This document shows, piece after piece, positions 1-64,000 of a DNA stretch of 64,000 nt. How positions within the stretch are numbered: the stretch's first letter is position 1; every line of letters begins with the position of its first letter. This stretch comes from Deltaproteobacteria bacterium (GTDB lineage: Bacteria; Myxococcota_A; Polyangia; Polyangiales; Houyiibacteriaceae): assembly GCA_034670305.1 (NCBI GenBank), contig JAXMNT010000014.1, forward strand, positions 1 to 64,000, read 5' to 3'. The notes under the pieces are model-generated. The model made no database searches, was not told where the DNA came from, and worked only from the letters and a program-made list of their open reading frames with translations. A program made the position numbers and the translations under genes.

Positions 1-118
1 GGATGCTCGCTGTACTCGTCGCAGCCCTTCGAGATCGCCGTCTCTACGACAAAACCCAGCGTCGCCTCCCAAAGCCGATCTGACCCTCAAGAGGGCTTGA
101 CGGACGGTAGGAGGTCCT
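1..118 (+). mobile_element. Probable 3' end of an IS110-family element: transposase C-terminus (3..83) plus right end
   Basis: Frame 3..83 reads MLAVLVAALRDRRLYDKTQRRLPKPI*, resembling the 'L.vl.amlrdr.lYd' tail of IS110 transposases. It is followed by GCTTGACGGACGGTAGGAGGTCC, which matches the CTTGAC..TAGG pattern I associate with IS110 right ends. Truncated by the window edge. Confidence 0.55.
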
Positions 119-190
119 TGCCCTTGCGCTCTTGCCGCCCCAGGTCGTTCAAGACACCTCCCACCACCCAAAGCCGGGCACGGGCACGGG
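116..190. repeat. Short degenerate hexamer-armed element (CCTTGC-type left arm, GGGCAC-type right arm)
   Basis: ccttgcccttgcgctcttgcc at 116-136 and gggcacgggcacgggg at 176-191; same repeat family as 16251, 17551 and 41491. Confidence 0.5.
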
Positions 191-213
191 GATCACGCTG
201 CCCCGCAGCCCTA

Positions 214-1368
214 CTACCTCAACCAGCGGTAGCCCACGCTGACCACGCCCACGTCCAGGTACGGACGTTCGTACCGGTGGTACGAGATGTACACGCTCTC
301 CCGGCCCCGCGCTTCGTCAAGGCTCGTGAAGAGCACCACCTTCACGCTCCACTCGTGGGCACGAAACGCCGCCAAGTCGGAGTCGGCGGTGAGGATGGTT
401 CCGTCGTCGCGGTCGGTGGGCGCGGCTTCGGTCGTGAAGAAGTCTGGAGAGCCTTGGTCGTGCAGGCGGTAGCCCACCCGGACGTACACGTGGGACCCCA
501 TCCACTGCGACGCCTCGAGATCCAGCGTGTGGGCGATCACTCCGAAGTCGTCCCGGTAGTACCGGTACGCGCCCATGAGCGTGGAGCGCGACTGGGGAAT
601 GTGCTGGGAGAGCGACCCCGAGAGCACGTGTCTCAATCGGGTCCCGGGAAAGAGCTCCGCCGGCCGAATGAACGGGCGCGGCACCGGCACCGAGTTCCAG
701 GTCTGCTCGAGCCGCCCCCACTGATACGTCAGGTCGTAGCCGGCGCGGGCCAACGTCGTGCGCGAGAGCACTTGGGATCCACCGAGCCACGCGTGGAACG
801 CTTGTCGGCTGGTGTGACCGAGGTCGAACCCCTGCGGTGTGAGTGGGTCGAAGGCATCCACCGTCAGATCGACGCCCGCTTCGATGGTCGCGTTGTCGTC
901 CGCGAGCTCCCGCAAGTAACGAATGCCGCCGAACCCACCCTTGAGGTACTCCTCGATGTGGGCGCCGATCCGGAACTGGATCTCGTCGTTGTCAGTCGCA
1001 CGCCACTGGGTCCGAAGGTCGAGTTCGACCGCCTCGTTCACCTTCGACGCAGTCGAGACGGCGTCGAGCGCGTCGGCGCTCGCGCTCGTCACGATGTCGA
1101 TGGGCATGTCGAGCGTGTGCCGGACTCGATCGTTCTGCCGCAGCGCGACCCGGAAGCTCGGCTGGTAGACGTCGAGTCGTTCGTCGCCGCGTTCGACGCC
1201 ATCGATCTCCTGGACGTCCGCCTGCGACTGCGCCCCGCGTCCCTCCTGGCCGAAGTACGACATCCGCGCGTTCACCTCTTCGGTGCGCCACTGCGAAGGC
1301 CCACACCCAACCGCCACCAGCAGCAAACCCACCGCCCACCCGATTGGTCGCGCGACGGCCGCCCGCAT
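214..1368 (-). CDS. DUF3570-like outer-membrane beta-barrel protein
   Basis: ATG at 1368 with a GAGGAG RBS upstream and a lipoprotein-like signal (LLLVAVGC). Motifs include D.VTSAS, YRYYRDDFGVIAHT and TADSDLAAF; aromatic C-terminus; lies downstream of a DUF4266-like gene. Confidence 0.75.
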   Translation of the reverse strand: MRAAVARPIGWAVGLLLVAVGCGPSQWRTEEVNARMSYFGQEGRGAQSQADVQEIDGVERGDERLDVYQPSFRVALRQNDRVRHTLDMPIDIVTSASADALDAVSTASKVNEAVELDLRTQWRATDNDEIQFRIGAHIEEYLKGGFGGIRYLRELADDNATIEAGVDLTVDAFDPLTPQGFDLGHTSRQAFHAWLGGSQVLSRTTLARAGYDLTYQWGRLEQTWNSVPVPRPFIRPAELFPGTRLRHVLSGSLSQHIPQSRSTLMGAYRYYRDDFGVIAHTLDLEASQWMGSHVYVRVGYRLHDQGSPDFFTTEAAPTDRDDGTILTADSDLAAFRAHEWSVKVVLFTSLDEARGRESVYISYHRYERPYLDVGVVSVGYRWLR

Positions 1369-1384
1369 CGGGCCGCCAGTCTCC

Positions 1385-1606
1385 TCAGTTGCTGCAGGCA
1401 CAGCCGCCTCCGGACGCCGAACCGCCGCCGCCGCCCGCTGCTTCACGCGCGGTGTGCAACTTGCGGATGCTTCGATCCTCGAGCGGGTCGCGTTCCATCG
1501 TCGGATCGGCGAGGTAGCCACGCTGGTACGCGGGCACCACGGCGCAACCGGAGCCGGCGATCAGTGCCGAGAGCAAGAGTCCGAAACCGACCCAGTGGCG
1601 AAACAT
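1385..1606 (-). CDS. DUF4266-like small lipoprotein
   Basis: Signal peptide ending in GSGC, then V.AYQRGYLADPTM and a C-terminal Gly-rich GGGCACSN. Confidence 0.8.
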   Translation of the reverse strand: MFRHWVGFGLLLSALIAGSGCAVVPAYQRGYLADPTMERDPLEDRSIRKLHTAREAAGGGGGSASGGGCACSN

Positions 1607-1704
1607 CCCGCGGGTCTAGCAGGACCCCGCCGAGACCGCGACCGTGGTCGACGGGACCGCCGAGAAATGGACGCGTCTTGGCCCTTCCCCCGACACTGGC
1701 CACC

Positions 1705-1848
1705 ATGAAGCCGAAACACGAACGCCCCGCGAACCGAACCTGGAAGATGGCGAGCTACCAAGAAGTGCCGCCGCCGCCCCCGCCCGCGCCCAAGAGCGAA
1801 GAGCAGCCGCTCGACCGCCGCCGCACCTCGTCGCTTCGACGCGGCTGA
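1705..1848 (+). CDS. Possible small Pro-rich hypothetical protein (47 aa)
   Basis: ATG at 1705 fills the gap between the flanking minus-strand genes; no recognisable motif. Confidence 0.3.
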   Translation: MKPKHERPANRTWKMASYQEVPPPPPPAPKSEEQPLDRRRTSSLRRG

Positions 1849-1860
1849 CCGGACCCGTTC

Positions 1861-2595
1861 TTACTCGGTCGCGATCCCAAGCGCGTGGGCGCGTTCTTCG
1901 CGCAGACGCTGATACGGCGGGCACCAGTCCGCCGCCGGGTCCCCGAGCCACGCCCGCACCGGAATGAGCCCGCGCGCCGCCAGATCGCGCAAGAGCCGTG
2001 CCTCCTCGGCCGGTTCCCTCGAGAAGCCAAACGGGTTGCGGGGCCGACCGTCGGAGAGCTTCGGGTACTTCTCGTCGTCGTTGGCGATCAGCAACAGCAG
2101 CTCGTGGCCGCGCCGCCAGGTGTAGCTGAGAAACGGCTGGTCGAACGGCGCGACCGATGCGCGCGCTTCGCTGTCGCGGGCGACCCACTTCGCCCAGTCG
2201 AAGCCGTACATGAAGTCGTGGACGTATCGAAAGTGAATCGGCGTGGCTTGTCCGAAGAGCGCCTGCAGCGAGACGACCGTCGCGCTCGTCGCCGCCAACG
2301 TCGCCGCATCCGGCTGGCGCGCGAGCGACGCGGCAAGCGCATCGAAGTCCCAAAAGACGTTCTCGGGAAACGCCTCGAGCTGAGCGCGCACGATGCGGTG
2401 CAGGGCGCGGGCGAACGGAGCGCGAAGTTCGGGCCGCGTCTCGGGGGCGAACCGATCGAAGAGTGCCACCAGAGGCGTCGCCTCCGATCGCTCCGGCGAG
2501 AGCGTCGCGCGGTGATCGCCCGCCCGCAGGACCTCGTCGAGTGCTTCGAGCAGCCCCCGCGTACGGGCCACACGGGTCGGGAGCGGGGTGTGCAT
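1861..2595 (-). CDS. Hypothetical protein (last gene of the operon)
   Basis: ATG at 2595, 8 nt after the menA stop. Globular composition with conserved-looking motifs FPENVFWDFD, FRYVHDFMYGFDWAKWV and RNPFGF. Confidence 0.75.
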   Translation of the reverse strand: MHTPLPTRVARTRGLLEALDEVLRAGDHRATLSPERSEATPLVALFDRFAPETRPELRAPFARALHRIVRAQLEAFPENVFWDFDALAASLARQPDAATLAATSATVVSLQALFGQATPIHFRYVHDFMYGFDWAKWVARDSEARASVAPFDQPFLSYTWRRGHELLLLIANDDEKYPKLSDGRPRNPFGFSREPAEEARLLRDLAARGLIPVRAWLGDPAADWCPPYQRLREERAHALGIATE

Positions 2596-2603
2596 GGAGC
2601 GCT

Positions 2604-3593
2604 TCAGAAGAAGAGGCGGTGTAGCACCAGCAGTCCAGCGAGCCACTGCGCGCTGTTCCAGAACGCGCGGTGGAGCACGTCCTTGTAGCGGCGCTGCGCG
2701 TCGAACGCGTTCGTCACCGCAGCCGGGCTCAGCGCCACCAGCGTCCGGAGGTAGTAGGCGAGCACCAGCGCGCCGAACACCGCGACCACGAGCGGAATGT
2801 GCGCGCTGAAGATCCCCGCGAGCAGCCAGAAGATCGCCGCGAGCAAGACGTTCAGCTCTGTGAAGCGCCGGGCCATCGGGTTGCCGAGCATCGTCGTGAA
2901 GGTTCGTTTGCCACCTTTGCGGTCGCTGACTTCGTCACTCAGTCCGCTCGCGATCGCGCTCGCGAACGCCAGCGCGCACACGCCGGGAAGGATCGCCCAG
3001 GGACGCGGCAACCAGGTGAGCGACTCCACGCCGAGCCCGCCCTGCGCGTAGGCGTTGATCCACGGGAGCACGAGCCCGACACCGAACATCTCGAGCAACT
3101 CGCCGCCGCCCCGGTAGTTGAGCTTGAGCGGCCAGAGGCTGTAGCCGGCGAACACCGCGAGCGCGCCGAGGGTCGCGATGCCCATGAGCGGCCGGCCGAG
3201 CCACTCGTTGCAGAAGTACCCGAACCCGACCGCTGCCGCGGTGAACACCAGCGCGCCGAGCGCCACGTGGCCTGCGCTCAAGATGCCGTCGGGAATGGTC
3301 TTCGGGGAGCACGACGTCGGGAAGAGGCGCCGCTTGAGTCCATCGACCTCGCGGTCGGCCAGATCGTTGGAGAGCACGATCGCGCCGAGCAACAGAAAGG
3401 TGAGCCCGAGTCCACCGGCCGCGCTGACGAGATCCACCCCGCCGAGGTGTGCTGCGCCGATCGCCTGACCCACGAATGCGGGCACGAAGAGCTTCGGCCA
3501 GCTGGCGGGTTTGAGTGCGTAGCGCCAGCGGCGGTAAGGAGTCACGGGTTCAGTCTCAGGCTGCAACCCGGCCTCGGCAACCCTTGAATACAA
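2604..3593 (-). CDS. menA: UbiA-family prenyltransferase, 1,4-dihydroxy-2-naphthoate polyprenyltransferase-like
   Basis: Multiple TM helices; Asp-rich motifs NDLADREVD and DEVSDRKGGKRT; YS..PLKLNYRG.GE. Confidence 0.8.
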   Translation of the reverse strand: MYSRVAEAGLQPETEPVTPYRRWRYALKPASWPKLFVPAFVGQAIGAAHLGGVDLVSAAGGLGLTFLLLGAIVLSNDLADREVDGLKRRLFPTSCSPKTIPDGILSAGHVALGALVFTAAAVGFGYFCNEWLGRPLMGIATLGALAVFAGYSLWPLKLNYRGGGELLEMFGVGLVLPWINAYAQGGLGVESLTWLPRPWAILPGVCALAFASAIASGLSDEVSDRKGGKRTFTTMLGNPMARRFTELNVLLAAIFWLLAGIFSAHIPLVVAVFGALVLAYYLRTLVALSPAAVTNAFDAQRRYKDVLHRAFWNSAQWLAGLLVLHRLFF

Positions 3594-3596
3594 AGG

Positions 3597-4628
3597 TCAT
3601 GTCGCCCAATCGGGCAGCGGCGGCGCCTCGGCGAGCCGTTCGGTCTGATCCACGGAGCTCAAGGTGTTCACGAACATCAGAGGCCGCTGGGTGCGCGGTG
3701 CGTCCCGCAGCAGCGCAGCCATCGCGCGCGCGGTGTAGGTCGCGTCGAGGGTCAGTCCCTCTTGGTTCGCGAGCACGCTCGCCTGGGCGGCGCGGGCGTC
3801 GGCACCACCGTAACCGCTGCCGTAGAAGTCGTGCTCCAGTTCGATCGCCCCCAGCGCCGCGCGCGTGACGGCGGGGAAACTCGGCGCGGTCTTTCGGAGT
3901 GTGCGCATGGTGTTGGCGACCAGCGTCGCGATGGTGGCGCGGTTGCACACGAGGCGCGGCGTGACGCGCACCGCGCGCACCTTCGTCGTGAGCCCCGACG
4001 CCGCCAGACCGATCGCCAACCCCGCCGCCGTTCCGCCGCTGCCGAGCGCGACGTACACCGCCTCGGGCTCCGGGCAGTGGCCCGTCGCGATCTGCTCCGC
4101 CAACTCGAACGCAGCTTCGACGTATCCGAGGGTGCCCGCCGATGAGGACCCTCCGTACGCGACTCGGTAGGGCGTGTGGCCGCGGGCCCGGAGCCCCGCC
4201 GACACCGTGCTCATCTTGGTGATCACCGCGGGCCAGGTCGACACCTGGTGCAGCTCCGCACCCACCGAGAGATCGAGCCGCAGGTTTTCCTCCACGTGGG
4301 GAGAGAGCGGCTGCGGCACCACCACCGCGCTGACCTCGAACCCCCACTTGCGCCCGAACAGACTCGTCGCGAGGACGTGGTGCGACCCCCACGCACCTGC
4401 GGTCACGAGGGCGTCGCATCCCTGCCGGCGCGCGTCGCCCAGCACGAACTCGAGCTTGCGCACCTTGTTGCCGCCGTAGAGATCGGCGGTGAGGTCGTCC
4501 CGCTTCACCCAGAGGTCGCCCCCGGTCTCGCTCGAGAGCCGCTTCATGGGCTCGACCGGGGTCGTGCGGGAGAGCGGGAGATGGGGCACGAGCGCCAGGG
4601 CGGGAAACCGAGTCGCGAGCAGCGTCAT
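3597..4628 (-). CDS. PLP-dependent D-cysteine desulfhydrase / ACC deaminase family enzyme
   Basis: WVKRDDLT...GGNKVRKLEF, GAWGSHH, ALGSGGTAAGL and LDATYTARAM motifs; ATGA overlap with the upstream mscS stop. Confidence 0.9.
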   Translation of the reverse strand: MTLLATRFPALALVPHLPLSRTTPVEPMKRLSSETGGDLWVKRDDLTADLYGGNKVRKLEFVLGDARRQGCDALVTAGAWGSHHVLATSLFGRKWGFEVSAVVVPQPLSPHVEENLRLDLSVGAELHQVSTWPAVITKMSTVSAGLRARGHTPYRVAYGGSSSAGTLGYVEAAFELAEQIATGHCPEPEAVYVALGSGGTAAGLAIGLAASGLTTKVRAVRVTPRLVCNRATIATLVANTMRTLRKTAPSFPAVTRAALGAIELEHDFYGSGYGGADARAAQASVLANQEGLTLDATYTARAMAALLRDAPRTQRPLMFVNTLSSVDQTERLAEAPPLPDWAT

Positions 4629-5971
4629 GCATTCTCCGGGGGCGGCGGATCTGGTTCCGCCTGGGGCTTGGGCGCTTCGGCCGCGAGCAACATCTCCGCG
4701 CGCTCCAAGAGCTCGCCCTCGAACCGGGCGCCGAAGGTGGCGTCGAGCAGTCGGCCTTGCACCCGCCAAAGCGCGGGGTCGTCGGGATCCCGGAGCACCG
4801 AAGGCACCGAGCCCGGAAACACCCAGGGCGAGAACAACGCGGCGTCGCGAAGCGCCAACCGAATCCGCTCGGCGGTGGCATCCGAGCCGAGGCGCACCAA
4901 CACCTCGTGTTCGTCCGCGTGCCCGCTGGTGGCGACCACCGGCTTCTGAAGCACGAACCGGTTCGGCAGATCGATGCGGCGGCCTTGGGCGTCGCGGAGC
5001 GTCGTCGATCGCAACCCGGTCTGCTCCACCTTGCCAGAGAAGCCCGGTCCGCTGATCCACAGCCCCGGTCGGATGCGGTGTTCGAACGCCATGACGAACC
5101 CAGCGACCAAATCCGGCAACACGTCGCGCATCGACCATCCGAGCGCGACCGCGAACCCGCCGAACGCGAGCAACATCACGAGCGAAAGCCGGGGAGGCAG
5201 CAGCCGCAAGATGAACGCGAGCGCGAGGCCGACCACGAGCAAGCGCACGACGAGGTGCGCGACCGCGAGCAGCCCGGGCACGACGCCGCGCTGCGGGAAC
5301 CGCCCGCGCACCCGGCGCACGACCACCGCCGCGATCATCGCGAGCGCGAGCCCGAGCAGAAGCAGGAGCAGCCCTTGCGTGGTCCGCCCGCTGGCGAACA
5401 AGTTCGCCATGCCTTCCACCTCTTGCTCGAACCAGTCGGCTTCCTCGACGGCGACCGGCGCTACTGGAACCGGCAACGCCACGGGCTCTGGCGCCGCGAC
5501 CGGCGCACGCTCTTCGGCTTCGCCTTGGGCCCGCTGCAGGGCCAGCGCCGCCTGCGTCGCCGCGGTGGCTGCCGCCTCCGCGATCTGTTCTGCGCGGAGC
5601 GCGGCGGCGGCTTCCGCCTCGGCTTCGGCTTCTGCTTCCGCCGCGGCGACCGCTGCTGCGTCGGCGATGGCTTCCGCCGCCAGAGCTGCTTCCGCGGCCT
5701 GTTCCGCGAGTCGCGCGGCCTCTTGTTCGCGCGCGAGCCTGGCCGCTTCCATCGCGCTGCCCGCGCTGCCCGCATCCACCGCTGCCGCACCTTCGGCCTC
5801 GCCCTCCGCCGGCGGGTCCTGAGCTTCGGCGGGGGCCGGGTCTTGCGCGGCGGGGGCCACCGCGGCCGTGCCGGCATCGACCGGCGGCTGCGCGCGTGCG
5901 TCCCCCGAGCCGATCGCGAAGATCACCCACGCGGCAAACACCGCCCGGCACATGCCTCCGAGACCGGTCAC
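4625..5971 (-). CDS. MscS-family mechanosensitive channel with a long Ala/Glu-rich periplasmic N-terminus
   Basis: Signal peptide, Ala/Glu helical region and 3 TM helices, then A(L)GWSMRDVLPDLVAG...IRPG.WI...GKVEQTGLRSTTL...IDLPN. Start is GTG 5971 (GTGA overlap) or ATG 5953. Confidence 0.85.
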   Translation of the reverse strand: MTGLGGMCRAVFAAWVIFAIGSGDARAQPPVDAGTAAVAPAAQDPAPAEAQDPPAEGEAEGAAAVDAGSAGSAMEAARLAREQEAARLAEQAAEAALAAEAIADAAAVAAAEAEAEAEAEAAAALRAEQIAEAAATAATQAALALQRAQGEAEERAPVAAPEPVALPVPVAPVAVEEADWFEQEVEGMANLFASGRTTQGLLLLLLGLALAMIAAVVVRRVRGRFPQRGVVPGLLAVAHLVVRLLVVGLALAFILRLLPPRLSLVMLLAFGGFAVALGWSMRDVLPDLVAGFVMAFEHRIRPGLWISGPGFSGKVEQTGLRSTTLRDAQGRRIDLPNRFVLQKPVVATSGHADEHEVLVRLGSDATAERIRLALRDAALFSPWVFPGSVPSVLRDPDDPALWRVQGRLLDATFGARFEGELLERAEMLLAAEAPKPQAEPDPPPPENA

Positions 5972-8900
5972 GGCGCCCACCCCTTGTCTCGCAACGTCCG
6001 CACCACCGCGCCACGCAGGTGAATCGCCACCCGGTACGCCAAGGTCTCGATCGGCGGCGGACCCTCGTCGCCGTTCTTCTTCTTGTACACACCGCCACCG
6101 ACGACCACCGGGCGGGCCGTCAAGACGCCGAGGTTGCCGAGCTGCGCGAGCCGAGCCCGCGCCACCGGTACCTCGATCTGGAACGCGGCCGCGAGCCCAT
6201 CCGCGTCGATCCACCCCTGCCGGATGATGGTGAGCAGCAAGACCAGATCCTCATCGACCAGGCGGCGCACTGCGCTGAGGCCCTCGGCGGGCAACGGGCC
6301 GACGTGGACGATGTCGTCGTGTTCGATCGTGCGGATCGACGCGAGCCAGAGCCGCAACGCATCCCGGATGAGTCCGCCCGTCGCGACGTGAAGATCTTGG
6401 AAGTACTGCTCGTACGGGCGACGGATCCGACTGGCCGACCGGGATACGAAGCCTTCGCCGCGGTCGCTCAGCGCGCTCTCGAACGCATGCCCGAAGCCAC
6501 TGAGTCGGTGTCGCTCCATCACCGCCGCCTGCAGCCCCGCTTGGTCCAGTGGCTCGAGCTCGATCAGCTCGCCAAAGGCTTCCCGCAAGGGCGCCGCCAC
6601 CGACGCGTAGTTCCAGAGCAGGACCTCCGCGAGCACGAGCCACGAGCGGCGTCCGCGGTCCGCCACCACACCATCGACGAACCGGCGAAGCGGGGCGAAT
6701 CCATTGGGGCCGGGAGACACGAGCCAGCCGAGTCCGTCCACCACCACCAGCTGCGCGTTGGCGGTGTCGGCCAGAAGGCGCTCCACGCTCTCGACGGTCT
6801 GCGGCCCGTCGAGTGAGACCCGCTGCATGTTCTTCCAGCGCCCACCACGCACGATCGCGCTCGCCACCGAGGCCTTGCCGACTCCGTCGAGTCCGACGAG
6901 CGCCACGGTCCGCAGGTGCCCCGCGCTCGTGTCCTCGAGCGCTTCGCGTGCACGTCGGATCGCTTCTTCGCGGCCGGTGAGGACGTCGCCCGCCTCGAGG
7001 GTGTCGGCCGCGAAGAGCCGGCGGTACACGAGCGGTACCTTCGTCTTCTCCTTCGGGGGGGCGAAGTGGCTGCGGTCGAGCGCAACCAGCTCCCCCTTCG
7101 TACGCAGCCCGAGCCGCATCCGGAACGCCGCCCAGCGGTTGCGTCCAACCAGCGAGACCAGCGCATCCGCACTCTGGCGCCAGAACTCCCGCACCGCATC
7201 GGGCAACTCGGTCGCGCGCTGGGCCAAGCGGCGGCGGGCGGCGTCGCGTTTGAGTTCGTCGACTTTGGCGCGGCTGATGTCGCCGTCCACCAGCTGACCG
7301 CGCAGTTCCCCGAGCGCACCGAGCACGGCTTCGCGCACCGAACCACCGAGCGAGGCCGGCAAGTCCTGCACGCCCTTCAGGTGCGCTTGGAGCACCGACA
7401 GACTTCGATCCAGCTGTCCGCCGATCATCTCACCGAGAAGCGCCTTGGTGCTCTCCGGCACCTGCTCCTCGTGCACCACCTCGAGCTCCGCGGTGGCGAG
7501 TTCGACGTTGAACGCGATCACGCGCTCCGCTTCCTTGAGAGAGCCGATGAGCGGCTGCAGTTGTTCGGCGGCGTCGCGGGTCGCGCGGAGCAGCTGAGGC
7601 GCGATGCGCAACTCGACATGACCCGACGCCACCTCGCGGAACGGCACCTCGACCCGCTGAAGCACGGGCGGGAGTTTGTATTCGCCCCGCTGCAGTCGAC
7701 CGGCCACGACGAGGTAGTTCGAGGTCAGCTCGCTCGCGGCTTTGCCGAGCGCGTCGAGAAGCGGCGCGACCTTCTCCTGCTCGAGCAGTTCGTCTCGAAG
7801 CTCACGCACGATGCGGCCGGTCTCTCCGGCGATCTTCTCCGCTTGTTCGGTCTGCGTCCGCAGGGCGGTCGCCATCTCGTCACCGGTCGAACTCTTGCGG
7901 AGTTCGGCGTCGACGTGGGCCAACGTCTCCCGAAGTGCCTCTTCGGTGCGGGCCGCCTGCTGCAGCGCGCGTCGGGAGACCTCTCCTTCGAGTTTGGACG
8001 CGTGCGACGCGAGCAAGTGTTTCACCCGCGCCTCGAGGCCGACGAGTTCGAACTCCATCGCGAGCAGCGCGAACTCACCGGCGTTCGAGCCGCGCAGCTC
8101 GTTCACCGTCTCGCCCAAGATGTGGAGCGCCTTGATGCGTTCGGCGAACGCGCGGCTGCTGCGGCGGGTGTGCGCCGGCAACTCCAGCGTCTCGATGACC
8201 GGAGCTTCTTCCCGGATCGTGCGCAGCGCGAGCGCAAGCAACCGGCCGGTGCGGACCGCGCCGCCACTCGAGATGCGGGTGATCTCGTCCATGGCGAGCA
8301 ACAGCTCCGTCTCGACATCGCTGCGGACGGTCGCGAGCCCCTGCTGAATCGTCTCGCCCTTGACCGCCGGGTCCATCGTCGCTTCGGCGAGGCGGTCGTA
8401 CGACTCGATGATTCCGTCGAAGAGGTTCCGCGTGCGCCCTGCGATGTGCTGCTCGGCCTGCACCAGGAGCGCGGCCACACCTTCGAGTCGCACCGGCGTC
8501 TCGAACGAGAGATGGAAACGCGCCAACGACTGCAGCGCGATGGTGCGCGGCGCCAGGTCGCGTCCGAAGGCGCGGGCGAAACCCCGCCGCATGCGGGCCA
8601 ACGAGCGGCGAATGCGCAGCAGTGGACCGTCGGAAGGTTTGGTCTCGAAGACCCGCGGGTCCCAGGGGATCTCCACGTGTTCGAGCAGACGCTCCACCGC
8701 TTCGTCGACCGACTCCACGATGCCGTCGGGCGTCCACGGCGGGCGTTGCCCGAGCTGAGAGGCGCGCGTCAACGCGATCGAACGCCAGGCCTCCGCGAGC
8801 TCGCCCTGTTCGGCGCGCAACGTCTTCGAGAGTTCTTCCCGGGCTGCCTGGCGTTCCTTGTCGTCCTCCACGCCCACGGACCGCGCTTGCACCGTCAGCC

Positions 8901-10908
8901 GCCGATGGTGCCGCAGAAACTCCCGCCGCAGATCCCGCAGGTAGTGCTCCCCGTCGTCGCGGAAGTCCACCATCGGTCCGTCGGCCAGCGAGTGCACGAT
9001 CGCCTGTAGGTCGTGTTCGAGCTCCCGCAGCTCCCGGTCCAACGCAGGACTGAGGTGCGTCGCTTCGCCCCACTCGATGAGCTCGTCGTCCGCACTCCAG
9101 GCTTGGAAGGTGCGCCTCGGCACCTCGTCCGGTCCCTCGTCGACGAGCTCTTCTTGCACCGCTTCTTTCGCGTGCGCCGCATCCCCCGTCTCTTTCGCCC
9201 GGCTCAAGCCGACCTTCAGGAGGATGGGTCCGAGGATCTCGTTGAGCGCGACGCCGGCGATGAGCAGAGAGCTGAGCGTCTCACCGACGTCGCCGAAGCG
9301 CGTCTTCACGAACCCCGCCAGCGTGATCGCGACGCCGGCCTGCGAGATGAAACCCATCCAGCCGTACTTGCGGGTGTTCTCGTCCGCGGCGCCGACCAGG
9401 CCACCGATGCGCACGCCGATCCACACCGCCAGGATGCGCACGCCGACGAGCGCGATGGCGAAGAAGAACAGATGCACCACCTCGTCGAGGTGGAGTTTGG
9501 CGCCCGCGAGCGTGAAGAACACGACGTAGACCGGCGTGCTGAGCTTCTCCACCTCGTGCATCAACGTGTCGCCGCTGCGCGAGAAGTTGGAGACGGTGAA
9601 CCCGCCGGCGAGGAACACGAGCACCGAGTCGAGGTGGGTCGCGTTGCACACGAACGTGCCGGTGTAGACCACCCCGAGAATGAAGAGCATCAGCTCCTTC
9701 TTCACGAAGCGCATGTAGAGCGCGATGGCGATGCCGAGCACGACGCCCATGCCGATCGAGCCGCCGATCTCGAAGGCGAGTTTGCCGGCGAGGTTGCCGT
9801 CTTCTCCCTGGCCGAGCGCGCCGAGCGCCATGGCCGAGAACACCCCGAAGAGGATGATGACGAACACATCTTTGAGGACGACCGTGCTCAGCACAGTGCT
9901 GGTCATCGGACCCTTGGAACGGGTCTCGTTGATGACCGCGATCGTTGCGGCCGGCGACGTCGCGAACGAGATCGCGCCGAGCGTCAGGCCGATCGGGATC
10001 ACCGCGTTGCCGACCTCCCCGAGGTCCGGCAGCGCGAGGAAAGGAACGGCGCCACTGATGAGCCAGAACAGACCGGTGGTCATGGCGAGCACCACCACCA
10101 GCTGCCCGAGCAGAACGGAGAAGATCGCCCGGAAGCCCTGTTTCAACGCCTCGAGTTTGAGTTCGCCACCTGCGCTGATCGCGATGAGCGCGACGGCGAG
10201 GACCTCGAGTGGGCCGAGCTGTTTGATCACCTCGTCGTGCAGCACGCCGCGATCGAACGGCGCCCAGAGTTCGAACGAGATGAACCCTGCGATCGAGGGT
10301 CCGAAGAACATGCCCGCGAGCAGGTAGCCGGTGATGTGCGGCAGCTTGATGACGTCGACGAGCACGCCGATCGTGAAGCTCGCGAGCACCACGAACCCGA
10401 GCGCCAACATCGCCGTCGGATCGAACCCTTCGGACGCGGACGTGCCGAACCGGTGCAAGCCGATCAGCGTGACGATCAGGATGCAGACGATGATCAGCTG
10501 CCGAAGCGTCGCCCCCTGCCCGCGCACATGCCCATGCCCGCCGTGGTCGTGCTCTTCGTGCCGATCGTTGTCGGCCTCGTCGTCCGCATCCTCCGGCGTC
10601 GGGTCCTGCGCGACATTGGACCCAGCGTCAGAGTCAGAGTCGGCATCGGCATCGGCATCGGCATCGGCGTCGGCTTCGGCATCGGCTTCGGCGTCGGCTT
10701 CGGCGTCGGCGTCGGCGTCGGCGTCGGCTTCGGCTTCGGCTTCGGCGTCGGCTTCCGCTTCCGCTTCCGCTTCCGCTTCCGCTTCCGCTTCCGCTACCGC
10801 TACCGCTTCCGCTTCCGCTTCCGCTTCCGCTTCCGCTTCCGCTTCCGCGCCCGCTTCGGCTTCGGCTTCCGCTTCGGTGGTGACCTCGTCTTCGTCTTCG
10901 ACGCTCAT
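5968..10908 (-). CDS. Cation:proton antiporter (CPA) fused to a long helical region and a C-terminal P-loop (AAA-like)/winged-helix region, ~1646 aa
   Basis: ATG at 10908 overlaps the trkH stop (ATGA). Acidic/His-rich N-terminus; CPA motifs LPHITGYLLAG, ATSPAATIAVINE, TVVLKD, VVFFTLAGA and SQAGVAI; Walker A-like GLDGVGKAS and Walker B-like LVVVDG; C-terminal GGLIRDALRLWL. Confidence 0.85.
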   Translation of the reverse strand: MSVEDEDEVTTEAEAEAEAGAEAEAEAEAEAEAEAVAVAEAEAEAEAEAEAEADAEAEAEADADADADAEADAEADAEADADADADADADSDSDAGSNVAQDPTPEDADDEADNDRHEEHDHGGHGHVRGQGATLRQLIIVCILIVTLIGLHRFGTSASEGFDPTAMLALGFVVLASFTIGVLVDVIKLPHITGYLLAGMFFGPSIAGFISFELWAPFDRGVLHDEVIKQLGPLEVLAVALIAISAGGELKLEALKQGFRAIFSVLLGQLVVVLAMTTGLFWLISGAVPFLALPDLGEVGNAVIPIGLTLGAISFATSPAATIAVINETRSKGPMTSTVLSTVVLKDVFVIILFGVFSAMALGALGQGEDGNLAGKLAFEIGGSIGMGVVLGIAIALYMRFVKKELMLFILGVVYTGTFVCNATHLDSVLVFLAGGFTVSNFSRSGDTLMHEVEKLSTPVYVVFFTLAGAKLHLDEVVHLFFFAIALVGVRILAVWIGVRIGGLVGAADENTRKYGWMGFISQAGVAITLAGFVKTRFGDVGETLSSLLIAGVALNEILGPILLKVGLSRAKETGDAAHAKEAVQEELVDEGPDEVPRRTFQAWSADDELIEWGEATHLSPALDRELRELEHDLQAIVHSLADGPMVDFRDDGEHYLRDLRREFLRHHRRLTVQARSVGVEDDKERQAAREELSKTLRAEQGELAEAWRSIALTRASQLGQRPPWTPDGIVESVDEAVERLLEHVEIPWDPRVFETKPSDGPLLRIRRSLARMRRGFARAFGRDLAPRTIALQSLARFHLSFETPVRLEGVAALLVQAEQHIAGRTRNLFDGIIESYDRLAEATMDPAVKGETIQQGLATVRSDVETELLLAMDEITRISSGGAVRTGRLLALALRTIREEAPVIETLELPAHTRRSSRAFAERIKALHILGETVNELRGSNAGEFALLAMEFELVGLEARVKHLLASHASKLEGEVSRRALQQAARTEEALRETLAHVDAELRKSSTGDEMATALRTQTEQAEKIAGETGRIVRELRDELLEQEKVAPLLDALGKAASELTSNYLVVAGRLQRGEYKLPPVLQRVEVPFREVASGHVELRIAPQLLRATRDAAEQLQPLIGSLKEAERVIAFNVELATAELEVVHEEQVPESTKALLGEMIGGQLDRSLSVLQAHLKGVQDLPASLGGSVREAVLGALGELRGQLVDGDISRAKVDELKRDAARRRLAQRATELPDAVREFWRQSADALVSLVGRNRWAAFRMRLGLRTKGELVALDRSHFAPPKEKTKVPLVYRRLFAADTLEAGDVLTGREEAIRRAREALEDTSAGHLRTVALVGLDGVGKASVASAIVRGGRWKNMQRVSLDGPQTVESVERLLADTANAQLVVVDGLGWLVSPGPNGFAPLRRFVDGVVADRGRRSWLVLAEVLLWNYASVAAPLREAFGELIELEPLDQAGLQAAVMERHRLSGFGHAFESALSDRGEGFVSRSASRIRRPYEQYFQDLHVATGGLIRDALRLWLASIRTIEHDDIVHVGPLPAEGLSAVRRLVDEDLVLLLTIIRQGWIDADGLAAAFQIEVPVARARLAQLGNLGVLTARPVVVGGGVYKKKNGDEGPPPIETLAYRVAIHLRGAVVRTLRDKGWAP
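10627..10876. repeat. In-frame hexamer tandem repeat (GGCTTC/CGCTTC/GGCGTC/GGCATC)n encoding poly-(EA)/(DA)
   Basis: Directly visible 6-nt periodicity; translates to EAEAEA...DADADA on the minus strand. Confidence 0.95.
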
Positions 10909-12413
10909 CGTTTCCAGAACTCCGGCAGCAGCAACGCGAGCACCGTGAAGAACTCGAGCCGACCGAGAAGCATCGCGACGACCGCCACCGACTTCGAGAC
11001 GGCGGAGTACTGCGAGAAGTTGTCGGGCATGTGGGCGAGCTCGTGGAAGGGCGCCGGGCCCATGTTGGAGACGCAGGTCAACATCGCACCGAACGCCGAC
11101 GGCAAAGGCACCCCATCCACCGTCGCGACGATCGCCGCACCCGCGCCGATCGTGATCAGGTACACCGCGAAGAAGGTCATCACCGTTGCGAGCACCGGGC
11201 GGCTGACCACCCGGCTGCCGAGCCGCACCACCTGCACCATGGAGGGTGCGAAGGACTGGCGAATCTCGGTGAGGGTTTCTTTGGCGACGATCACCGTCCG
11301 TTCGACTTTCATGCCGCCCGCGGTGCTTCCCGAACACCCTCCGACGAACATCAGACCCAGCATGATCGCGAGCCCGGCTTGGCCGAAGAGCGCGTAGTCG
11401 TCGGTGCCGTACCCGGTCGAGGAGACGGTGGTGGCGACCATGAAGAGCGCATAGCGAAGGGAGTCGAGCGGCTTCGGGTGCAGATCCAGGTTCAGGAGGG
11501 TGAGCAGTGCCGTCGACACCACGACGATACCCACGAACGCACGGAACTCGACGTTGCGCGTGATGGTGGAGAGTTTTCGACCCCGAAGCACCAGGTAGTA
11601 GAGGCCGTAGTTCACGCTGCCCACGAGCATGAACAGAGCGATGACCCACTCGAATGCCGGCACGCCGAAGCCGCCCACCGACGCGTCGCGGGTGGAGAAG
11701 CCACCCGTCGACATGGTGGTCAGCCCATGACAGACGGCCTCGAACACATCCATGCCGAGCAGCGCGAGGATCACGATCTCCGCCACCGTGAACGCCGCGT
11801 AGAGTTTCCAGAGCGTGACCGACGTCTCGGCGATGCGCGGCTTGAACCCTTCGGCTTCGGCGCCCGGCGCTTCGTTCTTGTAGAGCTGCTTGCCGGTGGT
11901 GCCGAGGTTCGGGAACACCGCCACGAAGAGCACCACGATGCCCATGCCGCCGAGCCACTGCGACATGGAACGCCAGAGGAGCAAGGGGCGGCTCAGCCGG
12001 GTTTCGATGTCACCGATGACGGTCGCGCCAGTGGTCGTGAGGCCGCTGACGGATTCGAACAGCGCATCGACCGGAGAGAGCCCGGCGCCCAGCACAAAGG
12101 GCAGCGCCCCGCACACGCCCGCCGCGACCCAGATCGCGGTCACCGCCAGCATCGCTTGCCGCCGGGTGAAGTTCTCTTGCGTCGAGCGCCTGCCCCAGCC
12201 TCGAACCAGCACCCCGACCACGACGCAGACCGCCGCAGAGATCAAACACGCGAACCCGCCGCCGGTGGGAAGCGACGCGTTGGGAGCCGCGAAGTCCCAG
12301 ATCATGCCCGTCCCGCCGCACACCGCGATCATGACGCCCAGGCCCAAGATCACCGCGCCGGTGGGGCGGGCGACGGGACGGAAGTCGCGAAAGCTGGTGG
12401 CGGCTGCGATCAA
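10905..12413 (-). CDS. trkH: TrkH-family potassium uptake channel
   Basis: Pore-loop motifs FESVSGLTTTGAT, TTMSTGGFS, VSSTGY, GGCSGSTAGGMK and SNMGP; C-terminal MLLGRLEFF; TTG start at 12413 overlaps the trkA stop. Confidence 0.93.
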   Translation of the reverse strand: MIAAATSFRDFRPVARPTGAVILGLGVMIAVCGGTGMIWDFAAPNASLPTGGGFACLISAAVCVVVGVLVRGWGRRSTQENFTRRQAMLAVTAIWVAAGVCGALPFVLGAGLSPVDALFESVSGLTTTGATVIGDIETRLSRPLLLWRSMSQWLGGMGIVVLFVAVFPNLGTTGKQLYKNEAPGAEAEGFKPRIAETSVTLWKLYAAFTVAEIVILALLGMDVFEAVCHGLTTMSTGGFSTRDASVGGFGVPAFEWVIALFMLVGSVNYGLYYLVLRGRKLSTITRNVEFRAFVGIVVVSTALLTLLNLDLHPKPLDSLRYALFMVATTVSSTGYGTDDYALFGQAGLAIMLGLMFVGGCSGSTAGGMKVERTVIVAKETLTEIRQSFAPSMVQVVRLGSRVVSRPVLATVMTFFAVYLITIGAGAAIVATVDGVPLPSAFGAMLTCVSNMGPAPFHELAHMPDNFSQYSAVSKSVAVVAMLLGRLEFFTVLALLLPEFWKR

Positions 12414-13753
12414 CGGTCGGTGCCTTTGCCGCGGAAGAGACGCTCGAGGCCCGGACGCGCGGCCCCGATGGTCATCGCGATCACCCGGTCGCCGTGGCGT
12501 ACGACGTCGTCGCCGCGCGGAATGACGACCTCGTCGTCGGTGATGATCGCGCAGAGCAAGACGCCCTTGGGGAGGCGCAGCCGCCGCAGCGGTTTGTCCA
12601 CGATGACCGCGCCACGCGCCGCGTAGAGCTCCACGACTTCGATGCGGCCACCCTCGAGCTGGTGGAGGCTCTGCACGAGCGAGGTCCGAGCGAATCGAAA
12701 GATGTGATGCGACGCGAGCGTGCGCGGCGACAGGACGATGTCGATGCCCAGCTGCCGGTAAATGGTCGCGTACTCTGCGTCGTCGACGATCGCTGCGGCG
12801 CGCGGCACCCCGGCGCGCTTCGCGATCAGTGCCGCCATCAGGTTCACCTCGTCCTGGCGGGTCACGCACGCGCACAGGTCGTACGAGTCCACCTCGAGTT
12901 CCTCGAGGAGCTTCGAATCGGTTCCGTCGCCGTGGTGGATGAGCACGTCCGGATGTTCGGCCGCGAGTTTCAGCGCGACGGCCGGATCCTTCTCGACGAT
13001 GGTGACCTTCGCGCCCTGCGGCAACACTTCGCGCGCGAGCGCCTGACCGACCACGCCGCCGCCGATGATGATGATGCGGCGCGCTTCCCGTTTGGTGGAG
13101 AACAGGCTCTCCGCTTGGAGCACCGCGTCGGGCGTGCCGATGAGGTAGACCGTGTCGCCGGGCAGGAGCACATCCGCGCCCCCGGGCACGACGATCTCGC
13201 CGTCCCGCACGTACGCGGCGACGAGGGTGCCGACCGGGAGTGGGATCTTCGACAGCGGCTTGTTCGCCATGCGGGAGGTCATCTCCATCTCGACGAGCTC
13301 GACCCGGTCGGACGCCAGATGCAGCACGTCGACCGCGCCGTGGGACCACGCGATGCGGCCAAGCTCTTGGCCGACGAGCACGCGCGGGTTGATGACCACA
13401 TCGACGCCGAGCAGCCCGTAGCGAATGCCTTCGGTCCAGCGGGCCCACTCGTTGCCCTGGGCGCGCGCGACAACGGTCTTCGCGCCGAGTTGTTTGGCGG
13501 CGAGCGCCGCGATCAGATTCACCTCGTCGTGGTTCGTGACCGCGACGACGAGGTCGGCTTTGCCCACGCCGGCCATGTCGAGGATCTCTTGGCTCGCGCC
13601 GTAGCCGGTCAGCGTCGAGACATCGAAGTGTTCTTCCGCGTTGGACGTGGCGACCGCATCGTTGTCGACCGCGACGACGTCGTGCCCCTCGTGCTGCAAC
13701 ACGCTCAGCAGGTGGCGGCCTACTTCGCCAAGTCCAATGACCACGATGTACAT
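12410..13753 (-). CDS. trkA: Trk system potassium uptake RCK subunit TrkA
   Basis: Two Rossmann GxGxxG motifs (IGLGEVG, IGGGVVG), two DEVNL motifs and two RCK-C domains; TGATG overlap with the upstream gene. Confidence 0.95.
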   Translation of the reverse strand: MYIVVIGLGEVGRHLLSVLQHEGHDVVAVDNDAVATSNAEEHFDVSTLTGYGASQEILDMAGVGKADLVVAVTNHDEVNLIAALAAKQLGAKTVVARAQGNEWARWTEGIRYGLLGVDVVINPRVLVGQELGRIAWSHGAVDVLHLASDRVELVEMEMTSRMANKPLSKIPLPVGTLVAAYVRDGEIVVPGGADVLLPGDTVYLIGTPDAVLQAESLFSTKREARRIIIIGGGVVGQALAREVLPQGAKVTIVEKDPAVALKLAAEHPDVLIHHGDGTDSKLLEELEVDSYDLCACVTRQDEVNLMAALIAKRAGVPRAAAIVDDAEYATIYRQLGIDIVLSPRTLASHHIFRFARTSLVQSLHQLEGGRIEVVELYAARGAVIVDKPLRRLRLPKGVLLCAIITDDEVVIPRGDDVVRHGDRVIAMTIGAARPGLERLFRGKGTDR

Positions 13754-15153
13754 CAGGCGTGCGCTCCTTGAGGGTCGGGTGCCTCGGGCACCTCGTCGGG
13801 TTCGCGCTCTCGGCGGATGTCGCCCGCGTCGACCAGCAGACCGAGCAGGACGCGCGGTGCGACCAGATCGTGCAAGACCGTGGAGGCGAGCGCGACGGTG
13901 TACGCCACGTCCACGACCACTCCGTCGAACACCACCTGGAACGACACCGCCATCGCCACGGCGACCTCGCCGTGCGCCATGAACCCGCGGTAGAGATCGG
14001 GCCGCATCTCGTCCATGCCCCAGGCGGCCAGGCGGCTTGCGAGCCGCTTGCCGACGTAGCGCAGCACCAGGAACCCGCCGAGTGCGATGAGGGTCGGGAT
14101 GAGCGGCGGCGGCTTCCAGAGCGCGCCGGCGAGCACGAAGAGCACGAGGTTGATCGGCTTCTCGGTGGTGCGGAGCGTCTGGTACATGATCGCGCCGGTC
14201 TTCGCGACGTTCACGAGCACGATGCCAAGCACCACGTTGACCGCGAGCGGTGAGAGATCGAGGAAGTACGCCGCGCCGGCGGCGAACGTGATGATCCCGA
14301 CCATGGCCAAGAAGCGGCCGTGTTCGTCTTCGTTGCCTCCCAGGAAGGGCGTGAAGAGACCACCGAGCACAGCGCCGACGCCGAGCTGCACGAGGAACCA
14401 TCCAGACGCCGAGAGGTGCAGCTGCGCGTCGGGCGCGGAGCGGTGGAAGAAGCAGAACACCAGACCGAAACAGAAGATGACCAGCACGTCGCTCAGCCGC
14501 GTGCACTCGCGCAGCTGGGACGTCAGCGATCCTTGGATGTCGTAGCGACGGCGAAGCACATCGAACGGCTCGGCGGAGTCGCTCGCGGCGCAACACGCCA
14601 GCATCAGGCAGCTCGCCGCCACCTCGCGCCAACCCATCGAACCCGTCCCGTACGGTGCGAAGAGGTACCCGCCCCACTCTCCCCAGAAGAACCACCACGC
14701 GAGCCCACCGACGAGTGCGCCGGGCACCAGCAAGTGGAGCATCACGATCCGGAACGTGCCCGTGCCTTGGCCGAACTGAACCTTGGATGGCCCCGTCAGC
14801 TGCAGCTCCATCCCGCGCAGCAGACCGACCCACCCGGCGGCGAGCGCGATGACGGGCAACATGCCGGTCAGATCGTCGAGCACATGAATCTGAGGAACGG
14901 CGGGTCCGAGTGCGAGGCCGAGCAGCACGTACTCGACACCCGCGATGATCAGGAAACGCTGCTGGAGCCGGTCGACGACCAGGTGGCCGAGCACGTAGGC
15001 CACAGCCACGCCGATGAGGAACAGGACAACGGTGAGCGTGCCCGCACCACCCGCCTCTCCCCCACCCGACGCAAACGCGACGGACGGCGCCGCAACGCTG
15101 GCGATGACGCCAAGCAGGAGTGCGGGCCACAGAGGTCGGGGAGATGGACGCAT
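13753..15153 (-). CDS. Membrane-only, divergent cation:proton antiporter-like protein
   Basis: About 12 hydrophobic segments; GVEYVLLGLALGP, GWVGLLRGMEL, LSPLAVNVVLG and EKPINLVLFVLAGA; ATG at 15153. Confidence 0.75.
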   Translation of the reverse strand: MRPSPRPLWPALLLGVIASVAAPSVAFASGGGEAGGAGTLTVVLFLIGVAVAYVLGHLVVDRLQQRFLIIAGVEYVLLGLALGPAVPQIHVLDDLTGMLPVIALAAGWVGLLRGMELQLTGPSKVQFGQGTGTFRIVMLHLLVPGALVGGLAWWFFWGEWGGYLFAPYGTGSMGWREVAASCLMLACCAASDSAEPFDVLRRRYDIQGSLTSQLRECTRLSDVLVIFCFGLVFCFFHRSAPDAQLHLSASGWFLVQLGVGAVLGGLFTPFLGGNEDEHGRFLAMVGIITFAAGAAYFLDLSPLAVNVVLGIVLVNVAKTGAIMYQTLRTTEKPINLVLFVLAGALWKPPPLIPTLIALGGFLVLRYVGKRLASRLAAWGMDEMRPDLYRGFMAHGEVAVAMAVSFQVVFDGVVVDVAYTVALASTVLHDLVAPRVLLGLLVDAGDIRREREPDEVPEAPDPQGAHA

Positions 15154-15358
15154 GGGGGGAAACAGTGTGAAGGCCCCAGCGAAAATCCGCGAAAGAATCG
15201 TGTGCTCACGTGAACAGAGGATCAGAGGCGTTCGGATGGCACCGGTGCAGTGCAAGGACACCCGACGCTGGGACCAGGTCACACCCGATGCCGGTTGGGC
15301 CGCGATTCGAGCCGTCTGAAGGGAAGGAGCGTCGCCTGGGTCCGTACTCTCCAACGTC

Positions 15359-16210
15359 ATGAGCGCCAAAGACCTCAAGTCGCGTCCCTTCTCACCGGCG
15401 CCCCCGCGTCACAAACCGAGCGGCGTCTACCCGTGTGAGCCGGCTCCGCTCCCCGTGCCGATGATCACCGGAAACTACGACGCGCCGGCCATCCCGAAGA
15501 CGCCCATGGCCTCACCGGCGTACGGACAGCTCGTCGACGGCGCGCCGGAGCTCACCGAGCCGATCGACCTCACCGCGCTGGCGGCGGGCACGGTGGCTCC
15601 AGGATTCGTGGGGGCGACCACGCTTCGAGATGGGGACCTTCCAGCGCAGTCCCGCGAGCCCACCGACGAAGAGCTCGACGCTGCCTTTGGACCGGCGGTC
15701 GCGCGCCCGCTCTTCGAGCCCGAAGACCCCGCTTCGGGAGGCTTCCAGCCGGACCCCGAGACCGCATCGCCGTCCGAGCCCCCTTCGGGAGGCTTCGCCG
15801 GGCCGAGCGAGGAGACCGGTCCCGTGACGACGTTTGGCTACCAGATGCGTGACCCGGCCAGCGAAGCGCTGGACGAGATCGAAATCGAAATCGAGATCGA
15901 AGTCGAGACCCCGGTCCGCTTGGAGGCGGCACTGGCATGGCAGAGCCAGAGCCAGCTCTGGGTGGACGGAGAAGGCACCATCGGCATCTTCTTGGCCAGC
16001 TACACCGTCCTTCCGATCGGCGCGGAGATCGAACTCCACGTGCACCTTCCCGGCGAGCAGCCGTTCACCGCCCCCGCCCGGGTCTGTTGGCTGCGCGAAG
16101 GCAGCGAGGGCAGCTGGCCGGGCCTCGGCCTGGAGCTCGAGTGGCTCACCCTCGAAGCGCACGATGCGATCGCGCGCTTCGCGCAGATGCGCCGCCCGTT
16201 GGCTCTGTAG
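15359..16210 (+). CDS. PilZ-like (TIGR02266-type) domain protein with a disordered N-terminus
   Basis: C-terminal GIFLASYTVLPIGAEIEL...LPGEQPF..PARVCW.RE....PGLGLE. Confidence 0.75.
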   Translation: MSAKDLKSRPFSPAPPRHKPSGVYPCEPAPLPVPMITGNYDAPAIPKTPMASPAYGQLVDGAPELTEPIDLTALAAGTVAPGFVGATTLRDGDLPAQSREPTDEELDAAFGPAVARPLFEPEDPASGGFQPDPETASPSEPPSGGFAGPSEETGPVTTFGYQMRDPASEALDEIEIEIEIEVETPVRLEAALAWQSQSQLWVDGEGTIGIFLASYTVLPIGAEIELHVHLPGEQPFTAPARVCWLREGSEGSWPGLGLELEWLTLEAHDAIARFAQMRRPLAL

Positions 16211-16222
16211 GATCGCGCGACG

Positions 16223-16832
16223 TAGCAGGTCGCTGAAAAGCGACCTGCTCCCTTGCCGTTGCCCTTGCCCGTGCCCTTGCCCGCGTCGTGGACGCCGTGT
16301 GTTTCGCGACGGCGAGGCCGCGAATCGGAGCCCGATGCCGAGCGGACGAAGCCGCCGGGCATCGGTCGGTGCTACGCGGCGCAGCTCCGCAGCCGCGCGA
16401 CGCCTAGGAGGTTGTATGCGGCGCCGGCCAGGCCTGCCGTGCGAACACTGATGCTCTGCGCGGACCTCATCAGCAGCTCCCGCGAGGCCGTGCTCACCTC
16501 CGAGACCAGATCGATCGCGCTGCGACTTCCGTCGTCGCCAACATCGCCGAGGGCGCAGGCGAGTTCAGTCCCAAGGAGAAGGCTCGCTTCTATCGGATGG
16601 CCCGGCGCTCCGCGATCGAGGTCGTCTCCTGGCTCGAAATCACGGACCGTCGGGCCGCGAATCGGAGCCCGATATCGAACGGGGCTCTCGCCCACCTTGA
16701 GCAGGTCGTCGCGATGCTCGTCGCGCTGATCAAGCGATCTGACCGCTGATCCGCGGGCAAGGGCAAAGGCGAGGGCAGGGGCAAGGGGCAGGCTGCGAGA
16801 ACGCCCTGCGGGCGTTCTTCAGCAGCCTGCTA
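16223..16832. mobile_element. MITE-like element: imperfect terminal inverted repeats, hexamer arms and a decayed four-helix-bundle gene
   Basis: Left end TAGCAGGTCGCTGAAAA versus reverse-complemented right end TAGCAGGCTGCTGAAGAA. Terminal hairpins at both ends. (CCTTGC)n arm at ~16250-16284 and (GGCAAG)n arm at ~16752-16790. A second copy lies at 17523. Confidence 0.65.
16400..16749 (+). pseudogene. Four helix bundle protein (TIGR02436 / '23S rRNA IVP', Avd-like fold) with a disrupted 5' end
   Basis: An unlisted frame reads QLPRGRAHLRDQIDRAATSVVANIAEGAGEFSPKEKARFYRMARRSAIEVVSWLEI...LEQVVAMLVALIKRSDR*. NIAEG and 'RF..ARRSA.E' are family hallmarks. An in-frame TAG at ~16405 and no start codon; the 'RLEVY' remnant is out of frame. 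Confidence 0.8.
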
Positions 16833-17405
16833 GGCGGCTTGGGCCTGGGGCTCGGGTTCTGCGGCGGCGCGCTTCTTGGCTTCGCGGGCGGCCTTCTCAG
16901 CGGCGCGGCGGGCGCGGCGCTCCAGGTCCTTCGCTTCCTTCTCGGTGAACGCGTAGGGCACCCGGGTGCCCATCAGCTCGTCGAACCAGGGCTTGGTCAC
17001 ACACCAGTTGGCGTCCTGCTTCGGACCCATGTGGTGGTCGTAGTGCCAGGGCAGATGCTCGCGCGCCCATTCGGGGTCGAGGTGCGACTTCTTGTGGACC
17101 CGGTAGTAGTTGTAGCCGCAGTACCAGGCGGTCATCGTGAAGAAGGGCGCCACCGGGAAGAGGGGTGCGATGAGCAAGCCGGTGGCGACCAGCGCCGCCG
17201 CCTCTTTGCCCTGCGAGTGCGCACCGAAGACCGACTGGTCGTAGTGCGGATCCGCCATCTGGTGCTTTCGGGACTCCCGGTGGTGCTCGTGCCAGTGAAA
17301 CGCCCAGAAGCTGTCCTTCTTCTTGCCTACGCCGTGCAAGATGTACTTGTGCACCAACCATTCGGTCGCGTTCGAAGCCAGCAAAGCAAGGGGAATTCCA
17401 ATCAC
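16830..17405 (-). CDS. Fatty-acid hydroxylase / sterol desaturase superfamily membrane protein
   Basis: His boxes EWLVHKYILH, HWHEHH, HKKSH and HYDHH; AAAGAGG RBS before GTG. Confidence 0.8.
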   Translation of the reverse strand: MIGIPLALLASNATEWLVHKYILHGVGKKKDSFWAFHWHEHHRESRKHQMADPHYDQSVFGAHSQGKEAAALVATGLLIAPLFPVAPFFTMTAWYCGYNYYRVHKKSHLDPEWAREHLPWHYDHHMGPKQDANWCVTKPWFDELMGTRVPYAFTEKEAKDLERRARRAAEKAAREAKKRAAAEPEPQAQAA

Positions 17406-17436
17406 GGTGGTACCTCTTTCGGTCCTTTCAATACAA

Positions 17437-17478
17437 TGACCAATGGGTCAGTGTTCCTATAACATGACGCTTCGGTCA
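17437..17478. promoter_or_regulatory. Two TGAC-N6-GTCA palindromic operators (probable TetR sites) in the AT-rich promoter of the hydroxylase gene
   Basis: TGACCAATGGGTCA (17437-17450) and TGACGCTTCGGTCA (17465-17478) bracket a TATAGG -10-like hexamer on the minus strand. Confidence 0.7.
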
Positions 17479-17522
17479 CCGTTTGGCAAGGGCACTGCGT
17501 AAACTTTGTGGCACCAAGGCCC

Positions 17523-17796
17523 TAGCAGGTCGCTGAAAAGCGACCTGCTCCCTTGCCGTTGCCCTTGCCCGTGCCCTTGCCCGTCGTGGACGCCGTGTGT
17601 TTCGCGACGGCGAGGCCGGGCATCGGTCGGTCCGCAGCCCGATATCGAACGGGCTCTCGCCCACCTCGAGCAGGTCGTCGCGATGCTCGTCGCGCTGATC
17701 AAGCGATCTGACCGCTGATCCGCGGGCAAGGGCAAAGGCAAGGGCAGGGGCAAGGGGCAGGCTGCGAGAACGCCCTGCGGGGGTTCTTCAGCCTGC
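17523..17796. mobile_element. Internally deleted copy of the 16223-16832 element
   Basis: Near-identical left ~95 bp and right ~160 bp; most of the four-helix-bundle gene is missing; the right inverted repeat lacks a few bases. Confidence 0.75.
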
Positions 17797-17804
17797 CGCT
17801 TGGT

Positions 17805-18467
17805 TTAGCGGGGTGGGCCGACGCGGATGCCGTCGAGCACCATCGAGACCACGACTTGGGCGACCTGCAGCGGGGGCGCGTCGAGGTTGCCGCGCAGCTG
17901 AGCGAGGGCCAGTTGCTCCACCGCCCCGACCACCGCCATGGCGCTGACCTTCGGATCGGTGACGTTCAGGAGACCTTTGTCGACCGCCACCTGGGTCAAC
18001 ATGATCGCGCCTTCGTTCATCTCTTCGGCCAGGGCTCGGATCCCGGCGCCCGAAGGATGAAGCGGCGCGCGGTTCTCTTGCAGGTAGAGCTGCACGACAT
18101 CGAGTTGCTGCACCGCCGCCTGGGCGAGGTCCATGGCGAGCATGGCGTACGCAGCGTTCAGCGCGTCCGAGCCATCGGCACGCCCGATCGCCACCGCACA
18201 CTTGCGCATCGACGTGCGCACTTCGGTTGCGATGGGCGCCAGGATCGCATCCACCAACGCGCCCTTGTCATCGAAGTACCGGTAGAAGTTGCCCTTCGCC
18301 ATGCCGCCCGCGCGGGCGATGTCGTCGATCGCGACATTCGCGACCCCGCGCGCGAGGAACAGCTCGAGCCCAGCGCTCAGGAGCGATTCCGTTCGCTGTT
18401 CGCGGTTGCGCGCTCGTTTGCCCCCCTTGGGACCGGGGCGCTGAGGCGGGACCTTGGCACGACTCAT
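17805..18467 (-). CDS. TetR/AcrR family transcriptional regulator
   Basis: N-terminal HTH: LLSAGLELFLARG...AIDDIARAGGMAKGNFYRYFDDK. Confidence 0.93.
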   Translation of the reverse strand: MSRAKVPPQRPGPKGGKRARNREQRTESLLSAGLELFLARGVANVAIDDIARAGGMAKGNFYRYFDDKGALVDAILAPIATEVRTSMRKCAVAIGRADGSDALNAAYAMLAMDLAQAAVQQLDVVQLYLQENRAPLHPSGAGIRALAEEMNEGAIMLTQVAVDKGLLNVTDPKVSAMAVVGAVEQLALAQLRGNLDAPPLQVAQVVVSMVLDGIRVGPPR

Positions 18468-18548
18468 CGCCCGCATCGTACGACAACCGGCGGGCGGCAC
18501 AACAAACGCATTTCGCCCGATGGCCGCAGCAAGTAGGCTGCCGGCCGC

Positions 18549-19463
18549 GTGTTGGCCACCCTCGTCATTCCAACCTACCGCCGTCCCGATCGGCTTCGGG
18601 CCCTCCTCGAGTGCGTGGCGCGGCAGACCGGCGACAGCCTCGCCCGGGTCGTCGTCTGTGACGATGGCTCTGGAGACGAGACCGAGGCGGTCGCCCGCTC
18701 CTTCGCCGACCGGCTCCCGCTCGACTACGCCTCACAGCCCGACGAGGGATTCCGGGCCGGGCAGGCGCGCAACCTCGGCATCGAACGGGCCATCGGAGAT
18801 GTGGTCGTCTTTCTGGACGACGACGTGCTCATCCGTCCGGACTTCATCGAAGCCCACCTGAACGCCCATCGCGGACACCCAGACCGGCACCGGGTCGTCA
18901 TCGGGTTCCGCCACCGCACCGATCACTACGCTGGCCTCACCCCGACCTGGGCGGAGATCGTGGCGGCGGAACGAGACGACCGTGTCGTCGATCTCGAAGG
19001 CATGGAAGTCCACGAACATCCGCAGCCCTGGATCTTCGTCTACTCGTGCAACTTCTCGGTCTCGCTCGGAGGCCCGGAGCTGTTCTTCGACGGCGGCTTC
19101 CGCGGATGGGGCATGGAAGACACCGAGCTCGGCTACCGCCTCTTCCACGCAGGCTACTCGGTGTACACCGAACCCAAAGCACGCGTGCTGCACGTGGAAG
19201 ACCCGGCGCCACGCGACCCATTCCGCTGCGAGGAGCGCGCGCTCCCGCCGAGCTACGACACCTACGTGCGCAACGCGGTGTACTTCATGGACAAGTACCC
19301 TGAGGACCGCGAACTCGAAGCGTGGATCCGCGGCGACGTCCGCTGGTACGTGCTCGACGAAGAAGGCCGCTGGGTCAAGAACGGCTTCGAGAACGACGTC
19401 GACTTCGTGATCGACCGATGCCGCTCCGACCGAGCCGCCCGCGACGCCGCCGGCGCGACCTAG
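18549..19463 (+). CDS. Glycosyltransferase family 2
   Basis: VIPTYRR, VCDDGS, ARNLG, FLDDD and FDGGFRGWGMEDTELGYRL motifs. Confidence 0.92.
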   Translation: MLATLVIPTYRRPDRLRALLECVARQTGDSLARVVVCDDGSGDETEAVARSFADRLPLDYASQPDEGFRAGQARNLGIERAIGDVVVFLDDDVLIRPDFIEAHLNAHRGHPDRHRVVIGFRHRTDHYAGLTPTWAEIVAAERDDRVVDLEGMEVHEHPQPWIFVYSCNFSVSLGGPELFFDGGFRGWGMEDTELGYRLFHAGYSVYTEPKARVLHVEDPAPRDPFRCEERALPPSYDTYVRNAVYFMDKYPEDRELEAWIRGDVRWYVLDEEGRWVKNGFENDVDFVIDRCRSDRAARDAAGAT

Positions 19464-19493
19464 GGCCGCCAGTCTCGCGAAGCGAGCCAGGCC
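19461..19493. repeat. 33-bp REP-like hairpin repeat, copy 1
   Basis: TAGGGCCGCCAGTCTCGCGAAGCGAGCCAGGCC; other copies at 19696 and 40063. Confidence 0.8.
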
Positions 19494-19695
19494 ACGAGAT
19501 GACGCCAGCGAGTCAGGCGACTCCACCCGTGCACCTGCGCAGGCCGTAGGCCGAGCAACTGGTGCACTCCCCAAGTGCGTCATAGAGGCGGCGGGAGTGC
19601 ATCGACCGCGCACAGCCGCCAAGTGCCTCAGCTGGGTTCACACATGGTCCCACTGGCTGGGCGGCGAGCACGTCGATGTGCTCTGGACGCCGCAT

Positions 19696-19728
19696 TAGGG
19701 CCGCCAGTCCCGCGAAGCGGGCCAGGCC
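19696..19728. repeat. 33-bp REP-like hairpin repeat, copy 2
   Basis: TAGGGCCGCCAGTCCCGCGAAGCGGGCCAGGCC, with a compensatory stem change relative to copy 1. Confidence 0.8.
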
Positions 19729-19743
19729 CGTATTGCCAATAAA

Positions 19744-20103
19744 TCAGTGCCCGGTTTGCAGGATCTGTACGTCGGCGTGGCCGGTGTTCTTGTCGACCAT
19801 CACCCGCAGGAACCGGGTCCGCATGGGCTGTCGGAGACTCACTTCCCATTGGTTCTGGTCGTTCGAGTGCACGACGACATCGGTGAGGTTGGCGGTGTCG
19901 TGCCCCTCGGCTTCGGCCGCCTGGAACGCGATCGCGACCGCTTCGGACTCACTGGTCGCGTTCGGGTCGTCGACCTCCGCCACGTGGGCGTTCGGGTCGA
20001 CCTCGGTCTCTTCCCCAACGGTCTCTTCTTCTTCTGGCGTGGTGTCTCCACCGCACCCCAGCGACGTGGACAGGGCCGCGCACACGACGACACCCCGCAC
20101 CAT
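19744..20103 (-). CDS. Small lipoprotein (PepSY-like C-terminus possible)
   Basis: Signal peptide ending SLGC, acidic linker, then EAVAIA...WEVSL...VMVDKNTG. Confidence 0.65.
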   Translation of the reverse strand: MVRGVVVCAALSTSLGCGGDTTPEEEETVGEETEVDPNAHVAEVDDPNATSESEAVAIAFQAAEAEGHDTANLTDVVVHSNDQNQWEVSLRQPMRTRFLRVMVDKNTGHADVQILQTGH

Positions 20104-20437
20104 GAACTCTCGTACTGCGAACATTGGTCAGCTCCCCTCCGCCTACGGTAGTCGCATTTCGAGCGGAACAACACCCGTCCCGGCCCCCGTTTGCGGACCC
20201 GTCCGACCCAGCGCACCGAGCTGGCGAGGGACGGAATGAAACGACGTGCGGGACGGGTTTCGTCCGCATTGCGGGCTGCTATGCTCCGCCGCCTCCGCTC
20301 GCCCGAGCGGTACTGTCTCTCGCGAGGGAGGCTCTGTTCCAGAGCCGTTTCCAAGGGCCCCAAGACGGCCGAAGGCATCTGGGCCCGCAGGAACCCCGCG
20401 AGAGACAAGACACTTTGGACCTGACTTGGATGAGCGC

Positions 20438-23400
20438 ATGAGTGACGAGAACGAAGACCCCCAAGACGTGCCGGATCCGGACGCCCCAGAGACGGGCGCC
20501 CGCGACTCGGTCGAGTCGGAGACCGACCAGGAGGTCGATCGCGACGACGCGGGCGAGCACGAAGGCGACTCGGACGACTCGGACGAGGACTCGGACGACG
20601 ACTCGAACGAGGCCAACGACGACGCGGAGTCCGACGAAGACGACGCGGCATCCGACGAAGACGACGCGGCATCCGACGAAGACGACGCGGCATCCGTCGA
20701 CGACTCGAACGCGGACGACTCGGACGCGGCCGCGGGTGCGGACGCCGACGACGTGAACACCGATGAGGACGCGGCGGCTTCGAAGTCGAAGAAGGGTGCC
20801 GGTTCGAAGAAGAAGTCGAAGAAGAAGAAGTCGAAGAAGAAGAAGTCCAAGCCGGCCGAAAGCGAAGCGGCCGCGCACGAAGCGAACGACGAGCGCGAAG
20901 CGAACGACGAGCGCGAAGCGTCGGACACGGACCCGGAGCGACCCGCACGGACGCACACGCAGACCATTCGAGGCGCGGTGTTGTTCGCGCTCGGCGGCCT
21001 CTCGACGTTCTGTCTGATGGCCAACGTGGATCAGGTCCCGCACGGCGCGCTCGTCGGCACCTTCACGCTCGGCGTCATGGTGTTCGGTCTGCTCGAACTG
21101 ACGGGGTTGCTCCGCGCCGCGAGCGACCAAGCGGTGGACTGGCGCGGCACCGCACTCGGCCGACTCGAAGGCGAGGCGGCCTGGATGCAGCCGCTCTACA
21201 CCGTGCCCACGGCACTCTTCATCCTGCTCGGTGGCGGCCTTCTCGGCGGCTACGACATGCTCCCGAAGGTGATCGTCGCCGCGCTCTGCGCGCTGCTTCC
21301 GAGTGCGATCCGGCGACCCGGCATGCTCGTGTTCACGCTCGTCGGGCTGATGTACCTGCCGCTGCTCGGCACGTTCTCGCTCTGGGATCCGTGGGAGACG
21401 CACTACGGCGAGGTCGCCCGCGAGGTCCTCTCCCGCGACGACTGGATCAGCACGTGGTGGGCGCAAGAGAACTGGTTCTGGTCCAAGCCCATTCTGATCT
21501 TCTGGACCGAGGCGTATTCGATGAGCGCCTGGGGCGTCGACTTCCATCCCGACGCCAACCCGCTCCATCCGGAGTGGGCGATCCGCAGCCCGGTGTGCGC
21601 GTTCGCCATCTGCGCCGTCATGTGCGTCTACGGGTCGATCAAACGCATCTTCGGCACGCGTGCCGCCGCGCTCTCCGCGCTCGTGCTCGCCACCGCGCCG
21701 CACTACTTCTTCCTGTCGCACCAGGCGATCACCGACATGTTCCTCGTGTCGAACGTCGTCATGGCGATGTGCATGCTCGCGCTGGCGTTCGCCGAAGATC
21801 CCGATCACCGAGTGCGCGAGGTCCGGCTCTTCGGGCGCGGCTTCAGCGCCCACACCGCGGTGGTCGGCGGGCTCCTGATGTTGGCGCTCCCGCAGGCGCT
21901 CTACCTCATCACCCGCAACATCGAGTTCCACTCCGGCTTCGGCGACGCCAGCTTCGGTTTCGCGTTCCACATGGACGAGATGATGTACGGGTCGGCCGGC
22001 AACACCGGCATCCCAGGCAACCCCGAAGTGCGCATGCAGCCCCCCCACCTCGACATCTGGTGGGGTCAGCCGCTCGCGCAAGGTCTTCTGTGGCTGAGCG
22101 TGCTCACCGGCGCCGTCTTCTTGCTGCGCAAGACCTGGCGGGTGCAGCGCCTCCAGATGACGGCCTTCTACATCTTCTGCGCGCTCGCGTTCATGGGCAA
22201 AGGCATCCCTGGATTGGCGCTGCCCGGTCTCATCGCGCTGCTCTACCTGGTCGCGTCGCGCCGGTGGAACGTGCTCGGCGACGGCCAGCTCCGGGTCGGA
22301 CCCGGCATCCTCGTCGCCGCGTGCGTGGGCTTGCCTTGGTACGTCGCGATGTTCGGCCGGCACGGTGCCGGGTTCACGGATCGGCTCCTGATCCACGACC
22401 ACATCAACCGGCTCGCCCAAGGCGTGCACGGCGACACGGGCAGCATCCAGTATTTCTTGTGGCAGCTCGGCTACGCGACCTTCCCTTGGGTCGCGCTCAT
22501 CCCCGCGTCGGTCCTCGCGTGGCTTTGGATGCGCGACCGCGGCGTCACCGTCGGCGCCCACAAGTCACCGCGCGGCCCCTACCGCACCGCGACCTCGAGC
22601 ACCTACCTCCAAGACGAGGAACGTCGGCGCCAGACCTTGATGTTGATCGGCATCTGGTTCTTCGCCTCGTTCGCGCTCTTCAGCGCGATGATCACCAAGT
22701 TCCACCACTACATCTTCCCCGCGGTACCGCCGGCCGCGATCCTCGTCGGCGTCGTGCTCGACCGGTTCTGGGGACGTGTCGAAGGCAGCGTTCGGGGCGC
22801 GCAGATCGCGACGGTGGTCGCGGTGCTCTCTCCTTTGCCGCTCATCCTCGGCATCGGCGGCCTGTGGGGCAACCTGCGCGGCGTGGTGCCTGAAGAGGTG
22901 CCTGCACCCGAGCGCGGCGACTGGGTGCTCGACCACGGCATGTCGACGGTGCTCGCCTATGGGCTGGTCTTCGTCGGGGCGGCCGCGCTGGCGTGGTCTG
23001 GACGTTGGTTGTGGCGCCATCGAATGGTGCACACCCGATCGCGCGAGACGCGGCGCGAAGATCTCAGTCTCAGCGTGGCGGTGGGTGCCGGCACGATGCT
23101 GGTCGCGTTCGTCGGCCGGGATCTGAGCTGGGTGACCTCCGCACGGCCCCAGGGGTACGAGCGGCTCATCCACCTCTTCGTCTACAACTACGGCCGACCG
23201 TGGCCTGACCACTTCGACTTCCGACCCATCCTGACCGGCTTCGCGATCGTGGCCGCCTCGCTGATGGCGCTGATGGCCATTCGCGCGTCCCGCGAAGTCG
23301 CATCCCGGGCGATCATTGGCATGGCGCTCCTCTTCGGCGGGTGGGTGCTCAACGTCTACATGGTCGACTTGGCACCCCACTGGGGCATGAAAGAGATCTT

Positions 23401-23692
23401 CGCCGCCTACTACGAGCAACGCTCGGGTCCCGAAGAGCCGGTCGTCGCCTGGCAGATGAACTGGAAGGGCGAGAACTTCTACACTGGCAACCGGGTGTAC
23501 GCGTTCGTCGACCTCGACAACGCGAAGATCAACGAGTGGATCGCCGAGCACCGAGGCGAGACCGCGTACTTCTGTTTCGAGCCGTCCCGGCTGGGTTCGT
23601 TCCGGAACCTCGTCCGCGGTCGCGAAGTCGAAGAGGTCACCGACAAACGATTGAACAACAAGTTCATGATCGTCCGAGTGCCCACGCTGTAG
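20438..23692 (+). CDS. GT-C fold glycosyltransferase (ArnT/PMT, GT39-like) with a long acidic N-terminus
   Basis: LWDPWETHYGEVARE, FWSKPIL, QAITDMF, KGIPG, PWY, TKFHHYIFP; many TM helices. Confidence 0.88.
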   Translation: MSDENEDPQDVPDPDAPETGARDSVESETDQEVDRDDAGEHEGDSDDSDEDSDDDSNEANDDAESDEDDAASDEDDAASDEDDAASVDDSNADDSDAAAGADADDVNTDEDAAASKSKKGAGSKKKSKKKKSKKKKSKPAESEAAAHEANDEREANDEREASDTDPERPARTHTQTIRGAVLFALGGLSTFCLMANVDQVPHGALVGTFTLGVMVFGLLELTGLLRAASDQAVDWRGTALGRLEGEAAWMQPLYTVPTALFILLGGGLLGGYDMLPKVIVAALCALLPSAIRRPGMLVFTLVGLMYLPLLGTFSLWDPWETHYGEVAREVLSRDDWISTWWAQENWFWSKPILIFWTEAYSMSAWGVDFHPDANPLHPEWAIRSPVCAFAICAVMCVYGSIKRIFGTRAAALSALVLATAPHYFFLSHQAITDMFLVSNVVMAMCMLALAFAEDPDHRVREVRLFGRGFSAHTAVVGGLLMLALPQALYLITRNIEFHSGFGDASFGFAFHMDEMMYGSAGNTGIPGNPEVRMQPPHLDIWWGQPLAQGLLWLSVLTGAVFLLRKTWRVQRLQMTAFYIFCALAFMGKGIPGLALPGLIALLYLVASRRWNVLGDGQLRVGPGILVAACVGLPWYVAMFGRHGAGFTDRLLIHDHINRLAQGVHGDTGSIQYFLWQLGYATFPWVALIPASVLAWLWMRDRGVTVGAHKSPRGPYRTATSSTYLQDEERRRQTLMLIGIWFFASFALFSAMITKFHHYIFPAVPPAAILVGVVLDRFWGRVEGSVRGAQIATVVAVLSPLPLILGIGGLWGNLRGVVPEEVPAPERGDWVLDHGMSTVLAYGLVFVGAAALAWSGRWLWRHRMVHTRSRETRREDLSLSVAVGAGTMLVAFVGRDLSWVTSARPQGYERLIHLFVYNYGRPWPDHFDFRPILTGFAIVAASLMALMAIRASREVASRAIIGMALLFGGWVLNVYMVDLAPHWGMKEIFAAYYEQRSGPEEPVVAWQMNWKGENFYTGNRVYAFVDLDNAKINEWIAEHRGETAYFCFEPSRLGSFRNLVRGREVEEVTDKRLNNKFMIVRVPTL

Positions 23693-23734
23693 CCGTGCGG
23701 GCGCTGCGTGGAACAAGGAAACCGCACGAACGGC

Positions 23735-23825
23735 CAGTGCTGGCTTCGAGAACCGCAGTGCTGGCTTCGAGAACCGCAGTGCTGGCTCTGGGAACCGCAG
23801 TGCTGGCTTCGGAAATCGCGGTGCT
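23735..23825. repeat. 21-bp tandem repeat (CAGTGCTGGCTTCGAGAACCG) x ~4.3
   Basis: Units start at 23735, 23756, 23777, 23798 and 23819; no spacers. Confidence 0.95.
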
Positions 23826-23927
23826 TGACAGCGCCGGCCACCCCGCATCCAATGGCGCAGGGGATGGAGCGCGGCGGGTGGTGACCGGCTGCATGCACGA
23901 TGATGAGTCGAGACACATGAGCGTCAG

Positions 23928-25766
23928 ATGGGAACCGGCGTCGTGAACGCCCCCGCGGACGATCGGCCCGACGAGGCCAGCGAGAAGAGCAGTGCACTCG
24001 CAGAAGGCAGTGGACCGCGTCCGTCCGGCCAGGAGCCCGAGGATGGTGAGCCCGGGAAGTTGAGCGAAGCCGAGCTCCAGGAGCCGGACGACGATCCGGA
24101 CCGCGAGACCTTCCCCCGCATGCTCACCGATCGCTACCGCCTCGAACGGCTTCTGGCGAAAGGCGGCATGGGACGCGTGTACGTCGCGACCCAGCTCGCG
24201 CTCGAGCGCACCGTGGCGATCAAGGTCTTGGTCGCGCCGCCGCTGATGAAAGCCGACTTCCGGCGACGCTTTCTTCTCGAAGCGAGCGTCTCCGCCAAGC
24301 TCTCGCACCCGAACATCGTCGTCGTGCACGACTATGGCGAGTCGCCCGAAGGCGATCTCTTCATGGCGATGGAGCTGCTCGAGGGCCGACCGCTCAACCA
24401 GGTGTTGCGCGACGAGGGCCCGTTCGAACCCGCCCGCGGCGTGGGGCTCACGCTGCAAGTCGCGCGCGCCCTGCGTGTCGCCCACAAGCGCGGGGTGGCG
24501 CACCGCGACTTGAAACCGGGGAACGTGTTTCTCGAACGGCGCACCGCCGACGACGACCAGGTCGTCGAAGTCGTCAAGGTCCTCGACTTCGGGTTGGTGA
24601 AGGTCTTCGAGGACGGCCGACCCTCGGTGGAAAGAGACGTGACCCAGGGCGACATGATGCTCGGCTCGCCCCGCTACATGTCGCCGGAGCAGATCAAGTG
24701 CGAGGCGGTGGACGCCCGGTCCGACATCTACTCGCTCGGGGCGCTCTTGTTCGCGATGGTGGCCGGCCGCCCGCCGTTCGTCGGATCGAGCCCGATCGAG
24801 ATCCTCACCCAGCACCTGCAACGCGATCCACCGAGCTTCCAAGAAGTCTACGAAGACCTCGGGTACGAGACCCCGCCGTTCCAGTTCCCACCCGAACTCG
24901 AGCAGCTCATCCGTCGGTGCATGCAGAAGCGGCCCGAAGATCGCTACCAGACGATCGACGAGGTGATCTCGGACCTCAAGCACATCCAGCAAGAGATCGG
25001 CGGGACCGACTTCAGCGACATCTCCGCGTCCAGCCCCCGCGTCTCGGATTCTTCTTCGTTCGCCTCAGCCCGTGCGCACAGCGACCCGGGTTCGGGTCCC
25101 AGTACCCCCACCGACTCCGGACCGTTCGGTGGGCCTTTGCCCATCGATGTGGTCGAAGAAGGAGAGCCGGCCCCGAAGAGCTGGAGACCGCTGGCTGCTG
25201 CGCTTGTGGCGGCCGCCCTCCTCGCTGGTGCAGCCGCGTTCCTGCTGGGCGGCGGCGACCCGCCGAACGAACCGAACACAGAAGAAGCGCCTTCGCTTCG
25301 GGTGCCGGTGACCATCACATCGGAGCCTTCGGGCGCCGAGGTGATGTCCGGAGGTGTCTCCCTCGGCGCGACGCCCGTCACGCGCTCGATGGCCCGAACC
25401 CCCGAAGGTGCGCGTCGCGTGTTCGAGCTTCGGTTGGAGGGGTTCGAAACGGCCCAGGTGTCGCACCCCATCGACGGCGCGTCCGTCGAAGTCCACGCCG
25501 TGTTGGCTGCGCGTCCTGTGCCCGCCGATCCCCCCGATCTCGCCGAAGACATCGAAACCGACGTGGAACCCGCACGCGACATGCAGTCCATGCGTCCGAT
25601 GCGCATGCAGTCCACGAACACGGACACACCGACCCCATCGATGTCCGTGTCGATGTCTATGGCGATGTCTGGAACCGAGACGATGGAAACGGACCGCGTC
25701 GAGAGGACGACCATGGTTCGGGACATCGTGGTCGACGATCGTCGACGCGTACCCATCGTCGACTGA
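23928..25766 (+). CDS. Membrane Ser/Thr protein kinase with a PEGA domain
   Basis: LAKGGMGRVY, VAIK, HRDLKPGN, DFG and GSPRYMSPEQ; TM helix; ITSEPSGAEV...GATP PEGA motif. Confidence 0.95.
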   Translation: MGTGVVNAPADDRPDEASEKSSALAEGSGPRPSGQEPEDGEPGKLSEAELQEPDDDPDRETFPRMLTDRYRLERLLAKGGMGRVYVATQLALERTVAIKVLVAPPLMKADFRRRFLLEASVSAKLSHPNIVVVHDYGESPEGDLFMAMELLEGRPLNQVLRDEGPFEPARGVGLTLQVARALRVAHKRGVAHRDLKPGNVFLERRTADDDQVVEVVKVLDFGLVKVFEDGRPSVERDVTQGDMMLGSPRYMSPEQIKCEAVDARSDIYSLGALLFAMVAGRPPFVGSSPIEILTQHLQRDPPSFQEVYEDLGYETPPFQFPPELEQLIRRCMQKRPEDRYQTIDEVISDLKHIQQEIGGTDFSDISASSPRVSDSSSFASARAHSDPGSGPSTPTDSGPFGGPLPIDVVEEGEPAPKSWRPLAAALVAAALLAGAAAFLLGGGDPPNEPNTEEAPSLRVPVTITSEPSGAEVMSGGVSLGATPVTRSMARTPEGARRVFELRLEGFETAQVSHPIDGASVEVHAVLAARPVPADPPDLAEDIETDVEPARDMQSMRPMRMQSTNTDTPTPSMSVSMSMAMSGTETMETDRVERTTMVRDIVVDDRRRVPIVD

Positions 25767-25815
25767 CCGCGCGGCGCGCCTTCCGGGTCCGATTGAATCT
25801 GCTAGCCTCGCGCGC

Positions 25816-27150
25816 ATGCGGGGAATTCTTTCAATCGGCCTGCTGCCGACGCTCTTGTGCTTGTTTCAATGCTCGCTGGCACTGGACCCACAGCTGTCCG
25901 AGTCGGGAGACATGGCGTTCGGCGACACGTGCTCGGACAACTTCCAGTGCCAATCCGGCACCTGCCGAGCGAACCGCTGCGCCGCCACCTGCGACGCAGC
26001 CACCGCATGCCCTGGCGATGCGCCCTGTGGTGGGGACGGCTTCTGCCGCTACCTCAGCCCGCCGGCCAAAGAGACCCTTCAGGTGGGCATGCTCTACGTC
26101 GGGCCGGTGGGTGACCATGGCTGGACCAAAGCCCACGACGACAGCCGCATCTTCTTTCTCGAACAGCTCGACAACGTCTCGGCCATGGTCGCGCCCTCGG
26201 TCGCCGCACCGGACGCGAGTGGACGCATCGACGAGTTCGTCGCGCGCGGCGACAACGTCGTCATCGCGACCAGCTTCGACTTCCTCGTCCCGATGCAGAA
26301 CGCGGCGCTTCGATACCCGGACGTGAACTTCTTGCTCTGCTCAGGGTTCACGGAAGGGCCCAACCTCGGCTCGTACTTCGGCCGCATGTACCAGGTGATG
26401 TACCAAGCCGGTCGCCTCGCCGCGCAGATGACCAATACGAACCGAGTGGGCATCGTCGGACCCGTCGTCATCCCGGAGACGGTGCGCCACGTGAACGCGT
26501 TCACCCAAGGCGTGCGCTCCATCGACCCGAGCATCGAAGTGGTCGTCGTCTGGGCGTTCGCTTGGTTCGCGCCCGAAGCCGAAGCGGCCGCCGCCAACAT
26601 GTTGCTCGACGCCAACGTGGACGTCCTGTTCGGTCACACCGACACCACGATCCCGATCGAGACCGCCAACGCGCGCAACTCGGCCGAGACGCCCATCTAC
26701 ACCATCGGCTACGACAACCCCGACAGTTGCACGTTCGCACCCGAGACCTGCATCACCAGCGCGTACTGGAACTGGGGCCCGATCGTCACCCGAACTTTGC
26801 GAGAGATGCAGACCGGCACGTGGCGGCCCAGCGAACTTCCGTGGGACCAGATGTCCGCGGACCCGGCCACGAGCACTGCGTACCTTGCGCCCATGAACAC
26901 GTCGCTCGTTCCGTCTGCCGTGCGCCTCGACGTCGAGGGACTCGTGGACGATCTCTCCGCCAACACCGATCAGGCCCGGTACCTACCGTTCGCTGGTCCG
27001 GTGCGGGACAACACCGGAACGCTCCGGGTCGCCGAAGGCGAACTCCCCGACGACCGCGATCTCTTGAACATGTGCTGGCACGTCGAAGGCGTGGTCGACA
27101 CCGAAGGCATGCCAGCCGTCGTGCCGCCCGGCTGCGTGGGGGACCGATGA
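25816..27150 (+). CDS. BMP-family (PnrA/Med-like) substrate-binding lipoprotein with an N-terminal Cys-rich module
   Basis: Signal peptide and an 8-Cys module, then VGMLYVGPVGDHGWTKAH, ATSFDF, VRHVNAFTQG and SAYWNWG. Confidence 0.85.
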   Translation: MRGILSIGLLPTLLCLFQCSLALDPQLSESGDMAFGDTCSDNFQCQSGTCRANRCAATCDAATACPGDAPCGGDGFCRYLSPPAKETLQVGMLYVGPVGDHGWTKAHDDSRIFFLEQLDNVSAMVAPSVAAPDASGRIDEFVARGDNVVIATSFDFLVPMQNAALRYPDVNFLLCSGFTEGPNLGSYFGRMYQVMYQAGRLAAQMTNTNRVGIVGPVVIPETVRHVNAFTQGVRSIDPSIEVVVVWAFAWFAPEAEAAAANMLLDANVDVLFGHTDTTIPIETANARNSAETPIYTIGYDNPDSCTFAPETCITSAYWNWGPIVTRTLREMQTGTWRPSELPWDQMSADPATSTAYLAPMNTSLVPSAVRLDVEGLVDDLSANTDQARYLPFAGPVRDNTGTLRVAEGELPDDRDLLNMCWHVEGVVDTEGMPAVVPPGCVGDR

Positions 27151-27950
27151 AGACCGGATGTATGATCGCGATCGCGATCGCACTCGCCGCCGCGCCGACC
27201 CCGACCGTGCGTGCACAGTCCGCCGACGCCGCCCCGACGTACGACGAACACCTCGACGCTGGGCTGGCCCACTACGAAGCCCGCCGGTACGCCGAAGCGG
27301 CTCGGTCGTTTCGCGCGGCGTTCGACCTGCGCCCCGAACCGGACCTCATGTACAACGTCGCGCGTTCGCTGGAGCGGTCCCTCGAACGCGAGGACGCCAT
27401 CGCGGCCTACGATCAGTTCCTGACGTTGTCCGGGACCACGTCGGAGATGCGCGCCCGGGCACGGGATGCCCGCGACAGCCTGCGCCGAGAGCTGAATGCG
27501 ATGAACGCACCCGACCCGGTGGTTCCGGATCCCGTCGACGATCCGGAACCGGTGGACACCGGCGCCACGGGCGAAGTGCAGCATCCGGACCCGCCGCTCC
27601 CTGAAGAGCCCAGCTCTCCGCTCCGGCCCGTGGGCTGGTCGCTGCTCGGTGTGGGTGCGGCCGCCGCGATCGCCGGTGGCGTGTTTGGCGGCCTGGCACT
27701 CTCCGCCAACTCGGACTTCGACGACGCGACCGATCGCGACGAACAGGTCCGGCTGCGCGACGACGTGAATCAGTACGCACTCCTCGCCGATGTGCTCGTG
27801 GGCGGCGGCGTGGCGCTGGCGGTGGTCGGCATCGTGCTCGTGGTGCTCGGAAAGAGCGACTTGGACGAAACGAACACGCAGGCGTCGCTCGAGATCGCGC
27901 CAGTGGTCGGGGCCCAGGAGCTCGGCCTGACCCTGCGCGGCGCATTCTAA
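27147..27950 (+). CDS. Secreted tetratricopeptide-repeat protein with C-terminal hydrophobic segments
   Basis: GLAHYEARRYAEAARSFRAAF...PDLMYNVARSLE...AIAAYDQFL; ATGA overlap with the BMP gene. Confidence 0.85.
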   Translation: MKTGCMIAIAIALAAAPTPTVRAQSADAAPTYDEHLDAGLAHYEARRYAEAARSFRAAFDLRPEPDLMYNVARSLERSLEREDAIAAYDQFLTLSGTTSEMRARARDARDSLRRELNAMNAPDPVVPDPVDDPEPVDTGATGEVQHPDPPLPEEPSSPLRPVGWSLLGVGAAAAIAGGVFGGLALSANSDFDDATDRDEQVRLRDDVNQYALLADVLVGGGVALAVVGIVLVVLGKSDLDETNTQASLEIAPVVGAQELGLTLRGAF

Positions 27951-28123
27951 GGGTCGGCACGCCGCCTGACGTCGTGGTCTCAGTCGTGTGCAGCCAGCCG
28001 CAGTCAGTCACGTTGGCGGTCGCACGACCTGGCGCGAACGATGGCCTGGAGACGAGCAACCGCTGGTGTCGGCTGGGACGGGTTCTTTTGCCGTCTCCCC
28101 ATCGGTCCAGTCATGATGCGGTC

Positions 28124-29437
28124 GTGATCCGGCGTCTCCTCTGGCTTCTGTGCGCGCTCGTGCTGCTTGGCGGCCTCGGGTGGACCGGCGCGACGCTGGC
28201 CATGGACGCCCGGGTCACCAGCCTCTCGGGACTGCGGGTCGACGGGCAGCGGCTCCCGCCGACGACCGATCCACGCGCCGAGCTGCAAGCGCGGGCGGAC
28301 CGGTGGCTCGACCAGCCGCTCGGCGTGCGCGCCGGTTCGGTGATGGTGGTCCGCACCCGTCGGCAACTCGGCGCGCGGGTCGACGTCGAAGGCGCCGTCG
28401 AACGCGTCTCCGCACTCGGACGCGCAGGCGGCACCTGGCGGAACGTGAACACCTGGTGGGACGCACGGCGCGGACGGATCGACGTGCCACTCGCGACCGA
28501 AGTAGACCGCGCCGCGATCCAGGCGTTCGTCTCCGGCCTCACCGATCTGGTCGACCGAGAGCCCGTGGTCGCGCGCTACAGCCGAAGCGGCGAACTGCTC
28601 GAAGCGGGCATGCCCGGCCTCACGCTCGACGTCGACGCGTCGACGGATGCGATCGCCACCGCGGTGCTCGACGAAGAGGTCGTGCTCGAGCTGCAAGTCA
28701 TCGAAGACCAGCAGCCCGCCGCGCCCGAACCCCCACCCGTCCAGAGTTTCGGCGAAGTCGTGGCCACCTACTCGACGCGCTTCGGTCGCAACGGCGGCCG
28801 TGCCCACAACGTCCGGCTGGCGGCGGAGCGACTCGACGGCGCCCTCATCGCACCGGGTGGCGAGCTCTCGTTCAACGGACAGGTCGGCGCGCGCGACCGG
28901 CGCGATGGATTCCGCACCGCGCCGGTCATCGAAGGCGGCGAAATGGTCGACGGAGTCGGCGGCGGCACCTGCCAAGTCGCGAGCACCCTGCACGCCGCGG
29001 CGTTTCTCGGCGGCCTGCAGATCGTCGAACACCGGCCGCACAGCCGCCCCGCCGGCTACGTACCGCTCGGACTCGACGCGACCGTCGTCTGGCCGAACGT
29101 CGACCTCGTCGTGCGCAACCCGTACGGCTTCCCCGTCCTCGTCCGCGCCACCCACGCCGGCCGAACGCTGCGGGTGGATCTCCTCGGCGCGCGCCGCCCG
29201 CCCGACGTGCGCTGGGAACGCGCCGTCGCCCAGACCGACGAACCAAGCGAACGTCTGGTCGAAGACCCATCGATCCCCTGGGGCGAAGCCCGCGTCACCC
29301 AAGACGGCATCCCCGGCTACCTCGTCGTGCGCACCCGCACCATGGACCGCGGCCACGGCCTGATCACCGAACGCGAAACCCTCCGCTACCCAGCGACCGA
29401 CCGAGTCGTCCGCATGGCCCCGGTCCCCCCGAAGTAG
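28124..29437 (+). CDS. VanW family protein with PG-binding and G5-like domains
   Basis: RAHNVRLAA, PGGELSFN, GGGTCQVASTL, HRPHS, GLDATV; start uncertain (GTG 28124 chosen). Confidence 0.9.
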   Translation: MIRRLLWLLCALVLLGGLGWTGATLAMDARVTSLSGLRVDGQRLPPTTDPRAELQARADRWLDQPLGVRAGSVMVVRTRRQLGARVDVEGAVERVSALGRAGGTWRNVNTWWDARRGRIDVPLATEVDRAAIQAFVSGLTDLVDREPVVARYSRSGELLEAGMPGLTLDVDASTDAIATAVLDEEVVLELQVIEDQQPAAPEPPPVQSFGEVVATYSTRFGRNGGRAHNVRLAAERLDGALIAPGGELSFNGQVGARDRRDGFRTAPVIEGGEMVDGVGGGTCQVASTLHAAAFLGGLQIVEHRPHSRPAGYVPLGLDATVVWPNVDLVVRNPYGFPVLVRATHAGRTLRVDLLGARRPPDVRWERAVAQTDEPSERLVEDPSIPWGEARVTQDGIPGYLVVRTRTMDRGHGLITERETLRYPATDRVVRMAPVPPK

Positions 29438-29457
29438 CGGCCGAGCCCGAGCAGCGC

Positions 29458-31803
29458 TTAGGCCTCGAGGACCATGGTGTCCGTCGGAATGGGAGACGGG
29501 TCGTCCAGCATCGCCTGCAACCGGTCGGGCAGCGGGTGCGTCGGCTCGAAGTGGTCCAGCACCCAATGGGTGAGGTTCGGCAACGCGTCGATCGCGGCGA
29601 TGTCGGCCGGCGTCGGATCGAAGTCGGTCCGCAACGTTCGGATCGGCAGCGCGCCCATGGTTTCGAGCGGCGGAAACCCCTCTTGCCCGGCGCGCAACCG
29701 AAGATGGGTGAGGTTCGGGAGCGCCCCCAGCGGATCCAGATCAAGCGAGCCCACGCACACGTCGAGGCTGGTCAGCTGGGGGAGGCGGTGCAGTGCGCCG
29801 ATCAAATAGTCGGCAGAGAAAGGAACCGTCAACGACCGAAGCGCAGGCAACGTCTCGAGACGGTCCATCTCGGCCTGCGCGTGCGGGTAGCCCCCACACG
29901 ACACCCCGAGCCGCACGAGACTGGGATGCCCGCGGAAGGGTTCGAGATCCGAAGGCTGACGCGTGAACAGACACAGCTCCTCGAGCGGCAGATCGAGCAA
30001 CGATCCTTCAAGCGTGCGCCAGGCGACCACAAGCACCCGGCAGCGGGGCAACCCCGACACGTCGAGCGGTTCCGAACCGTTCCCGATCCGAACCCGCTCG
30101 ATCGTCCGGTCGGAGAGCCCCAAGGACAGCGGACCGGGCGCGTGGGTCGGGCCCGCAATGGCGATCGAACGAACCGCAGGGAACGCGGAGAGGACCTCGG
30201 CGTCGAACTGGTGCGCAGGGAGCACGAGGTCGTGGACCGCGTGGCGAAACGCGACCGCCGGCGCGTCGGTGCAGCCTGCCAGCAGGGTCAGCAGCGACCA
30301 GAAGCGCGTGTCCCAGGCGGGGCTCCCGGCGTTGCGCAACGAAGGGTGTTCGAAGTGCCACTCCATGGGCGTCGCCCAAGGGTCGTTCGCTGGTGGTGGA
30401 CGGGGAACGAGTCGGAGCTTTCGCAGGAGCGCCAACCGGAGGTGCGCTCGTCCCGCGGAGAGCGCCAAAGCCGTCGCCTGTCGAACCATGCTCGGGTCGT
30501 CGCTTCCGAGCATTGTCCGAAGTTGCTTCAAGCCGCCCGAGGGATCGGGCCCGGCCGCGAGCTCGATCGCGGGCGCGCGCAGATGGGGTTCCTCGACAAG
30601 CGCGACGAGGGACGCGGGCACCTCGTCGTGGGCGTGAACGGAGCCGCGCAGCGAAAGCGTGCACAGCGACTCGGGTGCTTGAAACGTGGCCACATCGAAG
30701 TTCGTACAACCGTCGAGCACCAGACGCCGAAGGCCACTCGGTGCTGCGAGGTGCAGCGTCCGAAGCCCCGACAGTCCACGGAGCTTGGCGGTATGGACCG
30801 AGCTCGGAAGCGTCAGCGCTTCGAGCCGCTTCATGGACTCGAGGCGGACCCGGGAGAGCCGCGGCGCCGCGCTCAGGTCGAGCGTCTTCGTCTTGAACCC
30901 GTGCAGGTAGAGCGCGTCGAGTTCGGGCATGGCCCGCGGATCGAACCCGAGGGTCCACGCATCCCGCCAGCGAAGGACGCGCAGCTTCGGCAAGGGTCCG
31001 AGTTCGGCGTCGCCCGACAGCTCGAGGCGGACCAACCCAGGCGGTAGCAGCGTCGCGTACGCGCCGCCCCGATCGACGCGGAGCCGCTTCAGTGAAGCGG
31101 GAAGTCTGGCGAGTGTCTCGGGATAACCAGGACGACGTTCGTCGCCCGAACGGCCGCGGAGCTCGCTCAATTCGACTTCCTCGAGCGTCGCGGGAAAGGC
31201 GTCGACCTGAATGTTGCCGTGCAACCGAAGGTAGGACAGCGCGGGAAGCTCCAAAGAGACGTCGAGCGGTGCGTCGGACAGGAGCTCGAGCCCCTCGAGG
31301 TTCGGGAAGCCGCGCACGGCGACCCGGCGGAGGGGCGCCCCGCGCCAGCCAGACTCGATGAGGAGGGCCGTCACGTGGTCGTGCGCGAACTGTTCGACGG
31401 GACAACTCGCCGCCAGGGTGAGCGCGTCGAATGGGGTCCGTCGATAGTCCGCTTGGCCACGCACCCGGTTGCCCGAGGACACCACCACCTCTTGCAGGTT
31501 GGGAAAGCGCGCGACCATGCCCACGTCCACCTCGCCCTCCAGGTTGTGGAGCGACAGCGTCCTCACCCGGGCGCGCTGAGACCGCGCGTGGGGGTGGTCC
31601 GAACGAAGGAGAACCGCACGCCCGAGGATCGAGCCGAGCACCGGCTCCTGTCCCTTCAGGTAGCCACTGGCGCTCAACTCGAGCGCCTCGACGCGGGCGA
31701 CGACCTCGGGTCGGTCGCACAACTGGCGCACCGCCGCGTCGAGCGACGCATGGGTCCACCCATCTCCCTTGAGGGCGGCGATCTCGGCCTTGAGCGCGTC
31801 CAC
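29458..31803 (-). CDS. Leucine-rich repeat protein
   Basis: Many LxxLxxLxL units (LPKLRVLRW, MPELDALYL, LPALRSLTV, LPQLTSLDV, LPNLTHLRL); start likely GTG 31803. Confidence 0.75.
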   Translation of the reverse strand: MDALKAEIAALKGDGWTHASLDAAVRQLCDRPEVVARVEALELSASGYLKGQEPVLGSILGRAVLLRSDHPHARSQRARVRTLSLHNLEGEVDVGMVARFPNLQEVVVSSGNRVRGQADYRRTPFDALTLAASCPVEQFAHDHVTALLIESGWRGAPLRRVAVRGFPNLEGLELLSDAPLDVSLELPALSYLRLHGNIQVDAFPATLEEVELSELRGRSGDERRPGYPETLARLPASLKRLRVDRGGAYATLLPPGLVRLELSGDAELGPLPKLRVLRWRDAWTLGFDPRAMPELDALYLHGFKTKTLDLSAAPRLSRVRLESMKRLEALTLPSSVHTAKLRGLSGLRTLHLAAPSGLRRLVLDGCTNFDVATFQAPESLCTLSLRGSVHAHDEVPASLVALVEEPHLRAPAIELAAGPDPSGGLKQLRTMLGSDDPSMVRQATALALSAGRAHLRLALLRKLRLVPRPPPANDPWATPMEWHFEHPSLRNAGSPAWDTRFWSLLTLLAGCTDAPAVAFRHAVHDLVLPAHQFDAEVLSAFPAVRSIAIAGPTHAPGPLSLGLSDRTIERVRIGNGSEPLDVSGLPRCRVLVVAWRTLEGSLLDLPLEELCLFTRQPSDLEPFRGHPSLVRLGVSCGGYPHAQAEMDRLETLPALRSLTVPFSADYLIGALHRLPQLTSLDVCVGSLDLDPLGALPNLTHLRLRAGQEGFPPLETMGALPIRTLRTDFDPTPADIAAIDALPNLTHWVLDHFEPTHPLPDRLQAMLDDPSPIPTDTMVLEA

Positions 31804-31856
31804 CGATGGAGGGTAACCACGGGAACGGCCGTCGGTCGGCCTTGGCGTCCGCCTCG

Positions 31857-32035
31857 GGATTCGGATTCGGATTCGGATTCGGCATCGGATTCGGATTCGG
31901 CTTCGGATTCGGCTTCGGCTTCGGCGTCGGCTTCGGCTTCGGCGTCGGCTTCGGCTTCGGCTTCGGCTTCGGCGTCGGCTTCGGCATCGGCTTCGGAACC
32001 AAGGGCAAGGGCAAAGGCAAGGGCACGGGCAAGGG
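31857..32035. repeat. Compound hexamer tract (GGATTC/GGCTTC)n-GGAACC-(AGGGCA)n
   Basis: Directly visible; intergenic between the divergent LRR and gluQ genes. Confidence 0.95.
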
Positions 32036-32061
32036 ACGGCCACCCGTGGCCGTGGAGTAGG

Positions 32062-32979
32062 ATGCCGCCCGTGGACCCCGTGCCCTACCGCACCCGCTAT
32101 GCGCCCTCCCCGACCGGCGCGATGCACCTTGGCCACGCGCGCACCGCGCTGGTCGCGTGGTTGCGGGCGCGGCAGGCGGGCGGACGCATCGTGATGCGGA
32201 TCGAAGACCTCGATCCGCCCCGCGTCGTGGAAGGGAGCGCGGACTCGTTCCTGTTCGACCACGAGTGGCTCGGGCTCGACTGGGACGAAGGGCCGTTCTG
32301 GCAATCGAAACGCTCCGCACGCTACGAAGCGGCGATCGAGGCGCTGGGCGATCGGGTGTTTCGATGCACCTGTTCACGCCGCGACATCCGAGAAGCGTCC
32401 GACGCACCGCACGGAGAGATGCTGCGCTACCCAGGGACATGCCGCGACAAACCCGCCGGACACGAGGGCGATCGGCGGTTCGTGGCGCGCTTCCGCTCCG
32501 AGGCGGCGCCGGCATTCAACGACGTCATCGCGGGGCCGTGCGAAGGGGCGGGCGACGATTTCGTGATGCGCCGCAAAGCGGGCATGTACGCGTACCAGCT
32601 GGCGGTGGTCGTGGACGATCACGAGATGGGCGTGACCGAAATCGTGCGGGGCGACGATCTCCTGCCGAGCACGCCGCTGCAGATCGAACTCTTCGAAGCG
32701 CTCGGTTGGCCGGTGCCGACGTTCGTGCACGTACCGCTGGTGCGCGGCGCCGATGGAGACCGACTGGCCAAGCGCCACCACGCGCCACCGGTCGCCGCGC
32801 TGCGCGACGCCGGCTGGTCGCCGGAGCGGGTGCTCGCGGTGCTGGCCACTGGGCTCGTGCCCAACGTGGGGTCCGAGGTGTCGCTGGAAGTGCTCCGAGC
32901 GCGCTTCTCGATCGACCAGGTCTCGCGGGACCCAGTGACGCTCGACGTGGACGCGCTCTTGTCGAGGGACAAGCCGTGA
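32062..32979 (+). CDS. gluQ: Glutamyl-Q tRNA(Asp) synthetase
   Basis: RYAPSPTG.MHLGH, RIEDLD, Zn site CTCSR...YPGTC, YQLAVVVDD, VRGDDLL and RLAKR; no anticodon-binding domain. Confidence 0.92.
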   Translation: MPPVDPVPYRTRYAPSPTGAMHLGHARTALVAWLRARQAGGRIVMRIEDLDPPRVVEGSADSFLFDHEWLGLDWDEGPFWQSKRSARYEAAIEALGDRVFRCTCSRRDIREASDAPHGEMLRYPGTCRDKPAGHEGDRRFVARFRSEAAPAFNDVIAGPCEGAGDDFVMRRKAGMYAYQLAVVVDDHEMGVTEIVRGDDLLPSTPLQIELFEALGWPVPTFVHVPLVRGADGDRLAKRHHAPPVAALRDAGWSPERVLAVLATGLVPNVGSEVSLEVLRARFSIDQVSRDPVTLDVDALLSRDKP

Positions 32980-33494
32980 CGCTCTCGGAGTACGAGGCCT
33001 GGCTGCAGAGCCGCGGCGTGCGCCTCATCGACAAGAAGGACAGCGGGTTCTCGAAGTTGCTCGACCGCCTGGTCCGCATCGTGACCTTCGGCGCGCAGAA
33101 GAACTTCATGACGCGGTACGCGACCACCATCGGCCGCACCGTCTACCTGCCGGACAACTGGCGCACCCGAAGCGAAGCGAGCCGCCACATCACCCTGCGC
33201 CACGAGGCGGTGCACGTCGCCCAGTTCGAACGCTACACGGTGGTCGGCGCGTCGCTGATCTACCTGCTCCCGTTCTTCCCACTCGGACTCGCGTACGGAC
33301 GCGCCCGGCTCGAGTGGGAAGCATACGCAGAGACCTTCCGCGCCACGGCCGAGCTCTGCGGTGAAGCGGCGGCCAAAGACCCAGCGTTGCGGGAACGGGT
33401 CGTGAAGCAGTTCACGACGGGCGCGTACGGATGGATGTGGCCGTTCCCAGGCCAGGTGAACGCGTGGATCGACGAAGTGCTCGAGGACCTGTAG
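32976..33494 (+). CDS. Hypothetical protein with an HExxH motif (zincin-like)
   Basis: YATTIGRTVY, LRHEAVHVAQ and LEWEAY; GTGA overlap with gluQ. Confidence 0.75.
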   Translation: MTLSEYEAWLQSRGVRLIDKKDSGFSKLLDRLVRIVTFGAQKNFMTRYATTIGRTVYLPDNWRTRSEASRHITLRHEAVHVAQFERYTVVGASLIYLLPFFPLGLAYGRARLEWEAYAETFRATAELCGEAAAKDPALRERVVKQFTTGAYGWMWPFPGQVNAWIDEVLEDL

Positions 33495-33501
33495 CGGGCT
33501 C

Positions 33502-33598
33502 CCGCTTCCGCTTCCGCTTCCACTTCCGCTTCCGCTTTCGCTTCCGCATCCGCTTCCGCTTCCGCTTCCGCGACCGCGTCCGCTTCCGCGACCGCGTC
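33502..33598. repeat. (CGCTTC)n hexamer tract
   Basis: Directly visible; between convergent genes. Confidence 0.95.
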
Positions 33599-33678
33599 AT
33601 CTCGAACCGAACGCGTCGCCGCCCAGCCGACGATGTACGCGGGCTGGGCGGTGAATCAGAGCGCTGCTGGGAGACGGG

Positions 33679-35160
33679 TTACGACATCCAGTTGGCGTCG
33701 GGCTGGAGCGACCACTTCGTCGTGATCTTCTTCTGCTGGCTCCAGAAGTCCACGCCGCCGGCACCGGTGATGTCGCCCTGACCGAACTTGGACGCTTTGG
33801 TTCCGCCGAACGGGAACGGCTCGCGCGGCACCGGGACGCCGATGTTCACGCCGACCATGCCGGTCGCCGCGTGTTCGGAGACGTAGCGGGCCACGTCGCC
33901 CCGCGTGGTGAAGACGCTCGCCGCGTTGCCGTACGGGGTCTTGCCCTGGAGCGCGAGCGCCTCGTCGAGCGTGTCGACGCGGACGATGGTCAAGATCGGT
34001 CCGAAGAGCTCCGTCGCCGCGCAGTCCATGTCCGGCGTCGCGTGGTCGAGGATCGACGGCGCGAGCCAGTAGCCGCCTTCGAACCCATCCGGCGCGGGCA
34101 CACCGCGGCCGTCGAGCACGAGCTTGGCTCCGTCGGCGACCGCCTTGTCGAGGTCCTGGCGCAGCCGGTCGTGCGCGCCCTTCTCGATGATGGCGCCCAT
34201 GTCGCGGCCGAGCTGCATCTGGCCGGCGCGCTCCACGATGGCGTCGATGAGGTGGTCCGCCTTGCCGACCGCGATCATCAGACTCGCCGCCATGCAGCGC
34301 TGTCCGGCGCAGCCGGTGAACGAACGGGTCACGCCGTCGACGGTGACGTCTTCGTCCGCGTCCGGCACCACGATGAGGTGGTTCTTCGCGCCGCCCAAAC
34401 ACAGCGCGCGCTTTCCTTCACCAGTGGCGCGCGCGTACACGGCTTTGGCGATGGTCGTCGAACCGACGAAGCCGATTGCGGCGACGTCCGGATGATCCAC
34501 CAGTGCTTCGACCGTCTCGCGGCCGCCGTTGACGATCGTGAAGACACCCGGCGGGTAGCCCGCTTCGATCATCAGCTTGCCCGAGTACTCCGCCGCGAGC
34601 GGCACCTTCTCGGAGGGCTTGAGGATGAACGCGTTGCCGATCGTGATCGCGATCGGGTAGAGCCACATCGGCACCATCGCGGGGAAGTTGAACGGCGTGA
34701 TGCCGGCCACGACACCGAGCGGCTCCCGGCGCACTTCGCAGGTCACGCCGCGGCTGACTTCGAGCACGCCGCCCTGGTCGAGGTTCTGAAGACTGAGCGC
34801 GTACTCGATGACCTCGACGCCCTTCATCACACCGGCGCGCGCTTCGTCCACGGTCTTGCCGCACTCGAGCGCCGCGAGCTGACTCAACTGTTCGATGTGT
34901 TCGAGCACGAGTTCGCGGAAGCGGAACAGCGTCTGGGTGCGCTCCTTGAGCGGGACGGCGCGCCACTTCACGGCCGCTTCCCGCGCTGCGGCAACCGCGG
35001 TGTCCACGTCCTGCTTCGAGCTCATCGGGACCGTGCCGACGACCTTGCCGGTGTACGGGCTGAAGATGTCCGCACGCTCTTTCGAGGTCGCGTCGCGCCA
35101 CTCTCCGGCGATCAGGTTCTTGCAGTCGATGGGCTTCTCGGGCAGCTGGACCAGGGTCAT
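33679..35160 (-). CDS. mmsA: CoA-acylating (methyl)malonate-semialdehyde dehydrogenase
   Basis: ITPFNFPAMVPMW, KPSEKVP, FVGST, LGGAKNH, GCAGQRCMA, ELFGP and GVNIGVPVP; GAGAAGAAGAG upstream of the ATG. Confidence 0.93.
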   Translation of the reverse strand: MTLVQLPEKPIDCKNLIAGEWRDATSKERADIFSPYTGKVVGTVPMSSKQDVDTAVAAAREAAVKWRAVPLKERTQTLFRFRELVLEHIEQLSQLAALECGKTVDEARAGVMKGVEVIEYALSLQNLDQGGVLEVSRGVTCEVRREPLGVVAGITPFNFPAMVPMWLYPIAITIGNAFILKPSEKVPLAAEYSGKLMIEAGYPPGVFTIVNGGRETVEALVDHPDVAAIGFVGSTTIAKAVYARATGEGKRALCLGGAKNHLIVVPDADEDVTVDGVTRSFTGCAGQRCMAASLMIAVGKADHLIDAIVERAGQMQLGRDMGAIIEKGAHDRLRQDLDKAVADGAKLVLDGRGVPAPDGFEGGYWLAPSILDHATPDMDCAATELFGPILTIVRVDTLDEALALQGKTPYGNAASVFTTRGDVARYVSEHAATGMVGVNIGVPVPREPFPFGGTKASKFGQGDITGAGGVDFWSQQKKITTKWSLQPDANWMS

Positions 35161-35313
35161 CTCTTCTTCTCCACGTTCGGGCCCGTTCGGGCCTGGGGCA
35201 CGTCTCCACAATCGAGACGGCAAGCAATCCGGGAGCCTGCCACGCCGTCCGAACCCGCGCCAGACGAGCCAAGAGGCTTCTCTCGCAGCCTGCGGGCGCA
35301 TACCTTCCAGCCC

Positions 35314-35655
35314 ATGAAACGACTCGGCTTCGTTGCCCTCCTCAGCCTCGCCCTCTTCGGCTGCCAGTCCAAGACCGCTGGCTTGAACGTCCTGTGCCAG
35401 GCCCCGCTGACCTGTACCGAATGTGCGAACGCGGACCCGTCGATGCGGGCAACCCTGCTGGCCCGGCACATCGAAGACAACCTCTCCAATAGCGAGGTGA
35501 AGAACATGTTCGAAGCGCTCGCAAACGCGGACCCGGCATCCCGGGTGGAGCTCGTCCAGGTGGAGCTCGACGCCGCGGGCATCACGGAGTGTCCGATGCT
35601 CGACATGTGGGCACCGGTGCAGGTCGAGTTCGAGCTCCCCAGCCAACCGGAGTAG
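35314..35655 (+). CDS. Small Cys-containing lipoprotein
   Basis: MKRLGFVALLSLALFGC lipobox; four further Cys. Confidence 0.7.
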   Translation: MKRLGFVALLSLALFGCQSKTAGLNVLCQAPLTCTECANADPSMRATLLARHIEDNLSNSEVKNMFEALANADPASRVELVQVELDAAGITECPMLDMWAPVQVEFELPSQPE

Positions 35656-35812
35656 ACGGGCCGCGTTCCACGCTGGGCGGGCTTTCGACCCGCGGCCTGT
35701 CCAGTTGTGATATCCCAGACGGCCCGGTGGAGGAACCTCCACCACCCAACCCCACGCGCTGGTCGCGGCCCCGTGCCCCATCCCGCGCGAGAGATTTCGC
35801 AGGAGCAGAGTT

Positions 35813-36685
35813 ATGTCGCGCAAGGTCATCGGAGGCCTGATTCAGTGTTCGAACGCGCTCAACGATCCCTCGGCCACGGTGCCGCAGATCCGCGACGCCA
35901 TGTTCGACAAACACATCCCGCTGATCGAAGAGGCCGGCAAGAAGGGCGTCCAGATCCTCGGGTTGCAAGAGATGTTCAACGGCCCCTACTTCTGTCCGAG
36001 CCAGGACGCGAAGTGGTGCGACATCGCCGAAGAGGTCCCCGGCCCCTCGTGTGAGCGGCTCGCCGAGTACGCGAAGAAGTACCAGATGGCCATGGTCATC
36101 CCGGTCTACGAACGCGCCATGGCAGGCGTCTACTACAACACCGCCGCCGTCATCGACGCGGACGGCACGTACCTCGGCAAGTACCGCAAGAACCACATCC
36201 CGCAGACCAACGGCTTCTGGGAGAAGTTCTTCTTCAAGCCGGGCAACCTCGGCTACCCCACCTTCCAGACCCGCTACGCGCGGATCGGCGTGTACATCTG
36301 CTACGACCGCCACTTCCCGGAGGGCGCGCGTCTGCTCGGCCTCAACGGCGCCGAGATCGTGTTCAACCCGTCGGCCACCGTCGCCGGTCTGAGCGAGTAC
36401 CTCTGGAAACTCGAGCAGCCCGCCCACGCGGTCGCGAACGGCTACTACGTCGCCGCGAGCAACCGGGTCGGCACCGAAGCGCCGTGGAACATCGGTGAGT
36501 TCTACGGGCAGAGCTACTTCGTCGACCCGCGCGGACAGATGCTCTCGGTCGGCAGCAAGACCGACGACGAGCTGGTCGTCGCGGAGATGGATCTCGACCT
36601 CATCGAAGAGGTCCGCCGCACCTGGCAGTTCTACCGCGACCGTCGGCCGGAGACCTACGACGACATGGTCGAACAGCTCCCCTGA
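35813..36685 (+). CDS. Beta-ureidopropionase (nitrilase-family C-N hydrolase)
   Basis: Glu-Lys-Cys triad: LQE.FNGPYFC, KYRKNHIP and YICYDRHFPEG; adjacent to hydA. Confidence 0.92.
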   Translation: MSRKVIGGLIQCSNALNDPSATVPQIRDAMFDKHIPLIEEAGKKGVQILGLQEMFNGPYFCPSQDAKWCDIAEEVPGPSCERLAEYAKKYQMAMVIPVYERAMAGVYYNTAAVIDADGTYLGKYRKNHIPQTNGFWEKFFFKPGNLGYPTFQTRYARIGVYICYDRHFPEGARLLGLNGAEIVFNPSATVAGLSEYLWKLEQPAHAVANGYYVAASNRVGTEAPWNIGEFYGQSYFVDPRGQMLSVGSKTDDELVVAEMDLDLIEEVRRTWQFYRDRRPETYDDMVEQLP

Positions 36686-36753
36686 GCTTCGAGCCATGAG
36701 CCGGCGCCGCGAGTCCCTCGCGGCGCCGTCTTCGCATCAGCAGAAACAGCGAA

Positions 36754-36830
36754 GCGAACAGCGAACGGCGAACAGCGAACAGCGAACAGCGAACAGCGAA
36801 CAGCGAACAGCGAACAGCGAACAGCGAACA
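36754..36830. repeat. Heptamer tandem repeat (GCGAACA) x 11
   Basis: Directly visible, one variant unit; ends just upstream of the hydA RBS. Confidence 0.97.
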
Positions 36831-36844
36831 GCGAGGACGAGACA

Positions 36845-38272
36845 GTGGGAACGATTCTGATCAAGGGTGGCCGCGTCGTGACGGCGGTCGACGACTACTA
36901 CGCCGACGTCTTCATCGACGGCGAGCAGATCGCCGCCATCGGCAAAGACCTCTCCCACATGGGCGCGGACCAGGTCATCGACGCCAAGGACCGGCTGGTG
37001 CTGCCCGGCGGCATCGATCCCCACACCCACCTCGACATGCCCTTCGGCGGCACGACGAGCGCCGACGACTTCGAGAGCGGCACCATCGCCGCGGCCTTCG
37101 GCGGCACCACCACCGTCATCGACTTCGCGATCCAGAACAAAGGCGAGTCGACGATCAAGGGGCTCGACACCTGGCACGAGAAGGCCAGCGGCAAAGCCAC
37201 GATCGACTACGGCTTCCACATGATCATCACCGACATGCCGGACACCCGGCTCTCGGAGATGGGCAAACTCGCCGACGAAGGCGTCACCTCCTACAAGCTC
37301 TTCATGGCGTACCCCGGCGTGCTCTACGTCGACGACGGCACGCTCTACCGCGCCTTCCGCCAAGCCGGCGAGAACGACACCCGCATCTGCATGCACGCCG
37401 AGAACGGCATCGTCATCGACGAGATCGTCAAACACGCGGTGCTCGACGGAAAGACGGAACCGCGCTGGCACGCGAAGACCCGCCCGACCCGCATGGAAGC
37501 CGAAGGCGTGCACCGCGCGATCGCGATCGCCGAGGTCGCCGACGTGCCGCTCTACATCGTGCACCTGAGCTCCGCGGACGCACTCGACGAAGTGAAGCGC
37601 GGCCGCGCGCGCGGCGTCGACGTCATCGCCGAGACCTGCCCGCAGTACCTCTTCCTCGACGACACCTACTACGACCGCGTCGGTCCCGCCGGCTCGCCCC
37701 ACGACGGCAAGTTCGAAGGCGCCAAGTACGTCATGACGCCGGCGCTGCGCGAGAAGTGGAACCAGGACGTGCTCTGGCAGGGCCTGCAGTTCCGAGACCT
37801 CGAGACCATCGGCACCGACCACTGCCCCTTCTGTTTCAAGGAGCAGAAAGAGCTCGGCCTCGAGAGCTTCACCAAGATCCCGAACGGCGCCCCCGGCGTC
37901 GAGAACCGGATGTCGCTCGTCTACGACGGCGGCGTCGCCAAGGGCCGCATCTCGCTCAACCGCTTCGTCGAGCTCACCTCGACCGCGGCCGCGAAGGCGT
38001 TCGGCCTCTTCCCCCGCAAGGGCACCATCGCGGTCGGCTCCGACGCGGACATCGTGATCTTCGATCCCGAGCGCAAAGAGACCATCAGCGTGAACAACCC
38101 ACTCACGCACCACATGCGCGTCGACTACTCGACCTACGAAGGCTTCGAAGTCCAAGGCTTCACCGAGACCGTGCTCTCCCGCGGCCGCGTGATCGTCCGG
38201 AACCACAAGCTCGAGACGAAGGGCGGCGGCCAGTTCCTGAAGCGTGCGCATACCGGCGCGCTGCTCCGCTGA
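36845..38272 (+). CDS. hydA: Dihydropyrimidinase
   Basis: PGGIDPHTH, SYKLFMAY, HAENG, VHLS, ETCPQYL, TDHCPF and IPNG motifs. Confidence 0.96.
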   Translation: MGTILIKGGRVVTAVDDYYADVFIDGEQIAAIGKDLSHMGADQVIDAKDRLVLPGGIDPHTHLDMPFGGTTSADDFESGTIAAAFGGTTTVIDFAIQNKGESTIKGLDTWHEKASGKATIDYGFHMIITDMPDTRLSEMGKLADEGVTSYKLFMAYPGVLYVDDGTLYRAFRQAGENDTRICMHAENGIVIDEIVKHAVLDGKTEPRWHAKTRPTRMEAEGVHRAIAIAEVADVPLYIVHLSSADALDEVKRGRARGVDVIAETCPQYLFLDDTYYDRVGPAGSPHDGKFEGAKYVMTPALREKWNQDVLWQGLQFRDLETIGTDHCPFCFKEQKELGLESFTKIPNGAPGVENRMSLVYDGGVAKGRISLNRFVELTSTAAAKAFGLFPRKGTIAVGSDADIVIFDPERKETISVNNPLTHHMRVDYSTYEGFEVQGFTETVLSRGRVIVRNHKLETKGGGQFLKRAHTGALLR

Positions 38273-38291
38273 ACCCGAACGGGTTCAGCGG
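38266..38291. terminator. Perfect 12-bp hairpin overlapping the hydA stop codon (terminator/stabiliser-like, no U-tract)
   Basis: CCGCTGAACCCG-AA-CGGGTTCAGCGG. Confidence 0.45.
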
Positions 38292-38418
38292 CCCTTGCCC
38301 CTGCCCTTGCCCCTGCCCTTGCCCTCGGTTCGGTAGCCGCTTCCGCTGACGAAAGCCGAAACCGAAGCCGAAGCCGAAACCGAAGCGGAAGCCGAAGCCG
38401 AAGCCGAAGCCGAAGCCG
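38292..38418. repeat. Compound hexamer tract (CCTTGC)n-CGGTTC...(GAAGCC)n, the reverse orientation of 31857-32035
   Basis: Junction reverse complement GAACCGAGGGCAAGGG versus GAACCAAGGGCAAGGG at 31996. Confidence 0.93.
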
Positions 38419-38541
38419 ACCCCAAAGCCGACCCCGCCGTCCTGACGCCGTGTCCCAACTGCACGCAACGCGTGGACGAACTGACACCGGCAGCGATCCC
38501 CGCCGGCGCCAGTTCTCACCACGCCGCCGCGCGACGCCTGT

Positions 38542-38556
38542 TGGCACCGGACTTGC
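38542..38556 (+). promoter_or_regulatory. Sigma-54 (-24/-12) promoter
   Basis: TGGCACCGGACTTGC matches TGGCAC-N5-TTGC exactly, 13 nt upstream of ATG 38570. Confidence 0.7.
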
Positions 38557-38569
38557 GATGGGCTGCGGC

Positions 38570-40099
38570 ATGGAAGCTCCGTTCGTTCAGCCCACCGCGC
38601 CCCTCGAACCCAGCGCACCCGACCACGAGGTCGCGCACGCCGCGCCAACCGACCACGCCGCGCCAACCGACCAGACGGCACCGCCCGATCGCTCGGCCAA
38701 ACGCGCGACCCCACAACCGGCCGCCGCAACGCGCGGTCGCACCGAAGCGCGCACCTGGGCGCAACTCCGGCATCGGTGGTTCGTCGAGTACGACCCGCTC
38801 CCGCTGATCTCCGCTGCGATGGTGCTCGGCGGGTTGTGGATCGCGTCGCGCGCGATCGCGGAGCACCCCGGCGACCTCGGTCTCTTCGGTTCCATCGGTG
38901 TCGGTTTGATCGCGGAGCTCTACGGGTTCGCGCTCGTCGCAGGCGCGGCGCTTTTGTGGCGTCGCAACCGAGGTCCGCACATGCGGCGCTCGGCGGTGAT
39001 CCTCGGGCTGCTCGCGGTCGTGTACGAACTCGATCCGATGTTCACCCTCGAGACCAACGTCTACCGCGGCACGATCGGCGCCGTGGCCAGCGGCGCCTGG
39101 TGGGTCCTCTTCGCCGCCAAACTCTCGCTGCTCTGTCGCGCGCTCCGAGTCCGGCTGCCGCGCAACGCCATGTGGCTGCTCTGGGGCGGCGCCGCTTGCG
39201 TGGCGCTGGTCCCGTTCCTCCTTCGCGCGCTCCCGGACGCGACCACCCGCGGCAGGCTGCTCGTCTGGGTCGTCGGCGGCCTGCTGCTCGGCGGGCGCTT
39301 CGTGAACCGGCGCCTCCAATCGCGGGCCTCGTTCGACCTGCGGGGCCGCCGCGCGGTGCTCGGGTGTTGGCTCATGTTCGGCGCGGCGCTCTTGGCGCAC
39401 GCGTGCTTCTGGGTCGCTCAGTTCCGGGTCGACGCGACCCCGCTGCTCGCGCTCGTTCCACTGCTCGCGATGACGTCCGTGCGCACCGAAGCCGGCTACT
39501 GGCCGACGTTGGTCGCCGCGGTCGCGATCGCTGCACTACTCGGCGCATTCGAACCGGCGGTCACGCTCGCTTCGGTCGCGACCTTCCTGATGGCCTGGCA
39601 GCGCCGGCTCGGCTCCTTCGAGCCGGAGGGCAACCCGTCTTCGCCCTACCGCGACCCGGGCTCGATGCGTGCGGTCTTCGTCGTCTCCCGCACCGCCCAC
39701 GGCCGCCTCTACTCGGCGTCCGCGTTGCTCGCGTACCTCGGCAGCGTGACCTCGTTCGGAACCACTTCGTACGCCACCGCCGCGGTGCTGTGCGCGCTCT
39801 TCGGCCTCACCGTCGCGCTCGTCCTGCTCGCCCGCGCCAAAAGCAACGCCTGGCTGGCCGCACCGCTGGCCCCCGTGTACCTGCACCTGCTGGTGGCAGT
39901 CGACGTGCTGCGACTCCCGGCAACTTCGCTGGAGTGGGGCGGCTTCGTCGTCGCCTCCGGCTTCGCGATGCTGGCCGCTTCGGTCGGCTTCCGATGGCGC
40001 TCCGAAGGCCATTCGGAGAGACAGGCCGTGCCGCCCCCCGACCCTCCACCGTTCCGTCGACCTAGGCCGCCAGTCTCGCAAACCGAGCCAGGCCCGTGA
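38570..40099 (+). CDS. Polytopic membrane protein of unknown function
   Basis: More than 12 hydrophobic segments; start supported by the sigma-54 site. Confidence 0.75.
   Translation: MEAPFVQPTAPLEPSAPDHEVAHAAPTDHAAPTDQTAPPDRSAKRATPQPAAATRGRTEARTWAQLRHRWFVEYDPLPLISAAMVLGGLWIASRAIAEHPGDLGLFGSIGVGLIAELYGFALVAGAALLWRRNRGPHMRRSAVILGLLAVVYELDPMFTLETNVYRGTIGAVASGAWWVLFAAKLSLLCRALRVRLPRNAMWLLWGGAACVALVPFLLRALPDATTRGRLLVWVVGGLLLGGRFVNRRLQSRASFDLRGRRAVLGCWLMFGAALLAHACFWVAQFRVDATPLLALVPLLAMTSVRTEAGYWPTLVAAVAIAALLGAFEPAVTLASVATFLMAWQRRLGSFEPEGNPSSPYRDPGSMRAVFVVSRTAHGRLYSASALLAYLGSVTSFGTTSYATAAVLCALFGLTVALVLLARAKSNAWLAAPLAPVYLHLLVAVDVLRLPATSLEWGGFVVASGFAMLAASVGFRWRSEGHSERQAVPPPDPPPFRRPRPPVSQTEPGP
40063..40094. 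repeat. REP-like hairpin repeat, copy 3 (within the 3' end of the membrane protein ORF)
   Basis: TAGGCCGCCAGTCTCGCAAACCGAGCCAGGCC. Confidence 0.7.
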
Positions 40100-40152
40100 T
40101 GGCAGCAAACACCGTCGACGGGCCGCCGGGTTTGAGGCATCGTTGCCGCCTC

Positions 40153-41448
40153 ATGAACAGCGACGACGTCCGCAAGAAGCACAAAGAGTTTCTCTTCCCC
40201 TCCGTGGCCAACTTCTACGAAGAGTCGGTCGTGCTCTCGGAAGGGAGCGGGACCCGCCTGAAGGATCTCGACGGCAACGAGTACCTCGACTTCTTCGGCG
40301 GCATCCTCACGGTCTCGGTCGGGCACTGCAACCCGAAGGTGAACGACGCGGTCATCGCGCAGATGCAGCGCCTCGGACACGTCTCGACGCTCTACCCGAC
40401 GATCCCCATCGTCGAGCTCGCCGAGAAACTCGCGCGCATCACGCCCGGTCAGCTCCAGAAGTCGTTCTTCACCGCGAGCGGCACCGAAGCGGACGAGACC
40501 GCGGTGATGATGGCGCAGGTCGCGACCGGCAACACCGAGCTCGTCACGCTCCGCCACGGCTACTCCGGCCGCAGCGCGCTCGCCCAGGCGATGACCGCGC
40601 ACTCCGGCTACCGCGCGCTGCCCACCCAGATCGCCGCGATCAAACAAGCGCCCTCCCCCTACTGCTACCGCTGCCCCTTCAAGCTCGAGTACCCGAGCTG
40701 CGGCGTCGCGTGCGCCAAGGACATCGAAGAGCTCATCCAGACCACCACGGTCGGCCGCGTCGCCGGCATGCTCGCCGAACCGATCCAAGGCGTCGGCGGC
40801 TTCATCACGCCGCCGAAGGAGTACTTCGAGATCGCGGCCGAGATCGTGCGCCGCTACGGCGGCGTCTTCATCAGCGACGAAGTCCAGACCGGCTTCGGCC
40901 GCACCGGCACCATGTGGGGCATCGAGCAGTACGGCGTCGAGCCGGACATGATGACGATGGCCAAGGGCATCGCGAACGGCCTGCCGCTCGCGGCCTGCAT
41001 CGCGACCCCGATGATCGCCGACTCGTTCACCAAGGGCACCATCAGCACCTTCGGCGGCAACCCGCTCAGCACCGCCGCCGCCAACGCCGTCATCGACATC
41101 ATCGAAGAGGACGACCTCCTCCAGAACGCGGCCGACCGCGGCGTGGAACTCAACGCCGGCCTCAAGAAGCTCCAAGCCGCACACCCGAAGCTCATCGGCG
41201 ACGTCCGCGGCAAGGGGCTGATGCAAGCGATCGAGCTCGTCGTCGACGAGACCACCAAAGACCGCACCCCGAACCCCAAGGCCCAAGCGCGGCTGCTCGA
41301 AGAGACCAAGAAGCGCGGCCTCTTGATCGGCAAGGGCGGCCTCCACGGCAACGTCTGCCGCATCAGCCCCGCGTTGAACATCACCGCGGACGAGATCACC
41401 GAAGCGATGGGCATCCTCGAGGAAAGCTTCGCCGCGATGAAGGCGTAG
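40153..41448 (+). CDS. Class-III aminotransferase (beta-alanine/AGXT2-like)
   Basis: YLDFFGGI, SGTEADE, EPIQGVGG, DEVQTGFGRTG, MAKGIANG and STFGGNP. Confidence 0.93.
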   Translation: MNSDDVRKKHKEFLFPSVANFYEESVVLSEGSGTRLKDLDGNEYLDFFGGILTVSVGHCNPKVNDAVIAQMQRLGHVSTLYPTIPIVELAEKLARITPGQLQKSFFTASGTEADETAVMMAQVATGNTELVTLRHGYSGRSALAQAMTAHSGYRALPTQIAAIKQAPSPYCYRCPFKLEYPSCGVACAKDIEELIQTTTVGRVAGMLAEPIQGVGGFITPPKEYFEIAAEIVRRYGGVFISDEVQTGFGRTGTMWGIEQYGVEPDMMTMAKGIANGLPLAACIATPMIADSFTKGTISTFGGNPLSTAAANAVIDIIEEDDLLQNAADRGVELNAGLKKLQAAHPKLIGDVRGKGLMQAIELVVDETTKDRTPNPKAQARLLEETKKRGLLIGKGGLHGNVCRISPALNITADEITEAMGILEESFAAMKA

Positions 41449-41460
41449 CCGCCCGGGGCG

Positions 41461-41821
41461 GCTCCCTTGCCAGCGCCAAAGGCGCGATGCCCTTGCCCCT
41501 GCCCTTGCCCGCGTTGCGGTTCTGCGGTTCCGGAGACCAGAGCTTCTGGCGTCCCAAGAGTGTCACCTATGTCCCCGGTTCAGACCCAACCGCGGGCAAG
41601 GGCAAGGGCAAGGGTCGGCACGGGTCCGGCTCTGCGGTCCTGCAGCTCTGCGGTCCTGCAGCTCTGCGGTCCTGCAGCTCCCTTGCCAGCGCCAAAGGCG
41701 CGATGCCCTTGCCCCTGCCCTTGCCCGCGGTGCGGTCCTGCGGTCCTGCGGTCCTGCGGTCCTGCAGCTCTGCGGTCCAGCTCTGCGGTCTGCGGTCCTG
41801 CAGCTCCCCGGGTTCGAGAAG
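41461..41821. repeat. Complex repeat region: duplicated 53-bp unit, hexamer arms and octamer (GCGGTCCT/GCAGCTCT)n arrays
   Basis: GCTCCCTTGCCAGCGCCAAAGGCGCGATGCCCTTGCCCCTGCCCTTGCCCGCG at 41461 and 41677; right arm CGCGGGCAAGGG at 41591; octamer arrays at ~41630-41680 and ~41730-41805. Confidence 0.9.
41561..41586 (+). mobile_element. Solitary IS481-family-like terminal sequence
   Basis: TGTCACCTATGTCCCCGGTTCAGACC resembles the TGTYACCYATGTCCCCGG motif I associate with IS481-family ends; no transposase present. Confidence 0.5.
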
Positions 41822-41834
41822 TACCGGTTCGTCA

Positions 41835-42473
41835 TCAGAACGTGGTGAGTGCCCTCGTCCGGGCGGCCTTCACCGCCCAGCGCCCGAGCAGCTCCGCGGG
41901 GACCAGGCCGGCCGGCAGGAGCATGACCATGGACTTCCACGTACCGGTGACGAGGACGAAGTACGCGACGGCGCCAACCGCCAGCACCGCGAAGAAGGCG
42001 CCCTTGAAGCCGGCTTCGCCCAACGCCGACTTGCCGATGCTGGCCGGTGTGGCGACGGATCCCCATGCGCTGAGCCGGCCCATGAGTTCGTCGAAACCCT
42101 CCGTGATCCTCGGCACGATGATCTGCGTACCGCGGCCGTACGCGGCGAACGCGCTGCGGTTCTGCATCATCGTGCGCACGTGCCGTTGGTCGAGGCTCGC
42201 GTGTTTCCGCCCGCCGACGAACCTGGTCAGCAGCTGCCCTTCGAGCGTGAAGTGTTCGGAGGCGGGGTGCTTGAGTTCCCGAAGCGCACGCCAGGTGCTG
42301 TAGCCGGAGGCGAGCGCGGTCACGCCGCAGACGACGACGAGCAAGACCAGCTCCTGGCGCCAGCTGATCAACGAGGCGGCGAGCAGGGGCGTGCTCGCGC
42401 CGAACGTGCGCACGCTCGACATCATCGCCGCGGCGCGGTGCGCGACCAGCGGCTCTCCTTCGGCGCGGTACAT
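41835..42473 (-). CDS. Hypothetical membrane protein
   Basis: About 4 hydrophobic segments; flanked by inverted copies of a 27-bp and a 13-bp repeat. Confidence 0.6.
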   Translation of the reverse strand: MYRAEGEPLVAHRAAAMMSSVRTFGASTPLLAASLISWRQELVLLVVVCGVTALASGYSTWRALRELKHPASEHFTLEGQLLTRFVGGRKHASLDQRHVRTMMQNRSAFAAYGRGTQIIVPRITEGFDELMGRLSAWGSVATPASIGKSALGEAGFKGAFFAVLAVGAVAYFVLVTGTWKSMVMLLPAGLVPAELLGRWAVKAARTRALTTF

Positions 42474-42514
42474 GGGCGCCAGTGTGGGTCGTGGAGTGTT
42501 CGACGTCACCCCGC

Positions 42515-42568
42515 GGGCATCGCGCCTTTGGCGCTGGCAAGTCTTCTCGAACCCGCTTCTCGAACCCG
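42515..42568. repeat. Inverted copy of the 27-bp repeat plus two CTTCTCGAACCCG units
   Basis: GGGCATCGCGCCTTTGGCGCTGGCAAG (42515-42541) is the reverse complement of 41466-41492; CTTCTCGAACCCG is the reverse complement of 41809-41821. Confidence 0.9.
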
Positions 42569-42607
42569 TGCTTCTCGATCGCGGCCTCGTGTCGTAGCCT
42601 CTCGCCG

Positions 42608-43933
42608 ATGGGCAAACCTGTTTGGACGCTGCCGGACGACCGGCTCGAAGCGAAGCTCGGCGAGAAGAAGCCGCTCTACACGAAACACGAGGCCTTCACG
42701 GAAGCCAGCCGGTGCATCTACTGCTCCGACGCGCCGTGTGTGCAGGCGTGCCCGACCGGCATCGACATCCCGGAGTTCATCCGGAAGATCGCCACGGACA
42801 ACGTGAAGGGCTCCGCCCGCACCATCCTGGCCGACAACCTCCTCGGCTACTCCTGCGCCCGCGTCTGCCCGGTCGAAGTGCTGTGCGCCGGCGCCTGCGT
42901 CTACAACGACTGGGAGCGCCCGCCGATCGCCATCGGCCGCCTGCAGCGCTACGCGACCGAGAACGCGCTCTCCAAAGATCCGGATCTCATCGCCCGCACC
43001 CGCGCGGCAGCGACCGGCAAACGCATCGCGTGCATCGGCGGCGGCCCCGCGTCCTTGGCCGCGGCCGGCCACCTCGCGCTCGACGGACACTCGGTCGTGA
43101 TCTTCGAACAGAAGAAGGTCCCCGGCGGCCTCAACACCCTCGGCATCGCGCCCTACAAACTCCAGGGCACCGACGCGCTCCGCGAGATCGACTTCATCCT
43201 CAACCTCGGCGACATCGAGCTCCGCACCGGCGTGACGGTGGTCAGCGGCGAAGCCGGCGAAGGCCAAGTCTCGACCGCCTCGCTCCTCGCCGACTTCGAC
43301 GCCGTGTTCATCGGCATCGGCCTCGGCCCCGACAACCAGCTCGGCGTGCCCGGCGAAGACGGCGAAGGCGTCGTCGGCGCCGTCCACTACATCGAGCGCA
43401 TCAAGAGTGACGCCTCCTTGTCGCTGGACGACATCGAGACCGCCATCATCGTCGGCGCCGGCAACACCGCCATCGACGTCGCCCGAGAGCTCGCCCTGCT
43501 CGGCGTGAAGAACGTCTCGATGGTCTACCGCAAGAGCGAGAAAGAGATGTCCGGCTACGTCCACGAGATGTACGGAGCCCGCACCGAAGACGTCCGCCTC
43601 GTCGAGTACCGCCAGCCGGTGGCTGTGGAACGCGACGGGTCAGGCAAAGTCACCGGCCTGCGGGTGTCGAAGACCAACGGCGAAGGCGAAGAAGTTTTGG
43701 CCTGCGATCTGATCGCGATCGCGATCGGGCAGGCGCGACTGACCAAGCTGGCCGAGGCGTTCGAGGGCGTGAAGCTCGACGCCAAGGGCCGTGTGGTCGT
43801 GGACCCCGCGACGAGCCGCACCGGGCACGCGAAGGTGTACGCGGGCGGCGACTGCGTGAACGGCGGGGCCGAAGTGGTGAACGCCGCGCAGCACGGCAAG
43901 CTGGCGGCGCGGGCGATCAGCTCTTCGTTCTGA
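42608..43933 (+). CDS. preT: NAD-dependent dihydropyrimidine dehydrogenase subunit PreT (GltD-like)
   Basis: EASRCIYCSDAPCVQACPTGIDIP, CARVCPVEVLC.GAC, IGGGPAS, VGAGNTAID and AGGDCVNG. Confidence 0.9.
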   Translation: MGKPVWTLPDDRLEAKLGEKKPLYTKHEAFTEASRCIYCSDAPCVQACPTGIDIPEFIRKIATDNVKGSARTILADNLLGYSCARVCPVEVLCAGACVYNDWERPPIAIGRLQRYATENALSKDPDLIARTRAAATGKRIACIGGGPASLAAAGHLALDGHSVVIFEQKKVPGGLNTLGIAPYKLQGTDALREIDFILNLGDIELRTGVTVVSGEAGEGQVSTASLLADFDAVFIGIGLGPDNQLGVPGEDGEGVVGAVHYIERIKSDASLSLDDIETAIIVGAGNTAIDVARELALLGVKNVSMVYRKSEKEMSGYVHEMYGARTEDVRLVEYRQPVAVERDGSGKVTGLRVSKTNGEGEEVLACDLIAIAIGQARLTKLAEAFEGVKLDAKGRVVVDPATSRTGHAKVYAGGDCVNGGAEVVNAAQHGKLAARAISSSF

Positions 43934-43979
43934 GCGATCCCTGAACCCCGTGCTCCTGGCCGGGGTGAAGCCAGTCGTG

Positions 43980-44193
43980 ATTGGCAACAAGCACGCGTCG
44001 CGAACTCGGAGGAACGGTAGAGCTTGGGTCGTCCGGTCCAGTTCAGATCGTCTGTCCAGACCGAGACGAACGTCTGAAGGCCGGCGCCGGACTGGCGCCT
44101 GCACATGCTGCAGTAGCAATGCGTGACGTCCGTGATCTCGCCATCGAGGGTGAACGTGATGTCGTCGCAAAGGCATCCACCGTGCAGGACCAT
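43980..44193 (-). pseudogene. Truncated GFA (Mss4-like) family protein
   Basis: HGGCLC...HCYCSMCRR...YRSSEFATR; similarity stops where the expected F-C-x-x-C-G motif should follow, and the frame runs antisense into preT. Confidence 0.65.
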
Positions 44194-44465
44194 GACGAGA
44201 GAATGACGCACCCCAGACGGTGCCGCGACCGTTCGAGTTGGATGGAACCCGTGTGATCTCCGACAGGCGAATCATCGTACGTGTGCTGGCGCACGAGAAC
44301 TCCGACAGGTGGATCGCTGCTGACGCATCCATGTGGGTGGTCACTTCGTCGCGTGTGCGCCCTTTTCACCGATGTGGGACCGCCCACGATCTCAGCGGCC
44401 TGCCGTGGTCGGCCCGCGGCGCCTGTCCTCTGGGTGCGATGGAGACGGAACCCCCTCGGCTTTGT

Positions 44466-44948
44466 TCACGCCGGTTGCCCCTTCAGGAACCCGAGAACGG
44501 CGCTTCCGAGCGTCTTGGGGTCGGCGCGGAGCGGGATGCGGATGGTGTCGCCCGGTTGCTCGCAGCCGCGGTGTGGTGAGAGCGCCGTGCGGACGAGCCG
44601 GCGACTCTTCGTTCCAGGGCGATGGACAAGCTCGGCGATCGCGAACTGGGCGTGGGCGGCGGCAGGGCCGCGCAACAGCGCGGGGAACGAATCAAGGCAC
44701 GGCGGAACCGACACCGAGTTCTCACGTCCGGCGCGTGCATCTGCGGCGACCTGCGCGACGTCGTGTCCGAGGGCGAACGCGAGGTGCTGCTCGAGCGCGT
44801 GTCCAAGGGTCCCGGCGTCGTCGCTGTCGAGCGCGCTGCCGCAGACGCAGGCCGCGCGTCCGGCGGCGAAGACGACATGAGCCAGCAGGACGACACGAGA
44901 ATCGCTGCGCCGCCAATGCACGCGCACGTACACGTCATGCTTCTTCAC
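44466..44948 (-). CDS. Hypothetical protein, possibly CdiI-like immunity protein
   Basis: About 160 aa from GTG 44948 with two 'LG.A(L/V)' helices (DAGTLGHALEQ; IRIPLRADPKTLGSAVLGFL); weak resemblance only. Confidence 0.4.
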   Translation of the reverse strand: MKKHDVYVRVHWRRSDSRVVLLAHVVFAAGRAACVCGSALDSDDAGTLGHALEQHLAFALGHDVAQVAADARAGRENSVSVPPCLDSFPALLRGPAAAHAQFAIAELVHRPGTKSRRLVRTALSPHRGCEQPGDTIRIPLRADPKTLGSAVLGFLKGQPA

Positions 44949-44977
44949 ATGACGAGCATAGCTGAGCACCCGTGCTT

Positions 44978-45390
44978 CTCTGCGAAGGAACTCCTCCACA
45001 CGCACCTGAACTCCCCTGAACTCTCGAAGTTGAACGGAACAAGCCAGGAGTCCGCGAGGACCGACCACCAAGCAGGAGAGCCCCGCCCACGAGAACTCCA
45101 ACAGGCGGATGGTCCTGTGCTGGAGGCGGCTGAAACGGCGCATGCGTGATCACTCCTGCGGTCTCCGCGTCTTGGGAACGCGCCTCCTCTCGCGCGTCCA
45201 TCGCGGCGCAAGGAGTTCGGGGGAGTGTGGGGGAGGAACACAGAGAGTCGGAGAGCGACCGAGGATCACTTGCGCCCACCGAGTTCGAGCGGCTCCACGT
45301 CGCTGCCGGTGAACGAGACGACGCCGGTCTCTGCGACGGAACTCCCCCACACTCATCGGAACTCTTCTGAACTCTCCCAAAACTGAACGG
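44978..45390. repeat. Three related ~35-60 bp units with 10-nt GAACTC periodicity (two direct, one inverted)
   Basis: 44978-45037 and 45329-45390 are direct copies; 45212-45246 is an inverted partial copy. Confidence 0.75.
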
Positions 45391-45503
45391 GCGCCGACGG
45401 GTGACGAAGCAACCGCAGGCGAGACCACGCCCAAGGCTACGGCACAGAAGCCTTCGGCGGGCTTACATGAACACCCTCATCGACACCGCCAACTGTCGGC
45501 GCT

Positions 45504-48500
45504 CTAGCGGCAGCTGATGACGATGGATCCGACCGCGCTGCCTGTGGTCGCGCAGGTTCCTGTGCCTGAGGACCAACGACAGTTGAAGAGGTTCCGCAGC
45601 CGGCCACAGAAGATGTGGTCGAGGTGGGGGTACTCGGGACGGACCGACGTGTCGCAGACGGCTTCGTCCGTGATTTGGCTGCACGGCGGCGGCTCGGTGT
45701 CGATGCGACCGTCGCAGCTGTAGTCCCAGTACGCAGGGTCGCCGACGCAGGTGCCGCCGATCATGCAACCGGTGCCGCCGCTGCCCACGGTGCACGCCAT
45801 CGATCCGGCTGGGCATGCGGGCGCGGTGAAGAGACCGGCCTGGGCAGGGTGCACACTCGAGTCCGCGTCCGCGCAGTCCGGCAGGGTCGTGGCGGGGTTG
45901 AAGTTGCTCTGGTTGGACCCGCAGTTGACGACGCAGAACTGCGACGGCATCGCGCCGGCGGGCGCGTACCCGTCGTTGTCCGCGTCCGGCCAGCAGTCGC
46001 GCCGCGTCACGACCGCGTCGTTGCCGTCGTCGCAGTCCGCGACGCCCCCAGGCGGGATCGCGGTGTAACAGAAGCCGTCGGCCGCCGGACATCCGCAGTC
46101 TTCTACGCAGAAACGGACTTCCGACGCGGCGGTCGCGGCGAAGCCGTCTTCGTCGTCGTCCCGCCAGCAAGACTTGAGGAAGACCACGTCGGTGTTGCCG
46201 TCGTCGCAGTCGATGCGGCCTTCGCTCACCGGCGCCGTCGGCGTCATGCCGCTTGGGCACATGCCCATCTCCGGACACACGTCCATCGGCGCAACCGGGA
46301 ACGCCGCGAACCCGTCCATGTCCGCGTCCACGTAGCAGGTCAGCGCGACGCCCTCGTCGGTGAACCCATCGCAGTCTTGGTCCTCGCTGTCGCAGGTCTC
46401 GCTCGCGCTCGGATGAATGGTCGCGTCGCCCGGTGCGCAATCGATCGAAGCGCCACTTGGCGCGGTCGCGGTGAACCCGGTTGGGCAGGTGCCCCCCACC
46501 GGACACAGCTCGCTGCGCCCAGCGCCCGTGGGCGCGAAGCCGTCGTCGTCCACGTCTGCGTAACACGTCAGGGTCGTGCCCTCGTCCACGCGCATGTCGC
46601 AGTCGTCGTCGTCCCCGTTGCAGGTCTCCCCCGCGACTGGGCTGATGGCCGGGTTGCCGTCGTCGCAGTCCAGTCCCGCGGCGGGCGGGCTGGCCGTGCG
46701 CGCGCCCGGGCAGCTGCCTGCGACCGGGCACATCGAGGTCGGCCCGACGCCGCTGGTGAAGGTGTCGCCGTCCGCGTCTTGCCAGCAATCGAGCCGCAAC
46801 CCCTCGTCGACGAGGCCATCGCAGTCGTTGTCGTCGTCGTCGCAGGTCTCGCCCGCGGTCGGGTTCACCGACGCAGCGCTGTCGTCGCAGTCGCCTCCCA
46901 TCGCCGGGCTGCGCGTGGTCTGGTTGGCCGGGCACGTGCCGGTCCCCGGATCGGGGCACGCAGTCGTCCCCGTCGCCGTGGTCGGCGCGAAGCCGTCGCC
47001 GTCGCCGTCCGGGTAGCAGGTCACCAGCGTGCCTTCATCCGTCGCGCCGTCGCAGTCGTCGTCCTGTCCGTTGCACGCTTCGCTCACCGCGGGTGAGGCG
47101 CCGACGTCGTCGTCGTCGCAGTCGATGCCGCCGGCCATCGGCGCCCGGTCCGTCGTCCCGCTCGGGCAACTGTCGCCCGGTCCAGGACAGAGCCCCATCG
47201 CCATCGCGCCGCTCGGTGGATACCCGTCTCCGTCGAGGTCCTCGTAGCAGCTCACCAGCCGGCCCTCGTCCACCGCGCCATCGCAATCGTCGTCGAGGCC
47301 GTTGCACAGTTCGATGGCGTCTGGGCGTCGGTCGTCGTCTGCGTCGTCGCAGTCGAGCTGGCGAATCCCCATCCCGTCGACCCCCACCGGCGCGCGGTCC
47401 GTCGTCCCGAGCGGGCATCCGCCGACCAAGGAGCGGGTGGGATCGGGGCAGCGCTGCAGCTCCGTGCTGCCCGTCACGGCGAAGGTGTCGTTGTCGAGAT
47501 CTTCGAAACAGCGGACCGTGAGCATCTCGTCCACCGTGCCATCGCAGTCGCTGTCGATGCCGTCGCAGGTCTCCGCGGCGGGTGCGATGGAACACGCGCC
47601 CCACCCGCCGTCGATGCAGTTCTGGGTGCCGCCCCCACAGGCGCCGCCGAGGCCTCCCTCCGCACACGTGCGGGACTCGCCTACCTCGCAGTTGCAGAGC
47701 GCGTCGGGGTTCGCTTCGTCGTCGCAGTCTTCGTCCAGCGGGGGAACCTCCGCGTCGCAGATCTCGACGCCGCCCGGTCGCACGTGGCCACGGGTGTCGT
47801 CGCAGTCGCTCGCGGACTCCGCGTACCCCTCGGGCGTGAAGCAGGCGTCGATGCTCTCGCCGTCTTCCGCGCCGAACCCATCGCCGTCCTCGTCGATGAC
47901 GAATGTGCGCGTGACCCCTTCGTCGACCGCGCCGTCGCAGTCGTTGTCGAAGCCGTCGCACGCTTCCGCTTCGCCGGGGTGCGCGCTCGGGAGCGTGTCG
48001 TCGCAGTCGGGGCCACAGGACGCACCGTTGCAGCAGCGCGCGTCCGCGAACCCGTCGCCGTCCGCATCGCGGAACCCGTACGTGCTTTCGTCGCAGTCCT
48101 CGTCGTGGCCCGCTTCGTCGCAGACCTCGAGGTTGCCGGGAAAACGTTCGGGGTCCGTGTCGTCGCAGTCGTCCCCGCCGCAGCCCCCATCGCCGTGGCC
48201 GTCGCCGTCCGCGTCGGGCGCATCCGAGACGCAACCGCCGCGGGCTTCGACGCAGCGGTCGAGACTGCACGCCATGCCATCGTCGCAGTCGGGCGCGACG
48301 CCCGGGGCGCAGACCTCCCGGGCGCAGACCTCCACGCCGTTGCAGACCAGCCCGTCGTCGCACTCCAGGTCGCTCACGCAGCCCGCAGCGCCCGCGTCGT
48401 CGCCCGCCGCGCCGTCCGGAGGCAGGCTGGTGTCGTCGTCACCGCACCCGAACGCGAAGACGCAAAGCAATGCCCCGAGGGCCGCGGAGAAACGTTGCCT

Positions 48501-48506
48501 GTTCAT
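45504..48506 (-). CDS. Large Cys/Asp-rich lipoprotein with MopE-like putative metal-binding repeats
   Basis: Lipobox AFGC; about nine 'E.C(D/N)G.D.DCDG..DEG' units alternating with 'CY.D.DGDG(F/Y)' and 'DCDD' units. Confidence 0.88.
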   Translation of the reverse strand: MNRQRFSAALGALLCVFAFGCGDDDTSLPPDGAAGDDAGAAGCVSDLECDDGLVCNGVEVCAREVCAPGVAPDCDDGMACSLDRCVEARGGCVSDAPDADGDGHGDGGCGGDDCDDTDPERFPGNLEVCDEAGHDEDCDESTYGFRDADGDGFADARCCNGASCGPDCDDTLPSAHPGEAEACDGFDNDCDGAVDEGVTRTFVIDEDGDGFGAEDGESIDACFTPEGYAESASDCDDTRGHVRPGGVEICDAEVPPLDEDCDDEANPDALCNCEVGESRTCAEGGLGGACGGGTQNCIDGGWGACSIAPAAETCDGIDSDCDGTVDEMLTVRCFEDLDNDTFAVTGSTELQRCPDPTRSLVGGCPLGTTDRAPVGVDGMGIRQLDCDDADDDRRPDAIELCNGLDDDCDGAVDEGRLVSCYEDLDGDGYPPSGAMAMGLCPGPGDSCPSGTTDRAPMAGGIDCDDDDVGASPAVSEACNGQDDDCDGATDEGTLVTCYPDGDGDGFAPTTATGTTACPDPGTGTCPANQTTRSPAMGGDCDDSAASVNPTAGETCDDDDNDCDGLVDEGLRLDCWQDADGDTFTSGVGPTSMCPVAGSCPGARTASPPAAGLDCDDGNPAISPVAGETCNGDDDDCDMRVDEGTTLTCYADVDDDGFAPTGAGRSELCPVGGTCPTGFTATAPSGASIDCAPGDATIHPSASETCDSEDQDCDGFTDEGVALTCYVDADMDGFAAFPVAPMDVCPEMGMCPSGMTPTAPVSEGRIDCDDGNTDVVFLKSCWRDDDEDGFAATAASEVRFCVEDCGCPAADGFCYTAIPPGGVADCDDGNDAVVTRRDCWPDADNDGYAPAGAMPSQFCVVNCGSNQSNFNPATTLPDCADADSSVHPAQAGLFTAPACPAGSMACTVGSGGTGCMIGGTCVGDPAYWDYSCDGRIDTEPPPCSQITDEAVCDTSVRPEYPHLDHIFCGRLRNLFNCRWSSGTGTCATTGSAVGSIVISCR

Positions 48507-48745
48507 TCGTCCATGCTCCCGGCGCAGCCGCCATCGACTTCGTTGCCCGCTCGTTCGTCCGCGGTCGCAGCGTACGAGAGCATCACGAACGCGAGGAGTG
48601 CCCTCCGCGTTCGAGCCGCGTTCCCCCTACGAGTTTCCCCCGACCCCACCGCGGCTGAGTGTAGCGCGGCTGGACGAGGCTCGCATCGATCGACGGCGAC
48701 GCAGAGGTTTGCGCGAACGAGCCGCCCTCGTCGCGCTTGCGCCCC

Positions 48746-49933
48746 CTACCGGCCGCGGCGCCGGGTGCGGCGTTGTGCCTGGCGGCCGGCTCGGGTCGAG
48801 GGGAGGTGGACGCGCATGAAGTCTTCGGCGCCGGCGGTGTTCGTTCGGTAGCCGAACAACGTGTCGCCGACCGCGTGCAGGTAGCAGTACTGCTGACGGT
48901 CTTGAAGCAAGGTCTGACGATCCCCGGTGCTCAGCTCGACTCGAATGATCGCCGGCGTCGCTCGGCGCTGCTGGATGTGTTCGAAGAGCAGCACTCGGTT
49001 GTCGTCTTCGAACGAGGCGCCCCGGAACCTGATCGATCCGCCTGGCTCGGGCAGGCGGGTGACGACTTGTTCTGCGCCGGTCTCGAAATCGTGCATGACG
49101 AGGTTCCAGTCGCGGTTGAAGATCACCCGGTTGCCCGAGGAGGAGAAGGGCCGCGCGTTGTTGGGCCCGTGGATGTGGCTGTTGCCGAGGCGCACCACGT
49201 TGCCCGTCGCGAGGTCGAGGCACTCGAGCTCCGACGCGCCCCGGTAACACATGCGTTGCCCGCGGTCGTCGAGGAAGGGCAGCGACTGAGGCCGGACGCC
49301 GAGGCTTCGCCGAACGAGCGTGGGCTGGGTGAGGTCGACGGCGTGCACGAGTTTGTCGCGCGTGTCGGTCGAGTAGGCGCGCTGCTCCAACGAGTGGTCC
49401 GCGAGGAGCACACGTCGCGCGCCGGCGGCGGGGACGAACGCGACGAACCCCATGTCGCCGAGTTGCACCGGCGCTTGCCCTTCGCGGGCCAGGTGGGGCC
49501 CCGGGTCGTAGCCGCGCCAGATCACTTTGCCTTCGTGGTCGTACGCTAAGTCGCAGATGCCGCTCGCGTCGCGGCCTTGGGAGACGTGCACGACGCGCAC
49601 GTTGCCGCTCGCCGTGTCGTACGCCCCGATGCCGCCGGCGTAGCTGAACGCAACCTTCTGTCCGTCGCTCGACCACCCGATGGCTGCGCACCGGACGGCA
49701 CCAAGTTCAGGTGTGGCGACGCGGGTCCGCTGCTGCGCTCGGACGTCGTAGACCTCGAGGCCCTCACTGCCCCAGTAGGCGAAGCGGTGGCCGTCGGGCG
49801 AAGCTGCGCCGCCGAGCCCCTGCCCACGTCGCAGGATCTCGACGCCCGGTTGCGGCCGCAGTCTCTGCGCCTCGGCGCCCGACGACTGCGACAACATGCA
49901 GAGCGCGAGCCCCGCGAGACACCAGGACTTCAC
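48746..49933 (-). CDS. Secreted beta-propeller (TolB/WD40-like) protein
   Basis: Signal peptide; blade motifs SPDGHRFAY, WSSDGQKVAF and FSSSGNRVIF; GTGA overlap with the upstream gene. Confidence 0.7.
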   Translation of the reverse strand: MKSWCLAGLALCMLSQSSGAEAQRLRPQPGVEILRRGQGLGGAASPDGHRFAYWGSEGLEVYDVRAQQRTRVATPELGAVRCAAIGWSSDGQKVAFSYAGGIGAYDTASGNVRVVHVSQGRDASGICDLAYDHEGKVIWRGYDPGPHLAREGQAPVQLGDMGFVAFVPAAGARRVLLADHSLEQRAYSTDTRDKLVHAVDLTQPTLVRRSLGVRPQSLPFLDDRGQRMCYRGASELECLDLATGNVVRLGNSHIHGPNNARPFSSSGNRVIFNRDWNLVMHDFETGAEQVVTRLPEPGGSIRFRGASFEDDNRVLLFEHIQQRRATPAIIRVELSTGDRQTLLQDRQQYCYLHAVGDTLFGYRTNTAGAEDFMRVHLPSTRAGRQAQRRTRRRGR

Positions 49934-50841
49934 GAGGGCTCGAATGCGATGGGCGTCGTGATCCCGCGCACGCCAGGTCGAAACGGGGTGCCGGCCACCA
50001 CCCGTTCGGCGCACCGGAGGGCGCCCGGAGACACGTTCTGTCCGGAACGGGCGGTGACGACGGACTCGAGCACGCGGCCATTGGCGCCGATGCGCGCACG
50101 GACGGTGATGCGGGTGCGCACGGTGGGGTCGATGCAGCGGCGAAGGTCCGCTTGGGCGGCGCTCAGCACTTCGCGGTCGGTCAAGGTCGTCGGAGGAGCG
50201 GCTTGCCGAGGAGGATTCCGGCGGGCCGGCTGGGCGACGGCAGCCCGGGGAGGCGCTGGTTCTCGAACCCGAGTGGTCCGGACGGTGGCGCGGGGCGCTT
50301 CTCGTTGGGACTGAACCTGGACCCTCGCTGGCGTCGTCATCACCGAGACGGCAACGTCTGCCCGGACCTGCACGTTGGCGCCCGGACGACAGCCACGTCG
50401 GGTGAAGACTTGTTCGGGCGCGGTGTGCCAGCGACTCCCTTGCACGGGGCGGGTCCGCAAAGCGCAGCTCGTTGCGGTCTCTCCGACGGCGTAGACGGCC
50501 AGCTGCCGATGACGCCGCGCACCATCGGGGCGCAGCATGAGGTATCCGTCGCCGGATCGATCGCCGGCCATCCACCAGGTGCCGTTCTCCACCTGCCGAC
50601 CGTCTCTGAGCCTCGCGCGGTAGCGGAAGTACTCGGTGTTCGCTGTGTTCGCTGTCCCACCCGCCGCACGTCCAGGCTCGGCCGTGAGTTCCAGGCTGAG
50701 CAACCGCGACTCGCCGGGGGCGTTTCTGGTCTCCGAGATGTCGTATTCGCCGACGAGGTCTGAAGGAGAGGCTTGAGCCGCGGCCAGCGACCCCACGTGG
50801 AGACCGCAGAGAACGCAACTGAGAGCAACGAGACGGAACAT
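49930..50841 (-). CDS. Secreted protein with a C-terminal TonB-C/AgmX-like domain
   Basis: Signal peptide, Pro/Arg linker, then LRRC...ITVRARIGANGRV...LRCAERVV...F; GGAGG RBS. Confidence 0.65.
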   Translation of the reverse strand: MFRLVALSCVLCGLHVGSLAAAQASPSDLVGEYDISETRNAPGESRLLSLELTAEPGRAAGGTANTANTEYFRYRARLRDGRQVENGTWWMAGDRSGDGYLMLRPDGARRHRQLAVYAVGETATSCALRTRPVQGSRWHTAPEQVFTRRGCRPGANVQVRADVAVSVMTTPARVQVQSQREAPRATVRTTRVREPAPPRAAVAQPARRNPPRQAAPPTTLTDREVLSAAQADLRRCIDPTVRTRITVRARIGANGRVLESVVTARSGQNVSPGALRCAERVVAGTPFRPGVRGITTPIAFEPS

Positions 50842-51043
50842 GGTGACCTCCAGAAACTGGTCGAGGGGAAGCTGACGCCCCTCCCGGTCCCGTATTCATT
50901 GCTCCCAGTGCGATGGAACACAGACGGGGCATTTCCACCTCGCCGAACTGCCACGACGCCGCAACCTCGCCTCCAGTTGCCCGACCTTCACGGTTTGTTA
51001 TGAGCAGTGGCGCTTGAGTTGATGGGGATGGTTGGGGGGAACG

Positions 51044-51982
51044 ATGCGGGGCAGTCTGGGGTCGAGGTTCGTGGTGGTGTTCGCCGCCATGCAGAGTGCG
51101 ACGGTGTTCGCGCAGGTGGGCGTCGACGCGTCTGCGCAGGCCGATGGCGCTGCGCAGGCCGATGGTTCCGCGCAGGTTCAGGTCGACGTCAACGTCGATG
51201 GGCAGGTGCCCGTTGTCGAGCACCCGTCCGCCGCAGCGGACGCGTGCGTGCCTTCGTGCCGTTCCGGCTACGTCTGCCTTCGAGGCGCGTGCGTCAGCGC
51301 GTGCAACCCGGTCTGTGGTGCGAACGAACAGTGCACCGCCACTGGTGAGTGCATCCCGACCGCGCCGACCAGCGTGCAGGTGCAGCCGGTCTACAACGTG
51401 CGTCCTCCACCCGACCCGCAGGCCGCCTTCGAACGCGATGTCTTGCGAGAGCGGCGCCATCGGCTTCGCCTTGGCATCTTCGTCGATCTCGGTGCGGCGT
51501 TCTTCGAGGCGCCCGGCGGCAGTTTCGGCTCTCTGGACACCGTTGGCCCGCTTGGAGAGTTTGGCTTCGAGCTCCGGAAGAACTTCGCCTACCGGGTCGG
51601 CGTTCGCTTTCGCACCGGCGTAGCGGTCTCAGGCGGCCAGGACGAGTCGGAAGACACGGGCCTCTGGCTGCTGCGCATCTTCGCGAGCCCCAGCTTTCGC
51701 ATCGGGCCGTTTGCCCAAGGGTTCCCGTTCTACATCGACCTCGGCGCGCACATCGGCGTGCGCATGGTCGGATCGTCGGCAGCGGAAGATGGACCCGTTG
51801 GCGAAGGCGGCGGCTCGTCGTCGTCGGTCGACGCCCAGTTCTCTGCGGGACCCGAGACGGGTCTGGGGTTCGTCTTCGGCGAAGAACGTTTCGACATCGC
51901 CCTGCGCGGCAACAGCGGCTTCGGCGGCGACGAGTTCCAGTTCTGGTCGGCGAAGCTCTCATTCGGCATGTCGTTCCGCTGA
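51044..51982 (+). CDS. Secreted protein: Cys-rich module plus probable outer-membrane beta-barrel
   Basis: Signal peptide; CVPSCRSGYVC..GACVSACNP.C...EQC...GEC; amphipathic strands ending in SFR. Confidence 0.7.
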   Translation: MRGSLGSRFVVVFAAMQSATVFAQVGVDASAQADGAAQADGSAQVQVDVNVDGQVPVVEHPSAAADACVPSCRSGYVCLRGACVSACNPVCGANEQCTATGECIPTAPTSVQVQPVYNVRPPPDPQAAFERDVLRERRHRLRLGIFVDLGAAFFEAPGGSFGSLDTVGPLGEFGFELRKNFAYRVGVRFRTGVAVSGGQDESEDTGLWLLRIFASPSFRIGPFAQGFPFYIDLGAHIGVRMVGSSAAEDGPVGEGGGSSSSVDAQFSAGPETGLGFVFGEERFDIALRGNSGFGGDEFQFWSAKLSFGMSFR

Positions 51983-52063
51983 CTTGGCTCCCACGCCCTG
52001 GCGTCTCGACACAGTGATCTGACGGTTCAGTTTCGACGGCGCACGCGGTAGGCTCGCCGCTTC

Positions 52064-53437
52064 ATGGCCGACCTCTCCATCGACTTCTGTGGCATCAAGA
52101 GCCCCAACCCTTTCTGGCTCGCGTCCGCGCCGCCCACCAACACCGGCGACCAAGTCAGCCGCGCATTCGACGCCGGCTGGGGTGGCGCCGTGTGGAAGAC
52201 GCTCGGCAACCCGATCGTCAACGTGTCGAGCCGCTTCGGCGCGATCGACTACGGCCCGATGCGCATGGCCGGGCTCAACAACATCGAGCTCATCACCGAC
52301 CGCCCGCTCGACGTGAACCTCGCGGAGATGAAGGCGGTCAAAAAGCGCCACCCGGACCACGTGCTGGTGGCCTCGCTCATGGTCGACACGCCCGAAGAGT
52401 GGCGCGAGATCATCAAGAAGGTCGAAGACGTGGGCTGCGACGCGCTCGAGCTCAACTTTGGCTGCCCGCACGGCATGTGTGAACGCGGCATGGGTTCGGC
52501 GGTTGGCGCGGAGCCGAAGGTGCTCAAAGAGATCGTCGGCTGGGTGGTCGATTGCGCCACGACGCCGGTGATCGTGAAGCTCACCCCGAACGTCGGTGAC
52601 ATCACCGAACCGGCCATCGCCGCGCTCGAAGCGGGCGCGCATTCCATCAGCCTGATCAACACGGTGAAATCGATCATCGGCGTCGACCTCGACAAGATGG
52701 TGCCGATCCCCGTCGTCGGCGGCGGCTCGTCCAACGGCGGCTACTGCGGTCCGGCGGTGAAACCGATCGCGCTGCACTTGCTCGGCCAAGCCGCGCGGGT
52801 GTTCCCGAAACCGATCAGCGGCATCGGCGGCATCTCCGACTGGCGCGACGCGGCGGAGTTCCTCGCGCTCGGCGCGACCACGGTGCAGGTCTGCACGGCC
52901 GTGATGCACTACGGCTTCCGCATCGTGGAAGACATGGCCGAAGGCCTGAGCGACTTCCTCGACGAGAAGGGCATGAGCTCCGTGCAGGAGCTCGTCGGCC
53001 AGGCGTCGCCCGCCTACAAGGAGTGGGGCGACCTCGATCTCAACCACCACGTCGTCGCCAGCATCGACGCCGACAAGTGCATCGGCTGCCAGCTCTGTTA
53101 CGTCGCGTGCCTCGACGGCTCGCACCAGTGCATCCACCTGCCGGGCATGAGCGACGAAGAGAAGAAGAAGGCCGGCCACATCGCGTTCCCGAAGGACGTG
53201 CCCGAACACCTGACCAAAGACGGAATGCGCGTCCCCTTCGTGCACGAAGAAGAGTGCGTCGGGTGCAACCTCTGCGCCCTCGTCTGCCCCGTCGAAGGCT
53301 GCATCACCATGGTCGAGCAGCGCAAAGGCGACGAAGTCGAGACCTGGAACGACCGAGTCGACCGCGGCGATCCCCCGCCCCCCGGCGGCCTGGACTCGAC
53401 GATCGCAGCCGCAGCCGCGGCCGACCCCGCGGAGTAG
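52064..53437 (+). CDS. preA: NAD-dependent dihydropyrimidine dehydrogenase subunit PreA
   Basis: NPFWLASAPPT, GLNNIELITDR, LNFGCPHGM.ERGMG, KLTPN, INTVKS and GGYCGPAVKPIAL; two CxxCxxCxxxC ferredoxin motifs. Confidence 0.96.
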   Translation: MADLSIDFCGIKSPNPFWLASAPPTNTGDQVSRAFDAGWGGAVWKTLGNPIVNVSSRFGAIDYGPMRMAGLNNIELITDRPLDVNLAEMKAVKKRHPDHVLVASLMVDTPEEWREIIKKVEDVGCDALELNFGCPHGMCERGMGSAVGAEPKVLKEIVGWVVDCATTPVIVKLTPNVGDITEPAIAALEAGAHSISLINTVKSIIGVDLDKMVPIPVVGGGSSNGGYCGPAVKPIALHLLGQAARVFPKPISGIGGISDWRDAAEFLALGATTVQVCTAVMHYGFRIVEDMAEGLSDFLDEKGMSSVQELVGQASPAYKEWGDLDLNHHVVASIDADKCIGCQLCYVACLDGSHQCIHLPGMSDEEKKKAGHIAFPKDVPEHLTKDGMRVPFVHEEECVGCNLCALVCPVEGCITMVEQRKGDEVETWNDRVDRGDPPPPGGLDSTIAAAAAADPAE

Positions 53438-53494
53438 AACCGGTCGCGGCACCATGAAGAACCCGCCGAGCCAGCAAGCCCCCAAGAATCGAAT

Positions 53495-53767
53495 GCGACT
53501 CCGAAGGAGAGCATGAGCGCGCGACTCCGAAGGAGAGCGTGGCCTGTCGCTGTTGCTGAGTCTGTCGCTGTTGCTGAGTCTGCTGCTGTTGCTGACTCTG
53601 CTGCTGTTGCTGACTCTGTTGCTGTTGCTGTCGCGCGGCCGAGTCGAATCCGAATCCGCTACCGCTACCGCTTCCGCTTCCGCTTCCGCTTCCGCTTCCG
53701 CTTCCGTTTCCGCTACCGCTTCCTTCTTTACGAGGGCAAGGGCAGGGGCACGGGCACGGGCAAGGGG
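53495..53767. repeat. Composite repeat tract: GCGACTCCGAAGGAGAGC x2, an 18-mer x5, then (CGCTTC)n-(GGGCAA/GGGCAC)n
   Basis: Copies at 53495 and 53521; CTGYYGCTGTTGCTGAST units at 53544-53633; compound hexamer tract at 53646-53767. Confidence 0.92.
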
Positions 53768-53807
53768 AACCCTCGGCTTTGCCTCAGGTTCTGCTAGACC
53801 CCCGGCC

Positions 53808-55718
53808 ATGCCCGTCTTGGTCGCTCAGGGATTGCAGCGTAGTTATGGTCCGCGCGAGGTCCTCGCGGATGTTTCGCTCGCCCTCGAACCGGGCGAACGG
53901 GTCGCGCTTGTCGGGGTCAACGGCTCCGGGAAGAGCACGCTGGCGCGCATTCTGAGCGGGCTGGAGGTGCCAGACGGGGGCTCGGTGGTGCTGCGCAACG
54001 ACGCGCGGATCGCCATCCTCGCGCAGGAGCCACAGTTCAAGGAGGGCGCGACCGCGATCGAAGCCGCGCTCGAAGGGCTGGCGGACTGGCGCGAGGCGAT
54101 GAACGCGCACGAGCGGGCGTCGGAAGCACTCTCGACCGGGGACGACTTCGAGAAGTGGCTCGAGGTGCAGGCGCAGGCGGGCGCGGACATCGAGCGGCTC
54201 GGTGGCTGGTCGCGGGAGAGCGAAGCGGAGTCGATGCTGCAGCAGCTCCAGGCGCCGCCGGCCGACCGGCTCGTCTCGACCATGAGCGGTGGCGAACGAC
54301 GCCGGGTCGCGCTGGCGCGCGCGCTCGTCTCCAAAGCCGATTTCTTGGTGCTCGACGAACCGACGAACCACTTGGACGTCGAGACCATCGAGTGGCTCGA
54401 GGGGCACCTGCAGGATCCGGCGGCGCAGCCGGGCGCGGTGCTCTGCATCACCCATGACCGCTACTTCCTCGACCGCATTGCGACGCGCACGATCGAACTC
54501 GAGTACGGCGTGGTGCACTCGTTCGTCGGCGGCTTCACCGCGTACCTCGAAGGCAAAGCCGAACGGGAAGCGCACGACGATCGGGTCGAGAAGAACCGGC
54601 AGAACTTCATCCGCCGCGAGCTCGCGTGGCTCCGGCGTGGACCGAAGGCACGCTCGACCAAACAGAAGGCGCGCATCGACCGGGCGGAGTCGGTCATCGG
54701 CGCGAGCGGTCCGAAGAAGCGCGGCGACGTGAAGTTGCACGCGGCGGTCGCGCGCAGCGGTCGCACGCTGCTCTCGCTCGACAAGGTCTCGATCGACCTC
54801 GGCGAGCGCCGGCTCGTGAACGAGCTGACCTTCACCCTCAACAAGGGCGACTGCGTCGGCATCGTCGGGCCGAACGGCGCGGGCAAGAGCACGCTCATCT
54901 CCGCGATGCTCGGCACCGCGGTCGAGGACGCGATCATCGGCGGCGACGTGCGCCAAGGCGAAACGCTCAAGGTGGTCTCGCTCGACCAGAAACGAAGCGG
55001 ACTCGATCTCAACAAGAGCATCGTCGACAACGTCTCCGAGGGCGGCCGGGTCGACTTCCAGGGCCAGAGCCTCGACGCGCGCACCTACCTCGAACGTTTC
55101 CTGTTCGAATACAAAGAACAGGACCGCCCGGTCGAGACGCTCAGCGGTGGCGAGCGGGTGCGGGTGCTGCTCGCCAAGCTGCTCTTGCAGCCGATGAACC
55201 TACTCGTGCTCGACGAGCCGACCAACGATCTCGATCTGCACACCCTCAGTGCGCTCGAGTCGATGATCGGCGATCTGAAGGCGACCGTGCTGCTCGTCAC
55301 CCACGATCGCTGGATGCTCGATCGGCTCGCGACCCAGGTGCTGTGTTTCGAAGGCGAAGGCCAGGTCACCGCGTACGCGGGCGGCTACACCGACCTGCTC
55401 GCCCAGCGCGCGAAGACCCCGGCGCCGGCGTCCGTCGCGCCGCCAGCTCCGAAGAAGTCGAAGAAGAAGAAGGGTTCAGGCAGGGGCCGCCCGAAGTTCG
55501 GGGCCAAAGAGCAGTCCGAACTCGACGGCATGGCGGCCGCGATCGAAGCCGCCGAGGCGGAGAGCGAAGCGCTCGGACTCGCGCTGGCCGAAGGTGCGAC
55601 GAGCGGCGAGGCCCATGAGAAGGCCATGACCGCCTACGAGAAGAGCGTCGCCAAGGTCGAAACACTGATGGCCCGCTGGGAAACCCTCGAAGAACTCCGC
55701 GCCGAAGCCGACGACTGA
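53808..55718 (+). CDS. uup: ABC-F family ATPase, Uup-like
   Basis: Two ABC domains (GVNGSGKS/MSGGE/LDEPTNHLD and GPNGAGKS/LSGGE/LDEPTNDLD), linker ELAWLRRGPKARSTKQKARI, coiled C-terminus, no TM. Confidence 0.88.
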   Translation: MPVLVAQGLQRSYGPREVLADVSLALEPGERVALVGVNGSGKSTLARILSGLEVPDGGSVVLRNDARIAILAQEPQFKEGATAIEAALEGLADWREAMNAHERASEALSTGDDFEKWLEVQAQAGADIERLGGWSRESEAESMLQQLQAPPADRLVSTMSGGERRRVALARALVSKADFLVLDEPTNHLDVETIEWLEGHLQDPAAQPGAVLCITHDRYFLDRIATRTIELEYGVVHSFVGGFTAYLEGKAEREAHDDRVEKNRQNFIRRELAWLRRGPKARSTKQKARIDRAESVIGASGPKKRGDVKLHAAVARSGRTLLSLDKVSIDLGERRLVNELTFTLNKGDCVGIVGPNGAGKSTLISAMLGTAVEDAIIGGDVRQGETLKVVSLDQKRSGLDLNKSIVDNVSEGGRVDFQGQSLDARTYLERFLFEYKEQDRPVETLSGGERVRVLLAKLLLQPMNLLVLDEPTNDLDLHTLSALESMIGDLKATVLLVTHDRWMLDRLATQVLCFEGEGQVTAYAGGYTDLLAQRAKTPAPASVAPPAPKKSKKKKGSGRGRPKFGAKEQSELDGMAAAIEAAEAESEALGLALAEGATSGEAHEKAMTAYEKSVAKVETLMARWETLEELRAEADD

Positions 55719-55730
55719 CGTGCCGAGCGC

Positions 55731-57197
55731 TTACTCTTCTTCGGACGAAGCCTTCTTTTTGGGGTCGTCTTCCTTGGGCGCCTTCGCTTTGGGATCCGCG
55801 TCGCCTTCTTCTCGGAAGCCTCGTTCCCAGCGGCTGCCGGGGATGGTGTTGTCGAGGAACAGCGCGGTGAACGCGCCGACCGCCATGCCGGTGCTGCCGA
55901 GGGTGTTGACGAGGTCCTTCAGCCAGCCGGGGCCGTAGTCGAACGGCACCGCCGCGAAGTACTCCGGCAGGCTCAGGCCCATGAAGAGCGAGAAGCCGAC
56001 GATGAAGAGGTTGCGCGGGGAGTTGAGATCGACGAGCTGCAGGTTCGACAGACCCACCGCCGCGATCATGCCGAACATCGCGCAGTACATGCCGCCGACG
56101 ATCGGCTGGGGAATGGTGGTGAAGAGCGCGCCGAACTTGGTGATCGATCCGAAGAAGATCATCAGAATCGCGCCGGCCTGGACCACGCGGCGGCTGCCCA
56201 CGCGGGTCAGCGCGATGGCGCCGATGTTCTCGCTGTACGAGGTGGTGCCGTTGCCGGTGCCGAACACGCCGGCGATCGCGCAGCCGAGGCCTTCGATGCC
56301 GATGCCGCGGCTGATGGTCTTGGCGTCGGGCGGGGGCGCGCCGCTGAGCCGTGCGCAGGCGTAGTAGTCGCCGATCGACTCGACCATGCTCGCGAGGTAG
56401 CCGGCCAACATGCCGACGATCGCGCTCGTCGCGAAGATGGGCATGCCCCACTGAAACGGCATCGGGACGCGCACCCAGGGGGTCTCCGCCAGGATGGTCG
56501 TGCTCACGTGTCCGGGGTGTCCTTCACCGAAGACGCCCGTCCAAGTGAGCACCGCAGCGAAACCCCACGCGCCGATGATCGCCATCAAGATCGGGAAGAG
56601 CCGAAAGACCTTCGCTTTGTTCCGGAGGTACTGACTGAAGAGGATGATGAGGCCGATGGTCAGTGCGCCGAGGCCCCAATGTTTGCCCGCGATCGGCGCG
56701 CCGAACTTGAAGAGCGCGAGGCCGATGAGCGCGATGGTCGGCGCGATCGCGACCGGGCTGACGAAGCGCACCATCTTGCCGACGAGCCCGGTGAAGCCGA
56801 GGATCATCTCGACGATCGAGCCCGCGATGATGGCGCCCTGGATGTGCTGCATGCGGACTTCGAAACCTTCGTTGCGCAGGCCCGCCATCGCGCAGATGGC
56901 GAACGTCGCCGACAAGAAGCTGAAGGTGCCGCCCTGGACGATCGGCAGCCGGTTGCCGATGGTCGTCTGCAGCATGGTCGCGATGCCGCTGACGAAGAAC
57001 ATCGTGCCGATGAGCATCGCGAGCTGCTTCGGGTCGTCGTCGATGCCGAGCGCAGGCGCGAGCAGCAGCGGGACGGCGACCGTGGAGCCGAACATCGTCA
57101 GGTAGTGCTGAAACCCCAGGAACGCGGTTTCGATGGGGGGCGGGACATCGTCGATGCCGTAGACGAGGTCGTGTTCGGGGGCCGGGGCGCTGCTCAT
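55731..57197 (-). CDS. NCS2/NAT-family nucleobase:cation symporter (uracil/xanthine-type)
   Basis: GFQHYLTMFG, RLPIVQG and NAT signature SYSENIGAIALTRVGSR. Confidence 0.93.
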   Translation of the reverse strand: MSSAPAPEHDLVYGIDDVPPPIETAFLGFQHYLTMFGSTVAVPLLLAPALGIDDDPKQLAMLIGTMFFVSGIATMLQTTIGNRLPIVQGGTFSFLSATFAICAMAGLRNEGFEVRMQHIQGAIIAGSIVEMILGFTGLVGKMVRFVSPVAIAPTIALIGLALFKFGAPIAGKHWGLGALTIGLIILFSQYLRNKAKVFRLFPILMAIIGAWGFAAVLTWTGVFGEGHPGHVSTTILAETPWVRVPMPFQWGMPIFATSAIVGMLAGYLASMVESIGDYYACARLSGAPPPDAKTISRGIGIEGLGCAIAGVFGTGNGTTSYSENIGAIALTRVGSRRVVQAGAILMIFFGSITKFGALFTTIPQPIVGGMYCAMFGMIAAVGLSNLQLVDLNSPRNLFIVGFSLFMGLSLPEYFAAVPFDYGPGWLKDLVNTLGSTGMAVGAFTALFLDNTIPGSRWERGFREEGDADPKAKAPKEDDPKKKASSEEE

Positions 57198-57307
57198 TCG
57201 CGGGACCGTACTGATTCTGGACCGCCCCGTCACGAAGCCGCCCTCCGGCCAACCGAGCGCCGTCCATAGACGCGGGTGGAAACCGGATTGTCGGCTATGG
57301 TCCGGCC

Positions 57308-58060
57308 GTGGGCGTCCACTCCACCACACCGTTTCTCCAGCACGTCGCGTGGGCGGGGTTTGCCGCACTGGCGATGTCCTGTGCGATGGCCTGTGCGACA
57401 GCGATCCCGACCTACTCGGGTGCGTCGACCACGCCCAAGAAACGTTCGGACCTCATGCTGGGTGGCGCCGCGCGCATTCCGGTCGGATCGCTCCGCGACT
57501 TCGGTCCGGCCGACAGCCGGTACCGGGAGACCGCGGAGACCGGCGGCATCGTGCCGGTGGCGGCGTTTCGCCATGGCCTGACCCGGCACCGAGACCTCGG
57601 CGTCATGGTCGCCGGCACCAACGTGCGGCTCGAAGTGCGGGGCGAGACCGGGGTCCGCGAAGGATCGACCCGGCCCGCGTGGATCTGGGCGGCGGCGGCG
57701 TACGGGGGCTACGTGCCGGACCGCGACGGCGACGGCGGCGGCGGCCGGTTCGGAATCGATGTCCCGGTCGTCTACGGCATCGACTTCGGCGGCCTCTACG
57801 ACGTCTGGATCGGACCGCGGCTCGGCGCGCAGATGGTGGTGGGCGATTTCGAGTTCGAAGACGGACGCACCGAAGCCGCCACCGCCGGCGCGCTCTCCCT
57901 CGGTGGCGTGGTCGGTGTCGCTGCGGGGTTCCGCCGGGTGCACGCGATGCTCGAAGTCACCGTGGCGTACGAACACTGGTTCGGCAGCCACGGCGACCAG
58001 AGTCTTCGACGCGGCGGGTTCGTCGTGACGCCCGGCTTCGCACTGCGGCTGCGGCTCTGA
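57308..58060 (+). CDS. Putative lipoprotein / outer-membrane beta-barrel
   Basis: Hydrophobic N-terminus with AMAC; Gly/aromatic beta-strands; C-terminal TPGFALRLRL. Confidence 0.65.
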   Translation: MGVHSTTPFLQHVAWAGFAALAMSCAMACATAIPTYSGASTTPKKRSDLMLGGAARIPVGSLRDFGPADSRYRETAETGGIVPVAAFRHGLTRHRDLGVMVAGTNVRLEVRGETGVREGSTRPAWIWAAAAYGGYVPDRDGDGGGGRFGIDVPVVYGIDFGGLYDVWIGPRLGAQMVVGDFEFEDGRTEAATAGALSLGGVVGVAAGFRRVHAMLEVTVAYEHWFGSHGDQSLRRGGFVVTPGFALRLRL

Positions 58061-58267
58061 TGGCCCGCGGCTAGGCGGCTGAGGGACTCGCCGAGAAGAT
58101 CGTCGTCGACCTGTCGGCGCACCGGTTCCAAGCAGTGCCGCCGCCCCCAGAAGCCCTCCGCTGGGACTGAGCGCACCGTCCAAGGGACACGCTTCGCGCC
58201 GCTGCCAGGTTGGTTTCCTTGCCGACAATTCCGGTCTTCGCGGCGCGTCGTGCCAGCCTGAAGCGGC

Positions 58268-59146
58268 ATGGACACGCTGCGCAAGATCCTGGCCACGATC
58301 GGGGAGAGCCTCCAGATCGAGCTTTTCGCCATCTCGGGCACCACCGTCACCCTCGCCACCGCGCTGACGGCAATCGCCATCGTGATGGTCACCATGCTCG
58401 CGTCGCGCGTCATGAAGCGGGCGATCGCGCGCGGGTTCCAGGTGCGGGGGGTGACGGACACCGGCACGATCGCGCTCGTCACGAAGCTCGTGCACTACGT
58501 CGTGATGGCCGTGGGTCTGGGGATCGCGCTGCAGACGGTGGGCGTCGATCTGAACGCGCTGTTCGCCGCGGGCGCCGTGTTCGCGGTCGGCATCGGCTTC
58601 GCGATGCAGAACGTCGTTCAGAACTTCGTGAGCGGGATCATCCTGATGGTGGAACGCACGATCAAACCGGGCGACGTGCTCGACGTGGGCGGCACGATCA
58701 TCCGGGTCCAGAAGATGGGCATCCGGTCGACCCTCGGCGAAGGCCTCGATGGCGAAGACCTGCTCCTGCCGAACTCGCTCCTCGTCCAGGACACCGTGAA
58801 GAACATGACCCACCAGTCGGCCGACTACCGAGTGCGGGTCCCCGTCGGCGTCGCGTACGAGTCGGACATGGCGCACGTGCGGGCGGCGCTCGAAGCCGTC
58901 GCGAAGAAGCTGCACGATCCGAAGACCAAGGGAGAAGCCCTCGTGTTGATGACGGCGTTCGGTTCCAGCAGCGTGGACTTCGAAGTCTGCGTCTGGACGA
59001 AGGACCCGTGGCGGATCCGGCCACTGCGGTCCCGCATCCACCACGCGATCTGGGATGCGCTCAAGGAGGCGGACGTCGTCATCGCGTTCCCGCAGCTCGA
59101 CGTGCACTTCGACCGAGGCGTGTTGGAAACCAAAGCCGCGGCGTGA
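58268..59146 (+). CDS. MscS-family mechanosensitive channel
   Basis: GIGFAMQNVVQNFVSGIILMVERTIKPGD, GIRST, LLPNS, VGVAYESD and IAFPQLDVH. Confidence 0.93.
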   Translation: MDTLRKILATIGESLQIELFAISGTTVTLATALTAIAIVMVTMLASRVMKRAIARGFQVRGVTDTGTIALVTKLVHYVVMAVGLGIALQTVGVDLNALFAAGAVFAVGIGFAMQNVVQNFVSGIILMVERTIKPGDVLDVGGTIIRVQKMGIRSTLGEGLDGEDLLLPNSLLVQDTVKNMTHQSADYRVRVPVGVAYESDMAHVRAALEAVAKKLHDPKTKGEALVLMTAFGSSSVDFEVCVWTKDPWRIRPLRSRIHHAIWDALKEADVVIAFPQLDVHFDRGVLETKAAA

Positions 59147-59163
59147 CTGCTAGCGCGTAGTCC

Positions 59164-59853
59164 TCAGCCGGCCGGTGCGTCGTGGCCGAGCGCCGCGCGC
59201 ACACGGGCGACCAGCCGATCGCAGCGTTCTCCGTCGAAGGAGAACACGGACTCTGCGTCGGGTCCCCAGGCCGCGCCGAGCGACTGACGCATCATGGCGC
59301 GCGCTCGATGCAGCCGGACTCGGACCGCACCCACTTCGAGCTCCAAGGTCTCGGCGACCTCCCGACTCGACATGTGCTGCACGTCCCGCATCACGAGCAC
59401 CGTCCGGTACGGGAATGGCAGCTCGTCGACCGCACGTTCGAGCGCGACGCGCAGCTTGGACACTTCGGCCCGGTGCTCGGGTGTGGGGGCTCCGCTGTCC
59501 TGCACGGTCAACTCTTCCTCCCGGCTCTGCTGCCGGACCCTGCGTAGGGCGTTGCGGGCCGCGATCCGAGAGAGCCATCCGCCGAACGCTTCTGGCGACT
59601 GGAGCTGGTCGAGCTTGCGGTAGGCGGTGACGAATGCGTCCTGGCACGCGTCCTCCGCTTCGCTGTCGTTCTTGAGGATGCTGCGCGCGATGCGGAACAC
59701 CCGAGGGTTGTAGCGACGCATCAGTTTCGTGAACGCTTCGTCGTCGCCTGCGAGCACACCACCCACGAGCACGGCGTCGGTTGGATCCTTGGTCTCGTCA
59801 GGCATCGGTGGGGTGGCTGCGACTGGTTGGAGGGCCATGGCTCTCGGGCTCAT
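59164..59853 (-). CDS. ECF sigma-70 factor with a C-terminal F.FDGERCDR extension
   Basis: Region 2 (AFTKLMRRY...EAEDACQDAF...FGGWLSRIA.N) and region 4 (LP..YRTVLVMRDVQ.MS..EVAE.L...VRVRLHRAR). Confidence 0.92.
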   Translation of the reverse strand: MSPRAMALQPVAATPPMPDETKDPTDAVLVGGVLAGDDEAFTKLMRRYNPRVFRIARSILKNDSEAEDACQDAFVTAYRKLDQLQSPEAFGGWLSRIAARNALRRVRQQSREEELTVQDSGAPTPEHRAEVSKLRVALERAVDELPFPYRTVLVMRDVQHMSSREVAETLELEVGAVRVRLHRARAMMRQSLGAAWGPDAESVFSFDGERCDRLVARVRAALGHDAPAG

Positions 59854-59860
59854 GGTGGAG

Positions 59861-59886
59861 AGAGGCGCGAGCAGGCCAAACGTTAC
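59861..59886 (-). promoter_or_regulatory. Putative ECF promoter GTAAC-N17-CTCT for the sigma gene
   Basis: Minus strand GTAACgtttggcctgctcgcgcCTCT, then 7 nt to ATG 59853. Confidence 0.65.
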
Positions 59887-59924
59887 ACGGTTCCTCAGAC
59901 CCGCGGCAGTCGCCAACACCGTTC

Positions 59925-59950
59925 GTAACGGAACGGGCGGCTCGTGCTCT
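59925..59950 (+). promoter_or_regulatory. Putative ECF promoter GTAAC-N17-CTCT for the cytochrome c gene
   Basis: GTAACggaacgggcggctcgtgCTCT, then 7 nt to ATG 59958. Confidence 0.65.
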
Positions 59951-59957
59951 TGGTCCC

Positions 59958-60353
59958 ATGAAACGACTGCTCTGTCTCTCCGTGGTGGTGGTTGCATGCG
60001 CCAGCGCACCACCGCCCAACCTCAACGATCCGAACCTCTCGCAGGTGGAAGTCGGCCAGCAAGCCTACGCCCACGCCTGCGCGGGATGTCACGGCGATGC
60101 CGGTGAAGGGGGCCGTGCATCGGCGCTCCTGGGAGACGGTTCGCTACCGGCGAGCCGCGAAGGCCGGCCGGACTTTCACACCGCCGCCGATCTGCTGACG
60201 TGGTTGCCGGTCGCGATGCCGCCACGTGAGAGCGATCGACTCGCGCCGGCAGAGTACGCCGCGATCGTCGCGTTCGTTCTGGAAGCGCACGGCGTGGATC
60301 TGCAGGGCCAGAACGTCACCGAAGAGAACGCGGCACAGTGGCCGCTTCGGTAG
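59958..60353 (+). CDS. Monoheme cytochrome c lipoprotein
   Basis: Lipobox VVAC, CAGCH heme motif and distal Met in AMPP. Confidence 0.88.
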   Translation: MKRLLCLSVVVVACASAPPPNLNDPNLSQVEVGQQAYAHACAGCHGDAGEGGRASALLGDGSLPASREGRPDFHTAADLLTWLPVAMPPRESDRLAPAEYAAIVAFVLEAHGVDLQGQNVTEENAAQWPLR

Positions 60354-60504
60354 AGACAGCGCACTCCGCCGCTTCAGTAGAGACAGCCGCCTCCGTTGGA
60401 CCGATGCGACAGGTGACCCAGGTCGCGCTCACGTTTCTGCAGGTTCTGCTCTGGCTCATCGGCGCGGCGTGGATGGAGTCTGCTTCCATCGCACCCCACG
60501 CCGA

Positions 60505-62274
60505 TCAACGTTTGCGCTGAATGTCCGCCGTCGGGTCGTTGTCCGGGGTCACGTAGATCTCTTCCGCGATGAGCGCACCCGAGGCACCGCGACCGAGTTC
60601 GGCGGCGTTGGCTTCGTCGGTGTCGATGTGCATCTCGAGTGCGTAGGAGTCCTTCACGCGGATCAGCACGTCGCCGAAGGTCAGGTCGCGGTCACCGCCG
60701 GTGACCTTCACCTCGACGTAGTCCTTGTCCTTCACGCCGTAGGCCTCGGCGTCCGCCACCGTCATGTGGATGTGGCGCCATGCGCAGATGAGGCCTTCTT
60801 CGAGGTGCAGCGTGCCCTTCGGCCCCTCGAGCGTGATCGGTGCGGAGCCTTGCACCTTCCCGGAGTGACGGACCGGCGCGTCGACGCCGAGCGCGAACTC
60901 GTCGGTGCGGGACACCTCGACCTGACACGCGGGGCGGAGCGGCCCGAGGATGCGCACCCGTTCGATGCGTCCGCGCGGTCCGATGATCGCGAGGCGTTCC
61001 TCCGCCGCGAACTGACCGGGCTGGGAGAGGTCTTTGTAGTGGGTCAGCTCGCTGCCTTCGCCGAAGAGCGTGTCCATCGCTTCGCGGGTCAGGTGGATGT
61101 GCCGGCCGCTGATCGCGATCGGGATCGGCTTCTTCGGGTGTTTCACCTTCTTGTCGCCGCGTGCCACGCCTGCACTCAAACGCGCGATCTGCAGTTCTTC
61201 GTTGGTGGCGACCACCAGCGCACGCACACGCGCAGTGCTCGACGAGATGTCGGCGACCGGGCTCTCGTGGCTGACCTTCGCGTCGCGGTTCTTGTCTTCG
61301 TCGATCCGGATTCCGAGGAAGTCGAGCCGCTGCAAAATGCGCATGCGCATGTCCGAGCCGTTCTCTCCGACGCCACCGGTCAACACGACCGCGTCGAGCC
61401 CGCCCATCACCGCGGCGTAGGCGCCGATGTACTTGCGGACCCGGTGTGCGAACACGTTGATGGCGAGCCGCGCGCGGTCGTCGCCTTCTTCCGCCTTGTT
61501 CTCGATGTCGCGCAGATCGTTGCCGATGCCGCTGATGCCGAGCAAGCCGCTCTCGCGGTTCAGCATGCGGTCGGTCTCGTCGATGCCGTGTTCGCGCGCG
61601 AGCTTCAGCACGAGCCCCGGATCGAGGTCGCCGCTTCGGGTGCCCATCACGAGGCCTTCGAGTGGGGTCAGCCCCATCGAGGTCTCGACCGACCCACCGA
61701 ACTCGATCGCACACGCGCTCGCGCCGTTGCCGAGGTGCAGCGTGACGAGTCGCAGCTCGCGGAGCGGCGTCTTCAGGTGCCCGGCTGCGAGCCCTGCGAC
61801 GTACGCATGCGAGGTGCCGTGGAACCCGTAGCGGCGCAGGGCGCCCTTCTCGGCGAGTTCGTAGTCGATGGCGTAGGTGCGCGCGCGACGTGGCAGACGC
61901 GCGTGAAACGCGGTGTCGAAGACGGCGACGTGCGGGACGTCCGGCAGCGCTGCGCGGGCCGCCTTGATGCCCGCAAGGTTGGCCGGGTTGTGCAAGGGCG
62001 CGAGCGGCACACACGCTTCGATCGCCGCGATGACATCGTCGTTGATCGCGGTCGCGTCGTGGAACTTCGCGCCGCCATGCACGACCCGGTGCCCGACCGC
62101 TTCGACGGTGTGGTCCTTCACCGCGGCGAGCACCTCCGCGAGTGCGTCCGCGTGGGTGCGGCCTTCGTCTCCGATGCGTTCGACCTTGCCCTTGGCCAGA
62201 GCCGCGCCGCTCTCGGAGTCGACGACTTGATACTTCACGCTCGAAGAGCCGCAGTTGATGACGAGTACCTTCAC
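60505..62274 (-). CDS. ackA: Acetate/propionate kinase fused to a PduL-type phosphate acyltransferase
   Basis: N-terminal VINCGSSSVKY, GHRVVHGG, APLHNP, RYGFHGTSH, GTRSGD and TNEE. C-terminal PduL motifs SGRHIHL, QVEVSRTD, RHIHM and EMHIDTDEANAA. Confidence 0.92.
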   Translation of the reverse strand: MKVLVINCGSSSVKYQVVDSESGAALAKGKVERIGDEGRTHADALAEVLAAVKDHTVEAVGHRVVHGGAKFHDATAINDDVIAAIEACVPLAPLHNPANLAGIKAARAALPDVPHVAVFDTAFHARLPRRARTYAIDYELAEKGALRRYGFHGTSHAYVAGLAAGHLKTPLRELRLVTLHLGNGASACAIEFGGSVETSMGLTPLEGLVMGTRSGDLDPGLVLKLAREHGIDETDRMLNRESGLLGISGIGNDLRDIENKAEEGDDRARLAINVFAHRVRKYIGAYAAVMGGLDAVVLTGGVGENGSDMRMRILQRLDFLGIRIDEDKNRDAKVSHESPVADISSSTARVRALVVATNEELQIARLSAGVARGDKKVKHPKKPIPIAISGRHIHLTREAMDTLFGEGSELTHYKDLSQPGQFAAEERLAIIGPRGRIERVRILGPLRPACQVEVSRTDEFALGVDAPVRHSGKVQGSAPITLEGPKGTLHLEEGLICAWRHIHMTVADAEAYGVKDKDYVEVKVTGGDRDLTFGDVLIRVKDSYALEMHIDTDEANAAELGRGASGALIAEEIYVTPDNDPTADIQRKR

Positions 62275-62343
62275 AGAATCCCACTCCCTTTGAATGCCCG
62301 AATGGGCAGAGGCCGCGAGGCTACCCGATCTGCGTTCGTTTGA

Positions 62344-63273
62344 TCACGCCTTGGATCGTCGAGGCCCGCCGACGGATGGCCGGGTCTCGAGCCGGGTGCG
62401 AACCCGCTCGATCAGTGCGCGCTCGGCGCCGCGTTCCAGGCGAGACGCAGGCAAGCCAGCGAACACTTCGATGTCGGGCAGGCCTTCGATCGGAAGTCGC
62501 CGGAGCGCTTTCGCGCCCACGTGCACTTCGGCGGTCACGTCGGGCAACACGGTCAGGAGCTCGCCCGAGAGGCAGACCCGCAAGTTCGATCGCAACAGGG
62601 TGATGCGCATGCCGACTTTGCGCGGGAGCTCGGTCGGCCAGCCGTCCATCACCTGCCCCGTATCGCCGACTTGGGGAATCGAGAACGGATGCTCGAGCAC
62701 CATCGCTTGGGTCAACTTTCGTTTCCGGAAGAGCGGGTGCGTCTTGCCGCAGTAGACCGACATCGGGGTCGCGCCGAGCTTCTCGACCACGATGCCGTCC
62801 ACGGAGAGTTCTTCGTAGTAGAACGCGACGTCGATCTCGCCACGCGACAACATCGCGGTCGCGTCGGCGGTGCGTAGGTTCAGGCTCTCCGGGATGAGCC
62901 CGGCGTGGTCGCGCTTCATCTCGATGAGTGCCGGCACGACGAAGTTGTCGGTGAGCACCCCGAGCGACGCGACGCGGAAAGGGCCGAGGAAGGGATCGGC
63001 CAGGGTCCGTGAAAAGCCCTCGTCCACGGCGGCGACGGCGGACTTCACCGCGTCGCGCAAACTCGCGCCGCGGGTGTTGAGCACGAGCTGCCGACCGACC
63101 CGGTTGAAAAGCGGCTCGCCGACTTCCGCTTCGAGAAGGCGGAGGGTGCGCGAGATCGCCGCCGGCGTCAGATGCAGACGCCGACTCGCGCCAACGATGC
63201 TGCCGACTTCGGCCACTTCGAGGAATGCAGGCAGCCAGTTCCAGGCGCGTTTTCGGAGTTCGCGGGTGATCAC
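62344..63273 (-). CDS. LysR-family transcriptional regulator
   Basis: AFLEVAEVGSIVGASRRLHLTPAAISRTLRLLE...LFNR HTH plus a substrate-binding domain. Confidence 0.93.
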   Translation of the reverse strand: MITRELRKRAWNWLPAFLEVAEVGSIVGASRRLHLTPAAISRTLRLLEAEVGEPLFNRVGRQLVLNTRGASLRDAVKSAVAAVDEGFSRTLADPFLGPFRVASLGVLTDNFVVPALIEMKRDHAGLIPESLNLRTADATAMLSRGEIDVAFYYEELSVDGIVVEKLGATPMSVYCGKTHPLFRKRKLTQAMVLEHPFSIPQVGDTGQVMDGWPTELPRKVGMRITLLRSNLRVCLSGELLTVLPDVTAEVHVGAKALRRLPIEGLPDIEVFAGLPASRLERGAERALIERVRTRLETRPSVGGPRRSKA

Positions 63274-63342
63274 AACGTTCCTCGCGGGTCGCGGGGGTTT
63301 CAGCGGGCCTCGACAACCGACGAAACAGCTCCGGCGCGAAAG

Positions 63343-63390
63343 ACAACTTTTCCTTGTCGGTTTGACAAGAAAGTATCGTTTTTCTTAGTC
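63343..63390. promoter_or_regulatory. AT-rich divergent promoter/operator region
   Basis: GACAA-N7-TTGTC and overlapping TTGTC-N5-GACAA dyads; perfect TTGACA at 63362. Confidence 0.5.
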
Positions 63391-63415
63391 GCGCACCACC
63401 TCTAGGTTGATTCTC

Positions 63416-64000
63416 GTGGAAGCAGCCCCCTCCAGCGACCCGAACGTGTCCCGCCCCAAGCGGACGACCGGCTCGGTCGCTGCGCGTCCGAAGCCATCGG
63501 CCCTGCGCCGAATCGTCTCCGTCGGGCTCTCCCTCTGCGTCGCCCTTTGGGTCTCCGAGCAGGTCGCCGCGTCGGTGCGGGGCCACGCGTTCCCGTACCT
63601 GAACGCCTTCGAAGCCGACGCCCGCTACGGGGTGCGCTTGTCCGCGAATGCGCGGACCGCGGTCCGCAGCTTCGAAGGTCGGGTCACGTCGATCGAACTG
63701 AACGAACACGGCTTCCGTGGGCCGAGTTGGAACCTGGAGTCACCGACCGACGGCGGTCGGCGGGTGCTGCTGCTCGGGGACTCCCAGGTGTTCGGGTACA
63801 ACGTCTCGTACGCGGACTCGATGGCCGCGCGGCTCGCCGACGCACCCGAGGCCAGCACCATCTTCAACGCGGCGGTCCCGAGCTTCGGCCCGACCGAGTA
63901 CGTGCTGGCCGCCGAAGAATGGGTGCCGCGGCTTCGCCCGACCCACGTGGTGTTCGTCGCGAACGTGGCCAACGACTGGTTCGAGTGCGAGGTGCCGAAC
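63416..64000 (+). CDS. SGNH/GDSL hydrolase-like protein (3' truncated by the window)
   Basis: Open frame to the window end: TM helix, NEHGFRG, VLLLGDSQVFG, NAAVPSFGP and NVANDW. Confidence 0.85.
   Translation, partial: MEAAPSSDPNVSRPKRTTGSVAARPKPSALRRIVSVGLSLCVALWVSEQVAASVRGHAFPYLNAFEADARYGVRLSANARTAVRSFEGRVTSIELNEHGFRGPSWNLESPTDGGRRVLLLGDSQVFGYNVSYADSMAARLADAPEASTIFNAAVPSFGPTEYVLAAEEWVPRLRPTHVVFVANVANDWFECEVPN

Follow-up and report, generated by a model that had tools for sequence, protein, structure and literature searches.

The 64,000-nucleotide stretch of DNA analysed here (the window) contains a single reading frame in which a cation/proton antiporter is joined to a long helical region and a P-loop module, directly upstream of an mscS-like gene. 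The questions raised by this locus are whether such a fusion is genuine and whether its module connects the antiporter to the neighbouring channel. The features on which the argument relies are the following, in the order in which they are read.

13753..15168, (-) strand: paralogous degenerate CPA-fold membrane protein (hhalign; 5' end approximate)
12410..13753, (-) strand: trkA (Pfam)
10905..12401, (-) strand: trkH (Pfam; its stop overlapping the start of the fusion; approximate 5' end)
5968..10908, (-) strand: fusion gene, 1646 aa, with acidic repeat, CPA antiporter, two-repeat helical stalk, AAA+ domain and winged helix
10519..10908, (-) strand: N-terminal Ala/Glu/Asp low-complexity tail and short His-rich stretch, aa 1-130
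9169..10518, (-) strand: cation/proton antiporter membrane domain, aa 131-580 (Pfam and profile matches)
8092..9069, (-) strand: first repeat of the helical stalk, about aa 614-939 (AlphaFold2 model, hhalign)
7072..8091, (-) strand: second repeat of the helical stalk, about aa 940-1279 (AlphaFold2 model, hhalign)
6274..7056, (-) strand: Cdc6/ORC-like AAA+ domain with lid, about aa 1285-1545 (profiles, fold matches, model)
5971..6261, (-) strand: winged helix, about aa 1550-1646 (profile matches, AlphaFold2 model)
4625..5971, (-) strand: dedicated MscS-like partner, 448 aa (PF00924 and MscM/MscK/MscS profiles)

Window positions 5968-10908 on the (-) strand translate as a stop-free frame of 1646 aa. 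Its ATG overlaps the trkH stop (ATGA, 10908-10905), and at its other end the stop codon shares bases with the GTG that starts mscS (GTGA, 5971-5968). The preliminary description of an uninterrupted frame of this length with a CPA membrane domain is borne out by the translation and by Pfam Na_H_Exchanger (PF00999), which spans aa 175-558 with 80.3 bits vs a gathering score of 26.2 (E 1.6e-22). The motifs that it quoted lie at VLTGREE 1309, GLDGVGKAS 1339, LVVVDG 1387 and GGLIRDALRLW 1511. The suspicion of an assembly artefact is refuted by 211 proteins matching aa 600-1646, with PF00999 present in most of the 120 matches listed. At 50% identity, 3021 clusters match the family profile at E 1e-30 or better; a plasmid search gave no match. 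An N-terminal extension longer than 60 aa is found in 9/221 proteins and is lineage-restricted; the exact length of its Ala/Glu/Asp repeat (about 10640-10850) is uncertain, as none of the listed contigs bridges it. NCBIfam matches of the fusion were rejected as low-complexity artefacts of this acidic repeat.

The antiporter domain gives profile matches to NHE6, SOS1 and NapA; profiles were required, a single-sequence search of solved structures with the CPA part returning 0 matches. Within the domain, TSP occupies 317-319, the ND/DD motif is replaced by K346-D347, and R491 is invariant. According to PMC6181914, the acidic ion-binding residue of the CPA superfamily is motif position 7 (EcNhaA D164), and the CPA1 clade has Glu at TM5 motif position 5. 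Position 7 of the fusion is acidic (D347, its LKD aligning with NHE6 LND), as it is in 94/108 fused representatives (D or E), the acidic residue being missing in 14/108. Glu is absent from position 5 (STVVLKD vs NHE6 GESVLND), which makes the domain CPA2-type by the rule in PMC6181914. Electrogenic CPA2 proteins (NhaA/NapA) combine Asp at position 6 with Lys at position 8. This signature was not found: position 6 is K346 here and K in 52 of the 108 representatives, where Asp is not among the six commonest residues, and the presumed position 8, an inferred assignment, is Arg in 107/108. Since D347 is kept and the second Asp is missing, the fused antiporter would be active and electroneutral.

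KefC and KefB, like other CPA2 antiporters that have fused regulatory domains, share with the fusion the CPA-fold membrane domain (PF00999) followed by a C-terminal cytoplasmic control part. In KefC/KefB this part is an RCK/KTN (TrkA_N) domain, whereas the fusion has no TrkA_N/RCK match at E 0.1 and carries in that place some 1050 aa made up of stalk, AAA+ domain and winged helix. The fusion also differs in having K-D for N/Q/D-D at TM5, a degenerate CPA gene upstream and mscS downstream. Among the public names given to its relatives is 'Kef-type K+ transport system membrane component KefB'. The degenerate upstream gene product has no Pfam match and aligns with the fused CPA domain in hhalign (99.8%, E 1.5e-30). 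The gene occurs in 18/20 and 56/56 loci with enough upstream DNA, and its product is a candidate for heterodimer formation with the fused antiporter.

The helical region extends between about aa 600 and 1285. It was anticipated as some 750 aa; its presence holds and its length is slightly smaller, about 690 aa. Its halves align with each other (hhalign E 7.9e-5, probability 61%), pointing to two diverged tandem repeats. Among the 50 matches listed for the larger model, the stalk finds designed helical bundles only (Z up to 13.6).

The P-loop fold and HTH-like tail proposed at the outset are confirmed as an AAA+ domain and a winged helix. Modelled with AlphaFold2 (mean pLDDT 89.6, pTM 0.60), aa 600-1646 resemble Cdc6/Orc1, NLRs and RuvB in fold, the closest being DNA-binding Cdc6/ORC proteins (2qby_A: VIA Z 13.6, 258 aligned, rmsd 6.9). 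Profile searches match Cdc6 at E 2.7e-6 and the winged helix of EutK at E 6.3e-7, the winged helix of the fusion resembling EutK/MarR/ArsR-type domains. Profiles were again required, a single-sequence search of solved structures with the P-loop part yielding nothing useful (best E 0.57); Pfam AAA_16 remains under its cut-off at aa 1310-1353 (20.2 vs 32.6 bits). The order of AAA+ core, helical lid and winged helix is shared with Cdc6/Orc1 and STAND proteins, and lid Arg1466 is invariant (113/113 CPA-fused and 22/22 periplasmic-class representatives). The fusion differs from them by its decayed Walker motifs, its membrane anchor, predicted binding to a channel cage rather than DNA, and the lack of C-terminal sensor repeats. 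STAND NTPases have a GxP motif in the helical domain; the fusion reads GGLIR there, and several distant relatives have GNP or GHP.

Walker A reads GKAS and Walker B reads DG. With intact defined as Walker A GK[ST] plus two acidic Walker B residues, the motifs are intact in 4/113 CPA-fused vs 12/22 periplasmic-class representatives. This protein retains the Walker A Lys, as do 68/113 CPA-fused representatives. This decay across the fused clade favours the early idea of a non-hydrolysing scaffold, and the module of this fusion is likely a pseudo-ATPase.

Linkage to mscS, also foreseen, is near-invariant. An mscS-like gene lies directly downstream of the fusion in 72/76 diverse loci (56/60, plus 16/16 divergent loci outside model building). 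In the 4 loci without it, a dedicated orthologue is present elsewhere in the genome, scoring 123-174 bits vs at most 109 for other MscS. Among 301 genomes of the phylum, 75 have the stalk, 61 the dedicated MscS and 58 both, with MscS alone in 3/226; the training of the models behind these counts drew in part on the same genomes. Of stalk genomes not used in training, 32/49 pass the strict MscS cut-off. Distances between AAA+ and MscS sequences correlate (rho 0.69 over 70 pairs, kin not being independent). Operon co-inheritance would itself be expected to produce both the gene pairing and this correlation. A supposedly natural antiporter-AAA-MscS single chain (P0232) was rejected; the AAA frame is left at aa 1331 by a frameshift artefact.

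The MscS partner is laid out as a likely signal peptide (judged by eye), a low-complexity linker, a three-helix core and a cage (aa 282-432); it matches the PF00924 beta domain (40.8 bits vs 20.2). Its best solved relatives are the MscM and MscK cores (E 2.4e-24 and 8.5e-23), and its profile also matches MscS. In MscS, a C-terminal strand after the last cage helix serves the terminal barrel; the partner ends in a Pro-rich tail without this usual strand. A loose motif for the strand is absent in 35/42 CPA-class partners and present in 24/26 periplasmic-class partners and 8/11 MscS of the own genome. CPA-class partners are also much more diverged (mean identity 0.23 vs 0.49). Of the 11 MscS paralogues in this genome, 3 lie beside module genes and 8 ordinary ones form a separate branch (SH-aLRT 99) in a quick tree with several long branches. 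The partners constitute a dedicated subfamily. 'SP[WY]' was rejected as its signature, being present in 25/42 and 26/26 partners but also in 3/8 ordinary MscS.

A search for homologues of the C-terminal part, suggested as a check of mscS adjacency and of fusions to other transporters, found the pairing conserved and the module reused. It stands behind three membrane parts: the antiporter, a cation-chloride-cotransporter (CCC)/amino-acid-permease-like part and a periplasmic/transmembrane half. The own genome holds all three classes, each adjoining its own mscS. For the periplasmic/transmembrane class, MscK takes Foldseek ranks 1 and 2 (E 0.01 and 0.042; next 0.55). The match is weak, with TM-scores of 0.16-0.18 and a VIA Z of 11.3 (294 aligned, rmsd 9.9) that ties with plain coiled coils. 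For this class, whose alignment search gathered just 2 proteins, neither MscK itself nor the Pfam MscK domains showed sequence similarity.

Complex prediction places the module on the partner cage's alpha-beta subdomain with a score of 0.67, the best of 3 controls reaching 0.01; the run used our own alignments and three copies, unlike the tool's calibration, and the controls were unrelated proteins, not ordinary MscS. In that calibration the score mark was reached by 116/157 solved and 2/215 mismatched pairs. At least 94% of the contacts are shared between runs, and the partner pLDDT is at least 76. The predicted contacts involve loop PGPNGF 1399-1404 and helix 1430-1438 of the AAA+ domain and residues 1556-1563, 1574-1577 and 1643-1646 of the winged helix, facing 376-389 and 419-431 of the partner. 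In the contact loop, G1403 is retained by 108/113 and 22/22 representatives, more often than the Walker A Lys (68/113). Taken as a whole, the predicted interface shows no higher conservation than the remaining residues (AAA 0.41 vs 0.39, p 0.14; MscS 0.47 vs 0.45, p 0.32).

We privilege, with modest confidence, the reading that the module is an MscS-docking adaptor, likely a pseudo-ATPase here, tethering the antiporter to the dedicated neighbouring MscS-like channel through the stalk. The AAA+/winged-helix module would bind the cytoplasmic cage of the adjacent heptamer, and the fused antiporter would probably pair with the degenerate upstream CPA protein. For such a complex, the signalling direction, ion and stoichiometry are inferred. 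Tension-driven movement of the cage may switch the antiporter, tying K+ (or Na+)/H+ exchange to turgor beside TrkAH uptake. A precedent for gating by way of the alpha-beta subdomain is the TM7 extension of MscM (PMC13503660). The channel-to-transporter direction is favoured because ATPase motifs have been lost in the antiporter class, whose MscS partners diverged most. More tentatively, and with some doubt, the locus could belong to a widespread class of MscS supercomplexes with an adaptor on each dedicated-cage subunit and interchangeable cargos (cation/proton antiporter, cation-chloride-cotransporter-like permease, MscK-like sensor ring); the antiporter version would combine a dead ATPase with a tension-sensing channel that mechanically switches a transporter.

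Control in the reverse direction draws on the same pairing and docking evidence (72/76 loci, score 0.67). The docked module would report nucleotide level or the transport state of the antiporter and open or shut the cage fenestrations. PMC13503660 describes gating of MscM through rotation of the alpha-beta subdomain, and the predicted contact is on that subdomain. Retention of the Walker A Lys fits as well, as do the Walker motifs kept in 12/22 of the periplasmic/transmembrane class, which has no transporter to regulate. We consider it unlikely, however, the CPA class being mostly without catalytic motifs and its MscS partners, diverged and mostly lacking the strand motif, fitting a scaffold or sensor better than a constrained pore.

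It is less probable still that the genes merely share an osmotic-stress operon, in which the module would regulate the antiporter in cis as an RCK substitute, or bind DNA through the winged helix while membrane-tethered, without touching MscS. The EutK/MarR/ArsR-type matches of the winged helix, the DNA-binding Cdc6/ORC proteins as closest folds, the predicted recognition helix (about 1580-1593) lying outside the modelled interface, the negative conservation test and the 4 unlinked loci are all compatible with this. Yet the dedicated mscS is the sole constant partner of three unrelated cargos and is retained even when unlinked, and the complex prediction passes its controls with unrelated proteins.

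The preliminary description had left MscS and TrkA as alternative targets; a predicted physical coupling to MscS is the one that the locus counts and the modelled complex favour. That description did not mention the reuse of the module behind three cargos, the tandem repeat of the stalk, the dedicated subfamily of the partner or the degenerate antiporter gene upstream. Coupling of the antiporter to TrkA/TrkH potassium uptake, with mscS as a passenger, is very improbable: trkA is upstream in 18/20 and 56/56 loci, trkH in 16/20 and 54/56, and locus L179 has a soluble stalk-AAA+ gene directly after trkAH, but trkH is found in just 8 of the 16 divergent loci (some with short flanks) vs mscS in all 16, and trk genes had no match in 8 periplasmic-class loci with short upstream flanks.

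The adaptor reading departs from known MscS systems. E. coli MscK and MscM, the nearest solved relatives of the partner, are single chains without an ATPase; here the extension, weakly MscK-like in the periplasmic/transmembrane class, is a separate gene joined to the AAA+ module. The bCNG channels carry a nucleotide-binding domain on an MscS-like channel (PMC13591265) and in MscS-FtsZ a protein is reported to bind the MscS cytoplasmic domain (PMC4440785); in neither case is an AAA+ subunit co-encoded or a transporter tethered. Descriptions of MscS channels have them operating without accessory proteins, and 'ATPase' appears 0 times in the main text of a September 2026 review of bacterial MscS-like channels (PMC13591265). 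No description of antiporter-AAA+-MscS coupling was found in literature coverage lying mostly outside subscription journals and supplements.

If the predicted complex is correct, a transporter physically linked to a membrane-tension channel would be an unreported type of linkage. An AAA+ subunit linking MscS to ion transporters would add a layer to bacterial osmoregulation, and dedicated AAA+ subunits may be a reason for the many MscS paralogues per genome (11 here). The adaptor model offers a testable route from membrane tension to secondary transport, for which the predicted interface supplies residues for mutation. The supercomplex reading, if true, would provide a direct turgor-to-transport link in bacteria.

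The antiporter-stalk-AAA+ fusion is genuine.

Window 5968-10908 (-): fusion gene, single ORF, 1646 aa

The fusion ORF overlaps its neighbours at both ends, its start with the trkH stop and its end with the mscS start, and Pfam identifies the surrounding genes as MscS, TrkH and TrkA. In the protein, Pfam assigns Na_H_Exchanger to aa 175-558 and, sub-threshold, AAA_16 to aa 1310-1353. A search with aa 600-1646 yielded 211 relatives; the 120 matches listed share 44-59% identity across almost this entire segment, most carry PF00999, and those named are from Polyangiales/Myxococcota. The uninterrupted ORF and these relatives bear out the single-gene fusion of the preliminary description, whose quoted motifs are all in place. 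Two public runs, possibly the window's own source, each contain a contig matching positions 4500-10665 without any difference; the acidic repeat at ~10640-10850 is unbridged by the contigs listed. Past mscS, the gene run goes on with a PLP-dependent enzyme (PALP) and a UbiA prenyltransferase (Pfam; window 2604-4640 (-)).

Modelled by AlphaFold2 with 41 sequences, aa 600-1646 give a confident structure (pLDDT 89.6, pTM 0.60) that defines two C-terminal domains.

Fusion ~aa 1285-1545: AAA+ core with lid
Fusion aa 1550-1646: winged helix

Foldseek ranks Cdc6/Orc1 first for the C-terminal model (E 1.3e-5), followed by NLRs and RuvB, and VIA gives Z 15.0 against NSF-D2 and 13.6 against Cdc6 2qby_A, in agreement with the P-loop fold and HTH-like tail proposed from sequence. 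The stalk is composed of two diverged copies of ~330 aa each (hhalign E 7.9e-5, probability 61%), whereas either half gives E 0.3-0.5 against the AAA part. The module has the fold of Cdc6/ORC AAA+ proteins but fails their catalytic motifs. Among representatives at 60% identity, a complete Walker set, GK[ST] together with a pair of acidic Walker B residues, survives in 4/113 antiporter fusions, 8/43 stalk-only proteins, some of them fragments, and 12/22 representatives of the periplasmic class. Since so few antiporter fusions keep both motifs and 68/113 retain the Walker A Lys, their module is probably a pseudo-ATPase that may still bind nucleotide, in line with the non-hydrolysing scaffold suggested earlier.

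The fused antiporter is a CPA like KefC, but not a KefC. At the ion-binding motif positions used for CPA assignment (PMC6181914), it retains D347 at essential position 7, position 6 is Lys instead of Asp, and the CPA1 Glu is missing; it is therefore probably a CPA2-type exchanger, active and electroneutral. Upstream of trkA, the gene at window 13753-15168 (-) codes for a degenerate CPA paralogue whose TM5 is Arg-rich and for which neither Pfam nor the PDB gave a match. It is found in 18/20 and 56/56 loci having at least 4.5 kb upstream, and we speculate that it forms a heterodimer, or two-gene antiporter, with the fused CPA domain. In one relative (P0273), carboxypeptidase-regulatory-like beta-sandwich domains sit inside a loop of the antiporter. 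The product of window 20246-23692 (+), a large membrane protein of ArnT/PMT-type glycosyltransferase appearance by eye, has a long Asp/Glu-rich N-terminal tail resembling the acidic tail of the fusion.

Directly 3' of the fusion there is an mscS-like gene in 56/60 loci picked across the phylum, 36 of which trained the MscS model, and in 16/16 further divergent loci used in no model. With a total of 72/76, the mscS linkage, whose absence would have refuted the preliminary description, is conserved. The 79 named-record loci, which are close kin possibly overlapping those genomes, have mscS in 58, a contig edge in 13, a cut before the AAA part in 6 and no mscS in 2, one of these being masked at that place. 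The gene following one mscS-less fusion (L071:1160-1867 (-)) resembles, by eye, a voltage-gated-type ion channel. In the four exceptions among the 60, where fusion and mscS are unlinked, a dedicated MscS orthologue is encoded elsewhere in the genome; the three placed in the tree are nested among CPA-class (antiporter fusion) partners. Among 301 genomes, 75 have the stalk, 61 the dedicated MscS (E 1e-32) and 58 both, in counts from models partly trained on these genomes, whose kin are not independent.

Complex prediction for fusion aa 1285-1646 and the partner cage (aa 282-432, three copies) gave a docking score of 0.67 (runs 0.67, 0.68, 0.66) versus 0.01 for the best of three controls, all unrelated proteins. 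This mark is attained by 116/157 solved complexes and 2/215 mismatched pairs, counts that are approximate for this case because it used its own alignments and three copies. The runs have at least 94% of contacts in common, with partner pLDDT at least 76, and we know of no solved MscS-AAA+ complex that could have been copied. The predicted interface engages a single MscS copy at its alpha-beta subdomain (376-389, 409-410, 419-431) and, on the module, 1399-1404, 1430-1438 and winged-helix residues 1556-1563, 1574-1577 and 1643-1646. It includes G1403, kept in 108/113 antiporter fusions and 22/22 of the periplasmic class, and MscS S381, P382 and P386 (conservation 0.73-0.85); the interface as a whole is no better conserved than the remainder (p 0.14 and 0.32). 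Gating through the alpha-beta subdomain is demonstrated for MscM (PMC13503660).

L037 and L179 carry the AAA+/winged-helix module on a soluble stalk-AAA+ protein, encoded in L179:2250-5141 (-) directly between trkH and mscS without antiporter domain; the module is also found behind an SLC12/amino-acid-permease domain (P0167 and contig C52 of the window's own genome). In 27 loci, the periplasmic class, it has no stalk and comes after a probable signal peptide, helices assigned to the periplasm and some 2-6 predicted TM segments; mscS then follows in 27/27. In the own genome, the three membrane-bound classes are represented by a single member apiece, and every member adjoins its own mscS.

L190:3908-8965 (-), own genome, C52: amino-acid-permease/CCC-like transporter, helical region and AAA+/winged helix, 1685 aa
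L190:3150-4295 (-), own genome, C52: truncated mscS-like gene, own partner of the permease-type fusion
L191:4413-8045 (-), own genome, C12: periplasmic/transmembrane class member
L191:3591-4409 (-), own genome, C12: its mscS

Eight ordinary MscS of this genome fall on a separate branch of the tree, and an ordinary paralogue is present in the window at 58574-58903 (+). The partner belongs to the MscS family, within a subfamily of its own. Mean partner identity is 0.23 in the CPA class versus 0.49 in the periplasmic class, and 35/42 CPA-class partners lack the C-terminal strand motif. The module family comprises 3021 clusters at E 1e-30, and 6655 at 1e-3, generic AAA matches among them. Atlas look-alikes lead to Bacteroidota and Acidobacteriota, as a lead only. 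The gene at window 15359-16210 (+) encodes a protein rich in Pro and Glu whose C-terminal domain is PilZ (Pfam). A model of the N-terminal half of the periplasmic class (pLDDT 85.4) has E. coli MscK, a possible relative, at Foldseek ranks 1 and 2 (E 0.01 and 0.042; next 0.55), as expected beforehand. TM-scores between the two are 0.16-0.18, plain coiled coils tie with MscK at its VIA Z of 11.3, and no sequence-level match to MscK was found.

We lean towards the hypothesis that the module is an adaptor, catalytically dead here, tethering the antiporter to the dedicated MscS-like heptamer, with membrane tension setting exchange. The module would bind the partner and hold the antiporter to the heptamer; tension-driven cage motion would set exchange activity, in a direction that we infer, and exchange, with an ion and stoichiometry likewise putative, could serve K+/turgor control together with TrkAH. 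Control running in the opposite direction between module and channel is a less probable variant. A link through the operon only, with regulation in cis or by DNA binding, is rather improbable. Coupling of the antiporter to TrkA is very unlikely: trkA/trkH are frequent near the fusion, yet less constant neighbours than mscS. The transporter-adaptor-channel system is real, widespread and apparently undescribed, no description of an antiporter-AAA+ fusion/MscS pair having been found in the literature searched. Added here are the three classes within one genome, the retention of unlinked partners, the class-specific ATPase decay, the repeat within the stalk and a model of the docking that names residues. 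If the predicted binding holds, the system would be categorically new.
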